A stretch of DNA of 64,000 bases from an uncultured Phycisphaerales bacterium (GTDB lineage Bacteria > Planctomycetota > Phycisphaerae > Tepidisphaerales > Tepidisphaeraceae), in NCBI GenBank assembly GCA_963755915.1, contig CAVWLP010000002.1:4672001-4736000 (forward strand). The letters are read 5' to 3'. Of the stretch, positions 1 through 64,000 are shown piece by piece (position 1 is the first letter of the stretch; the number at the start of each line of letters is the position of its first letter). Position numbers and translations under genes: made by a program. Below the pieces are notes generated by a model. The model saw only the letters and a list, made by a program, of their open reading frames with translations. It searched no databases and was not told the origin of the DNA.

Positions 1-347
1 AGCTTGCAGGCGGCTTCGTTGGCTTCCAGCCCGCTGTGGCAGAAGAAGGCCTGGCCGGGGAAGGCGTGGCGATTGAGTCGCTCGGCGAATTCGACCTGTG
101 GCAGCGTGTGATACGTGTTCCCAACATGCCAGAGATTTTGCATCTGAGCGCCCGCGGCTTCGATGAGCGCGGGGTGACAATGCCCGAGGATGCAGCCGCC
201 AAATCCGGCGAAGAGATCGAGGTATTGTTTCCCATCCGCGTCCCACAGATCGGACCCGCGGCCGCGCGCCATGACCACGTTCTGGCGGGCGTAATTGCCG
301 ATCAGAACCTTGGTGGCTCGGTCGAGAATCTCGGTGCTGGTAGACAT
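1..347 (-). CDS. argD: Class-III PLP aminotransferase, acetylornithine aminotransferase-like (5' part; runs off window)
   Basis: Manual translation from ATG at 347: MSTSTEILDRATKVLIGNYARQNVVMARGRGSDLWDADGKQYLDLFAGFGGCILGHCHP...FFCHSGLEANEAACK. Absent from the ORF track because it has no stop in the window. Confidence 0.85.
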   Translation of the reverse strand, partial: MSTSTEILDRATKVLIGNYARQNVVMARGRGSDLWDADGKQYLDLFAGFGGCILGHCHPALIEAAGAQMQNLWHVGNTYHTLPQVEFAERLNRHAFPGQAFFCHSGLEANEAACK

Positions 348-400
348 CTGATGGAATCCGGCTTAACAATCAGGATACAAGCGGGTGCTCTGAAAATAAA

Positions 401-968
401 TCAGGCAGGCCTGTCGTTGGAAGTGTGCTCTTCTTCGGAGCTTTCTTCCTCGAAATCGAATTCCAGTGCGCCGGAGCCGGAGGGATGCCCACCATCGGAG
501 ACGGCGTCGAAATTGATGTCATCCGTCGCCGGCGCTTCGGCTGGCGCTGCGGCTCCTTCGCCCGCGTCAGCCTGATCGCCTGAGGCGGGGTGATCGTCCG
601 CGAGAAAATCATCCGCCTCGCCGGTGGCGCCTTCAGCAGGTGCTGCTGCCGGTTGCATGTCTTCATCCGCCGGCACGCCGTCGATCTGAACCATAAAAGT
701 AACCGGCCCGATCTGAACGGTGTCCCCCTGCGCCAAGGGTCGCCTCGCGGACGCGCTGGCCGTTGTGAAAAGTGCCGTTGGAGCTGCCGAGGTCTTCAAG
801 GCGGATCGCGTCGCCGTCACGGATGAGCCGGCAATGCTTTCGTGAGACTTCCCCCAGAGGAATGCGAAGGTCGCAATCTTCACGTCGTCCGACGACGGTC
901 ATATCGCGGACGATGGAAAAACTGCGTCGTTCGCCGTCGGCGCGGAACATGACAAGGACAACCTGCAT
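401..968 (-). CDS. FHA-domain protein with acidic low-complexity C-terminal tail (frameshift near 735)
   Basis: ORF 663-974 has FHA motifs (VGR..CDL, VSRKHC, DLGSSNGT). It continues in ORF 401-883 as GDTVQIGPVTF followed by a D/E-rich tail. Confidence 0.85.
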
Positions 969-1122
969 CGGCAAATACCTCGAGGGGCGAATACCGGAGA
1001 TTACGCTATTACTTTAGTGTCTGAGGGGGGTTTGGGCAACTTTAAATTGGGGGATGTGGAGGTGGGTTATTTCGGGCGCGAGTTTCGCGTTAACCGTGAA
1101 AAAACGTAGGATTTCGGCGGTG

Positions 1123-1416
1123 ATGAGCAGAGCCAAAGGCAGAATTTCGGCGGGTCCCGCAAAGCGACTTCGCTTTGAGAGCGATCGCCTGATCGTTGCC
1201 TTTCAGGATGGGCGCGAAGTTCATGTGCCGTTGCGGCTATACCCCTCGCTCTTGCGTGCCACGCCGGCACAGCGGTCTCGCTGGAGAATGATTGGCCCGG
1301 CCAAGGCATTTCACTGGCCCGACCTGGATTTGGATCTATCGGTCGAGGGATTGATCTCTGGATTGCGGGAAGCGATTCCAGCGCCGCCGCGTGTCAGAGC
1401 ACGCCGGACCGCATAA
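1123..1416 (+). CDS. DUF2442-family protein (putative antitoxin-like)
   Basis: LIVAFQDGREVHVPLRLYPSLLRATPAQRSRW...FHWPDLDLDLSVEGL matches the DUF2442 pattern. Confidence 0.8.
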   Translation: MSRAKGRISAGPAKRLRFESDRLIVAFQDGREVHVPLRLYPSLLRATPAQRSRWRMIGPAKAFHWPDLDLDLSVEGLISGLREAIPAPPRVRARRTA

Positions 1417-1472
1417 GACGATAAACCCCCGTTAATTTCGCCCGGATTTAAGGGGCGGTTACCATACCTCAC

Positions 1473-2974
1473 GTGCTCGCCACCGTACATTCCTTCGTCC
1501 TGACAGGAATCGACGCGATCCTTTGTGAAGTCGAGGCGGATGTCAGTCAGCGCGGCCTTTCCAGAACGATCATCGTCGGCCTCGCCCAGACCGCCGTGAA
1601 GGAATCGATCGAGCGCGTGCGCCGCGCGATGATCAATGCCGGCTTTCCGTTCCCCGGCCATGGAAAGCTGATCAATCTCGCACCGGCGGATGTGAAGAAG
1701 GAGGGCCCTAGCCTCGATTTGCCGATCGCGGTTGGACTGCTGCGCGCGAGTGGGTCGATTGAGACCGATGTGCATAAACAGTTCGTGATCGCGGGCGAGC
1801 TCGCGCTCGACGGCCGGCTGCGGAAAATCAAAGGCGCCCTTTCCCTGGCGATGCTCGCCAAAGAGAAAAAGCTGCGGGGGGTAATTTTGCCCGCGGAAAA
1901 TGCCCGCGAGGCGGCGGTTGTCGAGGGGGTTGAAGTGTATCCGATCTCGCATCTTTCGCAGGCTGTTTCGTTTTTGAACGAGCGATTGCCGATCGAGGCG
2001 TATGAGTTGGATGGCGAGGCCTACACGGCTTCGGCGATATCGCCTGATCTGGATTTCGCCGATGTGCGCGGGCAGGAGGCGGTGAAGCGCGCGATTACCG
2101 TTGCCGCGGCTGGAAGTCATAACCTGCTCATGATCGGCCCCCCCGGCACTGGCAAGACAATGCTCGCCCAGCGCATGGCCGGCGTTCTGCCTATGCTGTC
2201 GCGCAGCGAGTCGCTGGAGACCACGCGGATTTATTCCGCACTCGGCCTGCTCCCCGAAGGCGTCGCGCTCATGGACGAACGCCCGGTGCGAATGCCCCAC
2301 CATTCCGCCACCGCCCAGGCCCTCATCGGCGGCGGAACCATCCCCCGCCCCGGCGAAGTTTCCCTGGCACATCACGGAATTCTATTCCTCGACGAGCTGC
2401 CCGAATTTGCCCGCTATGTCCTCGAGACACTTCGGCAGCCCCTGGAAAGCGGCGAGGTAACCATCTCGCGCGCCTATGGCTCGATGCGCTTCCCCGCCCG
2501 TTTCATGATGGTCGCCGCGATGAATCCGACCGCACGGGGATTCCAGTCGGATAACCCCCGCGCCCGCGACCGCTATCTCGACAAACTCAGCGGCCCGCTC
2601 CTCGATCGCATCGATATGCACGTCGAAGTCCCGGCCGTTCCCTATCCGGAACTAACCGGCAAAAACCGCGGCACCGACACCCAGACAATGCGCACCCGCG
2701 TACAGGGGCGCGAGAGATCCAGCGCAAGCGATTCGGAAATGCCATGCTCAATGCCCACATGGGATCAAAGCAGCTCAAATCCTTCTGCGAGCTTTCCGCC
2801 GGGTGCCTGATGCTGATGAAGCAGGCGATGAATGAGCTGGGGCTGAGCGCGCGTGCGTATGACAAGGTGAGGCGCGTGGGGCGGACGATCGCTGATCTGG
2901 AGCAAGCCGACGAGATTCAGGAGCATCACCTGGCGGAGGCGATTCAGTATCGGTTGTTGGATAGGAGGGGGTAA
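1473..2974 (+). CDS. comM: YifB/ComM family Mg-chelatase-like AAA+ ATPase (frameshift near 2705)
   Basis: INLAPADVKKEG, GELALDG, Walker A GPPGTGKT, PGEVSLAHHGILFLDE, LSGPLLDRID. The C-terminus (LSARAYDKVRRVGRTIADL) is in ORF 2744-2974. Confidence 0.9.
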
Positions 2975-2984
2975 AAAGGGTGGA

Positions 2985-3069
2985 CTTCGCGCTTTTGCGC
3001 CTTCGAGGTAAACTTTGCGAAGATGGCAACCGCAAAGATGTTAACCGCCAAGACGCCAAGAGCGCCAAG
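2985..3069. repeat. Inverted pair of short-period (about 9 bp, CGCnAAG) intergenic repeats, REP/REPIN-like
   Basis: The reverse complement of 2985-3012 (tttacctcgaaggcgcaaaagcgcgaag) resembles 3041-3069 (ttaaccgccaagacgccaagagcgccaag). Confidence 0.55.
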
Positions 3070-3079
3070 AAAATGCGCA

Positions 3080-4897
3080 ATGCGATGGAGTTGGATCGTC
3101 CCGATTCTATTAATCGCAACAATTCGTTCCTTCGCCGACGTGGTCTATGTCAGCCCCACCGGCGACGACTCCGCGACCGGCGATGCAACCCACCCTTTCC
3201 AGACCATCTCCCGCGCCGCGCAGTGGGCCAAGGCCGGTGATACCGTTCTGATTGCGCCGGGCACTTATCGCGAAACTGTATTTCTGACGCATTCGGGCAC
3301 GCAGGCGCAGCCGATTACTTTTGCGGCGCAGAAAGAGGGGACCGCCATTGTCAGCGCTGCCGATCCGCTGACGGTTTGGACGCCGGTGGTTTCCAGGCCG
3401 GGTCCATACCTTGCTGACTGGCCCTACGATTTCATCATCGATCATAATCCCGACGGCTCCCCCGTTCGCGATCACGGCGCCCCCGCGCCGATAGGCTGTG
3501 CCGAGCAGATTCTCTTCGAGGGACATCCCCTGCGCCAGGTCATGAACAACGACGACCTTGCCCCCGGAACCTTTTACATCGACTGGCAGTTTCACACCCT
3601 CGCTCTCTGGCTGCCCGGAAGCATGGATCCGCGCAATACCGATGTGGAAGGCAGCGTGCGCGAATACACGCTCTCCCCGCTCGAGCAGAACAATAATTTC
3701 TCCGACGTGCGCTATATCACCCTCCGCGGCCTCACTTTCCGCGATACCGCCAACTTCGCCCAGCGCGGCGGGATGATCCTCGGCACCGGCTGGCATGCCG
3801 AGCACTGCATCGTCGAGGGCGACAACGCCGGTGGAATGAGCCTCAACGGCGATCACATTCTCGTCGACCATTGCACCCTCCAGTACAACGGATTCTGCGG
3901 CCTCAGCGGCTCCGGAAATTTTAACACCATCCAGGACTGCATCGTTCGCGGGAACAACTGGAAAGGATTCCCCCCTTCCTGGGAAGGCGGCGGTGGAAAA
4001 TTCTGCCAGACCGATCACCTCACCGTCACCCGCCACCAGAGCTACGACAACACCGGACCGGGCCTGTGGCTCGATATCGACAACACCAATTACTCCATCA
4101 CCGATTCCATCTTCCACGGCAACCACGGACTTGCCGCCGACTGGGAAGGCAGCGGAATCGACCTGGAAATCGGCCACGGCCCGGGTCTTGTGGAACGAAA
4201 TATTATTTATTCGAACACCGGCGCCGGAATTCTGCTCGCCGAGAGCGAACATATCACCGTTCAGTCCAACACCTTCGATGACAACACCAAGGGCGTGGAA
4301 CTGCGGGCAATGCCGAACCGCGACAATCACATTCTTAAGGGAATCGAGATCACCCAGAACCGCTTCAAGGAATGGCGCGGAGGCGCGATCGTAACGAGCC
4401 TGGGAGACTGGTCGCCTGCCTCGGTGACGCAGCGCGAAATCCAGATTGACCAGAATGTGTACGACCCCGTGGCCGGCCGGCCGTTTTTTACCTGGGGCGA
4501 TGCGTCGCTGGGTTCCCTCGACGAGATTCGCTCGGTGCTTGGCGTCGATAAGAATAGCTCGATGGGCCAGATCGATTTTCAGTATCCGCTCCAGGATGCG
4601 AAAACCGTAACCGATCCCGATCGCCCAACGATCGCCAGGGCGTTGAAATCAGCCGCGGTAGGCACCGAAGTCCTGATTCCTGCCGCATGCCGCTCCCCGA
4701 TTTTTCAGGATGGGACGTGCGCGATTTATGACAGCGATAATCATTGCCTGATGCTCGCCGTGCCTACGGATTTGCGGCCGAGATTGGAAGAGGGCGTGGG
4801 TGTCTGGCCTGCAACCGTGCCCGTCTCTCTGCAGGTCCGCATCGACCGCAATACGGTGGATCACGATATCCGCGCCACCCTGGTGGAGATCAAGTAG
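3080..4897 (+). CDS. Secreted right-handed parallel beta-helix protein (DUF1565/pectate-lyase-like fold)
   Basis: Signal peptide MRWSWIVPILLIATIRSFA; YVSPTGDD..G..HPFQTISRAA..AGDTV.I.PGTYRE; repeated N-ladder motifs (NGFCG, NNWKG, DNTGPGLW). Confidence 0.85.
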   Translation: MRWSWIVPILLIATIRSFADVVYVSPTGDDSATGDATHPFQTISRAAQWAKAGDTVLIAPGTYRETVFLTHSGTQAQPITFAAQKEGTAIVSAADPLTVWTPVVSRPGPYLADWPYDFIIDHNPDGSPVRDHGAPAPIGCAEQILFEGHPLRQVMNNDDLAPGTFYIDWQFHTLALWLPGSMDPRNTDVEGSVREYTLSPLEQNNNFSDVRYITLRGLTFRDTANFAQRGGMILGTGWHAEHCIVEGDNAGGMSLNGDHILVDHCTLQYNGFCGLSGSGNFNTIQDCIVRGNNWKGFPPSWEGGGGKFCQTDHLTVTRHQSYDNTGPGLWLDIDNTNYSITDSIFHGNHGLAADWEGSGIDLEIGHGPGLVERNIIYSNTGAGILLAESEHITVQSNTFDDNTKGVELRAMPNRDNHILKGIEITQNRFKEWRGGAIVTSLGDWSPASVTQREIQIDQNVYDPVAGRPFFTWGDASLGSLDEIRSVLGVDKNSSMGQIDFQYPLQDAKTVTDPDRPTIARALKSAAVGTEVLIPAACRSPIFQDGTCAIYDSDNHCLMLAVPTDLRPRLEEGVGVWPATVPVSLQVRIDRNTVDHDIRATLVEIK

Positions 4898-4918
4898 CCA
4901 GTGAATTCCCCCATCCGC

Positions 4919-4943
4919 GCAAGTTTCGGCCCCCTTGCGCGTC
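4919..4943 (+). promoter_or_regulatory. Putative ECF-type autoregulatory promoter (GCAAG-N16-CGTC)
   Basis: gcaag tttcggcccccttgcg cgtc lies directly upstream of ATGs at 4955/4964 of the ECF sigma gene. Confidence 0.4.
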
Positions 4944-4963
4944 TTATCTGGTGGATGTCAATC

Positions 4964-6841
4964 ATGGATTGCACTCAAACCAACACCAGCCAATCGGTCG
5001 CACCCGACGAAACCCTTGTCGACCTCGCCCGGAGAGGCGATTCCGCAGCGTTCGCCCAGCTTGTCAACCGGCATTTCGGCACCGTCTGGGCCATCGTCCA
5101 TTCGCGAGTAAGCCAACGTGAATCGGCCGAGGACGTTGTGCAGGAGGTCTTCATTTTGGCCCTGCTGCACCTGCAAACCCTCTCCGATCCCCGGCGGTTT
5201 GGCGGGTGGATCTCCAGAATCGCCCGACACCGCGCTTTGGACGCGATTCGCCACGGGGCCAGGTCGCGCATCGTGTCGATGGTCCCTTTCGATCGCATGC
5301 TGGAAGTGCAGGCAAACACCGAATCCGACGATGTGGAGCGAGCTATGGAAAAGGGTGAAGCCACCGCGGCCGTGCGAAACGCGATCCGGGCGCTCCCGGA
5401 AGCGCAGCGTGAAATTGTCCTTTTGCATTTCACCGAAGGGCTAAACAAAAAAGAGATCGCCGACCGGCTTGAGGTGCATCCGGCCACGGTTGGCAGACAG
5501 CTGACGCGGGCCCTGGATTCGATGCGGGTGCCCCTTCGTCAATTCTCGGGCGAGCCGCGCGAGCTGCTCGCCGCCCGCGGCTTGGCGCGGACTTCCACTT
5601 TGGCCCTCATCGCGGCCGTTGGGGTGATGTCGGCGATCGAGCGTTCGCGGCTCGTCGAAGCGTCCGGCGGCGTGTCGGCCCTCGGGCCCGCCGCCGCGGC
5701 GGTTAAAACAGGTTCAACTATTACTGGAGGATGGATCATGGCAGCAAAACTCTCCGTCGCGGCGGCAGCTCTGGCGGCCATCGCCGGTGTCGTGGGACTC
5801 ACGGTCTACAAAGTCGTCGCCGACGATGGCTCCGGCGCTACTGCTGCTCCGCAGCAGGTCAACTCTGCGCCGAGTCTGCTGGACGTCGAAGTCGTGGAAC
5901 AGGAAGGATGGAAATTATTCGCCGCGAAAAAGTTCGACCTGGCCGAAGCGAAATTCACCGCGGCGATCCAGCTCGATCCAGCCACCGCCGATGCCTGGAA
6001 CGGACTTGGATGGTGCCAGTTTAACGAGGGTTTGCTCGACAAGGCAGAAGCCTCGCTGAATAAATGCCTCGCCCTCGATCCGCAGCACTTCGCCGCATTT
6101 AACGGCCTTGGCTGGATCTACTTTAATCGCCAGAAACTCGATCAGGCAGAAAAATATTTCCTCAAGGCCGCCCCACGGGCGGAAGCATCGTGGTGGGGAC
6201 TGACCAAGATCTATCTTCTGCAAAGCAAGTGGGACGACGCGGCCAAATACGCAAGTCAGATCATCAACGCCGGGCAAATATCCGACGCGGATATGAAAGA
6301 TGCCAAGGCAATGCTCAAGGCGGCCCAGGACCGGAATCTGCCCGAGGACGTTCGGGGGGAAATCTCGCCGGATTCGAGCGTGGTTTCACCTGCGGTGCAG
6401 CAGGGTTGGATGCAAATGAATCGCGGAAATATGCAGGCGGCCAGACGCTTATTCGAGCAGGCGCTTGCCGACTCCCCGAATGACGCCAACGCCCTTAACG
6501 GAATGGGCTGGCTGAATCTGCGTACCGGCCAAACCGAAGATGCCAAATCAAATTTCGAGGCAGCCGTGAAAAATAATCCCCAAGCCTGGGGCGCAGTCAA
6601 CGGCCTTGCCCTGGTCGACAAGCGGCAGGGCCGCCTAGATGACGCGATTTCACTCTGGCAGCGCATGGTCGCCAGCCTGCCTACGGTGAACGCCGGAACC
6701 TACGGATTGGCCAACGCCTACATGGCCAAAAGGGATTTCGCGCAGGCGGTCCCGCTTTGGCAGGAGATCGTGGATGCCGATCCAAACAATCCGGATGCGA
6801 AAACGAACCTGGAGCGTGCGAAAGTGCGGGCGGGGCAGTGA
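4964..6841 (+). CDS. ECF sigma factor with C-terminal extension: transmembrane helix plus periplasmic TPR array
   Basis: Sigma2 (AEDVVQEVFI..L..L.DP.RFGGWISRIARH), sigma4 (LPEAQREIVLLH..EGL...EIA), a hydrophobic segment, then multiple TPRs (AWNGLGW, ALNGMGW). The start could be 4901, 4955 or 4964. Confidence 0.88.
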   Translation: MDCTQTNTSQSVAPDETLVDLARRGDSAAFAQLVNRHFGTVWAIVHSRVSQRESAEDVVQEVFILALLHLQTLSDPRRFGGWISRIARHRALDAIRHGARSRIVSMVPFDRMLEVQANTESDDVERAMEKGEATAAVRNAIRALPEAQREIVLLHFTEGLNKKEIADRLEVHPATVGRQLTRALDSMRVPLRQFSGEPRELLAARGLARTSTLALIAAVGVMSAIERSRLVEASGGVSALGPAAAAVKTGSTITGGWIMAAKLSVAAAALAAIAGVVGLTVYKVVADDGSGATAAPQQVNSAPSLLDVEVVEQEGWKLFAAKKFDLAEAKFTAAIQLDPATADAWNGLGWCQFNEGLLDKAEASLNKCLALDPQHFAAFNGLGWIYFNRQKLDQAEKYFLKAAPRAEASWWGLTKIYLLQSKWDDAAKYASQIINAGQISDADMKDAKAMLKAAQDRNLPEDVRGEISPDSSVVSPAVQQGWMQMNRGNMQAARRLFEQALADSPNDANALNGMGWLNLRTGQTEDAKSNFEAAVKNNPQAWGAVNGLALVDKRQGRLDDAISLWQRMVASLPTVNAGTYGLANAYMAKRDFAQAVPLWQEIVDADPNNPDAKTNLERAKVRAGQ

Positions 6842-6985
6842 AATCGCAAAACCGCCCAAATTTTTCCTCTTTTTCCCTGGACGATTTGGGGAAGCCGGAA
6901 AGTGGAGGTGGGGAGGGCTCCCGCTGTTTCAAGTCCCGCCCCGAAAGTCATTCATCCCGCCACCTGGGCTATACTTCCCCCTCGG

Positions 6986-8875
6986 ATGACGCCGGATTCA
7001 CCCATACAGCCGACGGTCGAGCAGGCAATGGCCCTCGCCTTGCAGAAACACCAGGCGGGGAATCTCTCGGACGCCGAACAAATTTACCGCGATGTGCTCA
7101 GCCGCGAGCCGGGGAATTTCCAGGCGCTGCATCTCCTGGGGATCGTTGCTTTTCACACCGGGCGGACCGATCTGGCCATCGAAATGATCGGCCGGGCAAT
7201 TGTAATTTCCCCCGGCGTGGCGGCGCTCCATTCGAATCTCGGAAACGCCCTGCGGCAGAAGCGGCGGCTTGATGACGCCGCCAACGCCTACCGCGAAGCA
7301 ATTCGAATCGATCCCAACTTTGCCGCAGCCCACATCAACCTCGGGAACATCCTGCTCGAAACGGGAAAATTTGGCGAGGCGATTCAAGCGTACCGGACCG
7401 GACTCAAGCTTGCCCCTGAAAATGCGGCGGCGCATTACAACCTCGGCATCGCCCTGCGCAAATCCGGACTTCTCGATGATGCCGCCACGGCCTATCGCCA
7501 GGCGATTAAGCTCAAGCCCGATCAGTCCGAGGTCTTCCATGAACTGGGGCTGGTGCTCCGCGATCAGGGATTGCACGATGAAACGATCGCGGCAGCGCAC
7601 CGCGCCGTCGCGCTGAAGCCGCACTCGCCCGAATTCCACAGCAATTTGATTTTGAGGCTGCATTATCACCAGGAATCGACGCCGGCATCGCTGCTGGAGG
7701 AAGCGCGCCAGTGGGGGCGAAAACATGCGGCGAAGTTTGCCCAAGCGGCCCGACCGCATTCGAATGACCCCAATCCAGATCGCCCATTGAAGGTCGGCTA
7801 CGTCTCCCCGGATTTTCGCAACCATCCCGTCGGGCGATTTATTTTGCCGCTGATGCAGCGGCACGATGCCCGGCAGTTTCAGATCCATTGTTACGCGCGC
7901 ACGGACGGAGAAGATGAGATGACCCGGCGAATTCGGTCATGCGCTCGCGTTTGGCGCGATACGGGCGGGATGAATAATGACCGGCTCGCGGAGCAGATTC
8001 GCGAGGATGGGGTTGATATTCTCGTCGATCTCTCATCCCACACGGCGTTCAATCGGCTGCTGGTCTTTGCCCGCAAACCCGCGCCCGTGCAGGTGACATA
8101 TCTCGCGTACCCGGGGACCACCGGAATCGAGATGATGGATTATCGGATAACCGATGCCTCTCTCGATCCCCCAGGGATTTCAGAGGAGTTTTATTGCGAA
8201 AAATCTGTCCGGCTAGAGAGTTATTGGTGCTACCGACCCCCGATTGAGGATTTGGAGGTGACCGCGCCTCCGGCGGCGAGCGCGGGGTTTGTAACCTTCG
8301 GGTGTTTGAATGCCTTTCGGAAGCTCACCGCGGCCACGCTCGAAACCTGGTCCGCGGTGTTGTCGGCCGCCAGCCATTCGCAAATGCTCATCCACGCAGA
8401 GGCGGGGAGCCATCGCCGCCGCGTGCAGGACTTTTTCCAGAGCCGAGGAATCGATCCGCAGCGAATTGTCTTTACGGCGATGCTGCCTCTCGAGAAGTAC
8501 ATGCGGCAATACTCTCGGATTGATATTGCCCTCGATCCCTTTCCGTTTGGCGGCGGAACGACGACGTGTGACGCACTTTGGATGGGCGTGCCCGTGATCA
8601 CCCTGGCCGGCCGGACCGCGGTGGGGCGCGGCGGCGTCAGCATCCTTTCAAATGCCGGCTTTGCAGACTTTATCGCCAGAGACACCGCGGATTACATACG
8701 ACGCGCGGTCGAGCTCGCAGGCGATTTGCGGCATTTGAAGGAACTGCGGTCGAATCAGCGCGAGAGAATGCACCATTCGCGGTTAATGGATGAGCGCAGA
8801 TTCGTATCCGATTTTGAGTCGGCCCTGAGATGGATGTGGCAAGAGTGGTGTAAATCGCCGCGTAAGAGGCTGTAG
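6986..8875 (+). CDS. TPR-containing O-GlcNAc-transferase/SPINDLY-like protein (GT41)
   Basis: TPR array followed by KVGYVSPDFRNHPVG, DILVDLSSHT, KPAPVQVTYLAYPGTTG, DIALDPFPFGGGTTTCDALWMGVPV. Confidence 0.92.
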   Translation: MTPDSPIQPTVEQAMALALQKHQAGNLSDAEQIYRDVLSREPGNFQALHLLGIVAFHTGRTDLAIEMIGRAIVISPGVAALHSNLGNALRQKRRLDDAANAYREAIRIDPNFAAAHINLGNILLETGKFGEAIQAYRTGLKLAPENAAAHYNLGIALRKSGLLDDAATAYRQAIKLKPDQSEVFHELGLVLRDQGLHDETIAAAHRAVALKPHSPEFHSNLILRLHYHQESTPASLLEEARQWGRKHAAKFAQAARPHSNDPNPDRPLKVGYVSPDFRNHPVGRFILPLMQRHDARQFQIHCYARTDGEDEMTRRIRSCARVWRDTGGMNNDRLAEQIREDGVDILVDLSSHTAFNRLLVFARKPAPVQVTYLAYPGTTGIEMMDYRITDASLDPPGISEEFYCEKSVRLESYWCYRPPIEDLEVTAPPAASAGFVTFGCLNAFRKLTAATLETWSAVLSAASHSQMLIHAEAGSHRRRVQDFFQSRGIDPQRIVFTAMLPLEKYMRQYSRIDIALDPFPFGGGTTTCDALWMGVPVITLAGRTAVGRGGVSILSNAGFADFIARDTADYIRRAVELAGDLRHLKELRSNQRERMHHSRLMDERRFVSDFESALRWMWQEWCKSPRKRL

Positions 8876-8921
8876 CCCAACCCGGTAATTTCATCTGCGG
8901 ATTGGCTTTCATGCTTTCCGG

Positions 8922-9236
8922 CTACGCCTCGCCCATGCGTGGCTGTCTCGCACCGTGCCGAAAATTCACCACCTCGACGATACGAGCGGCATCGTTCACT
9001 TCGTAGTGGACCAGGTAGGTGTTCTCGAACACCATCTTGTGAATCCTGCCACCGATACGGGCGCACGCGTCCTCGTCGATGGCATGGCCGTGGAATTCCC
9101 CCAAACCTTCAATCGCGGCCAGCAACCGATCTTCCCACGCCAATGCATTCTCGATTGAATCCTCTGCGATGAAAAGCGTTTGCTCACGAATTTTGGCCAG
9201 CGTCGATTCGGCGATTTGAACCTGCAGTCGCTTCAC
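8922..9236 (-). CDS. Type II toxin, RelE/ParE family
   Basis: 104 aa; IAEDSIENA..W...L..AIEGL, YLVHYEV..., VVNFRHGAR. 4-nt overlap with the antitoxin. Confidence 0.85.
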   Translation of the reverse strand: MKRLQVQIAESTLAKIREQTLFIAEDSIENALAWEDRLLAAIEGLGEFHGHAIDEDACARIGGRIHKMVFENTYLVHYEVNDAARIVEVVNFRHGARQPRMGEA

Positions 9237-9556
9237 TTGGCCCCGTCACGCTTGGTCCCGTTACGCTTGGCCTTCAATGCCGTCAGTTCCGTCCGAAGTT
9301 GGGCAAACGCGGCACGAACATCCTTGCCTTTGCCATCTTTGAATTCCTGGCGGGCGAGCTGGATGGCGGCGATATCGCGGGCAAGCAAAACCTCACGAGC
9401 CATCGCATCGTACGCGGCAGGCGACAAGAGCACCGCCCGGGCTTCGCCGTTCACGGTGATGATTTCCGCCTCGCCTGTCTCATTCAGCCGGTCGAGCGTT
9501 TCTCCCGCTTTGTGACGGAAATCAGACAGCGACTGCGTGTGTTCAGTGGACAGCAT
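9233..9556 (-). CDS. Type II antitoxin, Phd/YefM family
   Basis: SLSDFR..AGE.LDRL..TGE.EIITVNGEARAVLLS..AYD. Confidence 0.88.
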   Translation of the reverse strand: MLSTEHTQSLSDFRHKAGETLDRLNETGEAEIITVNGEARAVLLSPAAYDAMAREVLLARDIAAIQLARQEFKDGKGKDVRAAFAQLRTELTALKAKRNGTKRDGAK

Positions 9557-9573
9557 TTACCTCGCTCGCAATT

Positions 9574-9606
9574 GGGATAATGAATTAGTTATAAATTCAT
9601 TATCCC
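9574..9606. promoter_or_regulatory. Perfect 13-bp inverted repeat, likely operator of the phd-parE module
   Basis: gggataatgaatt-agttata-aattcattatccc, 18 nt upstream of the antitoxin start. Confidence 0.7.
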
Positions 9607-9667
9607 TTCACCGCGCTGAAAAGGCAACATTCCCGTTGTCCGGCATCGAAAAAAAGCCAGAACCCCC

Positions 9668-9702
9668 TGATATCAACGCCATCAATGATTTCGTTGATAT
9701 CA
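9668..9702. other. 11-bp perfect inverted repeat/hairpin (terminator or protein-binding site)
   Basis: tgatatcaacg-N13-cgttgatatca, downstream of the HD-GYP stop. Confidence 0.45.
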
Positions 9703-9722
9703 CGAAAACCACGTACTCAACC

Positions 9723-9787
9723 TACCCAGGCCCCCCAGCTTATTGCAGAGTGTAAAGTTTTGTATTGCATCACCCGACGCCCAAAAA
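9723..9787 (+). repeat. Copy 1 of a 65-bp dispersed intergenic element
   Basis: 51/65 ungapped identity (manual alignment) to the reverse complement of 34792-34856. Confidence 0.8.
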
Positions 9788-9797
9788 TTAGGAGGCA

Positions 9798-10814
9798 TTA
9801 CGCCGCTTCGGCCTGGTGCTCGCCGAGGCGGTTGTGGATGGAGATGAATTTTTCCTCGGTCTGTAGGAATGCGTCGACGAGATCGGAATCGAAGTGGGTG
9901 CCTGATTCGCGGACGATGAGGTCGCGGGCGATGTCGGGGGTGAAGGCGGCTTTGTAAACGCGCTTGGAGGTGAGCGCGTCGTAGACATCCGCCAATGCCA
10001 CGATCCGGGCGCAGAGGGGAATCTCGTTATCGTGGAGGCCGTGCGGATACCCCTGGCCGTCCATGCGTTCGTGATGATAGGCGGCGATATCCCGGCCCAT
10101 TTCCAGGAACTTTACGCCGGGAAATTCGCGCAGGGCGGCGTCGAGGGTTTGAGCGCCGATGCTGGTATGGGTTTTCATGATTTCGAACTCCCGGTCGCTC
10201 AGCCGCCCAGGCTTCAGCAGCACCGAATCCGGAATCCCCACCTTCCCAATGTCATGCAGCGGGCTGGTCATGTAAATAAGTCGCGCATATTCCGGCGTAA
10301 TTTCCCTCCGATATTTTTCCACCGCCCCCATGTGCTGCGCGAGCACCCGGCAATAGCTCCGCACCCGCTCCAGATGAGCCCCGGTCTCCGGATCGCGGCT
10401 TTCCGCCAGTTTTGCCATCGCGAAGATCGCTACGTCACGGGTTTCCAGAGAGAGCACCCGTTCCGCGGTGCCGATTCGGGCCAGGAGCTCAGACGTAGTA
10501 CACGGCTTGGAGACAAATTCATCCGCCCCCGCGCGAAGTCCTTCCACCCGTGCTTCCGGCGTGTCCCGGCTGGTTAGAAGAATCACATAAACATATCCGC
10601 CAAGCTGCTCGGCGCGAACCGCTTTGCACAGTTCCACGCCGCTCATCTCCGGCATTTCCCAGTCGGAAAGAACCAGCCGGCACGATCCTTCCCGGATATG
10701 GCCCAGGGCTTCCGTCCCGGTGCGCGCGGTCACGACTTCGTAGCCGGCGCTCACCAGCGCCTGCTGGAGCATCAGGAGGGAGATTTCATCGTCGTCGGCA
10801 AGGAGAATTCGCAT
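9798..10814 (-). CDS. Response regulator with HD-GYP c-di-GMP phosphodiesterase domain (RpfG-like)
   Basis: REC (ILLADDD, SDWEMP, KP); RDPETGAHLERV, LHDIGKVGIPD, HHERMDGQGYP, ADVYDALTSKRVYK. Confidence 0.93.
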   Translation of the reverse strand: MRILLADDDEISLLMLQQALVSAGYEVVTARTGTEALGHIREGSCRLVLSDWEMPEMSGVELCKAVRAEQLGGYVYVILLTSRDTPEARVEGLRAGADEFVSKPCTTSELLARIGTAERVLSLETRDVAIFAMAKLAESRDPETGAHLERVRSYCRVLAQHMGAVEKYRREITPEYARLIYMTSPLHDIGKVGIPDSVLLKPGRLSDREFEIMKTHTSIGAQTLDAALREFPGVKFLEMGRDIAAYHHERMDGQGYPHGLHDNEIPLCARIVALADVYDALTSKRVYKAAFTPDIARDLIVRESGTHFDSDLVDAFLQTEEKFISIHNRLGEHQAEAA

Positions 10815-10849
10815 GAAGTCCCTTTAATGCGGTTGAAAACCAAAACGGA

Positions 10850-11245
10850 TCATGCAGCCCCCCCACCGCTTTTGGCGGTCGCCGGCGAGGAATTTTGCGA
10901 GACTTGCCGGCGAATGTTGGGAAGCTGCTGGATGCATTCATCAACCTGCTGCGAAAGAACGGCGAGGGCGGATTCGAGTTTGCCGAGTTCGCACCCGCGT
11001 CCAAGTTTTTCCAGTTCCGCGGCGGCGTTTCGGATCGCGTCAGCGCCGACCATCCCGGCAGACCCCTTGAGCAAGTGGGCGAGCCTTGCGCACTGCTCGG
11101 CGCTCTGCGGGGGACTCTGTTGGGCGAGACCCTGCCGTATGTCGGCCAGAATCGTGGCCGACTGCCGCTCGAACTTCTCCAGTATCGACAAGGCGAGGGG
11201 GGAGCTTCCGGAACATCGTTCCAATAAGAGACCGATGTCAATCAT
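10850..11245 (-). CDS. Stand-alone Hpt phosphotransfer protein
   Basis: AHLLKGSAGMVGA..I...A.ELE motif. Confidence 0.88.
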   Translation of the reverse strand: MIDIGLLLERCSGSSPLALSILEKFERQSATILADIRQGLAQQSPPQSAEQCARLAHLLKGSAGMVGADAIRNAAAELEKLGRGCELGKLESALAVLSQQVDECIQQLPNIRRQVSQNSSPATAKSGGGAA

Positions 11246-11251
11246 GCCGGA

Positions 11252-14041
11252 CTAATCGGCGCGGTTATCGGCAGCGGGGTGCGGCGGCGATTTATCGGAC
11301 AGGAAAGACCAGACGACGTCGAGCAGTTCGCGGGGCTTGAAGGGCTTGCTGCAATAGCCGTCCATGCCGGCCTCCTGGCAGCGGGCGCGATCGGCGCCGG
11401 AGACATTGGCCGTGAGGGCAATGATGGGGATTGGGCGGGTGGGATTGCCGGTGGTGGTTGATTTGCGCTCGTGCTCGCAATGGCTCGCGCGGCTTCGATG
11501 CCGTCCATGTTGGGCATCTGGCAATCCATGAGGATGAGGTCGATTCCACCCGCGATGGCGGCGTTTACGGCGCTGCGGCCGTCGCCCACGATTATCGGAT
11601 GAAAGCCCGCGCTCTTAAGGAAGTCATCGGCGACGATCTGGTTGATCTCATTGTCCTCGGCTACGAGGATGCGGAAATTGTTGGGGCGGGTGGAATCGCG
11701 AGGCGTATCCGATACCGATTTTACGGACCGATCGATTCCCGCTGCGGCGGCGATCGCCTGGAGAAGCTGGGCGCGGCGAATGGGCTTGAGGATCGTCGCC
11801 GCGATGTTGGAGGGGTATTGGTCTTCGACGGCGAGGGAGTCTTCGGCGCTGGTCATCAGCACGCAGGGGATGCGCGTGGAAGAGAGGAGTTTTGAAATTC
11901 CTTTGGCGTCGCGGTCGATGAGGATGAGTTGGATGGGTGGGGAGCTGGTTGTCAGGACGGAAATTGCGTGGTCGCCGTCGGGTGCGGAAGTCGGAGCTGT
12001 CCTGGTTTCTTTGAGGTATCGAGAGACGATTTCGTTGATGGTGGGATTTGGGATGACGGTGAGGATACGCATTGCTTTCAGGGGTTTGGGGATTGACGGG
12101 GAAGGGTGCGGAGCCGCGGTGAGGTTGGCGTTGAACCAGAAGGTGGAGCCGCGGCCGACTTCGCTGGCTACGCCGATGGTTCCGCCCATGAGTTCGGCGA
12201 GTTGCTTGGAAATGGCGAGGCCAAGGCCGGTGCCGCCGTATTTGCGGGTGGTGGATGCGTCGACCTGGGAGAAGGATTTGAAGAGGCGGTCGAGGCGCTC
12301 GGGGGGGATGCCGATGCCGGTGTCTGAGATTTCGAAGTGGATTGTGGCTTTTGTGGGATTCGTGCCCCCACCCATCGTGCCGAAACCACCGGAAGAGGAC
12401 AGGGAGGGTTCCCCCGGAGTACCAGGGGAGGGGATAATAGGAGAAATCTCAGGGGTGATGCGGACGATGATCTGGCCTTTTTCGGTGAATTTGATGGCGT
12501 TGCCTACTAGATTCAGGAGGATTTGGCGGAGGCGGGTGGGGTCGCCGGTGACGGTGACGGGGACTTCGGCGGCGATGTCGCAGGCGATTTCGACGCCTTT
12601 GCGAAAGGCTTTGCCGGACATCAGCTCGACGACGTCTTCGGCGACGGCGTGGAGATTGAAATCGACGGATTCAAGTTCGAGCTTGCCGGCTTCGATCTTT
12701 GAGAAATCTAAAATGTCGTTGATGAGCGTGGTGAGAACCTCGGTGGAGGTCTTGACGAGCTGGGTGTAGTGGCGCTGGCGTTCGTTGAGATTGGTGCCGA
12801 GGAGAAGATTGGTGATGCCCAGGACGCCGTGCAGGGGCGTGCGGAGCTCGTGGCTCATGTTGGCGAGGAACTGGCTCTTAGCGCGGCTGGCGGCCTGGGT
12901 TTCCTCGACGAGGCGCTGAAGCTGCCGGCGGGTGCGGAGTTGGAGCACCATGTCGTTGAAGGCGGAGGCGAGCTCGCCGATCTCGTCGCGGCGGGTTACG
13001 ACGATGGAGGAATTCAGATCGCCCTCGGCGACGCGGCGCACGCCTTCGCCGAGGTCGTGCAGAGGGCGGACGATGGGAACGGTGACCACGAAACTGAACA
13101 GAACGGCCAGGAGCGTTCCGCAGACGGCAGTGATCAACAGATTTCGCAGCATCGTGGCGCGAATGGCAGCCTCCTCGCTCTGATTGCTGAGAATAAGCAT
13201 CGCTGCGACCTGGCTGCCCGAAGAAGGGTCGATGACCGGATCCAGCGCCGCGCGATAATTTGCGACGCCAAGGCTGAGAGTGAATGGAGCTTCCATCGGC
13301 CACGCGCCGGTTTTGTACGATTTGAGTAATTCAGGTCGCACCGCGGAGGGCAGACTGCACGCGAAAAATTGAATCGGCAGAGAGAAAGCCAATCTCGCAA
13401 TTATGGCTGAGGCCCAGATCGGAGGCGAGCTGGTCGGTCCAGGGCGTCGCGAGAAGCATTGCGCCGCTGGGGGATTCTTCCGGATCGTTAGGGTCGCCAA
13501 AAATTAGCGGCATGGCGACGACCTGATAGAGCTTTCCGCGATAAGCCCACAGACCGGTTTGGGCGGTGGCCCGGGCGGCGCCGCTGGCCTGGAATACGTT
13601 GCGGACGACCGCGAGGGCCGCGGGATCGTTGGCGAAAAATTGAGAGAGGTCTTTCAGGGAGGGCCAGGGTGAGGCGGCGTTTTGGGCAATGAGCGTGCCG
13701 CGGTCGTCGAGAACGCAGGCGAAATCGACGTCGAGGGTTTGCGACAGGCTGTCCAGACGCTCCTGTAGGCTGGCGATGTTTTCGCTGGAGACCTCGTAAT
13801 TGTGCTCGGCGATGAGGGCGCGGAGCTCGGGAATGTTCATCACGATCGCGCCGGCCTGGCGCATGCGGAGGAGGCGCTCGGACTGGAGGGTGTGAAGGCT
13901 CTGGCGCATGCCGGCGAAATTGGAATCGCTCATCCGATCGAAGCTGGCGTGGATGGTGTGGAGGAATGGCCAGGCCATGCCGGCGACGAGCAGAAGCACG
14001 ACGGCGGCCCACCAGAGGAGAAGTTTGTTGCGAAGGCGCAT
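11252..14041 (-). CDS. Membrane hybrid sensor kinase (periplasmic Cache-like domain, HAMP, HisKA, HATPase, two REC); frameshifts near 13365 and 11475
   Basis: Three ORFs join: 13331-14041 (TM plus periplasmic domain), 11242-13500 (FLANMSHELRTP, NAIKFT, DTGIG, GGTGLGL, REC) and 11252-11524 (PIIALTAN...GMDGYCSKP). Confidence 0.88.
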
Positions 14042-14052
14042 GAAGTTTGTGG

Positions 14053-14862
14053 TCAGTTGGAGGGAGCCGGCTCGGAGGCGGGGTGGGCGTCCGGAATGAC
14101 CGGGAGATTGAGTTGTTCGCGTTTTACGCCCAGGCCGCGGTCGATTCCAGTGTAGCCCTGGTGGTCAGGGGCATCGTTATCCATGATGGCGTCGCGACTC
14201 GCGGCGAGGTGGAATGCGATGCCGTTCACATCAGCGCCGGCGACGTCAATCGGCTGGCGGATTTCGTCGCAGCGGTCGTGCCAGGCGACGATCTGGTAAT
14301 GCCCGGGCGGGACGTTTTTGATCTGGAAATTTCCCTGCGAATTGGCGCGGGCGAAGTAAGCGTTGGGGGTTACGAAGATGATGGCGCGCATGAAGGGGTG
14401 AATGTTGCAGAAAAGCTGAACGACGCCGACTTTGTCGAAGGTCTTGGTTTTGGAAAAGCCGTAGGGATAGCGATCGAGATCGAATGCGGGGGCGGCGACG
14501 GACCGGCTGAAGACGTTGTGATAGAAGTGGTCCCAGTTGGGGAAATCGACCTGGGCGCCTTTTGGGATGGCGATGAAGTTTGGGACGAAGGCGCGGTTGT
14601 GCTGGGCGACTGTGAAAGGTTTGGGCGGCGGCGGCACGGAATCGAGCGTAGGATCGGAGCCGAGATAGATAACGACTCGAGATGGGTCCGGCTTCTGGAA
14701 GGAAAGGAATGATTGGAAATCGACCGTACCGCTGACAGTGACTCCGCTGGGAGCAGTCGATGGGGCCAGGACCGTTGCCGGCTGCGTGGCCGGCTGCTCG
14801 AGTGCCAGCGCCGCGAGGGTTGTCGAGAGGGCGATGATGACGATCAGGGTGATTTGCCGCAT
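14053..14862 (-). CDS. Secreted cupredoxin-like (type-1 copper) protein with carboxypeptidase-regulatory-like domain
   Basis: Signal peptide; F.N.D...HNVFS and FCNIHPFM (His/Cys/His/Met ligand set); GNFQIKNVPPGHYQIVAWH. Confidence 0.8.
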   Translation of the reverse strand: MRQITLIVIIALSTTLAALALEQPATQPATVLAPSTAPSGVTVSGTVDFQSFLSFQKPDPSRVVIYLGSDPTLDSVPPPPKPFTVAQHNRAFVPNFIAIPKGAQVDFPNWDHFYHNVFSRSVAAPAFDLDRYPYGFSKTKTFDKVGVVQLFCNIHPFMRAIIFVTPNAYFARANSQGNFQIKNVPPGHYQIVAWHDRCDEIRQPIDVAGADVNGIAFHLAASRDAIMDNDAPDHQGYTGIDRGLGVKREQLNLPVIPDAHPASEPAPSN

Positions 14863-14881
14863 AGGGTCTCCATCGTGCCGG

Positions 14882-16000
14882 TCAGTAAGCGAAAGTCAGG
14901 TGGATTGAGATGGCGTCGGTGCCGCCGAGGGCGTTGCTCTGGTCGTGCCGGTATTCGCCGCGGATTTCCGCGCCGGGAAGAATTTCATAGGCGAGTCCGC
15001 CGCTGATTTCGTGGGCAACCTGGGTAGCGCCGGTGACGAGCCACTGTGGATCGTTCAGATAACTGAAACGAGCGAAGGCGCGGAATTTGTCAGTGATGTT
15101 GTAGTTGGCGAGGACGAGGAATCCGTTCCAGGCGGGATGGTCGGGGCTGGCGCCCTGCATGGCGAGAAGTCCCTCGGCGGCGAGGGTAAGGGCTTTTGTG
15201 GGCTGCCAGGTGACATGGGCGTCGGCGAAGTAGAAGGTGCCGCCGGTGCTGGCGTAGCCGATGTTTGGGCCGGTCCAGTTGTAATAAGGATATTCGTCGG
15301 CTTCATAGTAGCTGTAGGGCGCGCCGACAAATCCGGGGGCGATCCAGTTGGTGAAAGCGATTTTTAGAGCTTGAGTGGGGCCGTATTCCAGGATCGCACC
15401 GCCGGAGGGCGATTGATCGAATTCGGATTCTCCGTCGAAATTATTCGCGATGAAGGGGCGCAGGGTGAGGCCGGTGTTGCCCAGCGGCTGCGTGATCATG
15501 ACGCCGATAAGGTCTTGCGGTTCTGCGCCGAAGAGAAGACTTGCGGTTCCGCCGAAGCGGTCCCACTCGTCGCGCGGCTCGACGCCGATGTTGGCGTTGA
15601 ACTTGCCGACGGTAACGAGAGTTCCCAGGGATGGGAAAACATTGGCGGAGACGAATGCCTGTTCCAGGAAACCGCTGACGCTGTTCTGGTCGTCGATGAG
15701 GTGCATCTCCGCCGTGGCAGCGATGCGATCTCCGATGCTGGCCGTCCCCGCGAGGGCGACATCACCCAGCCAATAGTCTTTGTAATCGTCGCCGCTGTTG
15801 TGCAGATAAGAGAACCATCCCCACGCGTTGACCTGGAGGTATTGCTGCACATCGGTTGGCAGAAGGTTTTCGAGGGCCGGCTTCGAGTCGAGATCATCGC
15901 CTTCGGTTTGAGCCAACGAAGGCGCCGCCATGGCCACCAGGACCGCGGAAATCAAGAGAAGTTGAAATTTGAACTGCCGTACAAACAACATATTTTGCAA
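14882..16000 (-). CDS. Outer-membrane beta-barrel/porin (BBP2-like)
   Basis: Signal peptide; LEQAFV, VGKFN..IG.E; amphipathic strands; C-terminal aromatic residue (LTFAY). Confidence 0.75.
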   Translation of the reverse strand: MQNMLFVRQFKFQLLLISAVLVAMAAPSLAQTEGDDLDSKPALENLLPTDVQQYLQVNAWGWFSYLHNSGDDYKDYWLGDVALAGTASIGDRIAATAEMHLIDDQNSVSGFLEQAFVSANVFPSLGTLVTVGKFNANIGVEPRDEWDRFGGTASLLFGAEPQDLIGVMITQPLGNTGLTLRPFIANNFDGESEFDQSPSGGAILEYGPTQALKIAFTNWIAPGFVGAPYSYYEADEYPYYNWTGPNIGYASTGGTFYFADAHVTWQPTKALTLAAEGLLAMQGASPDHPAWNGFLVLANYNITDKFRAFARFSYLNDPQWLVTGATQVAHEISGGLAYEILPGAEIRGEYRHDQSNALGGTDAISIHLTFAY

Positions 16001-18589
16001 TCATGCCGGCCTCGCCAGGGATCGGACTGCGGGAAGAATACCCATTTTTAAAAGGGGCTGGATCTTCTCTTCGGGCATGGGCCCGCCGAAGAGAAAGCCC
16101 TGCATGCAATCGACATCAACATCGCGGAGGAGCTGGCGATGCTCTTCCGTTTCGATCCCCTCGGCAACGACCTTGAGGTTGAGACTCTTCGCCAGCGTCA
16201 CAATGGCGCCGATGAGCGGCCTGTGGGTCGAGTTGAGATCACCCCCACCAACCATCTCGAAGAAAACGTGGTTGATCTTGAGGGTCTGGAGAGTGAGGCG
16301 CTGGAGGTATGCGAGAGAGGAATAACCGGTGCCGAAATCGTCGATCGCGACGCTGACGCCGCGCTCATGCAGGGTGGCGAGCTTGCCCATCGCATCGCGC
16401 ATGTTTTTCATGAGGATGCTTTCGGTGATCTCCAGCTCCAGCCAGGGCTCGGCGCAGCCTGCGATTTCGAGGGCTGATTCGACGGTCTCGACGAAATCGG
16501 CCTGCGCGAACTGGAGCGCGGAGACGTTGACGGCCATGCCCTTGGGGGCGCAGCCGATCTCCCGCCATTTGCGGTATTGGCGTGCGGCTTCGTTTAGCAC
16601 CCAGGCGCCGATGGGGAGAATCAGGCCCGTATCCTCAGCAAATGGAATAAACGCGGAGGGGGAAACAAGCCCGAGCGTCGGATGCTGCCAGCGGACGAGG
16701 CCCTCGACGCCGACGATTTTTCCGGAGGGATCGACGACTGGCTGGTATTCGAGTCGAAGCTCGTTGCGCTGGGTGGCGTAGCGGAGTGCGTTTTCCAGTT
16801 CGAGCCGCGCCACGATTCCCTCCCCCATTTCCGGAAGGAAAACCAGCGCCGTGTTTCGGCCGGCCTCCTTGGCGCGGTAGAGGGCCAGGTCGGCATTTCG
16901 CTGGAGGGAGGCGGAATCGGAGCCATGCGCGGGGAAAACCGCGGCGCCGATGGTGACGGTCACAACCAGCTCCCGGCCGCGCAGGTCGATCGGGCGCTTG
17001 AAGGCGTCGACGAGATCCCGGGCCACGACCTCCGCATCCGCGGCGCTGGCCAGATTGCCGAGGATGGCGGCGAATTCGTCGCCCCCCATCCGCGCCAGTG
17101 TGTCGGATGTGCGCAGCCGCTGGCGAAGCCGCTCGCTGACCTGGCAGAGCAGTTCGTCGCCGTTATGGTGGCCGTAGGTGTCGTTAACAAATTTGAACCG
17201 GTCGACGTCAACCAGCAGGACCGCGAGCGGTTTGTTCGTACGGTTGGCGGCACCGAGAGCCTGCTCCAGGCGGTCGTTGAAGAGAATGCGATTGGGCAGG
17301 CGCGTGAGGGCATCGTGATGCGCCTGGAAGGTAAGCTGCTCGGTAAGCTGGCGATGCTCGTGCGCCAGGCCGGCCAGTTCGCTGGCCAGCTTCAGCATTT
17401 CGATGGCGGAGGTACCGGGCCGCTGCTTGTCGCGCAGATAGATGAAAAATGCCCCGGCCGGCTCGCGGTGGCGCGACTGGATCAGCATCGCCCAGCAGGA
17501 GCGGATTCCCTGGTCCGCCAGGTGCGGACGCACCGGAGCCCACACGGAATCCTCCATCACGTCGCAGACGATGATTCGATCGTGCTGGTTGGCGGAGAGG
17601 CCAACGAGCCGGGCGATGATCTCGGGAAGTTTTGTTTCGATCGCGGTGGACAGAGCCGTCGGCAGCTTCGGCGCCAAGTGCGTATGCGGCGGGGTTATAA
17701 GGCCAATCGCGGCCGAGGCGGCCTGCGGCTCCTGCGCATGCGCCGCATCGACCAGACGATTCAGCGTGTCCAGCAGCGGGCGCCCTGGGCGATCATCTCC
17801 AACGCTTCGGCACGCACCTCCTCGCGATATTCCATCTGCTTGCGCGAGGTAATGTCGCGCAGACGCCTGAAACTCGCCCGGGCTCGTGCCGGCGGTGTGC
17901 AGAACGCGCCGGCAGGTCGATTCGAGCCATACATATTTGCCGTCCGAGCGGCGGAAGCGGAATTCGATCTGGCCGGTTTCGCCGAGGTTGGCCTGGCCGC
18001 TATAACATTTTTCCAGGGCCGCTTTGTCTTCGGGATGGACGAAGGCGCTGAGGTTCATGCCGACCATCTCTTCAGGCGCATAACCAAGAATCGCGATCGA
18101 CGCGGGTGAGACGTACATGAACGTGCCGTCGAGCGACTGCCGGGATATCACGTCCGAAGAATTTTCCGCCAGGATCCGGAACCGCTCTTCCTTTTGCGCG
18201 AGCAGATCGATCAGGTTTTTGGTGTGAAGCGAGTATCGCACGCGGGCGCACAGTTCCGCCGGGTCGAAGGGCTTGGTGACGTAGTCGGTCGCGCCCATCG
18301 CCAGTCCGCGCAGCTTTTCGTCGGTGGAGGAAGCGCCGGTGAGGAAGACGACGGGAATGTCGGCTGTGTGGGCATCCGCCTTCAGGCGCTTGCACACTTC
18401 GAACCCATCGACGCCAGGCAGATCGACGTCCAGAAGAATCAAGTCCGGCCCGATCTGCGACGCGGCCGCCTGGGCGCGCTCGCCGTCGGCGCAGGAGAAG
18501 AAGTCGAGCGGTTCCCTCGCCAGCCAAACCCGCACGAGCTCCTGAATATCTTCGGAGTCGTCAATGATGAGCAGTTTTTGGTTTGGCAT
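16001..18589 (-). CDS. REC-PAS-GAF-GGDEF-EAL diguanylate cyclase/phosphodiesterase
   Basis: REC; PAS (RFRILAENSSDVI...YVSP..WLE); RTSD I-site plus GGDEF; EGL, DDFGTGYSSL, EGIE. A compensating frameshift pair at about 17780-17860 hides DITSRKQME. Confidence 0.93.
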   Translation of the reverse strand: MPNQKLLIIDDSEDIQELVRVWLAREPLDFFSCADGERAQAAASQIGPDLILLDVDLPGVDGFEVCKRLKADAHTADIPVVFLTGASSTDEKLRGLAMGATDYVTKPFDPAELCARVRYSLHTKNLIDLLAQKEERFRILAENSSDVISRQSLDGTFMYVSPASIAILGYAPEEMVGMNLSAFVHPEDKAALEKCYSGQANLGETGQIEFRFRRSDGKYVWLESTCRRVLHTAGTSPGEFQASARHYLAQADGISRGGACRSVGDDRPGRPLLDTLNRLVDAAHAQEPQAASAAIGLITPPHTHLAPKLPTALSTAIETKLPEIIARLVGLSANQHDRIIVCDVMEDSVWAPVRPHLADQGIRSCWAMLIQSRHREPAGAFFIYLRDKQRPGTSAIEMLKLASELAGLAHEHRQLTEQLTFQAHHDALTRLPNRILFNDRLEQALGAANRTNKPLAVLLVDVDRFKFVNDTYGHHNGDELLCQVSERLRQRLRTSDTLARMGGDEFAAILGNLASAADAEVVARDLVDAFKRPIDLRGRELVVTVTIGAAVFPAHGSDSASLQRNADLALYRAKEAGRNTALVFLPEMGEGIVARLELENALRYATQRNELRLEYQPVVDPSGKIVGVEGLVRWQHPTLGLVSPSAFIPFAEDTGLILPIGAWVLNEAARQYRKWREIGCAPKGMAVNVSALQFAQADFVETVESALEIAGCAEPWLELEITESILMKNMRDAMGKLATLHERGVSVAIDDFGTGYSSLAYLQRLTLQTLKINHVFFEMVGGGDLNSTHRPLIGAIVTLAKSLNLKVVAEGIETEEHRQLLRDVDVDCMQGFLFGGPMPEEKIQPLLKMGILPAVRSLARPA

Positions 18590-20924
18590 TGGTTTCACCC
18601 TTTTGGTCGTATCCTTCGATATCGCGGATAATGTCGATCAGCTCGTCGACGGCGGTTTTAACGGCCTCGCATTCGGCGGTGGCCTTGATCAGTGACTCGG
18701 CCTTGGCGGCCGCGTCGGTGATTCTAGGGAAGCCGTAGCCCGCGCCGGCGCCCTTGAGCTGATGTACCAGTCGGCGCAGCTCGTCCATTTCCTGGGTTTC
18801 CAGGAGGGAGACCATGGAAGCGACGCGCGTGGGCAGCCTTGAGACAAAGCCCGCGACGGCGTGCTGCATCGCCGCGCCCGCCGAATCGGCTTTGAGCGGG
18901 CGCAGCTCTTCGATCGTCCGCACCGGGGCCGCGTGGGCGGCGTGCGCGGTCGCGGCAGGATGCGGGTGCTTGCCCGACTGCCGCAAATACCCGTCGATCG
19001 AGCGCAGCAGGACCTCCTTCTCAATCGGCTTGGTGAGATAGTCCGTGCAGCCGGCGTCGAGGCACTTGGCCCGGTCCCCGCTCATGGCGTGAGCCGTCAG
19101 CGCGATGATCGGCAGCTTGTAACCCAGCCGACGAAGTTGCGAGGTCGCTTCGTATCCATCCACTTCGGGCATCTGCATGTCCATGAGCACCAGGTCGAAT
19201 TGCTGCGAAGTAACCTTCTCAATCGCTTCGCGCCCATTGGGAACGACAACGACTTCAGCCCCGGCCATGGTGAGGTGCATGGTGAGCAGGTGCTGATTGT
19301 CGATGCCGTCTTCAGCCAGAAGGATTTTTCCATGCAGGAGGATGTCTTCGGTATTGCTCGCCTGGGTGAAGACCGTGAGCATCGATTCGGTCAGGCCGTG
19401 GCGCATCGGCACGTCGCTCAGCGGGCCGCCGTCGACGAACAGCGTGAACTTGCTTCCCTTTCCGGTCTCCGATTTGACGCAGAGATCGCCCCCCATGAGC
19501 GTGGCCAGACGTTTGCTGATCACCAGCCCCAACCCCGAACCGCCATATTTGCGGGTCATCGACACGTCCGCCTGCACAAACGGCTGGAAGAGCCGGGAGA
19601 TCTGCTCCTGCGTCATGCCGATGCCCGTGTCGGAGACTTCGAGCATGACCCGGCTGGTGTTGCCGCTCCGGGCCACGCTGACGGAGATTTTGATTTCACC
19701 GCGCTCGGTAAACTTTATCGCGTTGCCGGTCAGATTCATGAGAACCTGCTTGAGGCGCAGCGGGTCCGTCCGGATGACTTCGGGTATGTCGCCGATGAAT
19801 TCGACGCGCAGCTCAATCTGCTTTGCCGTGGCGCACACGCGAAGCATTGAGGCGACGTCGACCGCGAGGCGCACCACGTCGCAGGGAATTCTTTCGACCG
19901 TCATCTTCTCCGCTTCGATCTTGCTGATGTCCAGAATGTCGTTGATCAGATCCATCAGGTGCCGCGCGTTTCGCCGCACGACCTGGAGGCAGTTGATGCG
20001 GTCCGACATCGTCTGCACCGGCGAGAGCATGAGATCCGAATAACCCAGGATCGCCGTCATCGGCGTGCGGATCTCATGGCTCATGTTCGCGAGGAATGCA
20101 GTCTTCGCCCGGCTAGCCTCCTCGGCCTTGTCCTTGGCGGCGGAAAGCTCCGCCGTTCGCGCGGCCACGAGCTCTTCAAGGTGATGGCGATGCAGGTTCA
20201 ACTGCGAATCGCGCTGGGCGATCTGTTCCAGCATGCCGTTGAAGCAATCGACCAGAACCCCAAGCTCGTCGTCGGAGGTCTTGGTGGCGCGCACCTGGTA
20301 ATTGCGGTCGACCGTGATTGTCTTGGCCGTGGCGCTGAGGTGCTCGACCGGGCCGATCACGGAGCGCGAAAGCCGCCGCGAAAGCGCGAACGCCAGCCCC
20401 AGGGCGCTCAAAAGCACCACGCTGAACACAGATTCGTACTCGTGGGTCCGAGTGGTGAGCAGATCGAGGTCCGACTGGATGAAAACCCATCCAAGCAGGC
20501 GGCCGTTCAGTTCAACCGGGCTGGAGACAATCAGCGAGTCGGCGGTGAAGCGATATTCGCCGATTCCCATGGGGGTGAAATCCGGAAGGGCGGCCGAGTG
20601 GTCCCGGAAATAGCTGGCCAGCTTCTGCTGGCTGTTGTCGTAAATCGCGGCGGTCACGACGTGCGGCTCGGCGCGCAGCGACGCCAGAAGCCGCGCCGCG
20701 TCGTTTGGGTCGGCAAACGACAGGTCGGCGTTGGAATTTTCGGCGATGATGTTCGCATAAGTCTGCGTGTCGATGATCAGCCCGCGGCGAATCTCGTGGT
20801 AGTCATACACCGCCAGCACCGCCACCGCGACGAGCAACGCCGCACCCGCGGAAGTGAGGCTCATCACCAGCAGCTTGGCCTTGAGCGTTTTGGGGGCGAA
20901 GTTGAAACGACTGGAATTTTTCAT
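18561..20924 (-). CDS. Membrane hybrid sensor kinase (YfiN-like periplasmic sensor domain, HAMP, HisKA, HATPase, REC, Hpt)
   Basis: Two TMs flank a YfiN-type domain (L.F.D...A..LL.SL); FLANMSHEIRTP; NAIKFT; MDMQMP; VHQLKGAGAGYG. Confidence 0.93.
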   Translation of the reverse strand: MKNSSRFNFAPKTLKAKLLVMSLTSAGAALLVAVAVLAVYDYHEIRRGLIIDTQTYANIIAENSNADLSFADPNDAARLLASLRAEPHVVTAAIYDNSQQKLASYFRDHSAALPDFTPMGIGEYRFTADSLIVSSPVELNGRLLGWVFIQSDLDLLTTRTHEYESVFSVVLLSALGLAFALSRRLSRSVIGPVEHLSATAKTITVDRNYQVRATKTSDDELGVLVDCFNGMLEQIAQRDSQLNLHRHHLEELVAARTAELSAAKDKAEEASRAKTAFLANMSHEIRTPMTAILGYSDLMLSPVQTMSDRINCLQVVRRNARHLMDLINDILDISKIEAEKMTVERIPCDVVRLAVDVASMLRVCATAKQIELRVEFIGDIPEVIRTDPLRLKQVLMNLTGNAIKFTERGEIKISVSVARSGNTSRVMLEVSDTGIGMTQEQISRLFQPFVQADVSMTRKYGGSGLGLVISKRLATLMGGDLCVKSETGKGSKFTLFVDGGPLSDVPMRHGLTESMLTVFTQASNTEDILLHGKILLAEDGIDNQHLLTMHLTMAGAEVVVVPNGREAIEKVTSQQFDLVLMDMQMPEVDGYEATSQLRRLGYKLPIIALTAHAMSGDRAKCLDAGCTDYLTKPIEKEVLLRSIDGYLRQSGKHPHPAATAHAAHAAPVRTIEELRPLKADSAGAAMQHAVAGFVSRLPTRVASMVSLLETQEMDELRRLVHQLKGAGAGYGFPRITDAAAKAESLIKATAECEAVKTAVDELIDIIRDIEGYDQKGETNAKPKTAHH

Positions 20925-21514
20925 TTTTTATAAATCCTCGCGAGCTTCATGAGTTTTGCACTCACCTTGAGACCGGCGGCCGCGACCGCGTCGGGGCTGA
21001 CCTCAAAACGCATGCGATCATCCTCCAGAAAAAATCGCATGCACCCGCCGGCAGGATCAAACGCATCTGTTTCCCCCACCGTCAGGATCGGCCGGTTGCC
21101 GAGATTGTCGAAAAGACTCTTCAGCGAAGGGTCCAGCGCCGCCGGAACGAAAAGAAGCTGGCATTGTCCGACGTCGCCCACCGTGTTGTAGTGAACGACC
21201 TGCACGTTTCGGTCGGCCGCGGTTTTTCCGGCCATGGCCGATTCGAGCGCGCCGTTAAACGGGTCTGGCCCCACTGTGGCCACGACAAACGCCGCGTCCC
21301 GCGACGGGAACGCCGAGTCGGGCCACTCAACGAATTGCGTGAAGTTGTACACAAATGCCGCCTTGATCAAATACTCCCGCGTCGGTCCATCGGCGCGGCA
21401 CGGAATCGCTGCGACAAGCAGCGCAGCGATCGCCGCCAATCTCCAGCTTCTGAATGTCCGCCCTTTACCCAGGCCGATCATAAATCCCGCAATTCGTGAA
21501 AGAGTTCCCAACAC
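20921..21514 (-). CDS. yfiR: YfiR-family periplasmic protein (DUF4154)
   Basis: EYLIKAAFVYNFTQFVEWP, G.DPF, CQLLFV, ILTVGE, GLKVSAKLMKLA. Confidence 0.9.
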   Translation of the reverse strand: MLGTLSRIAGFMIGLGKGRTFRSWRLAAIAALLVAAIPCRADGPTREYLIKAAFVYNFTQFVEWPDSAFPSRDAAFVVATVGPDPFNGALESAMAGKTAADRNVQVVHYNTVGDVGQCQLLFVPAALDPSLKSLFDNLGNRPILTVGETDAFDPAGGCMRFFLEDDRMRFEVSPDAVAAAGLKVSAKLMKLARIYKK

Positions 21515-21530
21515 ATCCCGAGCCGCGGGG

Positions 21531-23579
21531 CTAGTAGGTCATGGTCCACTCCGCATAAAAAGTGCGAGGCACTTCGCTGGGAATAGTAACTGAGTTGACG
21601 TCCCCGGATTCGTAATGACGGCCCTGGAGAAGGTTTTGGACGCCAACGGCGAGAGTCATATTGGGGTTGATCAGCCAGCGAATATTCGCGTCGAGGCGGA
21701 CATAGGCATTGACGCTCTGGTAAATGCCCTCGTCGTTAAGCGCGTCTATGAAGGCCAGCGCGTCGACGTAATAGAGCGAAGTGTTGAACTGAATATTTTT
21801 TGTCAGGTCGAGATAGGAGTGGATCTGGAACTGGTTCCGGGGAGCGCTTTTTTCGATGAACTCGGTTTCGTAGCCGGGTTGAAAGAGGTCCAGGGCATCG
21901 CGGATGATCGGGTGTCCTTCGATGCGAAGATAAGAATAGCTCGCGCCCAGCCGCCAGGCGGGATTAACCTGCCAGTTCAAGGAAAGCTCGCCCCCGTAGC
22001 TGTAAGCGTTGACCCCGTTGCCGTAATCGACTTCGGTAAAATTAGTGGGGTTGGGAATTGGAACAATCAGTCCGGAATAAATATTGTAAAAGCCGGAGAC
22101 CGAAGCCGTAAAAGGCTTGACCGGTTGGACTTTATAGCCAACTTCGAAAGCGTCGGTTTTTTCGGAATCCGGGTGCTGTGTACCGATTTGAACATCATCT
22201 CCAATTGGAAATTGGATCTCCTGGTCCACGGAAGGGATGCGCACCGCGCGGGAGTAGGCCGCCCACAGTGAATTCCGATCGTCGGGTGTCCACAGCAGGC
22301 GGGTGCTCGGCTGTGGCTCCAGGGTGGTGAGATTGTTGTATTCCAGCTTCGTCCCGAGGAACCACTGGAGGTGGTTGGGCACAATCGAAACCTGGTCCTG
22401 AACGAATCCATTGATGTCATATTCGTTGGTGTAGGTTGGATAGACTGGCGCGCCGGTAGGACTGACAATTCGAATGAAATAATCGCGCCCGGCCAAACCC
22501 CAGGTTACGTCCTGCATTTCCCCAATCGGAAATCGGTTCTGGAACTCCACGTCGAACGTGTCCTGCTGGTATCCGATTGGATAATCGACCAGAACCTGCC
22601 GGTCATAATAGGCGATGATCGAGGTGTCGGCGCGATCTGACTCCACGTGCGACCATTTTCCAAGCAGATTCCCGCCGTTATTGTAGAAATTGGTGTCCAG
22701 AGGAGTCGCTGCTCCCGTGTTGCTCGCAGTTTGCTCGAGCTGCTGGAAGAAAATGTCACTGGAAAGAGTGAGGGTATCTTCCGGCGAGGCGTATCGATCC
22801 AAACGGAAGCCGCCTTGCACGCCGCGCCACTCATCATGGGCCGGATCGCCATTGGGCTGATAGCCATTTCCGCCGTACTGAACCTGAGAGTAAACCCGGT
22901 AATACGTGTTGTCGTCGATTTGGCCGCCGTAACGGAAGTCGCCGTAGTCCTGCTGGGTTCCGCCGCGCGTATCGACGAGAAGACCCTGGGTATCCTTCGC
23001 CGATTTCGTGATGACGTTGACAACTCCATTGACGGCGTTCGCGCCCCACAGCGTCGAGCCCGGGCCGTTGATCACTTCGATCCGGTCCAGGTCCATAAGG
23101 GGATAATTGACCGAGTTCCACGTCACGCCCCCAAACGCCGGCGTGTATAGCGAGCGCCCGTCCATCAGCACCAGCAGGTTGTCGGCAATATAGGCGTTCT
23201 GCCCGCGCGAGCTGATCGCCCACTGATCGGAGCTAATCTGGGCAACATCCATCCCCGGCGCAAGCCGCAGCAATTCCGGAATGCTTCCCAGGCCCGAGCG
23301 CTGGATGTCATCCTGCCCGATCACGGAAACCGCCGAAGGCGCGTTGGAGATTTTCTGCGGCTCCTTGGCGACGCTGGTGACCTGAACATTCATCAGGTCT
23401 TCGAGGCTAAGGCCCGTCAGATCTTCACTGCCGCCGCTGGGTTGCGTGGAGGTTATGGGCCGGGTCGTGGCGCTGGGCTGCGTAACCGGCGCCGCAAGCG
23501 CGTGCCCCCAGAGCGCAGACAAGACCACAAATGAAGATCGACGTGAAATCTGCGGCCCTCCGATTCCCTGACCGAGCAA
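21531..23579 (-). CDS. TonB-dependent receptor
   Basis: LSLEDLMNVQVTSVAK, plug motif RIEVINGPGSTLWGANAVNGVVNVITK, C-terminal NLL..H.E...PRTFYAEWTMTY. Confidence 0.93.
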   Translation of the reverse strand: MLGQGIGGPQISRRSSFVVLSALWGHALAAPVTQPSATTRPITSTQPSGGSEDLTGLSLEDLMNVQVTSVAKEPQKISNAPSAVSVIGQDDIQRSGLGSIPELLRLAPGMDVAQISSDQWAISSRGQNAYIADNLLVLMDGRSLYTPAFGGVTWNSVNYPLMDLDRIEVINGPGSTLWGANAVNGVVNVITKSAKDTQGLLVDTRGGTQQDYGDFRYGGQIDDNTYYRVYSQVQYGGNGYQPNGDPAHDEWRGVQGGFRLDRYASPEDTLTLSSDIFFQQLEQTASNTGAATPLDTNFYNNGGNLLGKWSHVESDRADTSIIAYYDRQVLVDYPIGYQQDTFDVEFQNRFPIGEMQDVTWGLAGRDYFIRIVSPTGAPVYPTYTNEYDINGFVQDQVSIVPNHLQWFLGTKLEYNNLTTLEPQPSTRLLWTPDDRNSLWAAYSRAVRIPSVDQEIQFPIGDDVQIGTQHPDSEKTDAFEVGYKVQPVKPFTASVSGFYNIYSGLIVPIPNPTNFTEVDYGNGVNAYSYGGELSLNWQVNPAWRLGASYSYLRIEGHPIIRDALDLFQPGYETEFIEKSAPRNQFQIHSYLDLTKNIQFNTSLYYVDALAFIDALNDEGIYQSVNAYVRLDANIRWLINPNMTLAVGVQNLLQGRHYESGDVNSVTIPSEVPRTFYAEWTMTY

Positions 23580-23631
23580 TCATCTAAGTACCTCTTTCGC
23601 CAGTTCTTGCGAGGGCGATCGGCTGGCATAT

Positions 23632-23659
23632 CAATCGGTGCAAATGGGAGGTTTATTTA
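23632..23659 (-). promoter_or_regulatory. Possible sigma-28(FliA)-like promoter of the signalling operon
   Basis: Minus strand TAAA-N16-ACCGATTG versus consensus TAAA-N15-GCCGATAA. Confidence 0.3.
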
Positions 23660-23788
23660 GGTTGTGCGGCGTGGGTGAGATGAATTGATTATAAGGACTG
23701 CGGCCGTAACTTCGGCCCCGAGAGCAATCTGATGCGGAAACTGTTATCGGACCTGCCGGCCAATTCCCGGCCTGATCTCAGGATGAGT

Positions 23789-25031
23789 TTATTCGGACCG
23801 CGTCATCGCAGGCTCGGCAAGCTTCGCTGGCGCGCCGTTATCGGACGCTGGCCGGGACGTGAAGTACCGCTTGATCTTCAGGAATTGCGCCTCGTAAAGA
23901 TGGTAGCTGGCAATCGAAATCGCCAGCGCGCACCCGCCCCCAAAGATTTCGTAGGCGAATGTTTGCGGTAGGCTCATCTGGCCGCCCTGGAGTGGATAAA
24001 CCCGCCCGAAGATGCGCAGATATTGTGGCATTAATAGATAGTGATAGACGTACAGCCCATAACTGTATTTTCCCAGCATCATCAGCCAGCGCGATTCCAT
24101 CGCCCAGGTGAATACGTTGGCGGTGGGCTTGGCCAGGCTCCAGACGATCACACTCGCGAAAAGTGGTCCCGTCAGGGTGTACGCTATGAGCTGCACAACC
24201 GGCTCGCCACTGTCCAGACCGCCGCGCACCCCAAAGAGAATCGTCAAACCTGCGACGCAAAACCCAACAACCCACGGAGCCCAGCCCCGGACGCGATCGA
24301 GCGCTCGCTGATCGCGCGACAGCACCGCCACCAGCGCGCCATAGCACAGCGTATCCATCCGAAACGGCGTCATGCCGAAAACCACCGCCCAATCGGAGTG
24401 AAATCCCAGGATCGCGATCGCGCGCAACCGGCGCAATCGCGATCAGGGCAATGCAAATTCGCCGCAGCGACCGCTCATCAAGCAGATAAACGATGGTCGG
24501 CCAGATAAGATAAAACTGCTCCTCAACGGCCAGAGACCAGAAATGGTTCACGCGAACCGCATCTCCCGGCCAAAGCTTCCCCGTCCAAGCCATCCGGAAA
24601 TTGCTCAAATAAGTCCAGAACCAGATCTGCTGCGCACGCAACTCGGGCGACGGCCGGTCCGGCCGGATCATCGGCATCGCCACGAAAATCGCCAGCAAAA
24701 CCCCGTAATAAAGCGGAAAAATCCGCACCGTGCGCCGCCCATAAAAGTTGACGAAAAACCCGGGCTTGCCACGGGCCCACAGAAGGATGCGGGTGATAAG
24801 AAATCCCGAGAGTACAAAGAAAAGATCGACCCCCATCCACAGCGGTGAGATCGTAACATGCCAGGCGTGCTGAACCGCGGTCTGATGAGCGCACATCTCC
24901 CCAAAATGAAGCACCATGATGGCGAGGATCGCAACCCCGCGCAGCCCGTCGAGCGCCGGCACATGCGGCCGCGAAAGGGGAGACATCGCACCCCCACCGC
25001 TCCTCAAACTGCCAACATCGTCGCTGCTCAC
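23789..25031 (-). CDS. Acyltransferase-3 family (OafA-like) membrane O-acyltransferase; frameshift near 24425
   Basis: LDGLRGVAI, GVDLFFVLSGFLIT, RR..RIFPLYY, HFWSLAVEEQFY; the second ORF has LGKYSYGLYVYH and SYHLYE. Confidence 0.9.
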
Positions 25032-25072
25032 TGCAAATCCATTTCGGCTTTATGGCGCCTGGCGATCAAAAA

Positions 25073-25594
25073 CTAATCAAATTTCCAGTCCGGTTCATCC
25101 GCAGAATTGAAATAGACCGCCGGGACGGGCACGTTGAGCAGCCGCAGATATAAGCAAAGCTGCGCGCGATGGTGAATCATGTGATTCATGCACCAGACGC
25201 GATAGATCATCGCTTTGGGCTTGCTCGCCATCACGTGCGATCCGTTGCGGATGGTCCAGACGTCGCCGATGCGGCCAGCGTCGAATTTTTTAACCGCCGC
25301 ACGAAGCTCATTGGCACATTTGTCGAACTCCGCGAGAAGATCCTTTTTATCCGTCGGCTCGACGCGCGGTGCGGCGCTGGCCATGTCGAGGCCATCTTGA
25401 GCAATGGTCGATTTCGCCCAATCCGGCATCGTGGCAACGTGCATCGCCAGCCGGCCCAGGTTCATCGATTTTTCGTGCGGCTTCCAACCGAACTTCTCTT
25501 CCGGCAGTCGCTCCAAAACCGTTCGTGTAACCGCCAGCTCCCGCTCCAGATCGCCGAAAATCAGCTCATGGGCAGACAGGGTTTGAGTTGCCAT
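25073..25594 (-). CDS. DinB family protein
   Basis: WKPHEKSM.LG.LA.H and NHMIHHRAQL..YLRL. Confidence 0.9.
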   Translation of the reverse strand: MATQTLSAHELIFGDLERELAVTRTVLERLPEEKFGWKPHEKSMNLGRLAMHVATMPDWAKSTIAQDGLDMASAAPRVEPTDKKDLLAEFDKCANELRAAVKKFDAGRIGDVWTIRNGSHVMASKPKAMIYRVWCMNHMIHHRAQLCLYLRLLNVPVPAVYFNSADEPDWKFD

Positions 25595-25761
25595 AAATTT
25601 CTCCTTCGTTTCCGGCAAGTCTATCGTAGGGAACCCGTGACTTGAAGCAATTCGAGCGGCAATCGCTCCTACCGAACTGCCCGAACCGACATCCCCGTTC
25701 TTGTGCTAATTTCGTCCGATCGGTCACACGATCAAAAACCCCAACGATTGCAGAGCCGAAT

Positions 25762-26007
25762 TCACAGCATGTGGACTCCCACCCAAATCAGCGCCGCACT
25801 AACCAATAGAATGCCAAATGCCGGCAGTACGCTCATCGGATCGGTAGCCAGCGCTTTCAACACCCTGTAAAGCAGGAAAATCCTCCCGATAGACGGCATG
25901 CTGATTGGCGACCCACCCTCTTCCGACGCCGCGGTAACCAGCCAAAGGAAGCCGGCAATCGCCCCAACGACTCCCAGGATAATCGGAATAGGCGCAATGT
26001 AATGCAT
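25762..26007 (-). CDS. Small hypothetical membrane protein
   Basis: 81 aa with hydrophobic helices; TATAAT immediately upstream. Confidence 0.55.
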   Translation of the reverse strand: MHYIAPIPIILGVVGAIAGFLWLVTAASEEGGSPISMPSIGRIFLLYRVLKALATDPMSVLPAFGILLVSAALIWVGVHML

Positions 26008-26091
26008 CTATTATAGAACCCCCGAAAAAAGCCGAATTCGTCAGGCTCTCAATGTCCCGCCCACCTCTTCGGATTTGACTTCGTCTAAAAC

Positions 26092-26162
26092 TGGAGCCAT
26101 GGGGATTTGAACCCCAAATTCCACCATGCCATGGTGGCGTGATCCCATTTCACTATGGCCCC
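26092..26162 (-). tRNA. tRNA-Ala(GGC)
   Basis: GGGGCCA-TA-GTGA-AATGGGA-TCAC-G-CCACC-ATGGCAT-GGTGG-AATT-TGGGG-TTCAAAT-CCCCA-TGGCTCC-A; G3:U70 identity pair and A32-U38; CCA not encoded. Confidence 0.95.
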
Positions 26163-26406
26163 GAAACTCTGAATCACTGTACCGGCATGGAAAACTGAGT
26201 CAAGATGCCGCGCTGACTCGCGCTCAGCAGTTGCCTGCCTTGGGATTTTCTGGTCCCGCCACAATGCCAACGGGTCCGCAAATCGAATCTCCCTCTTCGA
26301 TCCCGCCAATCGCCTTCGCCTTCCAGTCGGTCAACTCATGGGACGCTCGTAGTCGACACCCCGGACTTGACTCTAAACGCCTTCGCGATTCCGATATTTG
26401 CCCAAT

Positions 26407-27100
26407 ATGAAATGCCTCGCGTTCGATATTGAGATTTCGAACGTCTTCACGCTTAACAGCGGCGAGGACCTCGAAAAATATGCACCGTTCGATATTTCCG
26501 TCGCGGCAACCCAAATCGCGGATGGCGAGCACCGAATCTGGCATTCAAAAGATTCCGACGGAAAACCCGCGACCAACCTGGGCCGCGACGACGCGCAGGC
26601 GCTGCTCGACTACCTCGATCAAACCGAGCAGGCCGGTCATATGCTGGTGGCATGGAACGAGCTCAGTTTCGACCTCAAATGGATCGGTCACGTCGCCGGC
26701 GACACCCCGAAGGCGGCAAGAATCGCCCGCCGCATGTGCGATCCAATGTTTCAGTTTTTTATGACCAAGGGTTTTCCAGTTTCACTGGAATCGGTCGCGC
26801 GCGGTATGGGGCTGACGTGCCGAAAACTCATGGACAGCGCCGACGCGCCCGTCCAATGGCGCCGGCAACCATCAGGCAGTGTGCGACTATGTGCTGGGCG
26901 ATACCCGCATGACCGTCGAAATCGTGTTGGCGATCGCCCGCCAGCGGAGGATCGCCTGGTTCACCCAAAAGGGAACGCGCTCATCGATTCCAATTCCGCG
27001 GCTCAGAACCGTGGAGCAATGCTTGGGCGATCCCATGCCCGACCAGTCGTGGATGAGCCAGCCAATCCCAAAACATAAATTCGTCGGATGGCTGCGATAG
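26407..27100 (+). CDS. RNase-H-like DEDD 3'-5' exonuclease domain protein (YprB-like); frameshift near 26862
   Basis: ExoI AFDIE, ExoII WN..SFD, SLESVA, and ExoIII-like DYVLGD in ORF 26879-27100. Confidence 0.7.
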
Positions 27101-27126
27101 AATCGTTGCCCTTCTCCATTCGACGA

Positions 27127-28161
27127 TCATCGGCCAGCCACCCTCACCCCCGCCGCACGCAACCTCCTCGGCGCCAGCCGGACCAACCCAACGCTCACCA
27201 CCATCAAAATCCCCGCCGCCCCCGATGGCTCCGGCACCGGCACCGCGATGAAAGCCGCCTCAATGTTGCCCGTATTAAACAACTCCCCCAGCGATGTGCC
27301 GGACGAATTCACCTCGAAAATCCCGCCTTTGTTGTTGCTGTCCTCGGCGATGTAGTAAAGGTTGTTTTGACCGTCCACCGCGATGCCCTGCAGCGAGGTC
27401 AGGTCCGTCACCACCGGCGATGCCGACGAGCTGCTGATGTTAATCTTCTCAATATTCCCGTTCCCGTCGGAGACGTAAAGATCGCCCAAGCTGTCAATGG
27501 CGATGTCGATCGGGCCGCTGACGCCGCTGGTAAAGGTCTTCAGCGGCGTGCTTCCGCCGGTGGAGGGATATTCCAGGATATCGCTGTTATAAACGTCGGC
27601 GATGAAGACGTTGCCGGTGATTGGATCTACGGCAATCGTATTGGTCACGCGGAAGCTGGTGTTGGCGTCGGTATCGGAAAAAGCCGCCGGCGTGCCGGCG
27701 CCGCCCGCGTACTTGAAGGACTTGATGTCGGAGGAATTGCTCGTGTCGGCATCTGTCGTCATGTACAGGTTTCCCGCGGAGTCGAAGGCGGTGCCATAAT
27801 AAAAATCCGCCGTGCCTGTCGTGGAAAGCGATGTTTCGCTTACGGTGCTCAGCATTGAGCCGGGCGTGCTCAGGAGATATTCGGTCACCCCGCGGTCGAC
27901 GTCGTTGACGTAAACGTTGCCGGCCGAATCGAGCGCCAGCGTATCAAGATCCCCGCCCGTCGAGCGGCTGCTGACCAGAGTCCCCGTGATCGTGTAGTCA
28001 TAAATCGACGAGCCGCCGCTCGTCGTGAGATAGATGTCGGCGTCAGACCTCGCACCCAGTGCCAGTGAAATCGCCCCGATGAGCAACGCGAGCAGGACCT
28101 CGCGCGAAAAATTCCAGCGGCGGAACAGGCGATCTCGCCGAATCCGGGTGGGACAGTTCAT
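27127..28161 (-). CDS. PEP-CTERM-sorted secreted beta-propeller (NHL-like repeats) protein
   Basis: Signal peptide; repeats LALDSAGNVYV, AFDSAGNLYM, IAIDSLGDLYV; C-terminal VPEPS plus TM plus Arg-rich tail. Confidence 0.88.
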   Translation of the reverse strand: MNCPTRIRRDRLFRRWNFSREVLLALLIGAISLALGARSDADIYLTTSGGSSIYDYTITGTLVSSRSTGGDLDTLALDSAGNVYVNDVDRGVTEYLLSTPGSMLSTVSETSLSTTGTADFYYGTAFDSAGNLYMTTDADTSNSSDIKSFKYAGGAGTPAAFSDTDANTSFRVTNTIAVDPITGNVFIADVYNSDILEYPSTGGSTPLKTFTSGVSGPIDIAIDSLGDLYVSDGNGNIEKINISSSSASPVVTDLTSLQGIAVDGQNNLYYIAEDSNNKGGIFEVNSSGTSLGELFNTGNIEAAFIAVPVPEPSGAAGILMVVSVGLVRLAPRRLRAAGVRVAGR

Positions 28162-28410
28162 ATCCTCTCCTTCGCACCGAATCTTCCCCCTGAGCTAACC
28201 CATCGCGGTTAACTTAGCGATCACTCAGTTCGATTTTCAATTCAATTCTTAAGGTTATTTACACAATTTTGCTTCGCAGTTTGCGACTGATTGATCGACG
28301 AATGCGACGGATTTCGGACGCTTGTGGTACCGGCAACTGAACGAAGATTTCACCATGCCGGGGATCGCCGATTGGACGAGTTGGTTTGCCTTGTGTATCT
28401 CGATCATCTC

Positions 28411-29397
28411 ATGACTTCCACGAACGAACCAAATGCATTCGACGAAGCCGTGACCCTCCACCGCCAGGGAAAACTCACGGAAGCCATCGCCGCCTATCAG
28501 CGATCCCTCACCTCCCGCCCCGAGCTCTGGACCGCCGCTGCCAATATGGGCAAAGCCCTCGCCGACCTTAATCGCTTTGCCGAAGCCATCGCCGCCTACC
28601 AGCATGCGCTCCGTTACTCCCCCACCGAACCCCGTCTGCACATCGGCCTGACACTCGCTCTCATCGGCCAGGGAAATTGCGTCGCACCCGATCCCCCCAA
28701 CGACCAATCCAAAACAATCCCCCACCTCCCCTCAGTAACCCTCTGCTGCCTCGACACCAACCATCCCGAAGGCGGCGTCTTTTCCATGCGCCAGTCCATG
28801 GCCCAGGCAAACTTCGCCAAAGCCATCCTCTTCACCTCCCGCCCAATCGAAGCCACGGGAATAGACGTCCGCGTGATCCCCGCATTTACCTCTGTCGAGG
28901 ACTACAGCCGCTTCATGTTTTCCAGCACTCTCATCGAATCCATCCAAACGTCACATCTTCTGCTCACCCACTGGGACGGCTGGGTCTTGGACGGCGCCCG
29001 ATGGCGGCAGGATTTTCTAACCTGCGATTACATCGGCCCACCCTGGCCCTGGTACGCCTCCAAAAGCGTAGGCAACGGCGGATTCTGCCTCCGCACCCGC
29101 CGCCTCCTCGAAACCGTCGCCCAAATCAATCCCCCCCGAATCCATCCGGAGGACGAAGTCATTTCCCGCGACCTTCGCGAACCCCTCGAATCGCGCGGCC
29201 TGCGTTTCGCCGACGAACAAACCGCCTGGACCTTCGCCCAGGAATGGCGCGGCGAAAACCGCCCCGCCCCCTTCGGATTTCACGGCCTCTTCAACCTCCG
29301 CCGATTTCTATCGCGCGATAAAATCGAAGCCGTGCTCAATGAATTGCCAACGTCCCTCACAAACGAAAAACAAGGCGCCTGGCTGCGCGGAGGATGA
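28411..29397 (+). CDS. TPR plus DUF5672 (glycosyltransferase-like) protein
   Basis: N-terminal TPRs; WDGWV, DYIGPPW, VGNGGFCLR, ED, PFGFHG. Confidence 0.8.
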   Translation: MTSTNEPNAFDEAVTLHRQGKLTEAIAAYQRSLTSRPELWTAAANMGKALADLNRFAEAIAAYQHALRYSPTEPRLHIGLTLALIGQGNCVAPDPPNDQSKTIPHLPSVTLCCLDTNHPEGGVFSMRQSMAQANFAKAILFTSRPIEATGIDVRVIPAFTSVEDYSRFMFSSTLIESIQTSHLLLTHWDGWVLDGARWRQDFLTCDYIGPPWPWYASKSVGNGGFCLRTRRLLETVAQINPPRIHPEDEVISRDLREPLESRGLRFADEQTAWTFAQEWRGENRPAPFGFHGLFNLRRFLSRDKIEAVLNELPTSLTNEKQGAWLRGG

Positions 29398-29406
29398 CCG
29401 CTCCAA

Positions 29407-31005
29407 ATGAAAACACCCAATTCCACCACACAAGAACCCCATTTACACGCCACCCCCAACGTGCAGCGCCGGCTCGCGCAGGGAAGCACGTTCGCGCTCG
29501 CCATTCTCTGCATCGCCTCGATTCTGCTTGCCGGATTTGCATCTTCAGTCCGCGCTCAAACGTCACAACCCTTTCTCACGTCCGTCTCCGTCGATTGGAC
29601 CGATGTCCAGCGCATCTCCCGAACGACGCCAACCCTGCAGGTTGTTGTAAACCCCCCGCTCCGCCGCGGAGAAAAGATCCATGACGGCGCGTTCGCCGCC
29701 CTACGCGCTCTCAACGCCGACTACGTCCGCTATGTCCCCTGGCTCCCTTATCCCAGGCTCGCCGTCGCCGAATTGGAGCCCCCCCGCTCCGGCAAAACCT
29801 CCTGGGACTTCTCCGTCATCGACCCAATGACCATCGATTTCTTCAATGCCACCCAGGGCCACCCCATCATCCTCAACTTCAGCACCATACCCCAGTGGAT
29901 GTTCCAGACCGACAAGCCCGTCACTTATCCTGCCGATCCCTACCAGGTCTATTGGCATTACACCCAGGGAACGCGTCTCCGCGATCCCTCACTGAAGGAG
30001 CTTGCCGATTATTACGCTCGCCTCGTCAGTTGGTACACCAACGGCGGATTTACCGACGAAACCGGCATCCGCCACGACTCCGGCTATCACTTTTTCATCC
30101 CCTATTGGGAAATCTTCAACGAAATCGAATTCGAACATCAAACCTCCGCCGCCCAATACACCCGGCGCTACGACGCCGTCGCCAGCGCCATCCACGCGGT
30201 CTCACCCCGCACCCAATTCGTAGGCCTCGCCCTCGCCGATCCGAGGGGACATCTCCCCTATTTCGAATATTTTCTGAACCCCAAAAATCATGCCCCCGGC
30301 ATCCCGGTCGATCTGATTTCCTACCACTTCTACGCCACCCCCACCCCCACCGAAACGCCAGACCAATGGCAAACGACATTCTTCAATCAAGCCAACGATT
30401 TCCTCGCCGGCGTGCGCAAGATCGAAGCCATTCGCCTCCGCCTCAGCCCCTCGACCAAAACCACCCTCGACGAGCTTGGCGTCATTCTCCCTAAGGACAA
30501 TAACCTCGACCCCGATAACCGCATTCCCCCCATCTACTGGAACGCCGCCGCCTCCCTCTACGCATATCTCTACGTCGAGCTCGCGAAACTCGGCATCGAC
30601 ATCGTCGGCGAATCCCAACTCGTCGGCTATCCCACCCAATACCCCAGCGTAAGCATGATCGACTGGAAAACCGCAAAACCCAACGCCCGCTTCTGGGTTC
30701 TCAAGCTTCTCAAGGACAATTTCGCCCCCGGCGATCAGATGATCTCCACCACCTGGACATCTCGCGATCCCCAAAATCCCGACCTCGAAATTCAAGCATG
30801 GAAATCCCCAACCGGCCGCAAACTGCTGCTCATCAATAAACGCAACGCTCCCGTAACCGCGCTCCTCCCCAACGAAGCCACAAATGGACGCATCGACGAG
30901 GTCAATCTCTCCACGGCCGAAAATCCGCCGGCTTCAGGCACTCTGACTGAATCAAAAATCACACTCGCGCCGTTTGAGGTTGCGGTTGTTCATTTGGCGC
31001 AATAG
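29407..31005 (+). CDS. Secreted glycoside hydrolase, GH39-like (clan GH-A)
   Basis: Signal/TM segment; YWEIFNE acid/base motif; ISYHFY; LDELG nucleophile motif. Confidence 0.8.
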   Translation: MKTPNSTTQEPHLHATPNVQRRLAQGSTFALAILCIASILLAGFASSVRAQTSQPFLTSVSVDWTDVQRISRTTPTLQVVVNPPLRRGEKIHDGAFAALRALNADYVRYVPWLPYPRLAVAELEPPRSGKTSWDFSVIDPMTIDFFNATQGHPIILNFSTIPQWMFQTDKPVTYPADPYQVYWHYTQGTRLRDPSLKELADYYARLVSWYTNGGFTDETGIRHDSGYHFFIPYWEIFNEIEFEHQTSAAQYTRRYDAVASAIHAVSPRTQFVGLALADPRGHLPYFEYFLNPKNHAPGIPVDLISYHFYATPTPTETPDQWQTTFFNQANDFLAGVRKIEAIRLRLSPSTKTTLDELGVILPKDNNLDPDNRIPPIYWNAAASLYAYLYVELAKLGIDIVGESQLVGYPTQYPSVSMIDWKTAKPNARFWVLKLLKDNFAPGDQMISTTWTSRDPQNPDLEIQAWKSPTGRKLLLINKRNAPVTALLPNEATNGRIDEVNLSTAENPPASGTLTESKITLAPFEVAVVHLAQ

Positions 31006-31053
31006 CGATTGAAAACCGCTCGCCTCCCGGTTTTTCCCGTCCTGTTTTCCCGG

Positions 31054-31968
31054 TCACGTCGGCAACGCCGGAAACAGTTTCGACGCCCTCTCCACCGCGA
31101 ATTCCTTGAACAGTCTCACCACGCGCGAGACATGCCGGTTCCCAACGTGCAGCAAAACCAGGTCATACGTCCGGAAATGCCACCGGGGCATCACTTCCAC
31201 CAGCCGTCCATACCGCAAAAGCCCCGGCTGCACGATGGGTGGCAGATCCCCAATCCCCACCCCGGCCAGCAGCGCCGCCGCCAGCCCCGCGAAATCGTTG
31301 ATCGCCAGATACGGCTGAAACGTGATCGATTCGCTCTTCTTCCCGCTGCCGTGAACGAACGTCCACCGGCTTTCAGGCCGCCACCGCGAAAAGGCCAGCA
31401 GTCGATGCGCTAGCAGATCACGCGGCGATTGCGGGGCCTTCCGCATTTTCTTCAAATATTCCGGACTCGCGAGCAGAACATGCCGGTACGTCAGAATCGT
31501 GCGTGCCACCAGCGACGAATCCTTCAGCGCCCCCAAGCGAAACACCAGGTCCACGCCCTCGGCGATGTGATCGACCATGCGCTCGGTGATCAAAACCTGC
31601 ACCCGCACATGCGGATAAGACGCCTGAAACGCGACCGCCAGCGGAACGACGAGGGAATCGGAAATGCTCGGCGGTGCCGAAAGACGCAGCACGCCCGCGA
31701 CATTGGCGAGGCGATACGAGACGATCTGATCGACGGCGTCGGCGATCTCGGCGCCCCGGTTGGCGTGCTCGATGATCTCCGATCCGATGTCCGTCAGCCG
31801 CAACCGGCGCGTCGAGCGCTCCAGAAGCCGAACACCCAGCCGGTCCTCCAACTCGGCGACGCGCCGGCTGACCGTGGAAGTCGGCATCTTCAACCGCCGC
31901 GCCGCTTCGGTGAAGCCGTGCGCCTCCACCACCTTGGCGAAAATCATCAGCGAGTTGAGATCGGTCAT
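31054..31968 (-). CDS. LysR-family transcriptional regulator
   Basis: FTEAARRL....STVSRRVAELEDRLGVRLLERSTR. Confidence 0.95.
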   Translation of the reverse strand: MTDLNSLMIFAKVVEAHGFTEAARRLKMPTSTVSRRVAELEDRLGVRLLERSTRRLRLTDIGSEIIEHANRGAEIADAVDQIVSYRLANVAGVLRLSAPPSISDSLVVPLAVAFQASYPHVRVQVLITERMVDHIAEGVDLVFRLGALKDSSLVARTILTYRHVLLASPEYLKKMRKAPQSPRDLLAHRLLAFSRWRPESRWTFVHGSGKKSESITFQPYLAINDFAGLAAALLAGVGIGDLPPIVQPGLLRYGRLVEVMPRWHFRTYDLVLLHVGNRHVSRVVRLFKEFAVERASKLFPALPT

Positions 31969-31995
31969 GTTCGCTTTGCTTATAGCCGCGCCATT

Positions 31996-32012
31996 TTTCC
32001 AGTTTTGGGAAA
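31996..32012. promoter_or_regulatory. LysR-type T-N11-A dyad site in the divergent promoter
   Basis: tttcc-agttttg-ggaaa between lysR and the divergent SnoaL gene. Confidence 0.5.
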
Positions 32013-32099
32013 GTGTATCCCGCTTTTTGCCACTTGTCGCAGGGATAGGGCCTTCCTATTCTTGCGGCGCGCTGACTTGGCGCGGAAAAGGGAAATACA

Positions 32100-32501
32100 A
32101 TGACTCCCGATGAAACCACAATCGCAGAAGTGCTGGCGACATATCAAAACGCGTTGAATCATTCCGACACCGAGCAGGTGATGCAGCTCTACGCACCCGA
32201 CGGTGTCTTCATGCCCCAGCATTTCCCCTCGAGCGTCGGACTGGCGGCCGTGCGCAAAGCGTATGAGGCCGTCTTCAATACAATCACCCTCCAGGTGAAA
32301 TTTGAAATCGCCGAAATAAAGCAGCTCGCGTCCGATTGGGCCTTTGCACGAACCAATTCAGCAGGTAACGTGCGCATTCATGCAACCGGCCACAGCGGGT
32401 TCGAGGCAAACCAGGAACTTTTCCTCTTCCAAAAAATCGCCGGCAACTGGAAGATAGCGCGCTATTGTTTCAGTACGACCAATCCGCCTCCGCGGACCTG
32501 A
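32100..32501 (+). CDS. SnoaL/NTF2-like (SgcJ/EcaC-type) protein
   Basis: LYAPDGVFMP, WAFARTNS, NQELFLFQK..G.WKIARY. Confidence 0.85.
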   Translation: MTPDETTIAEVLATYQNALNHSDTEQVMQLYAPDGVFMPQHFPSSVGLAAVRKAYEAVFNTITLQVKFEIAEIKQLASDWAFARTNSAGNVRIHATGHSGFEANQELFLFQKIAGNWKIARYCFSTTNPPPRT

Positions 32502-32559
32502 GGCATAAATTCGCGCGGCACGCCAAATTGTCCGCCCCCACCGCAAACGGAGATTCAAC

Positions 32560-33468
32560 ATGAAAGCCATCGTCATTCACCAATACGGCCCTCCCGATGT
32601 TTTGAAATATGAGGATTATCCCGACCCAATCGTCGGAGCGGGAGAGATCCTCCTCCGCGTCGCGGCCGCGGCCCTCAATCCAATCGACCTGAAAAAACGA
32701 TCCGGAGCCGTGAAGGAAATCTTCCCCATCAAATTCCCCGGCGTCCTCGGTTACGACGTTTCCGGAACCATCACCAAGCTCGGCTCCGGCGTCCAGGGCC
32801 TGGCCATTGGAGACAAGGTCCTGGCATTCGCCGACCACACCTATGCCGAACTCTGCGCCGTCCCCGCCATGAGCGCCGCCAAGGTCCCCCAGGGGCTCGA
32901 TCTTCTTGAAGCGGCCGCACTACCCGTCGTCGCAACCACTGGATACCAGCTCGTCACAAAGGGCACCGCAATCAAGCCCGGACAACGAATTCTCGTCGTC
33001 GGCGCCGTCGGCGGCGTGGGACGCGTCGCCGTCTATATGGCCAAACATCTCGGCGCTGTAGTCATCGCAGGCGTTCTCAAGAGACAGCTCGAAGCCGCCA
33101 AGAGCCTCGGAGTGAGCGAGGTAGTCGCGCTCGATGACGAGGCCGCGATTCAGAAGCTCGCGACGCTCGACGCCGTCGCCGACACCGTCGGCGGAAACCC
33201 CTCGGCAACTCTCATGGCCAAGCTCGCCAAAGGCGGCGTCTTCGCGTCGGTAGTCGGGCCGCCCGCGAATGCCAAGGAGTTTCCATCCGTTCGCGTCGCC
33301 CCAATCTATTCCCACCCCGATGCGACAATTCTGGCGGAGATGGCCCAGGCCGCCGCCGACAAAAAGCTCGTGCTGCCGATCGGCAAAAAATTCCCCCTGA
33401 AAAACGCCGCCGAAGCCCACGCCGCCATCGAAAACGGAGGCGCAGGCAAGGTCCTGCTTGTGGTCTGA
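32560..33468 (+). CDS. NADP-dependent quinone-oxidoreductase-like MDR enzyme
   Basis: MKAIVIHQYGPPDVL, NPID, LG.DVSG, GAVGGVG. Confidence 0.9.
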   Translation: MKAIVIHQYGPPDVLKYEDYPDPIVGAGEILLRVAAAALNPIDLKKRSGAVKEIFPIKFPGVLGYDVSGTITKLGSGVQGLAIGDKVLAFADHTYAELCAVPAMSAAKVPQGLDLLEAAALPVVATTGYQLVTKGTAIKPGQRILVVGAVGGVGRVAVYMAKHLGAVVIAGVLKRQLEAAKSLGVSEVVALDDEAAIQKLATLDAVADTVGGNPSATLMAKLAKGGVFASVVGPPANAKEFPSVRVAPIYSHPDATILAEMAQAAADKKLVLPIGKKFPLKNAAEAHAAIENGGAGKVLLVV

Positions 33469-33475
33469 CACATTC

Positions 33476-33814
33476 TCACGCCGTCCAGCGGTGAAAAACG
33501 CAGAATACTCCCGCCAGCACAAGTGCGAATCCCACCAGATAATTCCACTGCAGCTTCTCTTTCAGATAGATCGTCGCGAACGCAACGAACACCGTCAGCG
33601 TGATCGCCTCCTGCACGATTTTCAGTTGATACCCCGACCACCCTTCCTCGTGGCCGATCCGGTTGGCCGGAACCTGAAAACAATATTCAAAAAACGCGAT
33701 GAGCCAGCTCGCCAGGATCACTTTCCACAGCGCGGTCTTCTCAAATTTGAGGTGCCCATACCAGGCGGTCGTCATGAACGCGTTCGAGATAAACAGCAGA
33801 ATAATCGTCCACAT
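33476..33814 (-). CDS. DMT-superfamily small membrane protein (DUF486/DMT_6)
   Basis: SNAFMTTAWYGHLK, SWLIAFFEYCFQVPANRIG, LKIVQE.ITL. Confidence 0.9.
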   Translation of the reverse strand: MWTIILLFISNAFMTTAWYGHLKFEKTALWKVILASWLIAFFEYCFQVPANRIGHEEGWSGYQLKIVQEAITLTVFVAFATIYLKEKLQWNYLVGFALVLAGVFCVFHRWTA

Positions 33815-33829
33815 GCAAAAGCATCTCCA

Positions 33830-34519
33830 TCACCATTGCGCTTCTTCGAACGGATTCTCCGCCGGCCGGATCTTCGGCTTCGGAAGCATCGAGATCATCG
33901 CCTTGGCCATCCCCGCGTCCCCCGCTCCCGATACCCGGATATTCAGCGGCGACCCGCGCAGCAGCCAGATCTCCGACGCCGCGGGCTCGCGCCGGTTCTT
34001 CACCATCTCCAAAAATTTATCCTTGCGAAACGCCCAAGGCGTCACCAGGTTCTGAAACCTCTGCCCCATCCGAAAAGCCACCGGCTTCCCCGATTCTTCG
34101 GTCTCAATAATCGCCCCCCGAATCGATGAAGTCATCATCACGATCGGATGCTTCGACGCTTCCTCGGCAATCGCATCGAGATCCCCATAAGCCACCGCCG
34201 GCCGCGCCGCGTCGTGAATGATCACATGGGTCGATTCCTCGGAAATCTTCTGGCTCGCCGCCACAAGCTGATCCATCCACCCCCTCCCGCCGCTGACCAG
34301 TTTCGCGCCGGAGAAGCTCAGATGCCCGCCGAATTTCCGCTTGGCTTCCTCAGCCTGATCGTCGGAGACGACGAGCTGAATCTGCTTGACCCCGTCGCGA
34401 TTAAGAAACATCTCCACCCCGCGCAGAAGGCACTCGCGGCCATCGATTTTAACCAGCGCGCCCGCCCCCTCGGCGCCGTTTGGAACGGCTGTCAGCACCA
34501 CGACCGAAAAGTTCGCCAT
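33830..34519 (-). CDS. IspD-like nucleotidyltransferase-fold protein with degenerate N-terminal motif
   Basis: IIHDAARP is retained; the AGxGxR/K phosphate-binding loop is replaced by TAVPNGAEGAG. Confidence 0.7.
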   Translation of the reverse strand: MANFSVVVLTAVPNGAEGAGALVKIDGRECLLRGVEMFLNRDGVKQIQLVVSDDQAEEAKRKFGGHLSFSGAKLVSGGRGWMDQLVAASQKISEESTHVIIHDAARPAVAYGDLDAIAEEASKHPIVMMTSSIRGAIIETEESGKPVAFRMGQRFQNLVTPWAFRKDKFLEMVKNRREPAASEIWLLRGSPLNIRVSGAGDAGMAKAMISMLPKPKIRPAENPFEEAQW

Positions 34520-34586
34520 ACGCCTCCCGGCAAACAATCCATCATTCTCAAGAATCCCCCGCCGGTCAAGCGGGGACGGCGTGCGA

Positions 34587-34614
34587 TTGACAGGGGTTGG
34601 CGGCCCCTTAAAAT
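34587..34614 (+). promoter_or_regulatory. Sigma-70 promoter of tRNA-Ile
   Basis: TTGACA-N16-TAAAAT, 20 nt upstream of the tRNA. Confidence 0.8.
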
Positions 34615-34634
34615 CCTTCTTCCCTGCGATGCAC

Positions 34635-34708
34635 GGGCTCGTAGCTCAGTTGGTTAGAGCGCGTCCCTGATAAGGACGAGGTCACAAGTTCGAATCTTGT
34701 CGGGCCCA
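34635..34708 (+). tRNA. tRNA-Ile(GAT)
   Basis: GGGCTCG-TA-GCTC-AGTTGGTTA-GAGC-G-CGTCC-CTGATAA-GGACG-AGGTC-ACAAG-TTCGAAT-CTTGT-CGGGCCC-A. Confidence 0.97.
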
Positions 34709-34791
34709 TTGAAGTTTATCTCGCCGAAGGTTTTTGAATGAACCTATCCGCCGCGGGCGCGGGGTCCGGGGTTTGTTTTGTCGGATGCGGT

Positions 34792-34856
34792 TTTTTTTGC
34801 CTGGGGACATGCTTTACAAAACTTTACAGTCCGCAACAAGCTGGGTGGTTTGGGTA
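34792..34856 (-). repeat. Copy 2 of the 65-bp dispersed intergenic element
   Basis: The reverse complement aligns ungapped with 9723-9787. Confidence 0.8.
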
Positions 34857-35172
34857 AAATAGGCAACGCAAAGTCGGGGTTTCGGACATTAGTTGACCAC
34901 ATGGGTGGTTTAATAGCGTCCCTGATTCAGCTCGCCCGCTTGCGAATCATGCGCAACAGGTTTGCCAGAACCAGCGCATACCCCCGCGACCGTGCTTGCC
35001 AGCAAGCGGATGATCGTCCGGCAGTTTTTGTCCTGCGCCGGTGTCGATCCAGACGCCGGCACAATCCTCATTCCATTTTCCCTCACGGTCGACCGCGGCA
35101 TAGGCGGCGAGGACGGCGCGGTCGAGCGTCTCGTGCGCGAATCTCAGGCGGACCGGCGACTCGTCTTCGGTT

Positions 35173-35214
35173 TTTGGGCCTAAGAGGTCGCAAGTTCAAA
35201 TCTTGGCACTCCGA
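35173..35214 (+). pseudogene. Degenerate 3' half of tRNA-Pro(TGG) (att-site-like remnant)
   Basis: tttggg-cctaag-aggtc-gcaag-ttcaaat-cttgg-cactccg-a comprises anticodon loop, T arm and Pro-type CCGA end; no 5' half upstream. Confidence 0.7.
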
Positions 35215-35221
35215 CTGAAAT

Positions 35222-35257
35222 AAACGCCTGCAAAACCCCTGGTTTACGGGCGTTTTT
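35222..35257 (+). terminator. Intrinsic terminator-like hairpin after the tRNA-Pro fragment
   Basis: aaacgcctg...cgggcgttt stem followed by T run; also convergent with the FkbM gene. Confidence 0.55.
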
Positions 35258-35317
35258 CATTTCCGGTCATCAACAAAAAAATGGCCCCCCCGTATCGGTA
35301 TCCATCATGGAACCATT

Positions 35318-36160
35318 TCACTTTCCCACCAGCCCATGCATATACCGATGCGCAAGCCCCGTGTTCGTCTTCAAGTCATACACCCGCAAAACCTCCAACG
35401 CCAAATCCGCCGAGTGGTATTGTATGTCTAGAATCACAGCCAATTTCAGAAGCTTTTCCGCGGGAAGCGATTCCAGCTTCATGAAATCCTTCACATACAC
35501 CACATCCGCCCATAGAGCCTGACACTGCGGCCGATTCGGATCATTCGCCACCAGCAGCGGCTTAAACGCCCGCCCGGAAATCCCCGCGAACGTGTGAAAC
35601 ACGAATCCCCGCCCCCGCAGGTGTCGATCCACATCCGCGAACATCGGCTGCCCCTTGTACAACTCGACAAATTCCACTTCCGAATGCACCAGCACCGCGT
35701 CCGCCAAAACTTTTTCCGCGCCCTTCAAAACATCCAGCTCCGCCCCCTGCACATCCAGCTTCAAAAGATCCGTATCCGCCACTTCAGGAATATCATCGAT
35801 CCGATGTGTCTGAATCCGCACGCTTTTCACCACCCGCACCAGTTCCTCCAGACTCTGAAACTTCGCCAGCAGCGGGGTGTTCGGCTCATACAGCGAGGAC
35901 GTCATCGGATAATTACAAATATAAAACGTCCGCATCTCCCCATCCCCCACCGCGTAAGGCAGATACTTGCAGGACTCTCCCGCCGTCGCATTCAACTTAT
36001 CACACTCCGCCTCCACGGGCTCAAACCCCACAACCTTCACCATCCCTGCTTGCTCCAGCTTCGCATAAGGCGACGAATTCGGCCCCAGCGACATTGCCCC
36101 TACATCCACCACCCGAATCACCGGTCGCTCAGGAAGAATGCTCAAAATGTCGAAACTCAT
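35318..36160 (-). CDS. FkbM-family SAM methyltransferase
   Basis: VVDVGA, GFEP, LLKLDVQGAELDVLKG, SEVEF...Y.GQP.F; RBS ggaga before ATG at 36160. Confidence 0.9.
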   Translation of the reverse strand: MSFDILSILPERPVIRVVDVGAMSLGPNSSPYAKLEQAGMVKVVGFEPVEAECDKLNATAGESCKYLPYAVGDGEMRTFYICNYPMTSSLYEPNTPLLAKFQSLEELVRVVKSVRIQTHRIDDIPEVADTDLLKLDVQGAELDVLKGAEKVLADAVLVHSEVEFVELYKGQPMFADVDRHLRGRGFVFHTFAGISGRAFKPLLVANDPNRPQCQALWADVVYVKDFMKLESLPAEKLLKLAVILDIQYHSADLALEVLRVYDLKTNTGLAHRYMHGLVGK

Positions 36161-36822
36161 ATTTCTCCAATCCAAATCACACTGAACAAAAGGACCCCCC
36201 ATTCTAAGCAATTCGCACCCCGACACACGAGCCCATGCCCAGCCGGCCCGCTTCGACATGAAGCGCCGTGCCGCGACTGGAATCATGCCGTTATCTGTCG
36301 CTACGAGGTATGAGACGAACGTCGTCCGCAGGGTGCCTCGGGCCCTTCTTGACGCGCACACGCGATCGGCAGCCGTACGACCGATTTCACCCGATTCGCC
36401 TCCGATCGCCGGTCTTATCGCAGCCTTTCAGCAGTAGAATGACTCTGAACAAGCAATAGGCCTTTGGGCTGCTACACATCAATCAAACGCGTTTGATATC
36501 CATGTAGGCGATCGAACCGAGGTCCTGGCAGTAGCGGCATGGTGCACGGCTCGCTTTTTTTTGACCAGTAGCCTGTGAAAGGCTTTTTTAAGCGATAGTG
36601 CCGGTGTTTCTGTATCCGGGCGATAACCAAGCGTATCGTTCCCGTTCCGTTGTCCAGAAAATACAGTTCTTGCGGTTTGAGTCATCAGAAGGCAATGACC
36701 GCGATTCCACGCAGAAATGCGCGAAAAGTTCAATTGGTGTCTTGTCACTCCCGATTCAGTCAAAGAAGTGGCCTCGGCGAGAGCCGTTTCAGCGTCTGGC
36801 GGTCTGTGACCTGGGCGTCAGC

Positions 36823-37428
36823 TCAGACAGGCGGCTTGATTCGGTTTCGAAGCGATCCAATGTGTCGATACGTGTTGATGAGCACGCCCGTGGGCGTGGC
36901 CTTCGTGCTGACGAGAGCGAGCTCGCGCGGGTCACTGCTGTCTGAAAAGAAGAGTTTGCCCCGGCCCAGCAAGACCGGGTAGACGATCAGCACAACCTCG
37001 TCGACGAGTCCCTGCTCGAGCAGCACGGACGTCAGCGTCGAACTTCCCCAGACGATGAGGTCGGGGCCATCCGTTGACTTGACGCGGCGAACGCCCGCCA
37101 TGATGTCCGCGCCCAGGTGCCCGACCGGGCCCCATTCGAGGTTGTCGGGCCTGTGGGTCGCGACAAATTTCGTCGCGGCGTTCAGGCCTTTCGTAAACGG
37201 ACCACTCGTGATCTTCGGCCAGTGGTCGGCCCAGAGATCGTAGGTGCGGCGGCCAAGCAGCAGATCGAAGCTGCTGCCCTGTGCCTCGGCGAGGGCCTCT
37301 GCCCCGGCTGCCGTTCGAAACGGCGCCGACCATCCGCCATTCGCGTAGTCGTCGTCGCCTTCGTTGCGTTTGTCGGGCTCAATCACGCCGTCCAGCGAGA
37401 TGTGTTCGAAGATCCTGATCTTCCTCAT
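36823..37428 (-). CDS. Dihydrofolate-reductase-like (RibD C-terminal) protein
   Basis: ISLDGVI, LLLGRRTY, VWGSSTL, LVDE...YPVLLG.GK. Confidence 0.9.
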   Translation of the reverse strand: MRKIRIFEHISLDGVIEPDKRNEGDDDYANGGWSAPFRTAAGAEALAEAQGSSFDLLLGRRTYDLWADHWPKITSGPFTKGLNAATKFVATHRPDNLEWGPVGHLGADIMAGVRRVKSTDGPDLIVWGSSTLTSVLLEQGLVDEVVLIVYPVLLGRGKLFFSDSSDPRELALVSTKATPTGVLINTYRHIGSLRNRIKPPV

Positions 37429-37673
37429 GTCGCGTCTCCATTTCTCACCTGGTTATGGCGCTTGCCCTCGGCAGGCGCGGTGCACCGCATTTCAATATAG
37501 CTGCCTGGATGATCCATGCAGTCTGCGGCGATCTCTGCTCCGCCTGTTGCCTTGGGCGGGCCGTCTGTGCAGTGCCCGCGCCAGCCCAGGTTATGCGGGC
37601 AGCGGAATCGGTCAGGATCGAACGTCCTCTTTCGACGGTGACGCAACGTACCCGCTAAAACTGAACGCCGGTC

Positions 37674-38159
37674 TCACATCAAAACAGGCTTCCCGAGCGC
37701 TCGGCGCGTGACCGTGAATTGACCGATGTGCATGAACGGGTGCGAGGCGAGGAGGATGGCCACATTGGCAACTGTCGGTGCGAATACCTGCATGCGCTGG
37801 GGTGTTGGCTTGGCCAGCTCGGCATCGCTGAGTTTCGCTACCCACGCGGCTGCAGTGTCCATGGCCTGATCGAATCTACCAAGAAGTTCCGATTTGCCGG
37901 GGAAAAAAGCGGGATCGTCGATCGAGGCCTTGCTCTTGCCAAATCGTGTGTCGTCTTCGAACGGGAAAGCGACGCTCGGATCGCAGGTGGTGACCATGCC
38001 GCGGACCGAGTTGGCCAGATGCCCCATCTGCCAGATCGCATGATTGGCGGTTTTGGCCGGGCGGAAAAACATGTCTGCATCCGAAAAGTCCTTGAGGAAC
38101 ATGTCGATCATTCCCCTGGTCTGCAGGATATTCTTCGAGAACAATTCGGCGTTGGACAT
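37674..38159 (-). CDS. DinB family protein
   Basis: NHAIWQMGHL and H..MH.GQ....RRALGK. Confidence 0.85.
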   Translation of the reverse strand: MSNAELFSKNILQTRGMIDMFLKDFSDADMFFRPAKTANHAIWQMGHLANSVRGMVTTCDPSVAFPFEDDTRFGKSKASIDDPAFFPGKSELLGRFDQAMDTAAAWVAKLSDAELAKPTPQRMQVFAPTVANVAILLASHPFMHIGQFTVTRRALGKPVLM

Positions 38160-38294
38160 CGGAAACCTCCGTGGGTGTTTGTGGGGTTGCGGGCAAAAAA
38201 CCGTTGCTGCGGATTCTCATAGGTTTTGTACGCGGATGCAAGTTCAATCGGCATCCGTTTGAGCCGGCGCCGCGCCGGCGGGTATGCTTTTGTT

Positions 38295-38768
38295 ATGCCG
38301 GATGGGACGCCCAGCGCTGCACGTCGATCGTTGCACTTCGACCAGATCGACGACGCCCTGGCAGAGGTTGACCGCCTGGCTGCCGCCGACGCGGGTGGGG
38401 CGCTGAGCACGTCGGGCCGCTGGACGTTTGGTCAGTCGTTGAACCATTTGGCTACCTGGGCCGACTACAGTTACGACGGAGCACCCCTGGCGGTCCCGCT
38501 GCCGGTGCGGCTATTCATTCGGCTGCTGAAGAGGCCCATCCTTTATAAGCCGATGCGGCCCGGCGCGCGCCTTCCCCGCGGAACCCTGGCGATCGACCCG
38601 GCGTCGTCGGCCGACGGGCTGGCGCACCTTCGCCGGTCGTTCCTCCGGCTGCGCGATCAGCCGCCGACCCGTCCGCACTGGGCATTCGGGCTGATGACCC
38701 ACGCCGAGTGGACCGCCCTGCACCTGCGGCACTGTGAATTGCACCTGTCGTTTTTTCGGGCGGGATGA
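38295..38768 (+). CDS. DUF1569 (DinB-like) protein
   Basis: G.WT.GQ.L.HLA; H.AFG.MT..EW..LHLRH.ELHLSF. Confidence 0.8.
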   Translation: MPDGTPSAARRSLHFDQIDDALAEVDRLAAADAGGALSTSGRWTFGQSLNHLATWADYSYDGAPLAVPLPVRLFIRLLKRPILYKPMRPGARLPRGTLAIDPASSADGLAHLRRSFLRLRDQPPTRPHWAFGLMTHAEWTALHLRHCELHLSFFRAG

Positions 38769-38933
38769 TTCCGTCGGTCCGTCAGATCGACGGAAAATCG
38801 ATCAGCGGTGACGCCGCGTCGATTTCCGAGTGGAGAGTCTGGAAACGCGGGATGGTCGCTTATCTTGAGCGTAATAAATACCCTGGGATGTGAGGGGCAA
38901 TTAGACGCGACGAGACGCGGCTTGTTGGAATGC

Positions 38934-38956
38934 AAGCGGCGGGACGCCGCTTCTAC
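38934..38956 (-). repeat. GTAG-type REP palindrome
   Basis: Minus strand GTAG-AAGCGGCG-TCC-CGCCGCTT. Confidence 0.65.
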
Positions 38957-39362
38957 GGGGCTATAGAGTTTTCATCACGCCTCCCGTTCACGTGTCCGTC
39001 CAAGGATTTGGGAGAAACACGTAGACATCGCGCGCATCACCCATGTGGCTCTGAATCGATCGGGAATCGTCCGCCGGCGATAAAGGTTGGTGCTGTACAA
39101 ACGGGACAGCAGGCGTCGGGGCAGTCTGGGGACTTGATACTCGTTGTAGTGATGCATCGTCGTCTCACTTTCGCATGGCCACGCGCAGCTAAGCGTAGGG
39201 AACCGGACAAAGTCGACTGGCGACCCCACCTGGTTGAACTCTGGCCGTGTCTACTGCGCCCGCTTAGGAGAGGGGGAGATAGCCTACCTGCCGAACACGA
39301 GAAGAGAGGATCACAAAAACAGGCCAAACCTGGCAGGAGCCGATCAATCTGATGTGGTTCGC

Positions 39363-40415
39363 TCAATAAGGCGTTTGCACGTCTTTCGAGAGATTCACCT
39401 TACCCATGTAAAAGAACCGGTACGAGAAAAGGAAATAGCAGACGGCCAAAATGAAGGCGATGGGCCACCAGACAAGGGCGATTGCCAGCCCCTTGCCGCT
39501 GGCGGCGGTTTCGTATGCCGTCATGGAGTATTGAGGCGCGAGGGTGGAGCGCAGAATGACCGGAAAAACGCCCGCGGCGCCGGCGATCATCAAGCCGGCG
39601 ATAAATAGGGTCGATCCGAACACCGCGCGGGCGGAATCATTGTGCCGCAGGCTAAGGACCACCTTGCGGGCTCCGATCGCGACGGCAATCAATCCAATCC
39701 ACCCGAAGGGCCGGCGAATAATTCCCCAGAACATGTCGGGACGAACGATCAACGTCTCGACGGTGATGACGGCCAGCAATACGAAAACGGTTTTCCAGAG
39801 CGTGCAGGCGATCCCGTAGCTTCGGTCGTGCACGGGGCCTTCGGTTCTCTCGGCCAAACCGTTGGCTCCATGGGCGGCAAAGAGGAGGAGGACGAAAACG
39901 GCCGTCGAAATCGTGTACCAATCCAGAATCCCGACGTTTCCAAATGGGCTGAAGTTGGTGAAAAACGCGAGGGAGAATTTTTCATCGCCCCCCAGCGGAA
40001 CGCCGCGGATGACGTTGCCGAGGGCAGCGCCGATCAGGATCGCCAGCAGCACGTTGGAGGCGACGAAGCAGAAATTCCACGCGGTGCGCCACATCGGATT
40101 GTCGATGTGGCCGCCCACTTCTATGGACACGCCGCGCAAGATCAGGCCCCAGAGAAGCAGCATCAGCGCCAAATAAAAGCCGGAGAAGGTAACCGCCATC
40201 ACCGCGGGAAAGGAAAGAAGAAACGTGCCCCCAAAGCCCACGATCCAGACTTCGTGCCAGGACCAAAGCGGGCCGATGGCGGTAATAACCGTGCGGCGCT
40301 CATCATCGGTTTTGCCGACGATGGGTTGCAGCATGCCGGCGCCGATGTCGGAGCCTTCCAGGACGACGTAGGCCATGAGCATAAACGAGATGATTGAATA
40401 CCAGATTGCAATCAT
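39363..40415 (-). CDS. cydB: Cytochrome bd ubiquinol oxidase subunit II
   Basis: YVVLEG.D.GAG, IGPLW..HEVW, LILRGVSIE; overlaps the cydA stop. Confidence 0.93.
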   Translation of the reverse strand: MIAIWYSIISFMLMAYVVLEGSDIGAGMLQPIVGKTDDERRTVITAIGPLWSWHEVWIVGFGGTFLLSFPAVMAVTFSGFYLALMLLLWGLILRGVSIEVGGHIDNPMWRTAWNFCFVASNVLLAILIGAALGNVIRGVPLGGDEKFSLAFFTNFSPFGNVGILDWYTISTAVFVLLLFAAHGANGLAERTEGPVHDRSYGIACTLWKTVFVLLAVITVETLIVRPDMFWGIIRRPFGWIGLIAVAIGARKVVLSLRHNDSARAVFGSTLFIAGLMIAGAAGVFPVILRSTLAPQYSMTAYETAASGKGLAIALVWWPIAFILAVCYFLFSYRFFYMGKVNLSKDVQTPY

Positions 40416-41791
40416 GCGACACCTTGAAGCCGCTCTGCCGGAGGAAGTTCGTGCGAATCGTCAGGCGAGTGGATGTCCTTTGGGCCCAGGGCAATTTCGC
40501 GTCCGATGAGGAACAGATAAAGCACTCCAAGGAGAAAATAGAGTCCGCAAAAGCCAAGCAGCGTGAAGAGCACGTTGCCTCCGCTGACGACGTCGCTCAC
40601 GCCCTGACTGGTGCGGAAGAGATTGAAGACAAGCCAGGGCTGCCGGCCCATTTCCGCTGTCATCCAGCCGGCGGTTGTGGCAATGTAGGGGAATGGAAAA
40701 GCAAGCATGAGAAGCCAGAGGAGGCCGCGGGATTGCTCCAACCTCCCGCGCAGGCGCTGAATGTTGGCAATGCCCATCAAAAGGATGAAACAGGTTCCCA
40801 GGCCGGCCATGATGTGGAAGGCGTAATAGAGCAGGTCGATATTTGTCGGCCACTGGTCCCGCGGAAAGGCATCGAGGCCTTGAACGCTGGCATTCATATG
40901 CCCGAACGCGAGCACGCTTAACGCCCGGGGAAGGTAAACGGCATTGTCCAGCCTCTCTTGCGCTACATTCGGTTGCCCGATGACATTGAGCTCGACGCCC
41001 GTCGCGGTGTGAAAGTGCCCCTCCATCCCGGCAAGCACGACGGGTTGATATTTCGCGACCAGCTTTGCCTGCCTGTCACCAGTTGGAAAGGCCACCAGGA
41101 AGCAGAAAATCAGCCCGGCAACGGTGCCCGTCTTCAAAAAAAGCGTAGCCTGCTCGCGATGTTTCCCGGCAAGGGCATAGCCCGCTCCCACCGCCGCCAC
41201 GACAAACGAACCTGTCACCAGCGCGGCGCATTGATTGTGCATGAACATGACCAGGCCCCAGGGGTTGAGCAGAAAATGAGCCACGTTATCCAGCCGGAGC
41301 GTGCCGTCGGCCGCAAAGGCGTAACCCGAAGGATGTTGCATGAACGCGTTGGTGAGGAGGATGAAGTACCCCGATGTCCAGCTTCCCAAAGCCACGCCGA
41401 AAGTGGCCAGAAAATGGTTTCTCGGCCCCAGGCGTTTTTCCCCCCAGACCATCGCCCCGATCATCGCGCTCTCCAGAAAGAAGGCAAACATTCCTTCCAT
41501 GGCCAATGTCTGGCCGATGATGTTGCCGGAATATTTCGAAAAATTGGCCCAGTTGGTCCCAAACTGAAATTCCATGGGGATGCCAGTCACAACTCCGACG
41601 GCAAAGTTAATTCCGAAAATCCGCGACCAGAATCGTGCCGCATTCCCAAAGCGCTCGTCCCCTGTGCGCAGGTATTTCCACTTGAAGTAGACGATAATCC
41701 ATGCGAGCCCCATGGTGAGCTGAGGGAAGAGATAGTGATAGGTGAGCGTAAAAGCGAATTGAGCCCGGCTCCAGAAGAGTGTGTCTTCCAT
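40412..41791 (-). CDS. cydA: Cytochrome bd ubiquinol oxidase subunit I
   Basis: HYLFPQLTMG, TGIPMEFQFGTNW, FHIMAG, AEMGRQPW. Confidence 0.95.
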   Translation of the reverse strand: MEDTLFWSRAQFAFTLTYHYLFPQLTMGLAWIIVYFKWKYLRTGDERFGNAARFWSRIFGINFAVGVVTGIPMEFQFGTNWANFSKYSGNIIGQTLAMEGMFAFFLESAMIGAMVWGEKRLGPRNHFLATFGVALGSWTSGYFILLTNAFMQHPSGYAFAADGTLRLDNVAHFLLNPWGLVMFMHNQCAALVTGSFVVAAVGAGYALAGKHREQATLFLKTGTVAGLIFCFLVAFPTGDRQAKLVAKYQPVVLAGMEGHFHTATGVELNVIGQPNVAQERLDNAVYLPRALSVLAFGHMNASVQGLDAFPRDQWPTNIDLLYYAFHIMAGLGTCFILLMGIANIQRLRGRLEQSRGLLWLLMLAFPFPYIATTAGWMTAEMGRQPWLVFNLFRTSQGVSDVVSGGNVLFTLLGFCGLYFLLGVLYLFLIGREIALGPKDIHSPDDSHELPPAERLQGVA

Positions 41792-41915
41792 TGTCTTGTC
41801 CCTAGTTCGGCACTTACCGCTCGTTGTGTCCTGCTGAGGCCCGGGCAGTGCGGATCGCAAATTGCGATGGCGATATTAACCGGGGACTGAACGGTTGTAC
41901 CTGCCCTGGGCAAAT

Positions 41916-42185
41916 CTATTTATGGCGCATAATCTGCCGGCTCTTGCGCGGGCACGCCCTGCCGTTCCTGTTGCCGCAGACCAGGCAGGCTTCGGCCACT
42001 TCCCTGCGGATGGTCAGCCATGGTGATCCGTGGATGAGTCGCCGTCCGATGGCCGCGGCCATCAGTCGCAAATACGGGTCCCGAATCGCTGATTCATCGA
42101 GAAGAAACTCCGATTCCAGTTCAATCAAAGTATTCATAACGGCCTCCAGACCCTTCCAGGGCGGCTTATACTCCATCACCGCCAT
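41916..42185 (-). CDS. Small hypothetical protein with C-terminal Cys cluster
   Basis: MAVMEYKPPW...CLVCGNRNGRACP; TACGCT 7 nt before the ATG. Confidence 0.45.
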   Translation of the reverse strand: MAVMEYKPPWKGLEAVMNTLIELESEFLLDESAIRDPYLRLMAAAIGRRLIHGSPWLTIRREVAEACLVCGNRNGRACPRKSRQIMRHK

Positions 42186-42288
42186 ATTGTTCAGCGTAGG
42201 GATAGGACACGGCGGAAGCGGAGAGCATCTCAAGAATCGGGGTCCCGAAAATCGATCGAGCCAGGGGGAATGCTCGAATAGAGCGCCG

Positions 42289-44283
42289 TCAATCTTCCGC
42301 GTGCCACAGCGCCTTGGCCGGAATGATTTCCTTCTGATCGTCGGCAGTGATCCAATAAAGCAGCGCGTGGCCGCCGCCGTTATGGTTCCAGTATTCGATC
42401 GTGATCTGATGCGTGCCGGGAGAAACCGGCTTTCGATAACCAACACTGGCGACGGTGATGAAAGCGATGACCTGGTTGCCGTCGAGGAAGACGCGACCGG
42501 CATCGCGTGCCGCGAAGACCAGCCCGTTGATGCCCCCCGCGGGAACCAGCAGCACGCCCTTCCAGCGGATGGAATAGCGCGGCAGCGGCAGCCCCGGCGC
42601 GGGGGCAACATCGCGCCCCATCTGAAATTGACCTGCGGATCAACGCGCGAAAGGAAGAGACTTTGGAATTGCCCCCCTTGAAAAATGTCTGCGGTCAGGC
42701 CCGGCTGGAACTTCCCTGCGGGGAGGAAAACTTCGGGTAGGCTGGGGACGGCAATAGGGAGGTCTGCAGCAGACGGTTGCGTGGCCGGGGGAGCCTGGGC
42801 AATGGCAGTCGGACGCGTCGCGGCAAGGGATTCTGCAATCGGGCTCGGCGGGGTCGCGGGCGATGTGAATCTCACGATCTCAGGCCGCGGGATCTTCTGC
42901 GGTTTTGGAAGAATTGCCGGTTGAGTGGCCGGGAGAGCGATTGATGCAACGAGGGGTTGCGTCGCCGGAGCCGCGGGCGCAATGGCGATCGTCTGCGGCG
43001 GCGGCTGATATCGGATCGTCAGGACAACGGCAACAGCCGTGGCGACCAGCGCAATCATGCCCAGCGCCAGGGAAATGACGTTGGTCTGATGTCGCCGGAG
43101 GAATTTCCCGGCGCGATAGATCCGGCTCGGTGGCCGCGCCCAATCGGCTCGTCCGCCAGAAATCGCCCCACATCTGCCGCCAGCGCTTCGGCCGATTCGT
43201 AACGCCGGTCCGCGGATTTCTCCATCGCCTTCATCACGATGCTGTCCAGATTGCGCGGCAGACGGCGCAATGCGCGCAAGCTTGGCCGCGGCGGATCCTC
43301 TTCCAGCAGAATCTGCTGAATCCGCGTCATCGTCAGCGATTTCCACCCCTCGGCGTCAAACGGCGCAGCATCCGTCAGCATTTCATAAAGGATCGCCCCC
43401 AGCGAATAGACATCCGTGCGGACGTCGAGCTTGTCGTGCCGGCCCGCGGCCTGCTCGGGACTCATGTACAGCGGCGTGCCCAAAAGCTGCGTCTGATCGA
43501 GCATCGTCATGCGCGGATCGAGGTTTTCCTCGCCGCTGAGCGCCTTGGCGATGCCGAAGTCGATCACCTTGGGCGTGGCGGCGCGATCGACCCGCGTTAC
43601 CAGCACGTTTCCCGGCTTCAGATCGCGATGAATGATCCCCTTCGAGTGTGCATGCTGGACGGCCATGCAGACGGTCTGGAAAAGTTTCAGCCGGGCCAGC
43701 AGATCGAGCCCCCCTTCCCGGCAGAAATCGGTGATCGGCTTCCCGTCGACCAGCTCCATGACGAAGTACGGCCTGCCCCCGGGCGTAGCGCCGGCATCCA
43801 GAACACCGGCGATGTTGGGGTGATTCATCCGCGCCAGCGATTCGCGCTCGCGTTCGAAGCGGGCCACGACCTGCCGCATGTCCATTCCCGGCTTGATCAC
43901 CTTCAGAGCCACCCACCGCCGCAGCGGCTGCTCCTGACGGGCGCGAAAGACCGTACCCGTTCCCCCCTCCCCGATCGGATCGGCAAGCAGATACGGTCCG
44001 ATCTTTTTCCCCGGCGCCAGTTTTTCGAAAAGCTCGGACTGCCCGGAAGAGATCGTCGGGTCGGCCAGGAAATCGCCGGCGCGCTCGAGAGCGCTCAGCA
44101 GGCTTTGCACTTCCGTTTTGAGCTGCTTATCGCTTCCGCAGGCGATGTCCAGCATGGTGGCGCGAGCAGCCGGAGCAAGATCGACGATCCGGTTGAACAG
44201 CTCCTGCACGGCCCGGCGCGGTGCTTGGCGGGACTGGAAGCTTGAGATTGGGAGGCGCGATCGCCGTCTTCGGCTTCGCTCAC
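42289..44283 (-). CDS. Hanks-type Ser/Thr kinase with TM helix, Pro/Ala linker and extracellular PA14-like domain; frameshifts near 44215, 43140 and 42610
   Basis: GEGGTG, VALK, HRDLKPGN, DFG, GTPLYMSPEQ, DVYSLG; PA14 signs RVDPQVNFRWG, YSIRWKG, ITIEY. The GTG start overlaps the sigma stop (GTGA). Confidence 0.85.
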
Positions 44284-44834
44284 GTTTTAAATTCCTCCAG
44301 CGCCCGGAAGAGCCAGGCGCGGGCGTACGTCCACTCGCGGGCCGCCGTGCGCGGGGAGATTCCCAGCGTCTCGGCCGTCTCCTCGACGCTGAGCCCGGCA
44401 TAAAAGCGCAGCCGCACCACCGACGCCGCAAGGCCCGACTCTTCTTCAAGGCGCGAAATCGCCTCGTCGAATGCCAGGATCTCCCCCGAATCTGGAGCGG
44501 CGGCAAGATCGAGGACATTGAGCGGAACCCGATTGCCTTTCCCACCCCCCCGCTTCACCCGCCCCTTGGACCGGGCGTATTCGATCAGAATATGCCGCAT
44601 GGCTTCCGCAGCCGCCTTGAAAAAGTGCGCCCGGTTGGCGAATTTCCCGCCGGGAGCCAATCGCATATACGCCTCGTGGACCAGCGCCGTCGCCTGCAGC
44701 GTGTGACCCACGTTTTCCTGCGCCATCCGATGGCGGGCGAGGGTGCGCAGCTCATCGTAAACCAGCGGCAGCAGGTCCGAAGCCGGCTTCAAATCAGGCG
44801 GTTGCCCCGGTCTTTGGGGGTCTGGGCTTGACAT
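44280..44834 (-). CDS. ECF sigma factor, kinase-associated planctomycete type
   Basis: LLPLVYDELR..A, HTLQATALVHEAYMRL, RAHFF..AA.AMR.IL, W..ARAWL. Confidence 0.93.
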   Translation of the reverse strand: MSSPDPQRPGQPPDLKPASDLLPLVYDELRTLARHRMAQENVGHTLQATALVHEAYMRLAPGGKFANRAHFFKAAAEAMRHILIEYARSKGRVKRGGGKGNRVPLNVLDLAAAPDSGEILAFDEAISRLEEESGLAASVVRLRFYAGLSVEETAETLGISPRTAAREWTYARAWLFRALEEFKT

Positions 44835-45059
44835 AGTGTTTTCCCGGGCAGGTCCTGGCGCGGCATTATAAGGATCGGCCCATTTCCGCGAATTTTCAGG
44901 AAACAATTCACCGCAATTTTGTGATACAATAAATCTTGGCAGGCGACGCAGAATTCTGTCGCCTTAACGGGCGAGGCTCGAAACAAGAATGAAGAACTAC
45001 ACTCGCGGACGCAGCATTTTTGCTAGAATCTCAACCATCTGAAGAGGGATTTCCAAACC

Positions 45060-45913
45060 ATGCGACACACATATCTTGGGGCAGCGATTGCGGTGTTGGT
45101 GCTGGCGATTGGCGGCGGCCTCGCCCGCGGCCAGGATGATAAAGACACCGCCCCGACCAACGACAACACCCTTTCGCCAACGGTTAAGCTTGAACTTGAA
45201 GTCGACGCCTTAACCACCCTGAACGACCTTAATCTGTCCGCGACCCAGCTTTCCGCCCTCAAGGACACGGCTTCCGACACCGCCGGCTCGCTCTCGGAAA
45301 CCCCCACGCCCATCAGCGATGATTACAAGGCGGCGCTAAAGGGCCTCAAGACCGCCCTGGTCGGCGGCAACGACGACAAAATCGAAACCGCCGAGGACAG
45401 CGTCGGTGACCTTGCCGATAAACAGGACGATGATTCCGAGCCGGACATCGAACAGTCCCAATCGGCGAAGGAGAAGGCGGCAGCGCTCGTGAAGTCCCTG
45501 TCCGTCAAACAATTGGCCCAATACTTGAGTGCCAATGCCGATGAGATTGACGATCCCACCCAGGTCGTGACCGACGCAATCCATCAGTCGCGGGGCATGT
45601 CAGACGATGATTTTCGGATCTCGTCGACGACACGACGCAGGACCTGACCATTTTCCTGGCCGGACCCAATCCAACCAAAACGCCGGCCGTTATTGGCAAA
45701 GTGAAGTCACTGCTCACTCGGGCGCACAGGATGAAGGACGACGAATACAGCGACCAGCAATCGGCCCTCGAGGCCGATGCCCGCAAGCTCGTGGGCGGAG
45801 TTGATCCCGTAAACTGCATGCGTCACTGGATGGAAAACGAAATGGCCGATCTGCTCGCCAACCCGGAGTTGTCCCAGGCGATCGACGACTGGACCGCGGC
45901 GGGCAAAGGATAA
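45060..45913 (+). CDS. Secreted acidic alpha-helical hypothetical protein; frameshift near 45620
   Basis: Signal peptide; ORFs 45060-45647 and 45701-45913 have the same composition and join through one frameshift. Confidence 0.65.
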
Positions 45914-45983
45914 ACGGCTGCGTGAGTTCGAACCGGGTTCAAAAGAATCATTCAGTGCAGATATCAAACATTGGGGTTCAAAT

Positions 45984-46277
45984 ATGAAGCGATTGATTGT
46001 GGGTTTAATGCTCCTGACGATTCTGGTTGGATCTGTTCCGGGCCTCGCCGCGGATCAGAAGGACAGGGACAACGGCAAATCCTCCAGCGTGGAGGGGAAA
46101 ACGGCGGCGACGACGCGACCGGGCAGGCATCACCATCATCGCCGGCGGCGCCGACGCTTCATTTTCATCCATCGTCATCATCACCGGCATCACCGCCGCT
46201 GGCGGCTCCGCCGTTGGCTGCGCCGTCACCGCCATCACCGGAAAAAGAAGGGGTCGGGAACCTCGTCGAAAAAATGA
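45984..46277 (+). CDS. Small secreted His/Arg-rich protein
   Basis: Signal peptide MKRLIVGLMLLTILVGSVPGLA followed by HHHHRRRRRRFIFIHRHHHRHHRRWRLRRWLRRHRHHRKKK. Confidence 0.65.
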   Translation: MKRLIVGLMLLTILVGSVPGLAADQKDRDNGKSSSVEGKTAATTRPGRHHHHRRRRRRFIFIHRHHHRHHRRWRLRRWLRRHRHHRKKKGSGTSSKK

Positions 46278-46300
46278 CCCGCCGAAAAAATGACCCGCGG

Positions 46301-48023
46301 CTACAGGAGCGACTCGGCAAGGTCCGCGAAATCCGAGCCCTTCACCGCCTCCAGTAGCTGTGCGTGATTCTTGAGACGCTGGCAATAAGGAATGTGGACT
46401 CGGGGCCGGCTCTCGTAGCGGAAATTGAATGACACGCCAAGCGCATCCGCGATGTCGCGAAGCGGGCCCGGACCATCCGGAATTCGTCCCCCGGCGGCCG
46501 AGCCGGTCTGCCCCGCAAGGTCTTCGAAAACACATTCGACCAGCTTGCCCCCCGCGGCGCCCTCCAGAAATTCCCGCCGAAAGCTCACGATCTTCCGCGT
46601 ATCTTCCAAACATCTTTCCGGGTCGATGCTGTACCGGCGATGGGGCTCGAAATCGTCCTCCCGCCAGTTTCTCTGGGCGGCCATCGATGCGGAAATGGCG
46701 CACTGGAGAATGTTGTGCCGCGTGGTGTGAATCAATGTCGCGCCGCGCGCCTTGAGATAAAGCAAAAAAAATGGCGGACGCGTCGTGCTCCAGTTGATTG
46801 GCGCCAGATGCCGCAGGTGCGTGTACTTGATATCGATGCCGATGGCCCGGCAGTGGCTCTTGTCGGACCCCGACCATTGGTTGCGGATGCGATAAAGCAT
46901 GAACTGGAAATAGCGGTCCAGCAGTGATTCCATCTCTCCCGGGCTCATGGGCGGAAACGTATTCGGCGGAAGGCTGCGCAGATAATTATCCCAATGAGCG
47001 GCCGCCGCGCTGGGCGACAGAACTTCGCCCATCATGGCAATCTCATCGCTGGTGTTCAGGATATTCCGCAGCAGGTTTGACCCCGTGCGATGCGAGCCGA
47101 TCACGGCGAAGAAATCGGCGCCCGCTCCCCGAAACATCGCCTGGTCCTTGAACGTGAATTGCCCGGACGGCCCGGACGGATCGGTGCGGACGATCAGATC
47201 GTGCAGCGAATTGCTGAGCCGCTTCCACGCCTCCCAGAAATCCGGTGAATCGGGGCCCTCGTGATCCGCGGCCAGATGATGCAGGCGGAAATAGGTTTCC
47301 CGGGTGAGATTGCTGATAAACGGGATGGAATCAAAATCGTCGTCCCCAAAATGGTTGTGACGCAGCTCGGGGTCCACGAAATTCCGCGTGAAATCGTGAA
47401 GATCCGGATGGTCGCCCGCAACCGGAATCTCCAGCGCATGGGCGACGCGCCCGAGCTGCGACTCGGGGTCGGCCATCAGCAAATCGTAATCGACCACCAC
47501 AAACCGGCGATCGCGCAGAAGCGAAAAATAGGGAACGATATAGCTAAGCGAAAGCAGATGGGCCGTCGCCGCCGGCATGTTCTGCCGTTTCAGAAGCGAT
47601 GCCGCGATGCTGACCGGGTTGCGGATGGCCACGATATAGCGGTCGTCGACGCCCAGCTCATCGAACACGGCTCGCCAGAACGGGAAGAGCCGGATGATGC
47701 GGGGGTTTTTGAACCCCCACAGCGGATTTTTCGCGAAATCGCGCAGATAGCCGACCGCCTCGGCACGGAGATCGAGCACCGGCTTCGTCTGCCACTGGGC
47801 TTCGTCAATCACGGATATGCTTTCCCAGTTGAGGCCCAGCAGCGTCAGCAGGCGCTCGCTGAGATCGTTGACCCCTTTATCTTCCCAATATCCGGTCGGA
47901 TTATCCGGCCGGCTGGCCAGGAATTGATCGCCGATGTGAACGCCAAGCGCCTTAAGCCCGCGCGAGGACGCTGGTGCCGCTTCGGTGCATACCGACGACC
48001 ACAATGGCCCGTGAAGGTGCCAT
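46301..48023 (-). CDS. Tandem sulfotransferase-domain protein; frameshift near 47960
   Basis: Reconstructed N-terminus MAPSRAIVVVGMHRSGTSVL; DNPTGYWED, WGFKNPR, RNP; second PAPS-binding loop IGSHRTGSNLL. Confidence 0.8.
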
Positions 48024-48056
48024 GATTGGATTCTAAGTCCCGCTGGATGGGTTGGC

Positions 48057-50167
48057 TCAGCCGGTGACCGCCGGACCCTGCTCGCCGCGTGACAGCGGCT
48101 TGCCGACCTCGGCGTCTTTTTCGAATTTCATCCCCTGCCCGTAGCGGATAATCCGCCGAAGCGCCGGCTCTACCGCGGCAGAAATCTTGTAATCCGGCGC
48201 GGTGTAGCAGCGAACGCTGCGGATCGCGTTGGCGATCGAATGCACCAGGTTGTCCTGGTCCGGATCTTCGCGATACCAGACGAACACTTCCGGCATCGTC
48301 TCGATCCGCAGGCCCGCCAGCCCCGCCTTGGAGAAGATTTCCCAGTCGTCCAGCGTGCCGGCCGCTTCGTCGTCGAATCCGCCGATCTGCTCGAAAGCTT
48401 CCTTGCGGATCAGGCAACTGCTCGACCCAAAGCTGTTGATGAACGCCCCGGTCACGACATCGCCGCCGAGGAACGGCCGGCGGGAGTGCTCCATGCGCTG
48501 ATCGACCGACCCTTCGGTGGGGCCGATGTAGAAGCTTAGGGCGGAGGTCAGAACGTCCGCCTGCACGCGCTGCGCCACTTCGCGAATACCGAAATCGCGT
48601 TGGATGGAATCAGCAGCGTATGGTCGTCGACGAAAAAGAGATATTCGCCCTTGGCATGTTTGGCGGCCACGTTTCGCCCAACGCCCACGCGCCAGTCCTT
48701 GGAGTGAACATGCCGCAGAGTATGCGAGCCAAGCTTTTCCGGCCCCTCGTGCGGCCTGGCCGCACCGCCGCATTCGGCGACCACGATTTCCAGATTCGGA
48801 TAATCCTGCTGCTTAAGCGAAGCGAACGTCGCGCTGGCCGTCCCCGCGCGGGGATCACGTGCGAAGCAGATGCTGACGAGCGGGAACGGATCCTTGCGCG
48901 CCGATTTCCCCTTGCCGATGCTCGGCTGCATGGCGCTGGCGCTGCCGACGGTCCCGTGCCACTTAATCCATTTGCGTTCCACATCGCTGAACGACAGCGC
49001 CGGCCGCGCCGGCGCCAAACCATGGTCCAGCGCCGCCTGAATCCGATCCACCAGTGCAAACGGCTGCGGCTGGAAACAAACCTTTTCCCGATCCTCGGGT
49101 GCGATAATTTCCGGAATCCCGCCGACGTTCGCCGCCAGAAGCGGCACGCCGGCGCCAAGACATTCCAGAACCGTATTCGGATAATTGTCAGCCAGCGAGG
49201 CCACCACCGCCATCCGGCCCGGGCCGCGCAGATATTCAATCGCCGCCGCCTGGTGCTTGTTCGTCAGCAGTTTCCACGGCATCGACCATTTCTTCGCCCG
49301 CTCGCTGATGTAGCTGATGCTCGAGCGGCTGTAGAGAAACGTCTCCTTGCCCAAAAAACTGGCTTCGAACGATTGCCCCACGCCCCGCGCACTCAGTTCA
49401 TCAAGCGCATCGCAGAATACTTCCAGGCCCTTCCGCAACTCCAGCCGCCCGAAGAAAACCGCCTCGCGAATCTGATGCTTCGACGGCGTATGCCCCGGCT
49501 GTGCCGTGGCAACCTTCGGTAAAACGTAGGGCGTCACATAGGTCCGCTCCGGGAGCTCCCAGTTGTTCAGCTTCATCCAGTTCAGGAGATACTGGCTGGG
49601 GCTAACGACAACATCGGCCGCGGCAACGCTCATCCGCTCCATGTAATCAATTTCCAGCTCGCCGAGGGCGCGCAGGTTGTCGAGCCCCCCTTCTTTAACC
49701 CACATCGTCGGCCCATGCGTCCCCACGACGAAGATCGAATTGCGGAACGCCAACCCCTGCCGGCGGGCCAACAGGCTATAAAAGCCCAGTCCCTGGCATT
49801 CCGGGAAGTGGATGATGTCGAAATCTTCCTGGTGCGCCTTCATCCAGACGTAGGTGTGATAAGACACGCTCGACGCCCAGGCGGCGTGAATTCGCGGGTC
49901 GTGCGCCATCGGCAGGGGAATCAGTTGGATCCCCTTCTCATTCTTGTAGTAATTCACCCAGTCGGTGATGTTTCCATCGGTCGGATGACAACCCAGCAGG
50001 AACAGCACGGTCACGTCATGGCCGGCGTGCTTCAGGGCGTCAACGAGGCTGGTGTAGGCTGACCCGACCCCCGCATTTCGCGACGGGCCTTCGATTTCCC
50101 ACGTCGCCACACATATTCGACGCGGACCATCCCCGCCTAATCCAGTCTCCGGAAGTGAAGGAAACAT
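48057..50167 (-). CDS. Bifunctional GT4 plus GT2 glycosyltransferase; frameshift near 48585
   Basis: FFGRLELRKG, DNYPNTVLE, VGGIPE (GT4); RNVAA..AKGEYLFFVDD, IGGFD, DDWE (GT2). Confidence 0.88.
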
Positions 50168-50341
50168 TTTGTTCTTTCTCCCTTGAAAAAGAGGTTAACC
50201 AACGTCATTTCCATGTCGCTGGCGGTTCAAGCAATGGATAGCGGATCGTTCGCATTTGTTCAAGAAAAAATGATTTTCGCGACGTAATTGCCGCGTTCTC
50301 AAGGGCTTTTGCGATTTTGAGCCCCCCCGGACCCTAACTCG

Positions 50342-51130
50342 CTATTCCATCTTTACCAGCAATCCCAATGACCGTGCTGATTGAAACATCCAGCGAAAGA
50401 AAAACACGGCCAGCACGAAATACGCGACATTCAGCCCCAAACCCCACCGAAAATGTTCAAAAGAAATTCCCCTCCCCGCCAGCACCTGCCGCATCCCCTC
50501 AAAACAGTGCGCCGTCGGCAGTACCCAAGCCACCGGCCTCAAAAACGGCGGTAGCGCGCTCAGCGGGTAAAAAACGCATGAAAGCGGCATCAATAGCCCC
50601 GCCACCCCCCACGCCAGAACCTGAAACCGCGTCGTATACCTAAAAATCAGCCCCGTCACCGCCACCCCCACCGCCAAACCAAACAGCACCAAATTGAACA
50701 GGAACGGCAAAAACGCAATCAGCAGCGGGAATATATTAAATCGATAGCAAAGCAGTGCGATGACCGCTTCGAAAATCATCCCAATCGCCGCCTTCACAAG
50801 ATTTATCGCGATCAACCCCGTGATGTATTCCGAAACGCTCAGCGGCGACCCAAAAAGGTTCAGCAGGTTTCGCGACCACAGTTCCTCCAGAAACCCAACC
50901 GCCATGTCGCGCTGAAAGGCATTGAACAGCCCCCACAGAATGACCGCCGCCAGCAGCGCCCCCACGATACCCGCCTGCTGCGTGCCGCGATGGGAAAGAT
51001 AAAGCGTGAAAAAGCCCCAGACCACAATGTTCATGACCGGCCAATAGATCATGTTCGTAAGCTGGTTGGGGTTCCGCCGTACTTCGTAAAGATGGCGGAG
51101 GATGACAGCATTAATTCGATGAATCTTCAT
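50342..51130 (-). CDS. ABC-2 type exporter permease
   Basis: About six TMs; EE.WSRNL.NLF.SPL, VFYP...LP. Confidence 0.88.
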   Translation of the reverse strand: MKIHRINAVILRHLYEVRRNPNQLTNMIYWPVMNIVVWGFFTLYLSHRGTQQAGIVGALLAAVILWGLFNAFQRDMAVGFLEELWSRNLLNLFGSPLSVSEYITGLIAINLVKAAIGMIFEAVIALLCYRFNIFPLLIAFLPFLFNLVLFGLAVGVAVTGLIFRYTTRFQVLAWGVAGLLMPLSCVFYPLSALPPFLRPVAWVLPTAHCFEGMRQVLAGRGISFEHFRWGLGLNVAYFVLAVFFFRWMFQSARSLGLLVKME

Positions 51131-51881
51131 CGTATCGAACTTCCTCAATGCGCCGCTTGGCCATGTGAACGAAGACTTCTTCCAGCGCCGGTTTCTCGCG
51201 CTTCTCATCCAGGATTTTCCGGGTCACCTCGATGGCGGTTCCGCTGGCGATGATCCGCCCATGGCTCAGAAAAATGAGCCGGGTGCAGGTGCTTTCCACC
51301 TCGCGCATGTTGTGGGAAGTGTAAATAATGGTCGTCCCGCGCTGCCGCTGAAGCTCCAGCAAAACTTCGCGCACCTGCATCGCGGCCTGGGGATCGAGAT
51401 AAGCCGTCGGCTCATCCAGCAGCAGAAGCTCGGGATCGTTCAAAAACCCCTTGCAAAGCCCCACCCGCGTCGTTTCCCCGGACGAAAGGCGCGAGACCGG
51501 CTTCTTTTTCAGATGGGCAATGCCGAAACGCTCCAGCAGTGCGTTGATCTTGGCCGCGGAGTCCGGAACATTATAGAGCCGCGCATAGATGTTCAGGTTT
51601 TGCAAAACGGTAAGCCGCGCCGGGAATGCCATGTATGGCGACGTGAAATTGGATCGGCCAAGGATCTCCTCCCGATTCTCATCCAGCGATTTCCCAAACA
51701 GGCGTATCTCCCCCGCCGTCGGAGCGATCAACCCCAGCAGCATGTGAATCGTCGTCGTCTTTCCCGCCCCGTTTGGCCCCAGCAGGCCGATGATTTCCCC
51801 CCGATCCACCGAGAAACTGAGATTGTCCACGGCCGTGAATTTGCCGAAGGTTTTGGTCAGCCCGGCGACGGAGACGATCAT
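51111..51881 (-). CDS. ABC transporter ATP-binding protein
   Basis: GPNGAGKTT, LSSGE, LLLDEPT, SH. Confidence 0.93.
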   Translation of the reverse strand: MIVSVAGLTKTFGKFTAVDNLSFSVDRGEIIGLLGPNGAGKTTTIHMLLGLIAPTAGEIRLFGKSLDENREEILGRSNFTSPYMAFPARLTVLQNLNIYARLYNVPDSAAKINALLERFGIAHLKKKPVSRLSSGETTRVGLCKGFLNDPELLLLDEPTAYLDPQAAMQVREVLLELQRQRGTTIIYTSHNMREVESTCTRLIFLSHGRIIASGTAIEVTRKILDEKREKPALEEVFVHMAKRRIEEVRYDEDSSN

Positions 51882-51925
51882 GCGGCCAAAGGGTACGATC
51901 AAGCCCCGGGAGAATCCAATCAGCG

Positions 51926-53446
51926 ATGAATGACGCCGGACAGCTCGATCAGTTAATGGCCCGGATGACCGGATTTCGAAACGCCGGTCGCCTCAGCGAG
52001 GCCATCGCCGTCTACCAGGAAATCGCCCGAATAGCGCCGAATGCGGCCGCGGCATACGCCAACCTCTCCACCCTGCTTATGGAATCAGGAGATGCCGACG
52101 CCGCAGCCCGGGCCGCCCAACAGGCAATCGCCGCCAACCCCGCATTTCACGGCGCCCACGTCGCATTGGCCGCCGCTCTCGAGGAAAGCGGCGAAATCGC
52201 GCAGGCAATCGTCGAATTCGATCGCGCAATCGAGCTGGCTCCCAATCAACCAAAGATTCGCAGCAGCAAGATCTACGCCATGGAATTCCTCCCCGGAATA
52301 TCGCCTGCCGATCTCTTGAGCGAGCAGCGCCACTGGGACCGCATCTACGCCAGCAAAACGCCCCTGGTGGCAAAACGATCCATCCAAAACCGCAAAATCA
52401 GGCTCGGTTACCTTTCCGCCTTCTTCTACCATCACGCCGAAGCGTTTTTCGTGTTGCCGCTGCTCCGCCACCATGATCGGACCAAATTCGAAGTTCATTG
52501 CTATTCAGACGTCGCCGGCGCCGATGACATTACCGCCCAACATCGCGCGGCGGTCGATTTCTGGCATGAATGCCGAAGCCTCTCTAACGACCAGTTATCG
52601 CAAAAAATCCGCGGCGACGAGATCGATATTCTCGTCGATCTGATGATGCACATGGGCCGCAACCGCGCGCCAGTCCTCGCGCAAAAGCCCGCGCCCATTC
52701 AAATCGACTGGCTGGCCTATCCCGGCGGCACCGGAATCGAATCAATTGATTATCGAATCACCGACCCCATCATCGACCCCTCCGCTGGGGACGATTCCTA
52801 CACCGAGAAAAGCCTGAGACTGCCCGACTGCTGGTGCTGCTATGACCCCCTCTCACGGATCTCCCCCGCCGCCCCGCGCCCAAATCGTCCAATCGTCTTT
52901 GGATCGCTCAACAATCCGCGAAAGCTCAATGAGCCCACAATCTCCTTATGGGCCCGGGCGATGCACACAACGCCCGATTCTAAAATGATCATCCTCTCCA
53001 TCAGCGCCCGCCAACGCGCATCGATCCTTGCAGCCTTTGAGTTATCTGGCATCGCTCCCAATCGCATCGAATTCGTCGGCCGAACCCGCCGCACCGATTA
53101 CCTGCGCCAATACGACCGAATCGATATCGCGCTCGATTCCCTCCCCTACAACGGCATCACCACCACCTGCGACGCTTTATGGATGGGCGCGCCCGTAGTC
53201 ACCCTTGCAGGACAAACCGCCGCCGGAAGAGTCGGCACCAGCCTGCTGACAGCCGCAGGATTTCCCGAGCTGGCTACGACCAGTGCCGATAAGTTTGTGG
53301 AAGTCGCAGAGCGCCTTGCCTCCGACCCACAAAAACTCGAACACTTGCGACTGACCCTGCGCCACGGTTGCGAACATTCAACCCTGATGAACCACCCCGC
53401 ATTTGCAAAGAACTTCGAGTCCGCACTAATCGAGACCTGCGCCTGA
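51926..53446 (+). CDS. Second TPR plus O-GlcNAc-transferase/SPINDLY-like protein (GT41)
   Basis: TPRs; DILVDL, KPAPIQ..WLAYPG.TG, FGSLNN..K, DIALDS.PYNG.TTTCDALWMG. Confidence 0.9.
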   Translation: MNDAGQLDQLMARMTGFRNAGRLSEAIAVYQEIARIAPNAAAAYANLSTLLMESGDADAAARAAQQAIAANPAFHGAHVALAAALEESGEIAQAIVEFDRAIELAPNQPKIRSSKIYAMEFLPGISPADLLSEQRHWDRIYASKTPLVAKRSIQNRKIRLGYLSAFFYHHAEAFFVLPLLRHHDRTKFEVHCYSDVAGADDITAQHRAAVDFWHECRSLSNDQLSQKIRGDEIDILVDLMMHMGRNRAPVLAQKPAPIQIDWLAYPGGTGIESIDYRITDPIIDPSAGDDSYTEKSLRLPDCWCCYDPLSRISPAAPRPNRPIVFGSLNNPRKLNEPTISLWARAMHTTPDSKMIILSISARQRASILAAFELSGIAPNRIEFVGRTRRTDYLRQYDRIDIALDSLPYNGITTTCDALWMGAPVVTLAGQTAAGRVGTSLLTAAGFPELATTSADKFVEVAERLASDPQKLEHLRLTLRHGCEHSTLMNHPAFAKNFESALIETCA

Positions 53447-53565
53447 AGGTCCGAAGCCTGGACAACTTCCCGCAACGCGCCTTTACCCGTCCCATTTCTT
53501 GATTCCGCTGGCAGATCCACGGATTCACGCCCACTCCCGTGCGGCCACCGCGATATAATGCCGGC

Positions 53566-54013
53566 GTGATTCGCCGTTTGGCGTTCAACGCGCTTGCAGC
53601 ACTGTCGATGGCGCTCTGCCTGGCGACGGCGATCCTTTGGTGGCGAAGCTGCCAGCACAATCCTACGTTTTTCTTCGACGACCACCTAACCATCAGCCCA
53701 AATTTGGAATTGGATTCTTCGAATGGCTGGCTGTCACTAGAGCGGCCCGGCAAATCGTTAGCCGCCACGCTACCAGCCGTTAGGGGCGTTGGCGTTTGGT
53801 CGTTCACTTACATCGCGTACCCGCCTTATATTCGCATTCCCCACGCCGCATTCGTCGCAGGTTTTGCGTTGCTTCCCGTAATCTGGATCGTGGCATTTAC
53901 GCGCCGGCCGCAAACGCCACCAAATAACTGCGCAACCTGCGGCTACGATCTGCGCAACCCCAGACAGGTGCCCAGAATGCGGCACGATCCCGCCAAGTAG
54001 GGAATCAATTTAA
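53566..54013 (+). CDS. Membrane protein with C-terminal Zn-ribbon CxxCGYDLRATPDRCPECG; frameshift near 53955
   Basis: CATCGYDLR in the ORF frame; ATPDRCPECGTIPPSRESI* in the shifted frame. Confidence 0.75.
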
Positions 54014-54064
54014 TGAGCACCGGTTTCGCCGGGTGCGCCCGCTGGGTTACGATACTCATCGATT

Positions 54065-54568
54065 ATGCACGGCATCCCCGCAAAATCCGCCCCCCACCGC
54101 GCCGTCTTCGTCAGCACCCATCCCTTCGAAGCCGAGCGCATCGCCGCCGCCGCTGTCTATTGCAGCGACGGCCGCTTCGGCGAGCAGATGGACGAATTCC
54201 TCCACGCGGGCCTCCACCTTCCCCGCTAAGACCGCATGGCCATCCCCGGCGGCGCCGCCTGCCTCGCCGGGCATGTGAAGGGCTTCCACGAAAAAAATTC
54301 CCTCGAGCGCCAACTTTCCTTCCTCATCCGCGAGCATGGCCTAAAAAAAATCGTCCTTATCGCCCACGAAGGGTGCGCCTATTACAAGGACGTCTGGACC
54401 GGCATGCAGTCCGTTATCGAACAGCAGTCCGAAGACCTCCGCCGCGCCGCCGAACAGATTCGATTCTGGAGCACCGGCGTCGTCGAAATCTCCTGCTACT
54501 TCGCACGGAAAATCGACGGCAAGGTGACTTTCGAAAAATGGGCAGCCGGCAGCGGCGAGCGGATTTAA
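54065..54568 (+). CDS. Beta-carbonic-anhydrase-like protein with in-frame TAA at 54227 (error or pseudogene)
   Basis: YCSDGRF ... PR*DRMAIPGG ... IAHEGCAYY; the Cys-x-Asp-x-Arg and His-x-x-Cys Zn motifs share one frame. Confidence 0.7.
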
Positions 54569-54614
54569 AACAGGGCGCGAACAGTTCGGCCAAATAGCCG
54601 TCAATTACCCCAGG

Positions 54615-54998
54615 TCATATCGCTGAATCCGGGTCGATGAATGCGCGAATCCGTTCCATGATATCGATGAGAAAATCATCGTCTCCCAGCTTAGCCACAA
54701 AGGACATGCTTCGATCGCGATAGCCCAGGGATTTAACCTGGTGTGGATAGAGCCATCCCTCGCGCTCCAGATTTCGAATCGCAGGAAGCTTCACCATCAG
54801 TTGTTGCCCGGCCAACTTTTGATCGGCGTGGAACTTTGTCGTGCCCGGAACAACAATCGCAAACCCGGTCGCCCTCGAGAAGCGTATCGTAGTCACAACC
54901 AGCGCGAAATGTGGGCCGGTGAGTTCGGGACCCGCGGAAGGGGAAAGATTCAAGTGGACAATGTCCCCGCGGTCGGGATGGTAGGTCTGCTTGCTCAG
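54615..54998 (-). CDS. mazF: MazF/PemK family toxin (probable CTG start)
   Basis: (L/M)SKQTYHPDRGDIVHLNLSPSAGPELTGPHFALVV...VVPGTT..HQVKSL.YRDR. Confidence 0.85.
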   Translation of the reverse strand: MSKQTYHPDRGDIVHLNLSPSAGPELTGPHFALVVTTIRFSRATGFAIVVPGTTKFHADQKLAGQQLMVKLPAIRNLEREGWLYPHQVKSLGYRDRSMSFVAKLGDDDFLIDIMERIRAFIDPDSAI

Positions 54999-55258
54999 AC
55001 TATTTCCTTGCCTCTGCGATCGGGAATTAGATCAGGACCGCACATGGATGGCGTGACGCCCTTCAATAGCTCCTTTTCGGTCCACTTTTTGCGCGGTTTG
55101 GCGCGGCGGATGGTAATGGTGTCTCCCTTGACACGCACGTTGACCGATTCGCCTTCCTTAAGTCCTAACCGGTCGACGCCTTCCTGTGGAATCCGAAGTC
55201 CCAGACTGTTACCCCACCGCGCCACTTTGCTGACCTTCTCAACAACTGCAGATACCAT
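54995..55258 (-). CDS. mazE: AbrB/MazE family antitoxin
   Basis: KVARWGNSLGLRIP; GGAGG RBS. Confidence 0.9.
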   Translation of the reverse strand: MVSAVVEKVSKVARWGNSLGLRIPQEGVDRLGLKEGESVNVRVKGDTITIRRAKPRKKWTEKELLKGVTPSMCGPDLIPDRRGKEIV

Positions 55259-55320
55259 GGTAAGCCTCCATCGGGATATACATAGGATACACATCTATCG
55301 TCCAGAATTCCACGCTTCTT

Positions 55321-55361
55321 TCCCCCTCGCCCGGTACTCCGGGAGAGGGTTGGGGTGAGGG
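55321..55361. repeat. REP-like palindromic intergenic repeat
   Basis: ccctc-g-cccgg-tact-ccggg-a-gaggg followed by ttggggtgaggg. Confidence 0.7.
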
Positions 55362-55400
55362 CAGTGAAAGAATTTCGGGCCAAATGCGATCGCCTTGGCA

Positions 55401-58400
55401 TTATCCCCCACCCGGACTGAATATCCCCAAAAGCAGATTCCGCGCCTCCCGGCTGATCGCCCCAAGTGCCACCGGCTTTGTCACCGGCTGATCCAGATAC
55501 CCGCCGATGTGCACCGAAACCACATCGTGCTGAAGCGCGCTCAGCAGTTTGTCCACGTCCTGCACCCCAAAGATATTGATGGAGCTGAACGGCCGCAGCG
55601 ACCCCGCCGCGACCAAATCCACCGGGCTATGCGGAAGATTCGGAAGATTGGAAATAACCCCCGAGAGCCGCACCTGCCGCCCGCGATCAAAATAAAGCAT
55701 CGGGCTGATGTACGCCGTCTGGTTCTGGATCGTGAAATCCAGCGTCCCTTCGCCGACGGGTTGGTTCGCATTGTGGGAAAAGTGCATCAGGTCGTACAAA
55801 ACAGAGAACGGCCCCGTCCCCGCCAGGTCGGAGCGCGTCAATGTCAGGTGCCCCTGGCCAAACGCGTTACGGGGATTGCCCGGCTCCCCAATCGCCGTGA
55901 TTTCCCCACTCAGAAATCCAGGCGTCTTGCCGACCTTACTGCCCGCCGGCATTAGCGTATTCATATCCAGATCCTTCAGATATAGGTTGATCAGCGTCTG
56001 ATAGATCCCCTCATCATGGCGGGTGATTCGCGCCCACACATCCAGCGTCCCCGCCGCAACAGAAAGACGCGTCGGGGATTGCGCAGAATCGTCCAAAACC
56101 AGTTGATCCGGCCCGATATGCGCCGAGAGCTGTCCGTCGCCAATCGCCAGGTCCTTATATCGAATGCCGACGTTATGCGCGATCACCTTCACCGCCAGCG
56201 GCGCCAGCGCGCGGCGTCGTGTCCGGGCCGACACGAAGCGAGCCGCTCGATTTCCCGTGCAGCGACTCCGAACCCGCAAACATCTGGCTCACATTCGCGA
56301 TGTCAAGATTTTTCCAATCGAGGCTCGCAACAGTCTGAAACGGATGATCCAGATCAAACTCCGCACTCCCCTCAGCCGTTCCCTCCCCACGCGTGATCTG
56401 GATCGGATCCGCCCGCACCGACCGGCCTGTAATATCCAGGTGCGTCGTCACCACGCTAAGCGGTTTGTCGTTCCAGGTGTTCTCCGATTTCACCTCCGCG
56501 CTTCCGTAAACTGACTTCCCGGGGATGTCCACGTTCACGTTTCCGCTCGAGCTCACCTGCGCTGCAACCGGCCAGTCCGGCAGTTGAACCGGCCACGAAT
56601 TGGTGTTGAACGCCACGGCAATTTGCCCAGGCGCATCCAGCGTCGTGGAGATCCCCAGCGTCGCCTTCCCGCTGACCGCGTGCGTATTGCGAATAAGCGT
56701 GACCGGATCAAGGTCGAGATACCCGTATTCCAACCGGATGTCGGGGATCTGGATCTGATCGATATCCAGCATTTCCGTGGACGGCGAATCAGGATCATTA
56801 AACGCAACCCCCGTGATCGTCGTCGAGCCCCTCACGTCGATTCCATCCCGCGTAAGATCGCGCACGTTGATCGACCATTTCCCGTCCAGCATTCCCGCCA
56901 GGCGACGGTCGTCCGCGATCATGGCGATCGGAAGCTTGTTGACCGTCACACTGTCCAGCCGGAAAAGCGCATCATCCACCGGCCAGACGCCGCTCACCGT
57001 CCACATTCCGCCCAGCACTCGAATGTCGCGCGATTCAAGCGAAACCTGATTGTCGTGCACTCGCCCGGCCAAGGTGATCCGCAGATTTCCCAGCTCGCGC
57101 CGGCCGACATGCAGATCAGACCCCACCGCCCACCCGGAAAGCACCAGGTCCGCCGGATCGAGTTTTCCCACGACCGAAATATCGCCCAGCAGCCCGCCGC
57201 GGAACATTTTCTGATCGGCCCCCGCGCCGTGAATCGCGGGACCTCGGTAAACCAGAGATTTTCCTCGACCGGTTTAGGCGCATTGAAGATCCAGTCGCCC
57301 GTCACGCACGCCGTGAACAACCCGCTGTGCGCATAAAACTGCCCGAGATGCACGCGCTCAGGCGAGCCCCATCCATCCAGATCGAAATTGAGGGTGCGCG
57401 TCGGATCGTGCGGCATCGGCCACGCTCGCGCATCGAGGTCAAGCCACGCGCACGCCGAACGAAAGTCGTATCCCCCATGGCCGGTGAACGGAAATGCATC
57501 GCCGACGTGAATGTGGGTAACCTCCAGCCCGCCCGGATAAGGCTGAAGATCGGCCGCGAATCCCGAAAGATCGATCGATTTTGTGACCCCGGGATCGAAC
57601 ACAAGCGAGGGAGCAGAAATGGAACCCGAGAGAGAATGAAAATTGTCCCCGCCTCCCGTCAGGATCAGGTGCGAATCCCACTTCCCGGCCGGGATTTTCC
57701 CACTACCGCTGAAATCGAGATCGATCCTCGGATTCACCAGATCGCACTGCCCGTTGATCGTACCGCGCCCCCCGGCGAAATCGACCAGGAGATTCTGCAC
57801 CTGCACCGCCGCCCCGCCGATCGAAACCGCCCCCGATTCCACGCGCGCAGCAACGCCGAAACATCCCCATTCCCCACCGAAACATCAACAGGCCGAACCA
57901 TAACCTGGCCGTTCTGCGTCGCGACGTCGATCCTCCCTTTAATCCCCTGACCGCCATAATTCGCACTGTTAACTTTCAGTCGCCCGGTAAGTTCGTCATT
58001 GTCGATGCGCCCCGCCACTGCGCATCCATTTGTGCCGACGCGGGAAAATCCGCATCCCACGGCTCCGCATATTGGCGAACATCATGAATGGCGATGGCAA
58101 TCTCATGCTCCCAATCCCCCCCCGGGGTGAGCCTCGTCGCGATGTCGAATTGCCCCGCCACCGCCAGGCTGCAGTTCCACAGCAGCGGCCCGTCCGAATT
58201 CGCACTGATATCCAGGTGCTGAATCGTCGCCGACCGATTCTTGTTGTCCGTCACCACCACGCTCACATCGCTGATATTCAGCGCCGGCATCGCCGTAAAT
58301 TCGCTGCTCGGTTTTGAGGATTGTGCCGCCTTCGCGAGGGTGCGAAAAATCGCCGAAAGGTTCCACGATCCCCCCGACGTCTGCACGATGTGCAGGGTCG

Positions 58401-58770
58401 GATTTTGCGCCGAAACCTCATCGATCGAAATCGATCCCCCCAGCAAAATCCAGGCGATATTGGTATGGCTGATCTCAAGGTTCGGAAACTCAACAAAGGC
58501 ATTCTCCGCCAGCGGCAAACTGAAGCTCACCCCGCGCAAACTCGAATTCCCCGCCCAGCTCGTCGAAAGCGAATCCGCCTTTACCCGCAGCCCAAGCGAT
58601 TTTTCCACCACATTCACTACGATATTCCGCGGCAGGTTCGTCGCGAAAATGATCTGCCCGGCAATCAGTATCAGCGCAACCGTAATCGCCGCGCCAAAGA
58701 GGATTCGCCAAAGCCAGCGTTTCCACGCCGGGCTGTGATTGAATCGCGAGGTTTTGACCGGAGCAGTCAT
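55401..58770 (-). CDS. Large AsmA/TamB-like beta-taco envelope protein; about 4 frameshifts
   Basis: N-terminal TM followed by a long Gly/beta-rich region across ORFs 57976-58770, 57703-57966, 56994-57842, 56173-57207 and 55401-56279; C-terminal V.IGGYLDQP. Confidence 0.7.
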
Positions 58771-58911
58771 CTAAGTTACCTACCCGAAACCTGAACCAAC
58801 GGCAGCGCCGAAACCCATTTCACCGTCACCGGACAACGAATCTATTGTAAACGAGTGAACCCCTCGATAGGCCCGCAACGATAGAAAACGCGGTCGCCCG
58901 GACATCGGAAT

Positions 58912-59607
58912 CTATTTCGTCGAGTAATCCGAGATCGGCCTTTGCGCAGGAGGAATGTTGCCGACCGTATTCGGCCCAAACCCCAAAACCCAGTAGTCTT
59001 CCCGCGCCGTCCGCCCGACAAACGGCCCCGAGCTCGCCGCGATTTCCCCCGTGTCGCGCCAATACGCCACGAACGCCACGCTCGCATAACCATACTGCTT
59101 CGTGCTCTTCAGGATCGCCAGTTCCGGCGTGGTGATGGGAACACTCGCGACCCCTTCAGTCGGAATGGTGACACTGGCCAATCCTATCAGCATCTCTAGG
59201 TGATTCACGCTGATCCCCCCGGTGCGGGCTTCCACCACAATTTCCGCGTCTTCTTTGCGATCCACCAGCCGCGCCCCGCTCAGCAGCAACTTCGCCCGCA
59301 ATTCCGCCAGCAAAAAAAGATACGGCTGAGGCGTCTGCGTAAACGCCAGTGGGGGCGCGCTTTCATGCACGACCGCCAGATACGTCGGATCGACAAACAC
59401 CTTGCGGTCCCGAAGCTGATCCGTCGAAATCTGATTGATCGCCAGCCGCGTCGCCTCCGATTCCAGAAACTGCTGATCCGCCGTCTCCGGCGGATCCGTC
59501 ACCCGAGTGCTCGAACACCCCGGCTGCGTCCACAGCAGCAAACCCAACCCACAGACGATCAGCCCCAAGCGCCCCAGCGAAATAATGCGGATGCAGTGCG
59601 TGCTCAC
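58912..59607 (-). CDS. Putative lipoprotein (DUF6655-like)
   Basis: Lipobox-like QPGC; T.PPETADQQFL.S.A; AEIVVEAR.G. Confidence 0.65.
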   Translation of the reverse strand: MSTHCIRIISLGRLGLIVCGLGLLLWTQPGCSSTRVTDPPETADQQFLESEATRLAINQISTDQLRDRKVFVDPTYLAVVHESAPPLAFTQTPQPYLFLLAELRAKLLLSGARLVDRKEDAEIVVEARTGGISVNHLEMLIGLASVTIPTEGVASVPITTPELAILKSTKQYGYASVAFVAYWRDTGEIAASSGPFVGRTAREDYWVLGFGPNTVGNIPPAQRPISDYSTK

Positions 59608-59656
59608 TGCTCAAAGCATATTCGACCGCCTCAGAAAACGGAATGGGGAGTGAATA

Positions 59657-60436
59657 TCACTGCGGCGCCTGCGTAACCGGCGTCGTCCCGCTGCTGAAAT
59701 CCCACGGATCCAGCTCCGATTCCGCCGCCGCATCCGTCAGAATCAGCTTCGTCTCCACGTGCATATCGAGCATCAGGTAATTCGCCCCGATACTTAGTCC
59801 ATGCCGCACCGCATCCACTTTCCCCGCCGCATAGTCCCCGTAATCCATATAAAAATCCCCCACCGCCGACACCTTCTCCCCCATCAATATCGCATCCGAC
59901 GGCGAACTATGGTTCGGCAGCGGCCTCCCATACAGCTCGTTGAAGTAGGTCATGAACGAATTAAACATATAACTATGCATCCCATTCGGCGCCGGATCCC
60001 TGTCGCTCGGACAGATCATGATCGACGGATTCCACACCCCGAAGACCGGCACCGTCACCGTGTTGTAGGTGTACTGGTTCCACAAATCCGGATAAACCCA
60101 ATTCTCTTCCCCCGCCACCGGCGCCATCGACCCATCATTGGGCGAATGCAGATAGACGGTTGAGTTCCCCCATCCCAGGTTCGGCGGAAAGAGCCACCCG
60201 TCATTCGAATCCGCATAGATCACGATCGCCAACCCAATTTGCCGCATATTGCTCGCGCACTGCACCGCCTCGGATTGCCGGCGGGCCTTGTTGAGCGCCG
60301 GCAGCAGCATCGCGATCAAAACCGCAATAATGCCGATGACAACCAGCAACTCTACAAGCGTGAAGCCCCCTGGCGTACGGCGCCTGCCCCCGATCAAAGA
60401 CCGTTTGCTGCTTCCCACTGCTTTAAAACGGACCAT
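59657..60436 (-). CDS. DUF1559 prepilin-type N-terminal cleavage/methylation protein
   Basis: GFTLVELLVVIGIIAVLIAMLLPAL..AR....C.SN.RQIG, CPSD; C-terminal RH....NYL.LDMHV. Confidence 0.92.
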   Translation of the reverse strand: MVRFKAVGSSKRSLIGGRRRTPGGFTLVELLVVIGIIAVLIAMLLPALNKARRQSEAVQCASNMRQIGLAIVIYADSNDGWLFPPNLGWGNSTVYLHSPNDGSMAPVAGEENWVYPDLWNQYTYNTVTVPVFGVWNPSIMICPSDRDPAPNGMHSYMFNSFMTYFNELYGRPLPNHSSPSDAILMGEKVSAVGDFYMDYGDYAAGKVDAVRHGLSIGANYLMLDMHVETKLILTDAAAESELDPWDFSSGTTPVTQAPQ

Positions 60437-60941
60437 GTCGCCCAATTGTTGCAAAAATCTCCCGTAAATCTGGTCTGTTAATCGCCCGCGCAAACCCGTT
60501 TGTCAAATACTTTGCATTCTCATCCCCTGAAAAAAAAATAATCGCCGGAATTTTCCAAAAATAGGTATAAAACGTGCACCTTTGGACCTGTATATAGAGA
60601 CGTGATGTTTTCTCTACCTCTACTCTCAACTTACTACTCTCTACCCGCTAACCCGGAGGGTTCTCCCCAACTCATCTGAAATCTCAAATTTCAAATCCCT
60701 CTCTTCCCTCGCCCTGAAAATGGGAAATTTTGGGAAATCGACCAGGTCGATCGCTCCATTGCTCTACTGCCTGCTGCTCAACTCTCTCGCAGAGCGCCCC
60801 TCCGTCTCCAACTTGCCATAAATGTGAGATAAAGTGGGATAAACTGGGAGCTCCAAAGTGGGGAATTTTGGGGAAACCGCCCAAATGCCCGCTCTTTCCC
60901 CCGCACGCCCCCCAGCACCCATTGGATATACTGAAGATCCC

Positions 60942-61769
60942 ATGCCCCCCCACCCCGAAATCCCCCCCAGCAGCCGCGCCGAAGCCAACATCCTTCGCTG
61001 GCACAACGGCCGCGTCGAAAAAACCCCCGATGAACTCGTCGTCGAAGAGCCCCTCGAGATTCGCCTCCGCGGCCGCGGCATCAGCGTCACCATGCGCACC
61101 CCCGGTCACGATGACGAGCTCGCCGCCGGCTTCCTCCTCACCGAGGGCGTCGTCACCAATGCCCACGACATGCTGAAAATTAGCGCCTGCGAGCGCAGCG
61201 AAGACGGCAACATCCTCAATGTCCAGCTCGCCCCGGAAGTGCCCGTTGACTTCGAAAAACTCACCCGCCACGTCTTCGCCTCCTCAAGCTGCGGGCTCTG
61301 CGGGAAAACGACCCTCGAAGCAATCTCCCAGCGCTTCGGACCCGTCACCTCCAACGCCCGCTTCTCCGCCGAGACGATTGCATCCCTTCCCGATCGCATG
61401 CGCCAATCGCAATCCGATTTCGACCGCACCGGCGGCCTCCACGCCGCCGCCATCTTCGACCAAGCCGGTCACATGCTCACCCTCCGCGAAGACGTCGGCC
61501 GCCACAACGCCGTCGACAAGGTCCTCGGCTGGGCCCTGCTCAATCGCCGCCTGCCGCTCGATCGCCACATCCTGCTCGTCAGCGGCCGCTCTTCCTTCGA
61601 GATCATGCAGAAATCTCTCGCCGGAGGTTTGCCGGTAATCGCCGCAGTCTCCGCCCCTTCGAGTCTCGCGGTCGATTTCGCCCAGCGAAACAACCAGACC
61701 CTCATCGGCTTCCTGCGCGAAAAACGCATGAACATCTATTCCCATCCCGATCGGATTTCATTTGGCTGA
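60942..61769 (+). CDS. fdhD: Formate dehydrogenase accessory sulfurtransferase
   Basis: EEPLEI, MRTPG, SSCGLCGK, TGGLHAA, EDVGRHNAVDK. Confidence 0.95.
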   Translation: MPPHPEIPPSSRAEANILRWHNGRVEKTPDELVVEEPLEIRLRGRGISVTMRTPGHDDELAAGFLLTEGVVTNAHDMLKISACERSEDGNILNVQLAPEVPVDFEKLTRHVFASSSCGLCGKTTLEAISQRFGPVTSNARFSAETIASLPDRMRQSQSDFDRTGGLHAAAIFDQAGHMLTLREDVGRHNAVDKVLGWALLNRRLPLDRHILLVSGRSSFEIMQKSLAGGLPVIAAVSAPSSLAVDFAQRNNQTLIGFLREKRMNIYSHPDRISFG

Positions 61770-62382
61770 CGACAACACCAAGTATCTGAATTCCATCACC
61801 CTCGCAATCCTCGCCGGCGGCGAAGGATCGCGCATGGGCATCGCCAAAGGAATGCTCAAGATAAAAGGCCGCCCGATCCTTTCGCACATTCTGGCCAACG
61901 CCCAATGGCCCGGCCCCACGCTGCTCGTGACATCACCCGGCCGTCAATCCCCGCCCGGCGCCGAAGAATTTGACGCGGAGGTCGCAGACCCCGTCGCCGG
62001 CCTCGGCCCCATGCGCGGCGTACTGACGGCGCTCGAGAACGCCCAAACCGAAGCTGTCATCGTTTGCGCTGTAGACATGCCCGCCATGAACGGCCAAGTT
62101 TTCCGCTGGATCGCCGAGCAATTGATTCAACGACCCACTGCGCTGGGCATCCTCGTTAAGCGAATCGCAGCCGGTAAAGAAGAGTTCGAGCCCCTCCCCG
62201 CCGCATTTCGGCGCGGCGCACGCGAACTCCTTTCCCAGCGAATCGCTTCAGGAAATCGTTCCCTGTGCGGACTATCCGATTGCCAGGGAATCGAACTCGC
62301 CCGCGCACCGCAACATTGGGACGGCTTCTGGGAAAACTTGAATTATCCAGACGATCTTTCCCGCTGGGAAACCAAAAATTAA
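61762..62382 (+). CDS. mobA: Molybdenum cofactor guanylyltransferase
   Basis: ILAGGEGSRMG..K, GP..G, AVDMP, EPL, NLN.P.D. Confidence 0.9.
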   Translation: MADDNTKYLNSITLAILAGGEGSRMGIAKGMLKIKGRPILSHILANAQWPGPTLLVTSPGRQSPPGAEEFDAEVADPVAGLGPMRGVLTALENAQTEAVIVCAVDMPAMNGQVFRWIAEQLIQRPTALGILVKRIAAGKEEFEPLPAAFRRGARELLSQRIASGNRSLCGLSDCQGIELARAPQHWDGFWENLNYPDDLSRWETKN

Positions 62383-62756
62383 AGGCAACTCTTGTTGGGA
62401 TTCGGATAAAGCTGCTCCCTTGGCTCATCGGAGCTTCCATCCCGGCATTCGAAATCCTTTTCAATCGCGATCTCCAGCGAACCCCCATCCCCCAAAGGCT
62501 GGGAGTGATGCAGCCCCACCGTTTCCGACTTGCTCCACTCGCGGGCCATGCCGGCCGGAACGTCAACCGTGATGGCATTCGAATCCAACACCGCTCGAAT
62601 CGTCTCAAGGCCCGCGCGAGCGTGCAGCGAGCAGGAAAATTCCTGGCTCCTGCCAAATCGCGTGATTTCCCTGATCGACCCGCTGCCTGCAAGCTGCGCC
62701 ACATCCGCGGGACTGAGCCGAAATCTCAAAGTGTTTCGATAAATCCGCAGCTTCAT
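62379..62756 (-). CDS. Hypothetical protein (DUF7009-like)
   Basis: MKLRI..NT.R.RL, W..S..VG, IEKDF.C. Confidence 0.7.
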   Translation of the reverse strand: MKLRIYRNTLRFRLSPADVAQLAGSGSIREITRFGRSQEFSCSLHARAGLETIRAVLDSNAITVDVPAGMAREWSKSETVGLHHSQPLGDGGSLEIAIEKDFECRDGSSDEPREQLYPNPNKSCL

Positions 62757-62860
62757 GTCGCTCCCGCCTGAGCGGCATTATAGCCACTTCCCGGCCCAGG
62801 GTAATCCGTTGCGGCCCCGCATGGCACTGCCCATCCATCCCGCTACAATCGCGCCGCGAT

Positions 62861-64000
62861 ATGGAAGAATCCCCCGCCGCCCGATCTCCCGCCAAACCAT
62901 CCCTCCCCGGCGAACTTTATCAGCGCATCGTCTTCGCCATCGCGATCGTCATCGTCGTCGCCCGCGCCCTCCCCATGCTCACCAAGCCCCGCGGCGACTT
63001 TATGCTCCACTACGGCCTCGGCCAGCGGATCATCAAAAATGAATTCATCTACGGCATCGGGTTCGAACGCGTCTACCCGCCCCTCTGGGCCATGTTTCAC
63101 GCCCCCGCCACCCTGCTTCCAATGCAGCTCGCCGAAATCCTGATCTATCCCCTCGGCGTCGCCGCGATGGTCGCCCTCGTGATCCTTCTGAAACGCCTCG
63201 CCGACCGTCACTGGCCCCTGACCCACGACGCGGTATTCTGGAGCACCGCCCTGGCCATCCTCTTCGCCGCGCCATTCCTCCATCGCGATCTGGTTGAACT
63301 AGGCGTCAACTCCTTCCTCGTTCTCCTCACCTGGCTCGCCATCTACTTCTGGATCGCCAAGCGCGACATCCTCGGCGGTGTCCTCCTCGGCCTTGCCACC
63401 GCTCTGAAATGCACCCCCATCGCGTTCATCGCCTACTTCTTCTGGAAACGCCAGTGGAAAATCGCCGCCGCCTCAACCCTCTTCACCGTCCTCTTCACCC
63501 TCCTCCCCATCACGATGATGGGCCCAACAAACTACTGGCACACGGAAAAGTATTGGGCAACCCAGCTCTGGCTAGGCGTATCCAATCCCGACCCCTCCCA
63601 AACCGTCCTCGGCCCCGACCGCAGCGGAAATCTCTCTCTGCACACCGCCCTGGCCCGCTACCTCATTCACCTCCCCTACGGCAGCCCGGCCCGCCCTGAA
63701 ACCCCGGTCGACACGCTCATCCCCAATCGCCCTCCCGAGCCTCTCTATTTCGACGTCCTCACGCTCCATCCCGCAGTCGCCGGAAAAATCATCAAGCTGA
63801 TCCTGCTCCTGATCGCCGCCGCCACAGCATGGATTTTCCGCGGTCGCGTGAAAGATCGAAACGACGCAGAAATCCTCTGGGAATGCGCCGCCCTCTCCGT
63901 CGCCCTGCTCCTCTATTCCCCCCTCACCTGGGCCCAGCACTGCCCGGCGGTCCTCCCCGCATTTTATTTCATCTTCCGCGCCGCCTTCACAGGAATCCGC
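62861..64000 (+). CDS. GT87/DUF2029 membrane glycosyltransferase (GT-C); runs off window
   Basis: Manual translation MEESPAARSP...RGDF...YPP...LGLATALK.TP...LLYSPLTW..H; many TMs. Confidence 0.85.
   Translation, partial: MEESPAARSPAKPSLPGELYQRIVFAIAIVIVVARALPMLTKPRGDFMLHYGLGQRIIKNEFIYGIGFERVYPPLWAMFHAPATLLPMQLAEILIYPLGVAAMVALVILLKRLADRHWPLTHDAVFWSTALAILFAAPFLHRDLVELGVNSFLVLLTWLAIYFWIAKRDILGGVLLGLATALKCTPIAFIAYFFWKRQWKIAAASTLFTVLFTLLPITMMGPTNYWHTEKYWATQLWLGVSNPDPSQTVLGPDRSGNLSLHTALARYLIHLPYGSPARPETPVDTLIPNRPPEPLYFDVLTLHPAVAGKIIKLILLLIAAATAWIFRGRVKDRNDAEILWECAALSVALLLYSPLTWAQHCPAVLPAFYFIFRAAFTGIR

Follow-up and report, generated by a model that had tools for sequence, protein, structure and literature searches.

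It is reasonably likely that nine genes on the minus strand of the 64,000-nucleotide window (the whole stretch of DNA that was analysed) encode two complete, unrelated phosphorelays leading from the cell envelope to c-di-GMP, arranged head to tail, probably co-transcribed, and each a separately conserved cassette. The run extends from 9798 to 23579, limits that agree with those of the first-pass annotation of this DNA, whose observation is largely confirmed and whose interpretation is partly supported. The genes, in order of reading, are:

g1, 21531–23579, minus strand: TonB-dependent receptor (TBDR), the outer-membrane part of module A (Pfam, NCBIfam)
g2, 20921–21514, minus strand: YfiR-like periplasmic protein (Pfam, NCBIfam)
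g3, 18561–20924, minus strand: kinase A, a CHASE8-HAMP-HisKA-HATPase-REC-Hpt hybrid kinase (Pfam, NCBIfam)
g4, 16001–18598, minus strand: REC-PAS-(GAF)-GGDEF-EAL response regulator, the output of module A (Pfam, motifs)
g5, 14882–16000, minus strand: BBP2/OmpL-like beta-barrel porin, the first gene of module B (Pfam)
g6, 14053–14862, minus strand: blue (type-1) copper protein of the periplasm, having a beta-sandwich domain at its C-terminus and a conserved tail (ligands, fold)
g7, 11252–14041, minus strand: kinase B, dCache-type sensor-HAMP-HisKA-HATPase-(degenerate REC)-REC (in three frames)
g8, 10850–11245, minus strand: Hpt phosphotransfer protein (Pfam Hpt, E = 2e-15)
g9, 9798–10814, minus strand: REC-HD-GYP response regulator of the c-di-GMP phosphodiesterase type, the output of module B (Pfam, motifs)

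Organization of the gene run

The nine genes are probably transcribed together as one operon. Their spacing is +16 nt (g1/g2), -4 nt (g2/g3), -38 nt (g3/g4, or -29 nt if counted from the first ATG), 0 nt (g4/g5), +19 nt (g5/g6), +11 nt (g6/g7), 6 nt (g7/g8) and +35 nt (g8/g9), which bears out the earlier description of nine co-directional genes with overlapping or short junctions. A scan of the region for consensus promoters and terminators added nothing. Tight co-directional packing of this kind is an ordinary operon signature. The 0-nt junction at which module A passes into module B is also present in locus L001, a close relative whose DNA is 89% identical to that of the window.

There are several features of the encoded proteins to consider. 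First, both modules share by domain content the layout originally proposed for them, with an outer-membrane protein, a periplasmic protein, an inner-membrane hybrid kinase and a c-di-GMP enzyme; the individual domains are largely as first described when compared with Pfam, except that kinase B does not read as a single open frame and that its Hpt is set apart by a stop codon absent from the nearest relative, L001. Second, the relay proteins retain every phospho-acceptor His and Asp. Third, dN/dS values against L001 range from 0.026 to 0.153 over the nine genes, indicating purifying selection on all of them. Finally, the modules are not duplicates of one another, with identities of 27% between the REC domains, 27% between the Hpt domains and 42% between the kinase cores, and with unrelated sensors.

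Module A and the probable kinase partner of a YfiR-like protein

The first three genes best fit a curated NCBIfam set, NF053590–NF053592, with which they are identical in kind and order. The receptor (g1; Plug domain at residues 77–186 and TonB-dependent barrel at 206–650 by Pfam; dN/dS 0.085) has its best match to NF053590 (TOL_0244-family TBDR), full length at 519 bits but below the cut-off of 645, and the runner-up model scores 108 bits. The YfiR-like protein (g2), whose N-terminus resembles a signal peptide when read directly, matches Pfam DUF4154 (YfiR/HmsC) with E = 6e-41 and passes NF053591 (TOL_0243-family YfiR-like; 141.4 bits, cut-off 125). Likewise, residues 14–236 of kinase A pass NF053592 ('sensor histidine kinase, YfiR-like protein-associated'; 194.6 bits, cut-off 194). 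The window differs from the curated cassette in that the kinase adds REC and Hpt domains and is followed by the REC-PAS-GAF-GGDEF-EAL gene. Kinase A has its phospho-relay residues (H283, D582 and H721) and retains the same architecture in 11 homologues of 50–93% identity. Its CHASE8 sensor had not been named in the first-pass annotation.

The same arrangement occurs elsewhere. Six plasmid or chromid regions were opened from 10 matches, and four have the order TBDR, YfiR, CHASE8 protein, the remaining two being without usable annotation. The four proteobacterial replicons include Sphingobium, Pseudoalteromonas and Ralstonia, and the third gene encodes CHASE8-HisKA-HATPase-REC in two and CHASE8-GGDEF-EAL in the other two. 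The pairing of YfiR with a kinase rather than with a cyclase, as initially suggested for the window, is thus recurrent, in keeping with the passing scores of g2 and the g3 N-terminus. A literature search returned no paper characterising a cassette of TBDR, YfiR-like protein and YfiR-associated kinase.

Among the closest known systems is YfiBNR (TpbB/AwsXRO/HmsCDE; Pseudomonas, E. coli and Yersinia), in which a DUF4154/YfiR-family gene also adjoins one for a CHASE8-HAMP inner-membrane sensor, an outer-membrane protein gene lies in the same operon, and c-di-GMP turnover is the final output. The components differ. A TBDR is found here where YfiBNR has YfiB, an OmpA/Pal-like lipoprotein; the sensor, a GGDEF cyclase in YfiBNR, is replaced by a hybrid histidine kinase carrying an Hpt, with c-di-GMP turnover left to a separate REC-GGDEF-EAL regulator; and g2 scores below the cut-off of the canonical YfiR model, NF053586 (34.6 bits, cut-off 85). 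By analogy with the repressor-sequestration logic of YfiBNR (described in part in PMC4655355), the YfiR-like protein would bind CHASE8 and hold kinase A in one state, the TBDR would take the place of YfiB and titrate it off the kinase, and kinase A would pass phosphate through its own Hpt to the REC-PAS-GAF-GGDEF-EAL enzyme. We infer these roles of the YfiR-like protein and the TBDR, and likewise those of the porin and the copper protein in module B, from gene order and analogy.

The output enzyme (g4; dN/dS 0.038) contains D57, RxxD at 496, GGDEF at 505, EGL (not EAL) at 632, DDFG at 753, K-I-N at 774 and EGIE at 813, together with a weak GAF match (21.8 bits against a Pfam cut-off of 28.6). 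Both the GGDEF and EAL signatures are nearly intact, and from these motifs g4 is predicted to be a bifunctional-type enzyme. Response regulators with GGDEF and EAL domains are similarly governed by kinases in Lpl0330–Lpl0329 of Legionella and RavA/RavS–RavR of Xanthomonas (bioRxiv 10.1101/604611); g4 differs in having added PAS and weak GAF domains, and its kinase in having a CHASE8 input with YfiR-like and TBDR partners.

Module B and the copper protein beside its sensor

Module B opens with the porin (g5; Pfam BBP2, E = 3.4e-19), a homologue of which immediately precedes the copper-protein gene in L001–L013, L015 and L016. The earlier assignment of g6 as a type-1 copper protein stands. Its His/Cys/His/Met ligands (H115, C152, H155 and M158) are the same in all 31 sequences that were aligned, and its AlphaFold model (pLDDT 82.8) has a plastocyanin/amicyanin fold, with Foldseek matches to plastocyanin, amicyanin, pseudoazurin and the type-1 copper domain of NirK (46 matches at E <= 1e-3). 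By sequence the matches to PDB entries are weak, and Pfam reports a weak Copper-bind match (19.6 bits, cut-off 21.2) and a CarboxypepD_reg-like domain.

The model of the kinase B sensor matches the periplasmic domains of DctB, Mlp24 and LuxQ in Foldseek, where the best matches include the solved LuxP–LuxQ complexes 2hj9 and 1zhh. A profile of this sensor finds matches in 19 of 26 loci from several phyla, always in the gene adjoining that for the copper protein and in no other gene there. Three types of output are attached to it: a hybrid kinase with Hpt, a plain kinase with an OmpR-type regulator, and a HAMP-nucleotide cyclase. Adjacency that persists despite three different outputs is what sensors and their co-receptors typically show, and the copper protein is most likely, by analogy, a candidate periplasmic co-sensor of kinase B that would report copper loading or redox state. 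Complex prediction for the copper protein and sensor of L013 lends weak support, scoring 0.44 against 0.12 for the best of three controls, with runs sharing at least 44% of contacts and a partner pLDDT of at least 77. When the tool was calibrated, 116 of 157 solved complexes reached the mark, as did 2 of 215 mismatched pairs; at values of 0.60 or less it was reached by only 18 of the 157 together with both passing mismatches, counts that are only roughly valid for the L013 pair with its custom-made alignments.

The LuxP–LuxQ–LuxU system of Vibrio has a hybrid kinase of the same tandem-PAS/dCache periplasmic fold (Foldseek), a gene for a periplasmic partner adjoining the kinase gene, and flow from hybrid kinase to Hpt. 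However, the partner here is a blue copper protein and not a periplasmic-binding-protein fold, its predicted binding to kinase B has a weak computational indication, and the output is an HD-GYP regulator and not LuxO. In relay B, with the porin and copper protein in the envelope, the copper protein would signal copper loading or redox state to the dCache hybrid kinase as LuxP does to LuxQ, and the kinase (its Hpt normally fused) would pass phosphate to the REC-HD-GYP phosphodiesterase, which when active would lower the c-di-GMP pool.

The copper protein could instead be a periplasmic electron carrier or copper handler that is simply co-expressed with the kinase or regulated by it, with the dCache domain binding a small molecule admitted by the porin. 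The dCache domains of DctB, Mlp24 and PctA do bind small ligands directly, the complex prediction is weak, and in L017 and L018 homologues of g6 lie without the sensor beside genes for a MauG-like di-haem peroxidase, a di-haem oxidoreductase and a multihaem cytochrome, so that the family can also serve plain electron transfer. This explanation is nonetheless somewhat unlikely, given that the pair stays together in the 19 loci while the output changes three times, and that in Phycisphaerae loci it occurs without an accompanying oxidoreductase gene.

Downstream, relay B resembles RpfC–RpfG of Xanthomonas, in which a hybrid kinase with REC and Hpt domains feeds a REC-HD-GYP c-di-GMP phosphodiesterase. 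The regulator in the window (g9; dN/dS 0.026) has REC and HD_5/HD domains by Pfam, with D51, HD at 187, HHE at 247 and GYP at 255; its best NCBIfam match, a NosR-family regulator, is far below cut-off (161.8 against 400 bits). An HD-GYP regulator follows the Hpt in nine of the 13 Phycisphaerae-type loci with room to show it. The inputs differ, since RpfC senses DSF via a membrane-embedded input, whereas that of kinase B is a large periplasmic dCache domain, accompanied by two envelope partners.

In this assembly the frame of kinase B changes twice, from 14041–13331 to that of a 752-aa ORF and then to a C-terminal REC half ending at TAG (11254–11252), through two single-base frameshifts:

Frameshift 1, 13364–13370, minus strand: five-T homopolymer in coding-strand sense (TTTTT here, TTTT in L001)
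Frameshift 2, 11476–11480, minus strand: within the REC domain, one base fewer than in L001

The L001 frame is unbroken at the first site (near 13368), and at the second (near 11478) the Pfam REC match ends at profile position 68 of 111, with the remainder in another frame. The Hpt (g8; H57 within an HxxKG motif) is in frame with the REC end of kinase B and divided from it by the single TAG. L001 reads through, with CAA for the TAG and GTG for the ATG of the window, 31 of 35 homologues have a fused Hpt, and intact orthologues of ~1050–1070 aa with fused Hpt are found in L010, L013 and L014; the 'free Hpt' reported at first is private to this genome.

These breaks are most likely assembly indel errors. 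A true pseudogene, with relay B decaying, relay A working, and the Hpt and HD-GYP regulator orphaned, would fit the concentration of three lesions in the 2.8 kb of kinase B while g1–g6, g8 and g9 are open, the origin of the TAG by a substitution that L001 lacks, and the dN/dS values of kinase B (0.139 over three frames) and Hpt (0.153), the highest of the nine. Yet a value of 0.14 is far from neutral, with coding constraint in all three frames, frameshift 1 sits in a homopolymer, and other genes in the window are similarly split. Moreover, over 13.9 kb the window and L001 differ by 20 single-base indels, 17 of which are private to L001 and fall in genes whose window frame stays open, and the breaks follow one MAG record series, affecting kinase B in 8 of its 9 loci and in 0 of 7 from other series. 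An ATG two codons after the TAG would also allow the Hpt to be made as a viable protein by itself; Hpt proteins of this free-standing kind are common, and LuxU is one comparable to that of the window. We consider decay of relay B quite improbable.

Linkage of the two modules

Modules A and B are fused into a single run of genes only in this Phycisphaerales lineage. Module A adjoins module B in just one of 15 other loci of the module B type (L001–L014 and L016), that of L001, and the module B cassette stands alone in the 13 other Phycisphaerae loci (L002–L014). In the 10 kb upstream of module B in these 13 there is no match to a TBDR, YfiR, CHASE8 or GGDEF-EAL, and the genes that are present are unrelated (GH5, PP2C-kinase, an OmpR-type two-component system and an SSF symporter). 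Module A in turn is found without module B in four proteobacterial loci. The dual layout is therefore not a conserved system, a single linkage in a close relative being near to no linkage in other genomes, the outcome that the first-pass annotation said would count against its proposal. Nonetheless, adjacency has been kept over a dS of ~0.25–0.58, and together with the 0-nt junction this points to possible selection for the fusion itself, beyond neutral juxtaposition.

One integrated push-pull circuit, in which co-expressed relays with antagonistic inputs drive synthesis (relay A) and degradation (relay B), would be consistent with the tight co-directional run and the junction common to L001, with the intact GGDEF and RxxD of g4 and HD and GYP of g9, and with purifying selection on all nine genes. 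We think it unlikely, both from the scarcity of linkage and occurrence of module A alone, and from the near-complete EAL signature that g4 also carries. Indeed, in those REC-GGDEF-EAL regulators that have been characterised, phosphorylation abolishes cyclase activity or shifts the protein to phosphodiesterase (bioRxiv 10.1101/604611), and relay A may thus also lower c-di-GMP.

We favor two separate relays, each a cassette in its own right and fused here in one run, such that two envelope cues would converge on one c-di-GMP pool. The region joins two relays of known kinds in a way peculiar to this lineage, and its most original part is the pairing of a copper protein with a sensor kinase, an undescribed co-sensor candidate.

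Organization of the nine-gene region

Nine genes (g1–g9), all on the minus strand, fill positions 9798-23579 of the window, and the first-pass annotation of a co-directional, tightly packed run is confirmed, with junctions between -38 and +35 nt. From g1 to g9 these are +16, -4, -38 (-29 counted from the first ATG), 0, +19, +11, 6 and +35 nt, and the g7/g8 junction consists of a TAG, two codons and then an ATG. The genes form two modules, A (g1–g4) and B (g5–g9).

Genes of the region and their Pfam domains
g1, minus strand: TonB-dependent receptor (TBDR), Plug and TonB-dependent barrel
g2, minus strand: YfiR-like protein, DUF4154 (YfiR/HmsC), E = 6e-41
g3, minus strand: kinase A, CHASE8-HAMP-HisKA-HATPase-REC-Hpt
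g4, minus strand: response regulator, REC-PAS-(weak GAF)-GGDEF-EAL
g5, minus strand: BBP2 porin
g6, minus strand: putative copper protein, Copper-bind below threshold and a CarboxypepD_reg-like domain
g7, minus strand: kinase B, HAMP-HisKA-HATPase-REC
g8, minus strand: Hpt
g9, minus strand: response regulator of the REC-HD-GYP type, HD_5

Catalytic and phospho-acceptor motifs are found across the set, with two departures, both in the EAL domain of g4. The domain content described earlier is borne out by these architectures and motifs, except that kinase B is not a single ORF in the window. Neither g5, g6 nor the initial fragment of kinase B matches any NCBIfam model. Co-transcription of g1–g9 is likely because the g4/g5 junction is 0 nt, a spacing kept also in the nearest relative (L001). 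Between 8800 and 25200, a consensus promoter scan returned six promoter-like sites against 4.8 expected and a terminator scan ten terminator-like sites against 16.2 expected, none of them at a gene junction; the scans are uninformative, and the consensus used may not suit this phylum.

Directly downstream of g9 lies a segment of about 4.9 kb (4898-9797) that L001 lacks; there the flanking matches are about 385 bp apart. Cytochrome bd oxidase subunits I and II are encoded at 39363-41860 on the minus strand and are unrelated to the nine genes.

Features of the 4.9-kb segment downstream of g9
4901-6841: ECF-sigma/TPR fusion
6902-8875: TPR-GT41 glycosyltransferase
9233-9556 and 8922-9236: Phd/YefM-ParE toxin-antitoxin pair

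The first three genes of module A correspond in order to a cassette catalogued at NCBI (TOL_0244/TOL_0243/histidine kinase), with the models for the YfiR-like protein and the kinase passed and that for the TBDR not. The g2 product passes NF053591, the TOL_0243 family of YfiR-like periplasmic proteins (141.4 bits against a cut-off of 125), and fails the narrow equivalog of canonical YfiR, NF053586 (34.6 bits against 85). The N-terminus of g3 barely passes NF053592, sensor histidine kinases associated with YfiR-like proteins (194.6 bits against 194), residues 14-236 covering profile positions 2-222 of 223. The TOL_0244 family TBDR model, NF053590, aligns with g1 over its full length and is its top model by about 400 bits, at a score below the cut-off (519 bits against 645).

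The same gene order occurs on plasmids and chromids. Tblastn of g2 against plasmid records (PLSDB) gave ten matches, and of the six regions examined four have usable annotation; L029 (match H6, no annotation) and L028 (match H4, third gene absent from the annotation) are not counted, and H3, H5, H9 and H10 lie outside the tally. All four annotated regions (L027, L030, L031 and L032) share with the window the order TBDR, YfiR-family protein, CHASE8 sensor. The third gene of the two Sphingobium records encodes CHASE8-HisKA-HATPase-REC and that of the Pseudoalteromonas and Ralstonia records CHASE8-GGDEF-EAL, and because it differs in this way the TBDR, YfiR-like protein and CHASE8 domain constitute a conserved sensing unit with a variable output. 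In the window the GGDEF-EAL output is reached via a phosphorelay, in contrast to the direct fusion seen elsewhere. The exact architecture of kinase A is present in 11 homologues at 50-93% identity, one of them labelled Tepidisphaeraceae. In the uncounted record of Pseudoalteromonas sp. HL-AS1 (L028), an IS30 transposase gene (5940-6908) lies directly upstream of the YfiR-family gene, in the place occupied by the TBDR in its sister record L031.

A periplasmic DUF4154 protein is common to module A and YfiBNR; however, YfiN is a CHASE8-HAMP-GGDEF cyclase, whereas in g3 the CHASE8-HAMP portion is followed by HisKA-HATPase-REC-Hpt with no GGDEF domain, and YfiB is an OmpA/Pal-like lipoprotein, whereas no product of g1–g9 has an OmpA-like domain and the outer-membrane gene is a TBDR. 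A literature search on YfiR-like, DUF4154 or CHASE8 proteins with a TBDR or kinase found no paper characterising a TBDR/YfiR-like/kinase cassette, the papers on CHASE8 being judged by title. Module A is a member of a catalogued cassette for which no such paper was found.

Module B and its predicted copper protein

Scanning species-representative genomes with an alignment of g6 identified 26 loci (L001–L026), onto all of which the domains of the window were mapped. In L001 the full set of nine genes recurs in unchanged order, with 89.4% DNA identity over 15 kb. Loci L002–L014, from Phycisphaerae and Tepidisphaerales MAGs, have the porin, the copper protein and kinase B with Hpt; a REC-HD-GYP gene then follows in nine of the 13 Phycisphaerae-type loci (L001–L014 and L016) with room for it, L003 and L008 ending at a contig edge. 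The 10 kb upstream in L002–L014 contain no match to a TBDR, YfiR, CHASE8 or GGDEF-EAL, and the genes upstream of the porin vary from locus to locus, on which grounds we regard module B as a cassette in its own right. This comparison of loci retrieved with g6 does not support a general linkage of the two modules: outside the window they adjoin only in L001, and fusion of the nine genes is specific to the lineage of the window. A recent duplication giving rise to modules A and B is rejected, as the relays are only 27% identical in REC, 27% in Hpt and 42% in the kinase core, and their sensors are unrelated.

The g6 product is predicted, from its fold and ligand set, to be a type-1 (blue) copper protein. 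First, its AlphaFold model (pLDDT 82.8) matches plastocyanin, amicyanin and pseudoazurin, with target-normalised TM-scores of about 0.6-0.74, and resembles the type-1 copper domain found in a nitrite reductase; its sequence matches in the PDB are weak. Second, all 31 sequences of one set and all 32 of another conserve H115, C152, H155 and M158, and the C-x-x-H-P-F-M loop of amicyanin aligns with g6; by comparison with amicyanin, we take these four residues to be the copper ligands. The Copper-bind score of g6, 19.6 bits, lies below the gathering score of 21.2; some homologues carry PF00127. The family is sizeable, with 299 matches, most at about 50% identity or above, and its atlas clusters have 580, 67, 88 and 71 members.

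Pfam assigns no family to the periplasmic region of kinase B, with CHASE4 and sCache_3_2 both below threshold, and a fold search was used because of these sub-threshold matches. The model (pLDDT 78.5) has a double-PDC/dCache fold, with DctB, Mlp24 and LuxQ matching at E values of about 1e-7 to 1e-8 and structures of the LuxP-LuxQ complex among the matches. When a profile of this region is searched over all stop-to-stop ORFs of the 26 loci, it matches in 19 (L001–L016 and L019–L021), always in the gene adjoining the copper protein and in nothing else. The outputs of this sensor differ, and include a hybrid kinase with Hpt, a plain HAMP kinase (adjoined in L019 by an OmpR-type regulator) and a HAMP-class III nucleotide cyclase. 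In the deltaproteobacterial record L021 (9806-12493) the copper-protein gene is convergent to the cyclase gene, the periplasmic domain of which matches the sensor profile at E = 2.6e-13 in the same search.

Because adjacency to one dCache sensor is kept while the output changes, the copper protein is a candidate redox or copper co-receptor of that sensor. Complex prediction with the intact copper protein and sensor of L013 weakly supports such a pairing, scoring 0.44 against 0.12 for the best of three controls, with contact agreement of at least 44% and partner pLDDT of at least 77. In the calibration, which holds roughly for our own alignments, 116 of 157 solved complexes attain the mark, as do two of 215 mismatches; at scores of 0.60 or under, 18 of the 157 and both passing mismatches do so. 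A literature search for a cupredoxin with a histidine kinase and HD-GYP or c-di-GMP found no related paper. The relay logic of module B is of a known type, and its putative copper-protein partner is undescribed.

The remaining seven loci (L017, L018 and L022–L026) have a g6 homologue and no sensor of the kinase B type. A BBP2-like barrel, a MauG-like di-haem peroxidase and a multihaem cytochrome flank the homologue in a Myxococcales MAG (L017, 6474-11927), and a di-haem oxidoreductase and a Ser/Thr kinase-FGE fusion flank that of an Acidobacteriota MAG (L018, 6412-10699). Such neighbours, of the di-haem peroxidase type or multihaem, point to electron transfer as the setting of part of the family.

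Frame breaks in kinase B and the separate Hpt

Kinase B is spread over three frames in the window. Codons 1-236 (14041-13331) encode a transmembrane helix and most of a periplasmic domain and end at a stop; the second stretch is in the frame of a 752-aa ORF; and the second half of the REC domain is in a third frame. Alignment with L001 places the first shift near 13368, where a run of five Ts in the window corresponds to four in L001, and the second near 11478, where the window is one base shorter. The Hpt of g8 shares the reading frame in which the REC domain ends, with a lone TAG (11254-11252) between the two, and L001 has CAA at this position. Fused Hpt domains are present in 31 of 35 homologues of the sensor, and also, by Pfam, in the intact kinase B orthologues of L010, L013 and L016. 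The free Hpt described for this module is accordingly a separate gene in the window, but it is not a general property of the family.

Over 13.9 kb, 20 single-base indels separate the window from L001, and at 17 of these the frame of the window stays open; L001 is therefore the broken copy at those positions. Kinase B is frame-broken in eight of nine loci of one MAG record series and in none of seven loci of other series. Programmed frameshifting is rejected, as the shifts are absent from L001. In a codon comparison with L001 the dN/dS of kinase B is 0.139 across the three frames, within a range of 0.026-0.153 for all nine genes. The two frameshifts probably arose as assembly errors, and at the TAG the gene is probably truly split, which frees the Hpt; that kinase B is a true pseudogene, its reading frame interrupted at two shifts and a stop, is less likely.

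Other differences and frame breaks are seen in the window. Relative to L001, an insert in the kinase B HATPase domain (at about 12405) has 30 additional bases (10 codons, Gly/Ser-rich), and the Hpt gene has a 12-base in-frame difference near 11120. The Acyl_transf_3 gene directly upstream of g1 (23789-25031) occupies two overlapping frames, matching Pfam profile positions 2-160 and 188-325, a break of the same type as that in kinase B. A GT4-GT2 glycosyltransferase (48057-50167) is likewise split over two frames, and five overlapping same-strand ORFs at 55401-58770, the first matching positions 8-240 of 1037 of the DUF748 profile, are probably one large gene broken several times.

Output enzymes and the proposed relays

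The g4 protein carries both GGDEF and EAL signatures. Its GGDEF motif and RxxD site are intact, and its EAL domain scores 213.6 bits in Pfam but has EGL for EAL. The EAL-domain signature also includes a K-x-D, and at the expected position g4 reads K-I-N. The g9 protein has a REC domain with D51, together with HD at 187, HHE at 247 and GYP at 255, a motif set that we take to define the HD-GYP family. The acceptor aspartate in REC and the HD, HHE and GYP motifs are shared with RpfG-type regulators; the cognate hybrid kinase of that type has REC and Hpt in the orthologues of L010 and L013, whereas kinase B of the window is frame-broken and its Hpt split off. In the characterised response regulators Lpl0329 and RavR, phosphorylation reduces cyclase activity or turns the enzyme into a phosphodiesterase (bioRxiv 10.1101/604611). 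A push-pull c-di-GMP circuit, as first suggested for this region, is unproven, and the dual-module operon is a local gene fusion that is not conserved as a system, such that generalising from it is unwarranted.

We propose that the region would encode two insulated phosphorelays. In relay A, by analogy with YfiBNR, the YfiR-like protein would gate the CHASE8 kinase, with the TBDR in the place of YfiB. In relay B, the analogies being LuxPQ-LuxU and RpfC-RpfG, the dCache kinase would be informed of copper or redox state by the copper protein and would control the HD-GYP phosphodiesterase through Hpt; a tandem-PAS/dCache periplasmic domain is common to LuxQ and the kinase B sensor. A far-reaching version of this proposal, which we consider improbable as a whole, is that the copper protein and dCache sensor represent an undescribed cross-phyla sensing pair in which a redox-active metalloprotein is the co-receptor of a transmembrane sensor (a cupredoxin in the role that LuxP has for LuxQ), with kinases, hybrid phosphorelays or nucleotide cyclases as its outputs, and which sets c-di-GMP degradation via HD-GYP in the Phycisphaerae; here it would be fused to a YfiR-type envelope relay, and two envelope cues would be integrated in a single second-messenger pool.

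Signalling by c-di-GMP is almost unstudied in the Planctomycetota, and a literature search combining Phycisphaerae with c-di-GMP found no signalling paper as judged by titles and abstract openings. Review PMC8846402 has no occurrence of 'copper' or 'cupredoxin', and a redox or copper co-receptor would be an input type absent from the c-di-GMP stimuli that it covers. Module A in turn suggests that YfiR-type repression may serve a histidine kinase, with a TBDR replacing YfiB.
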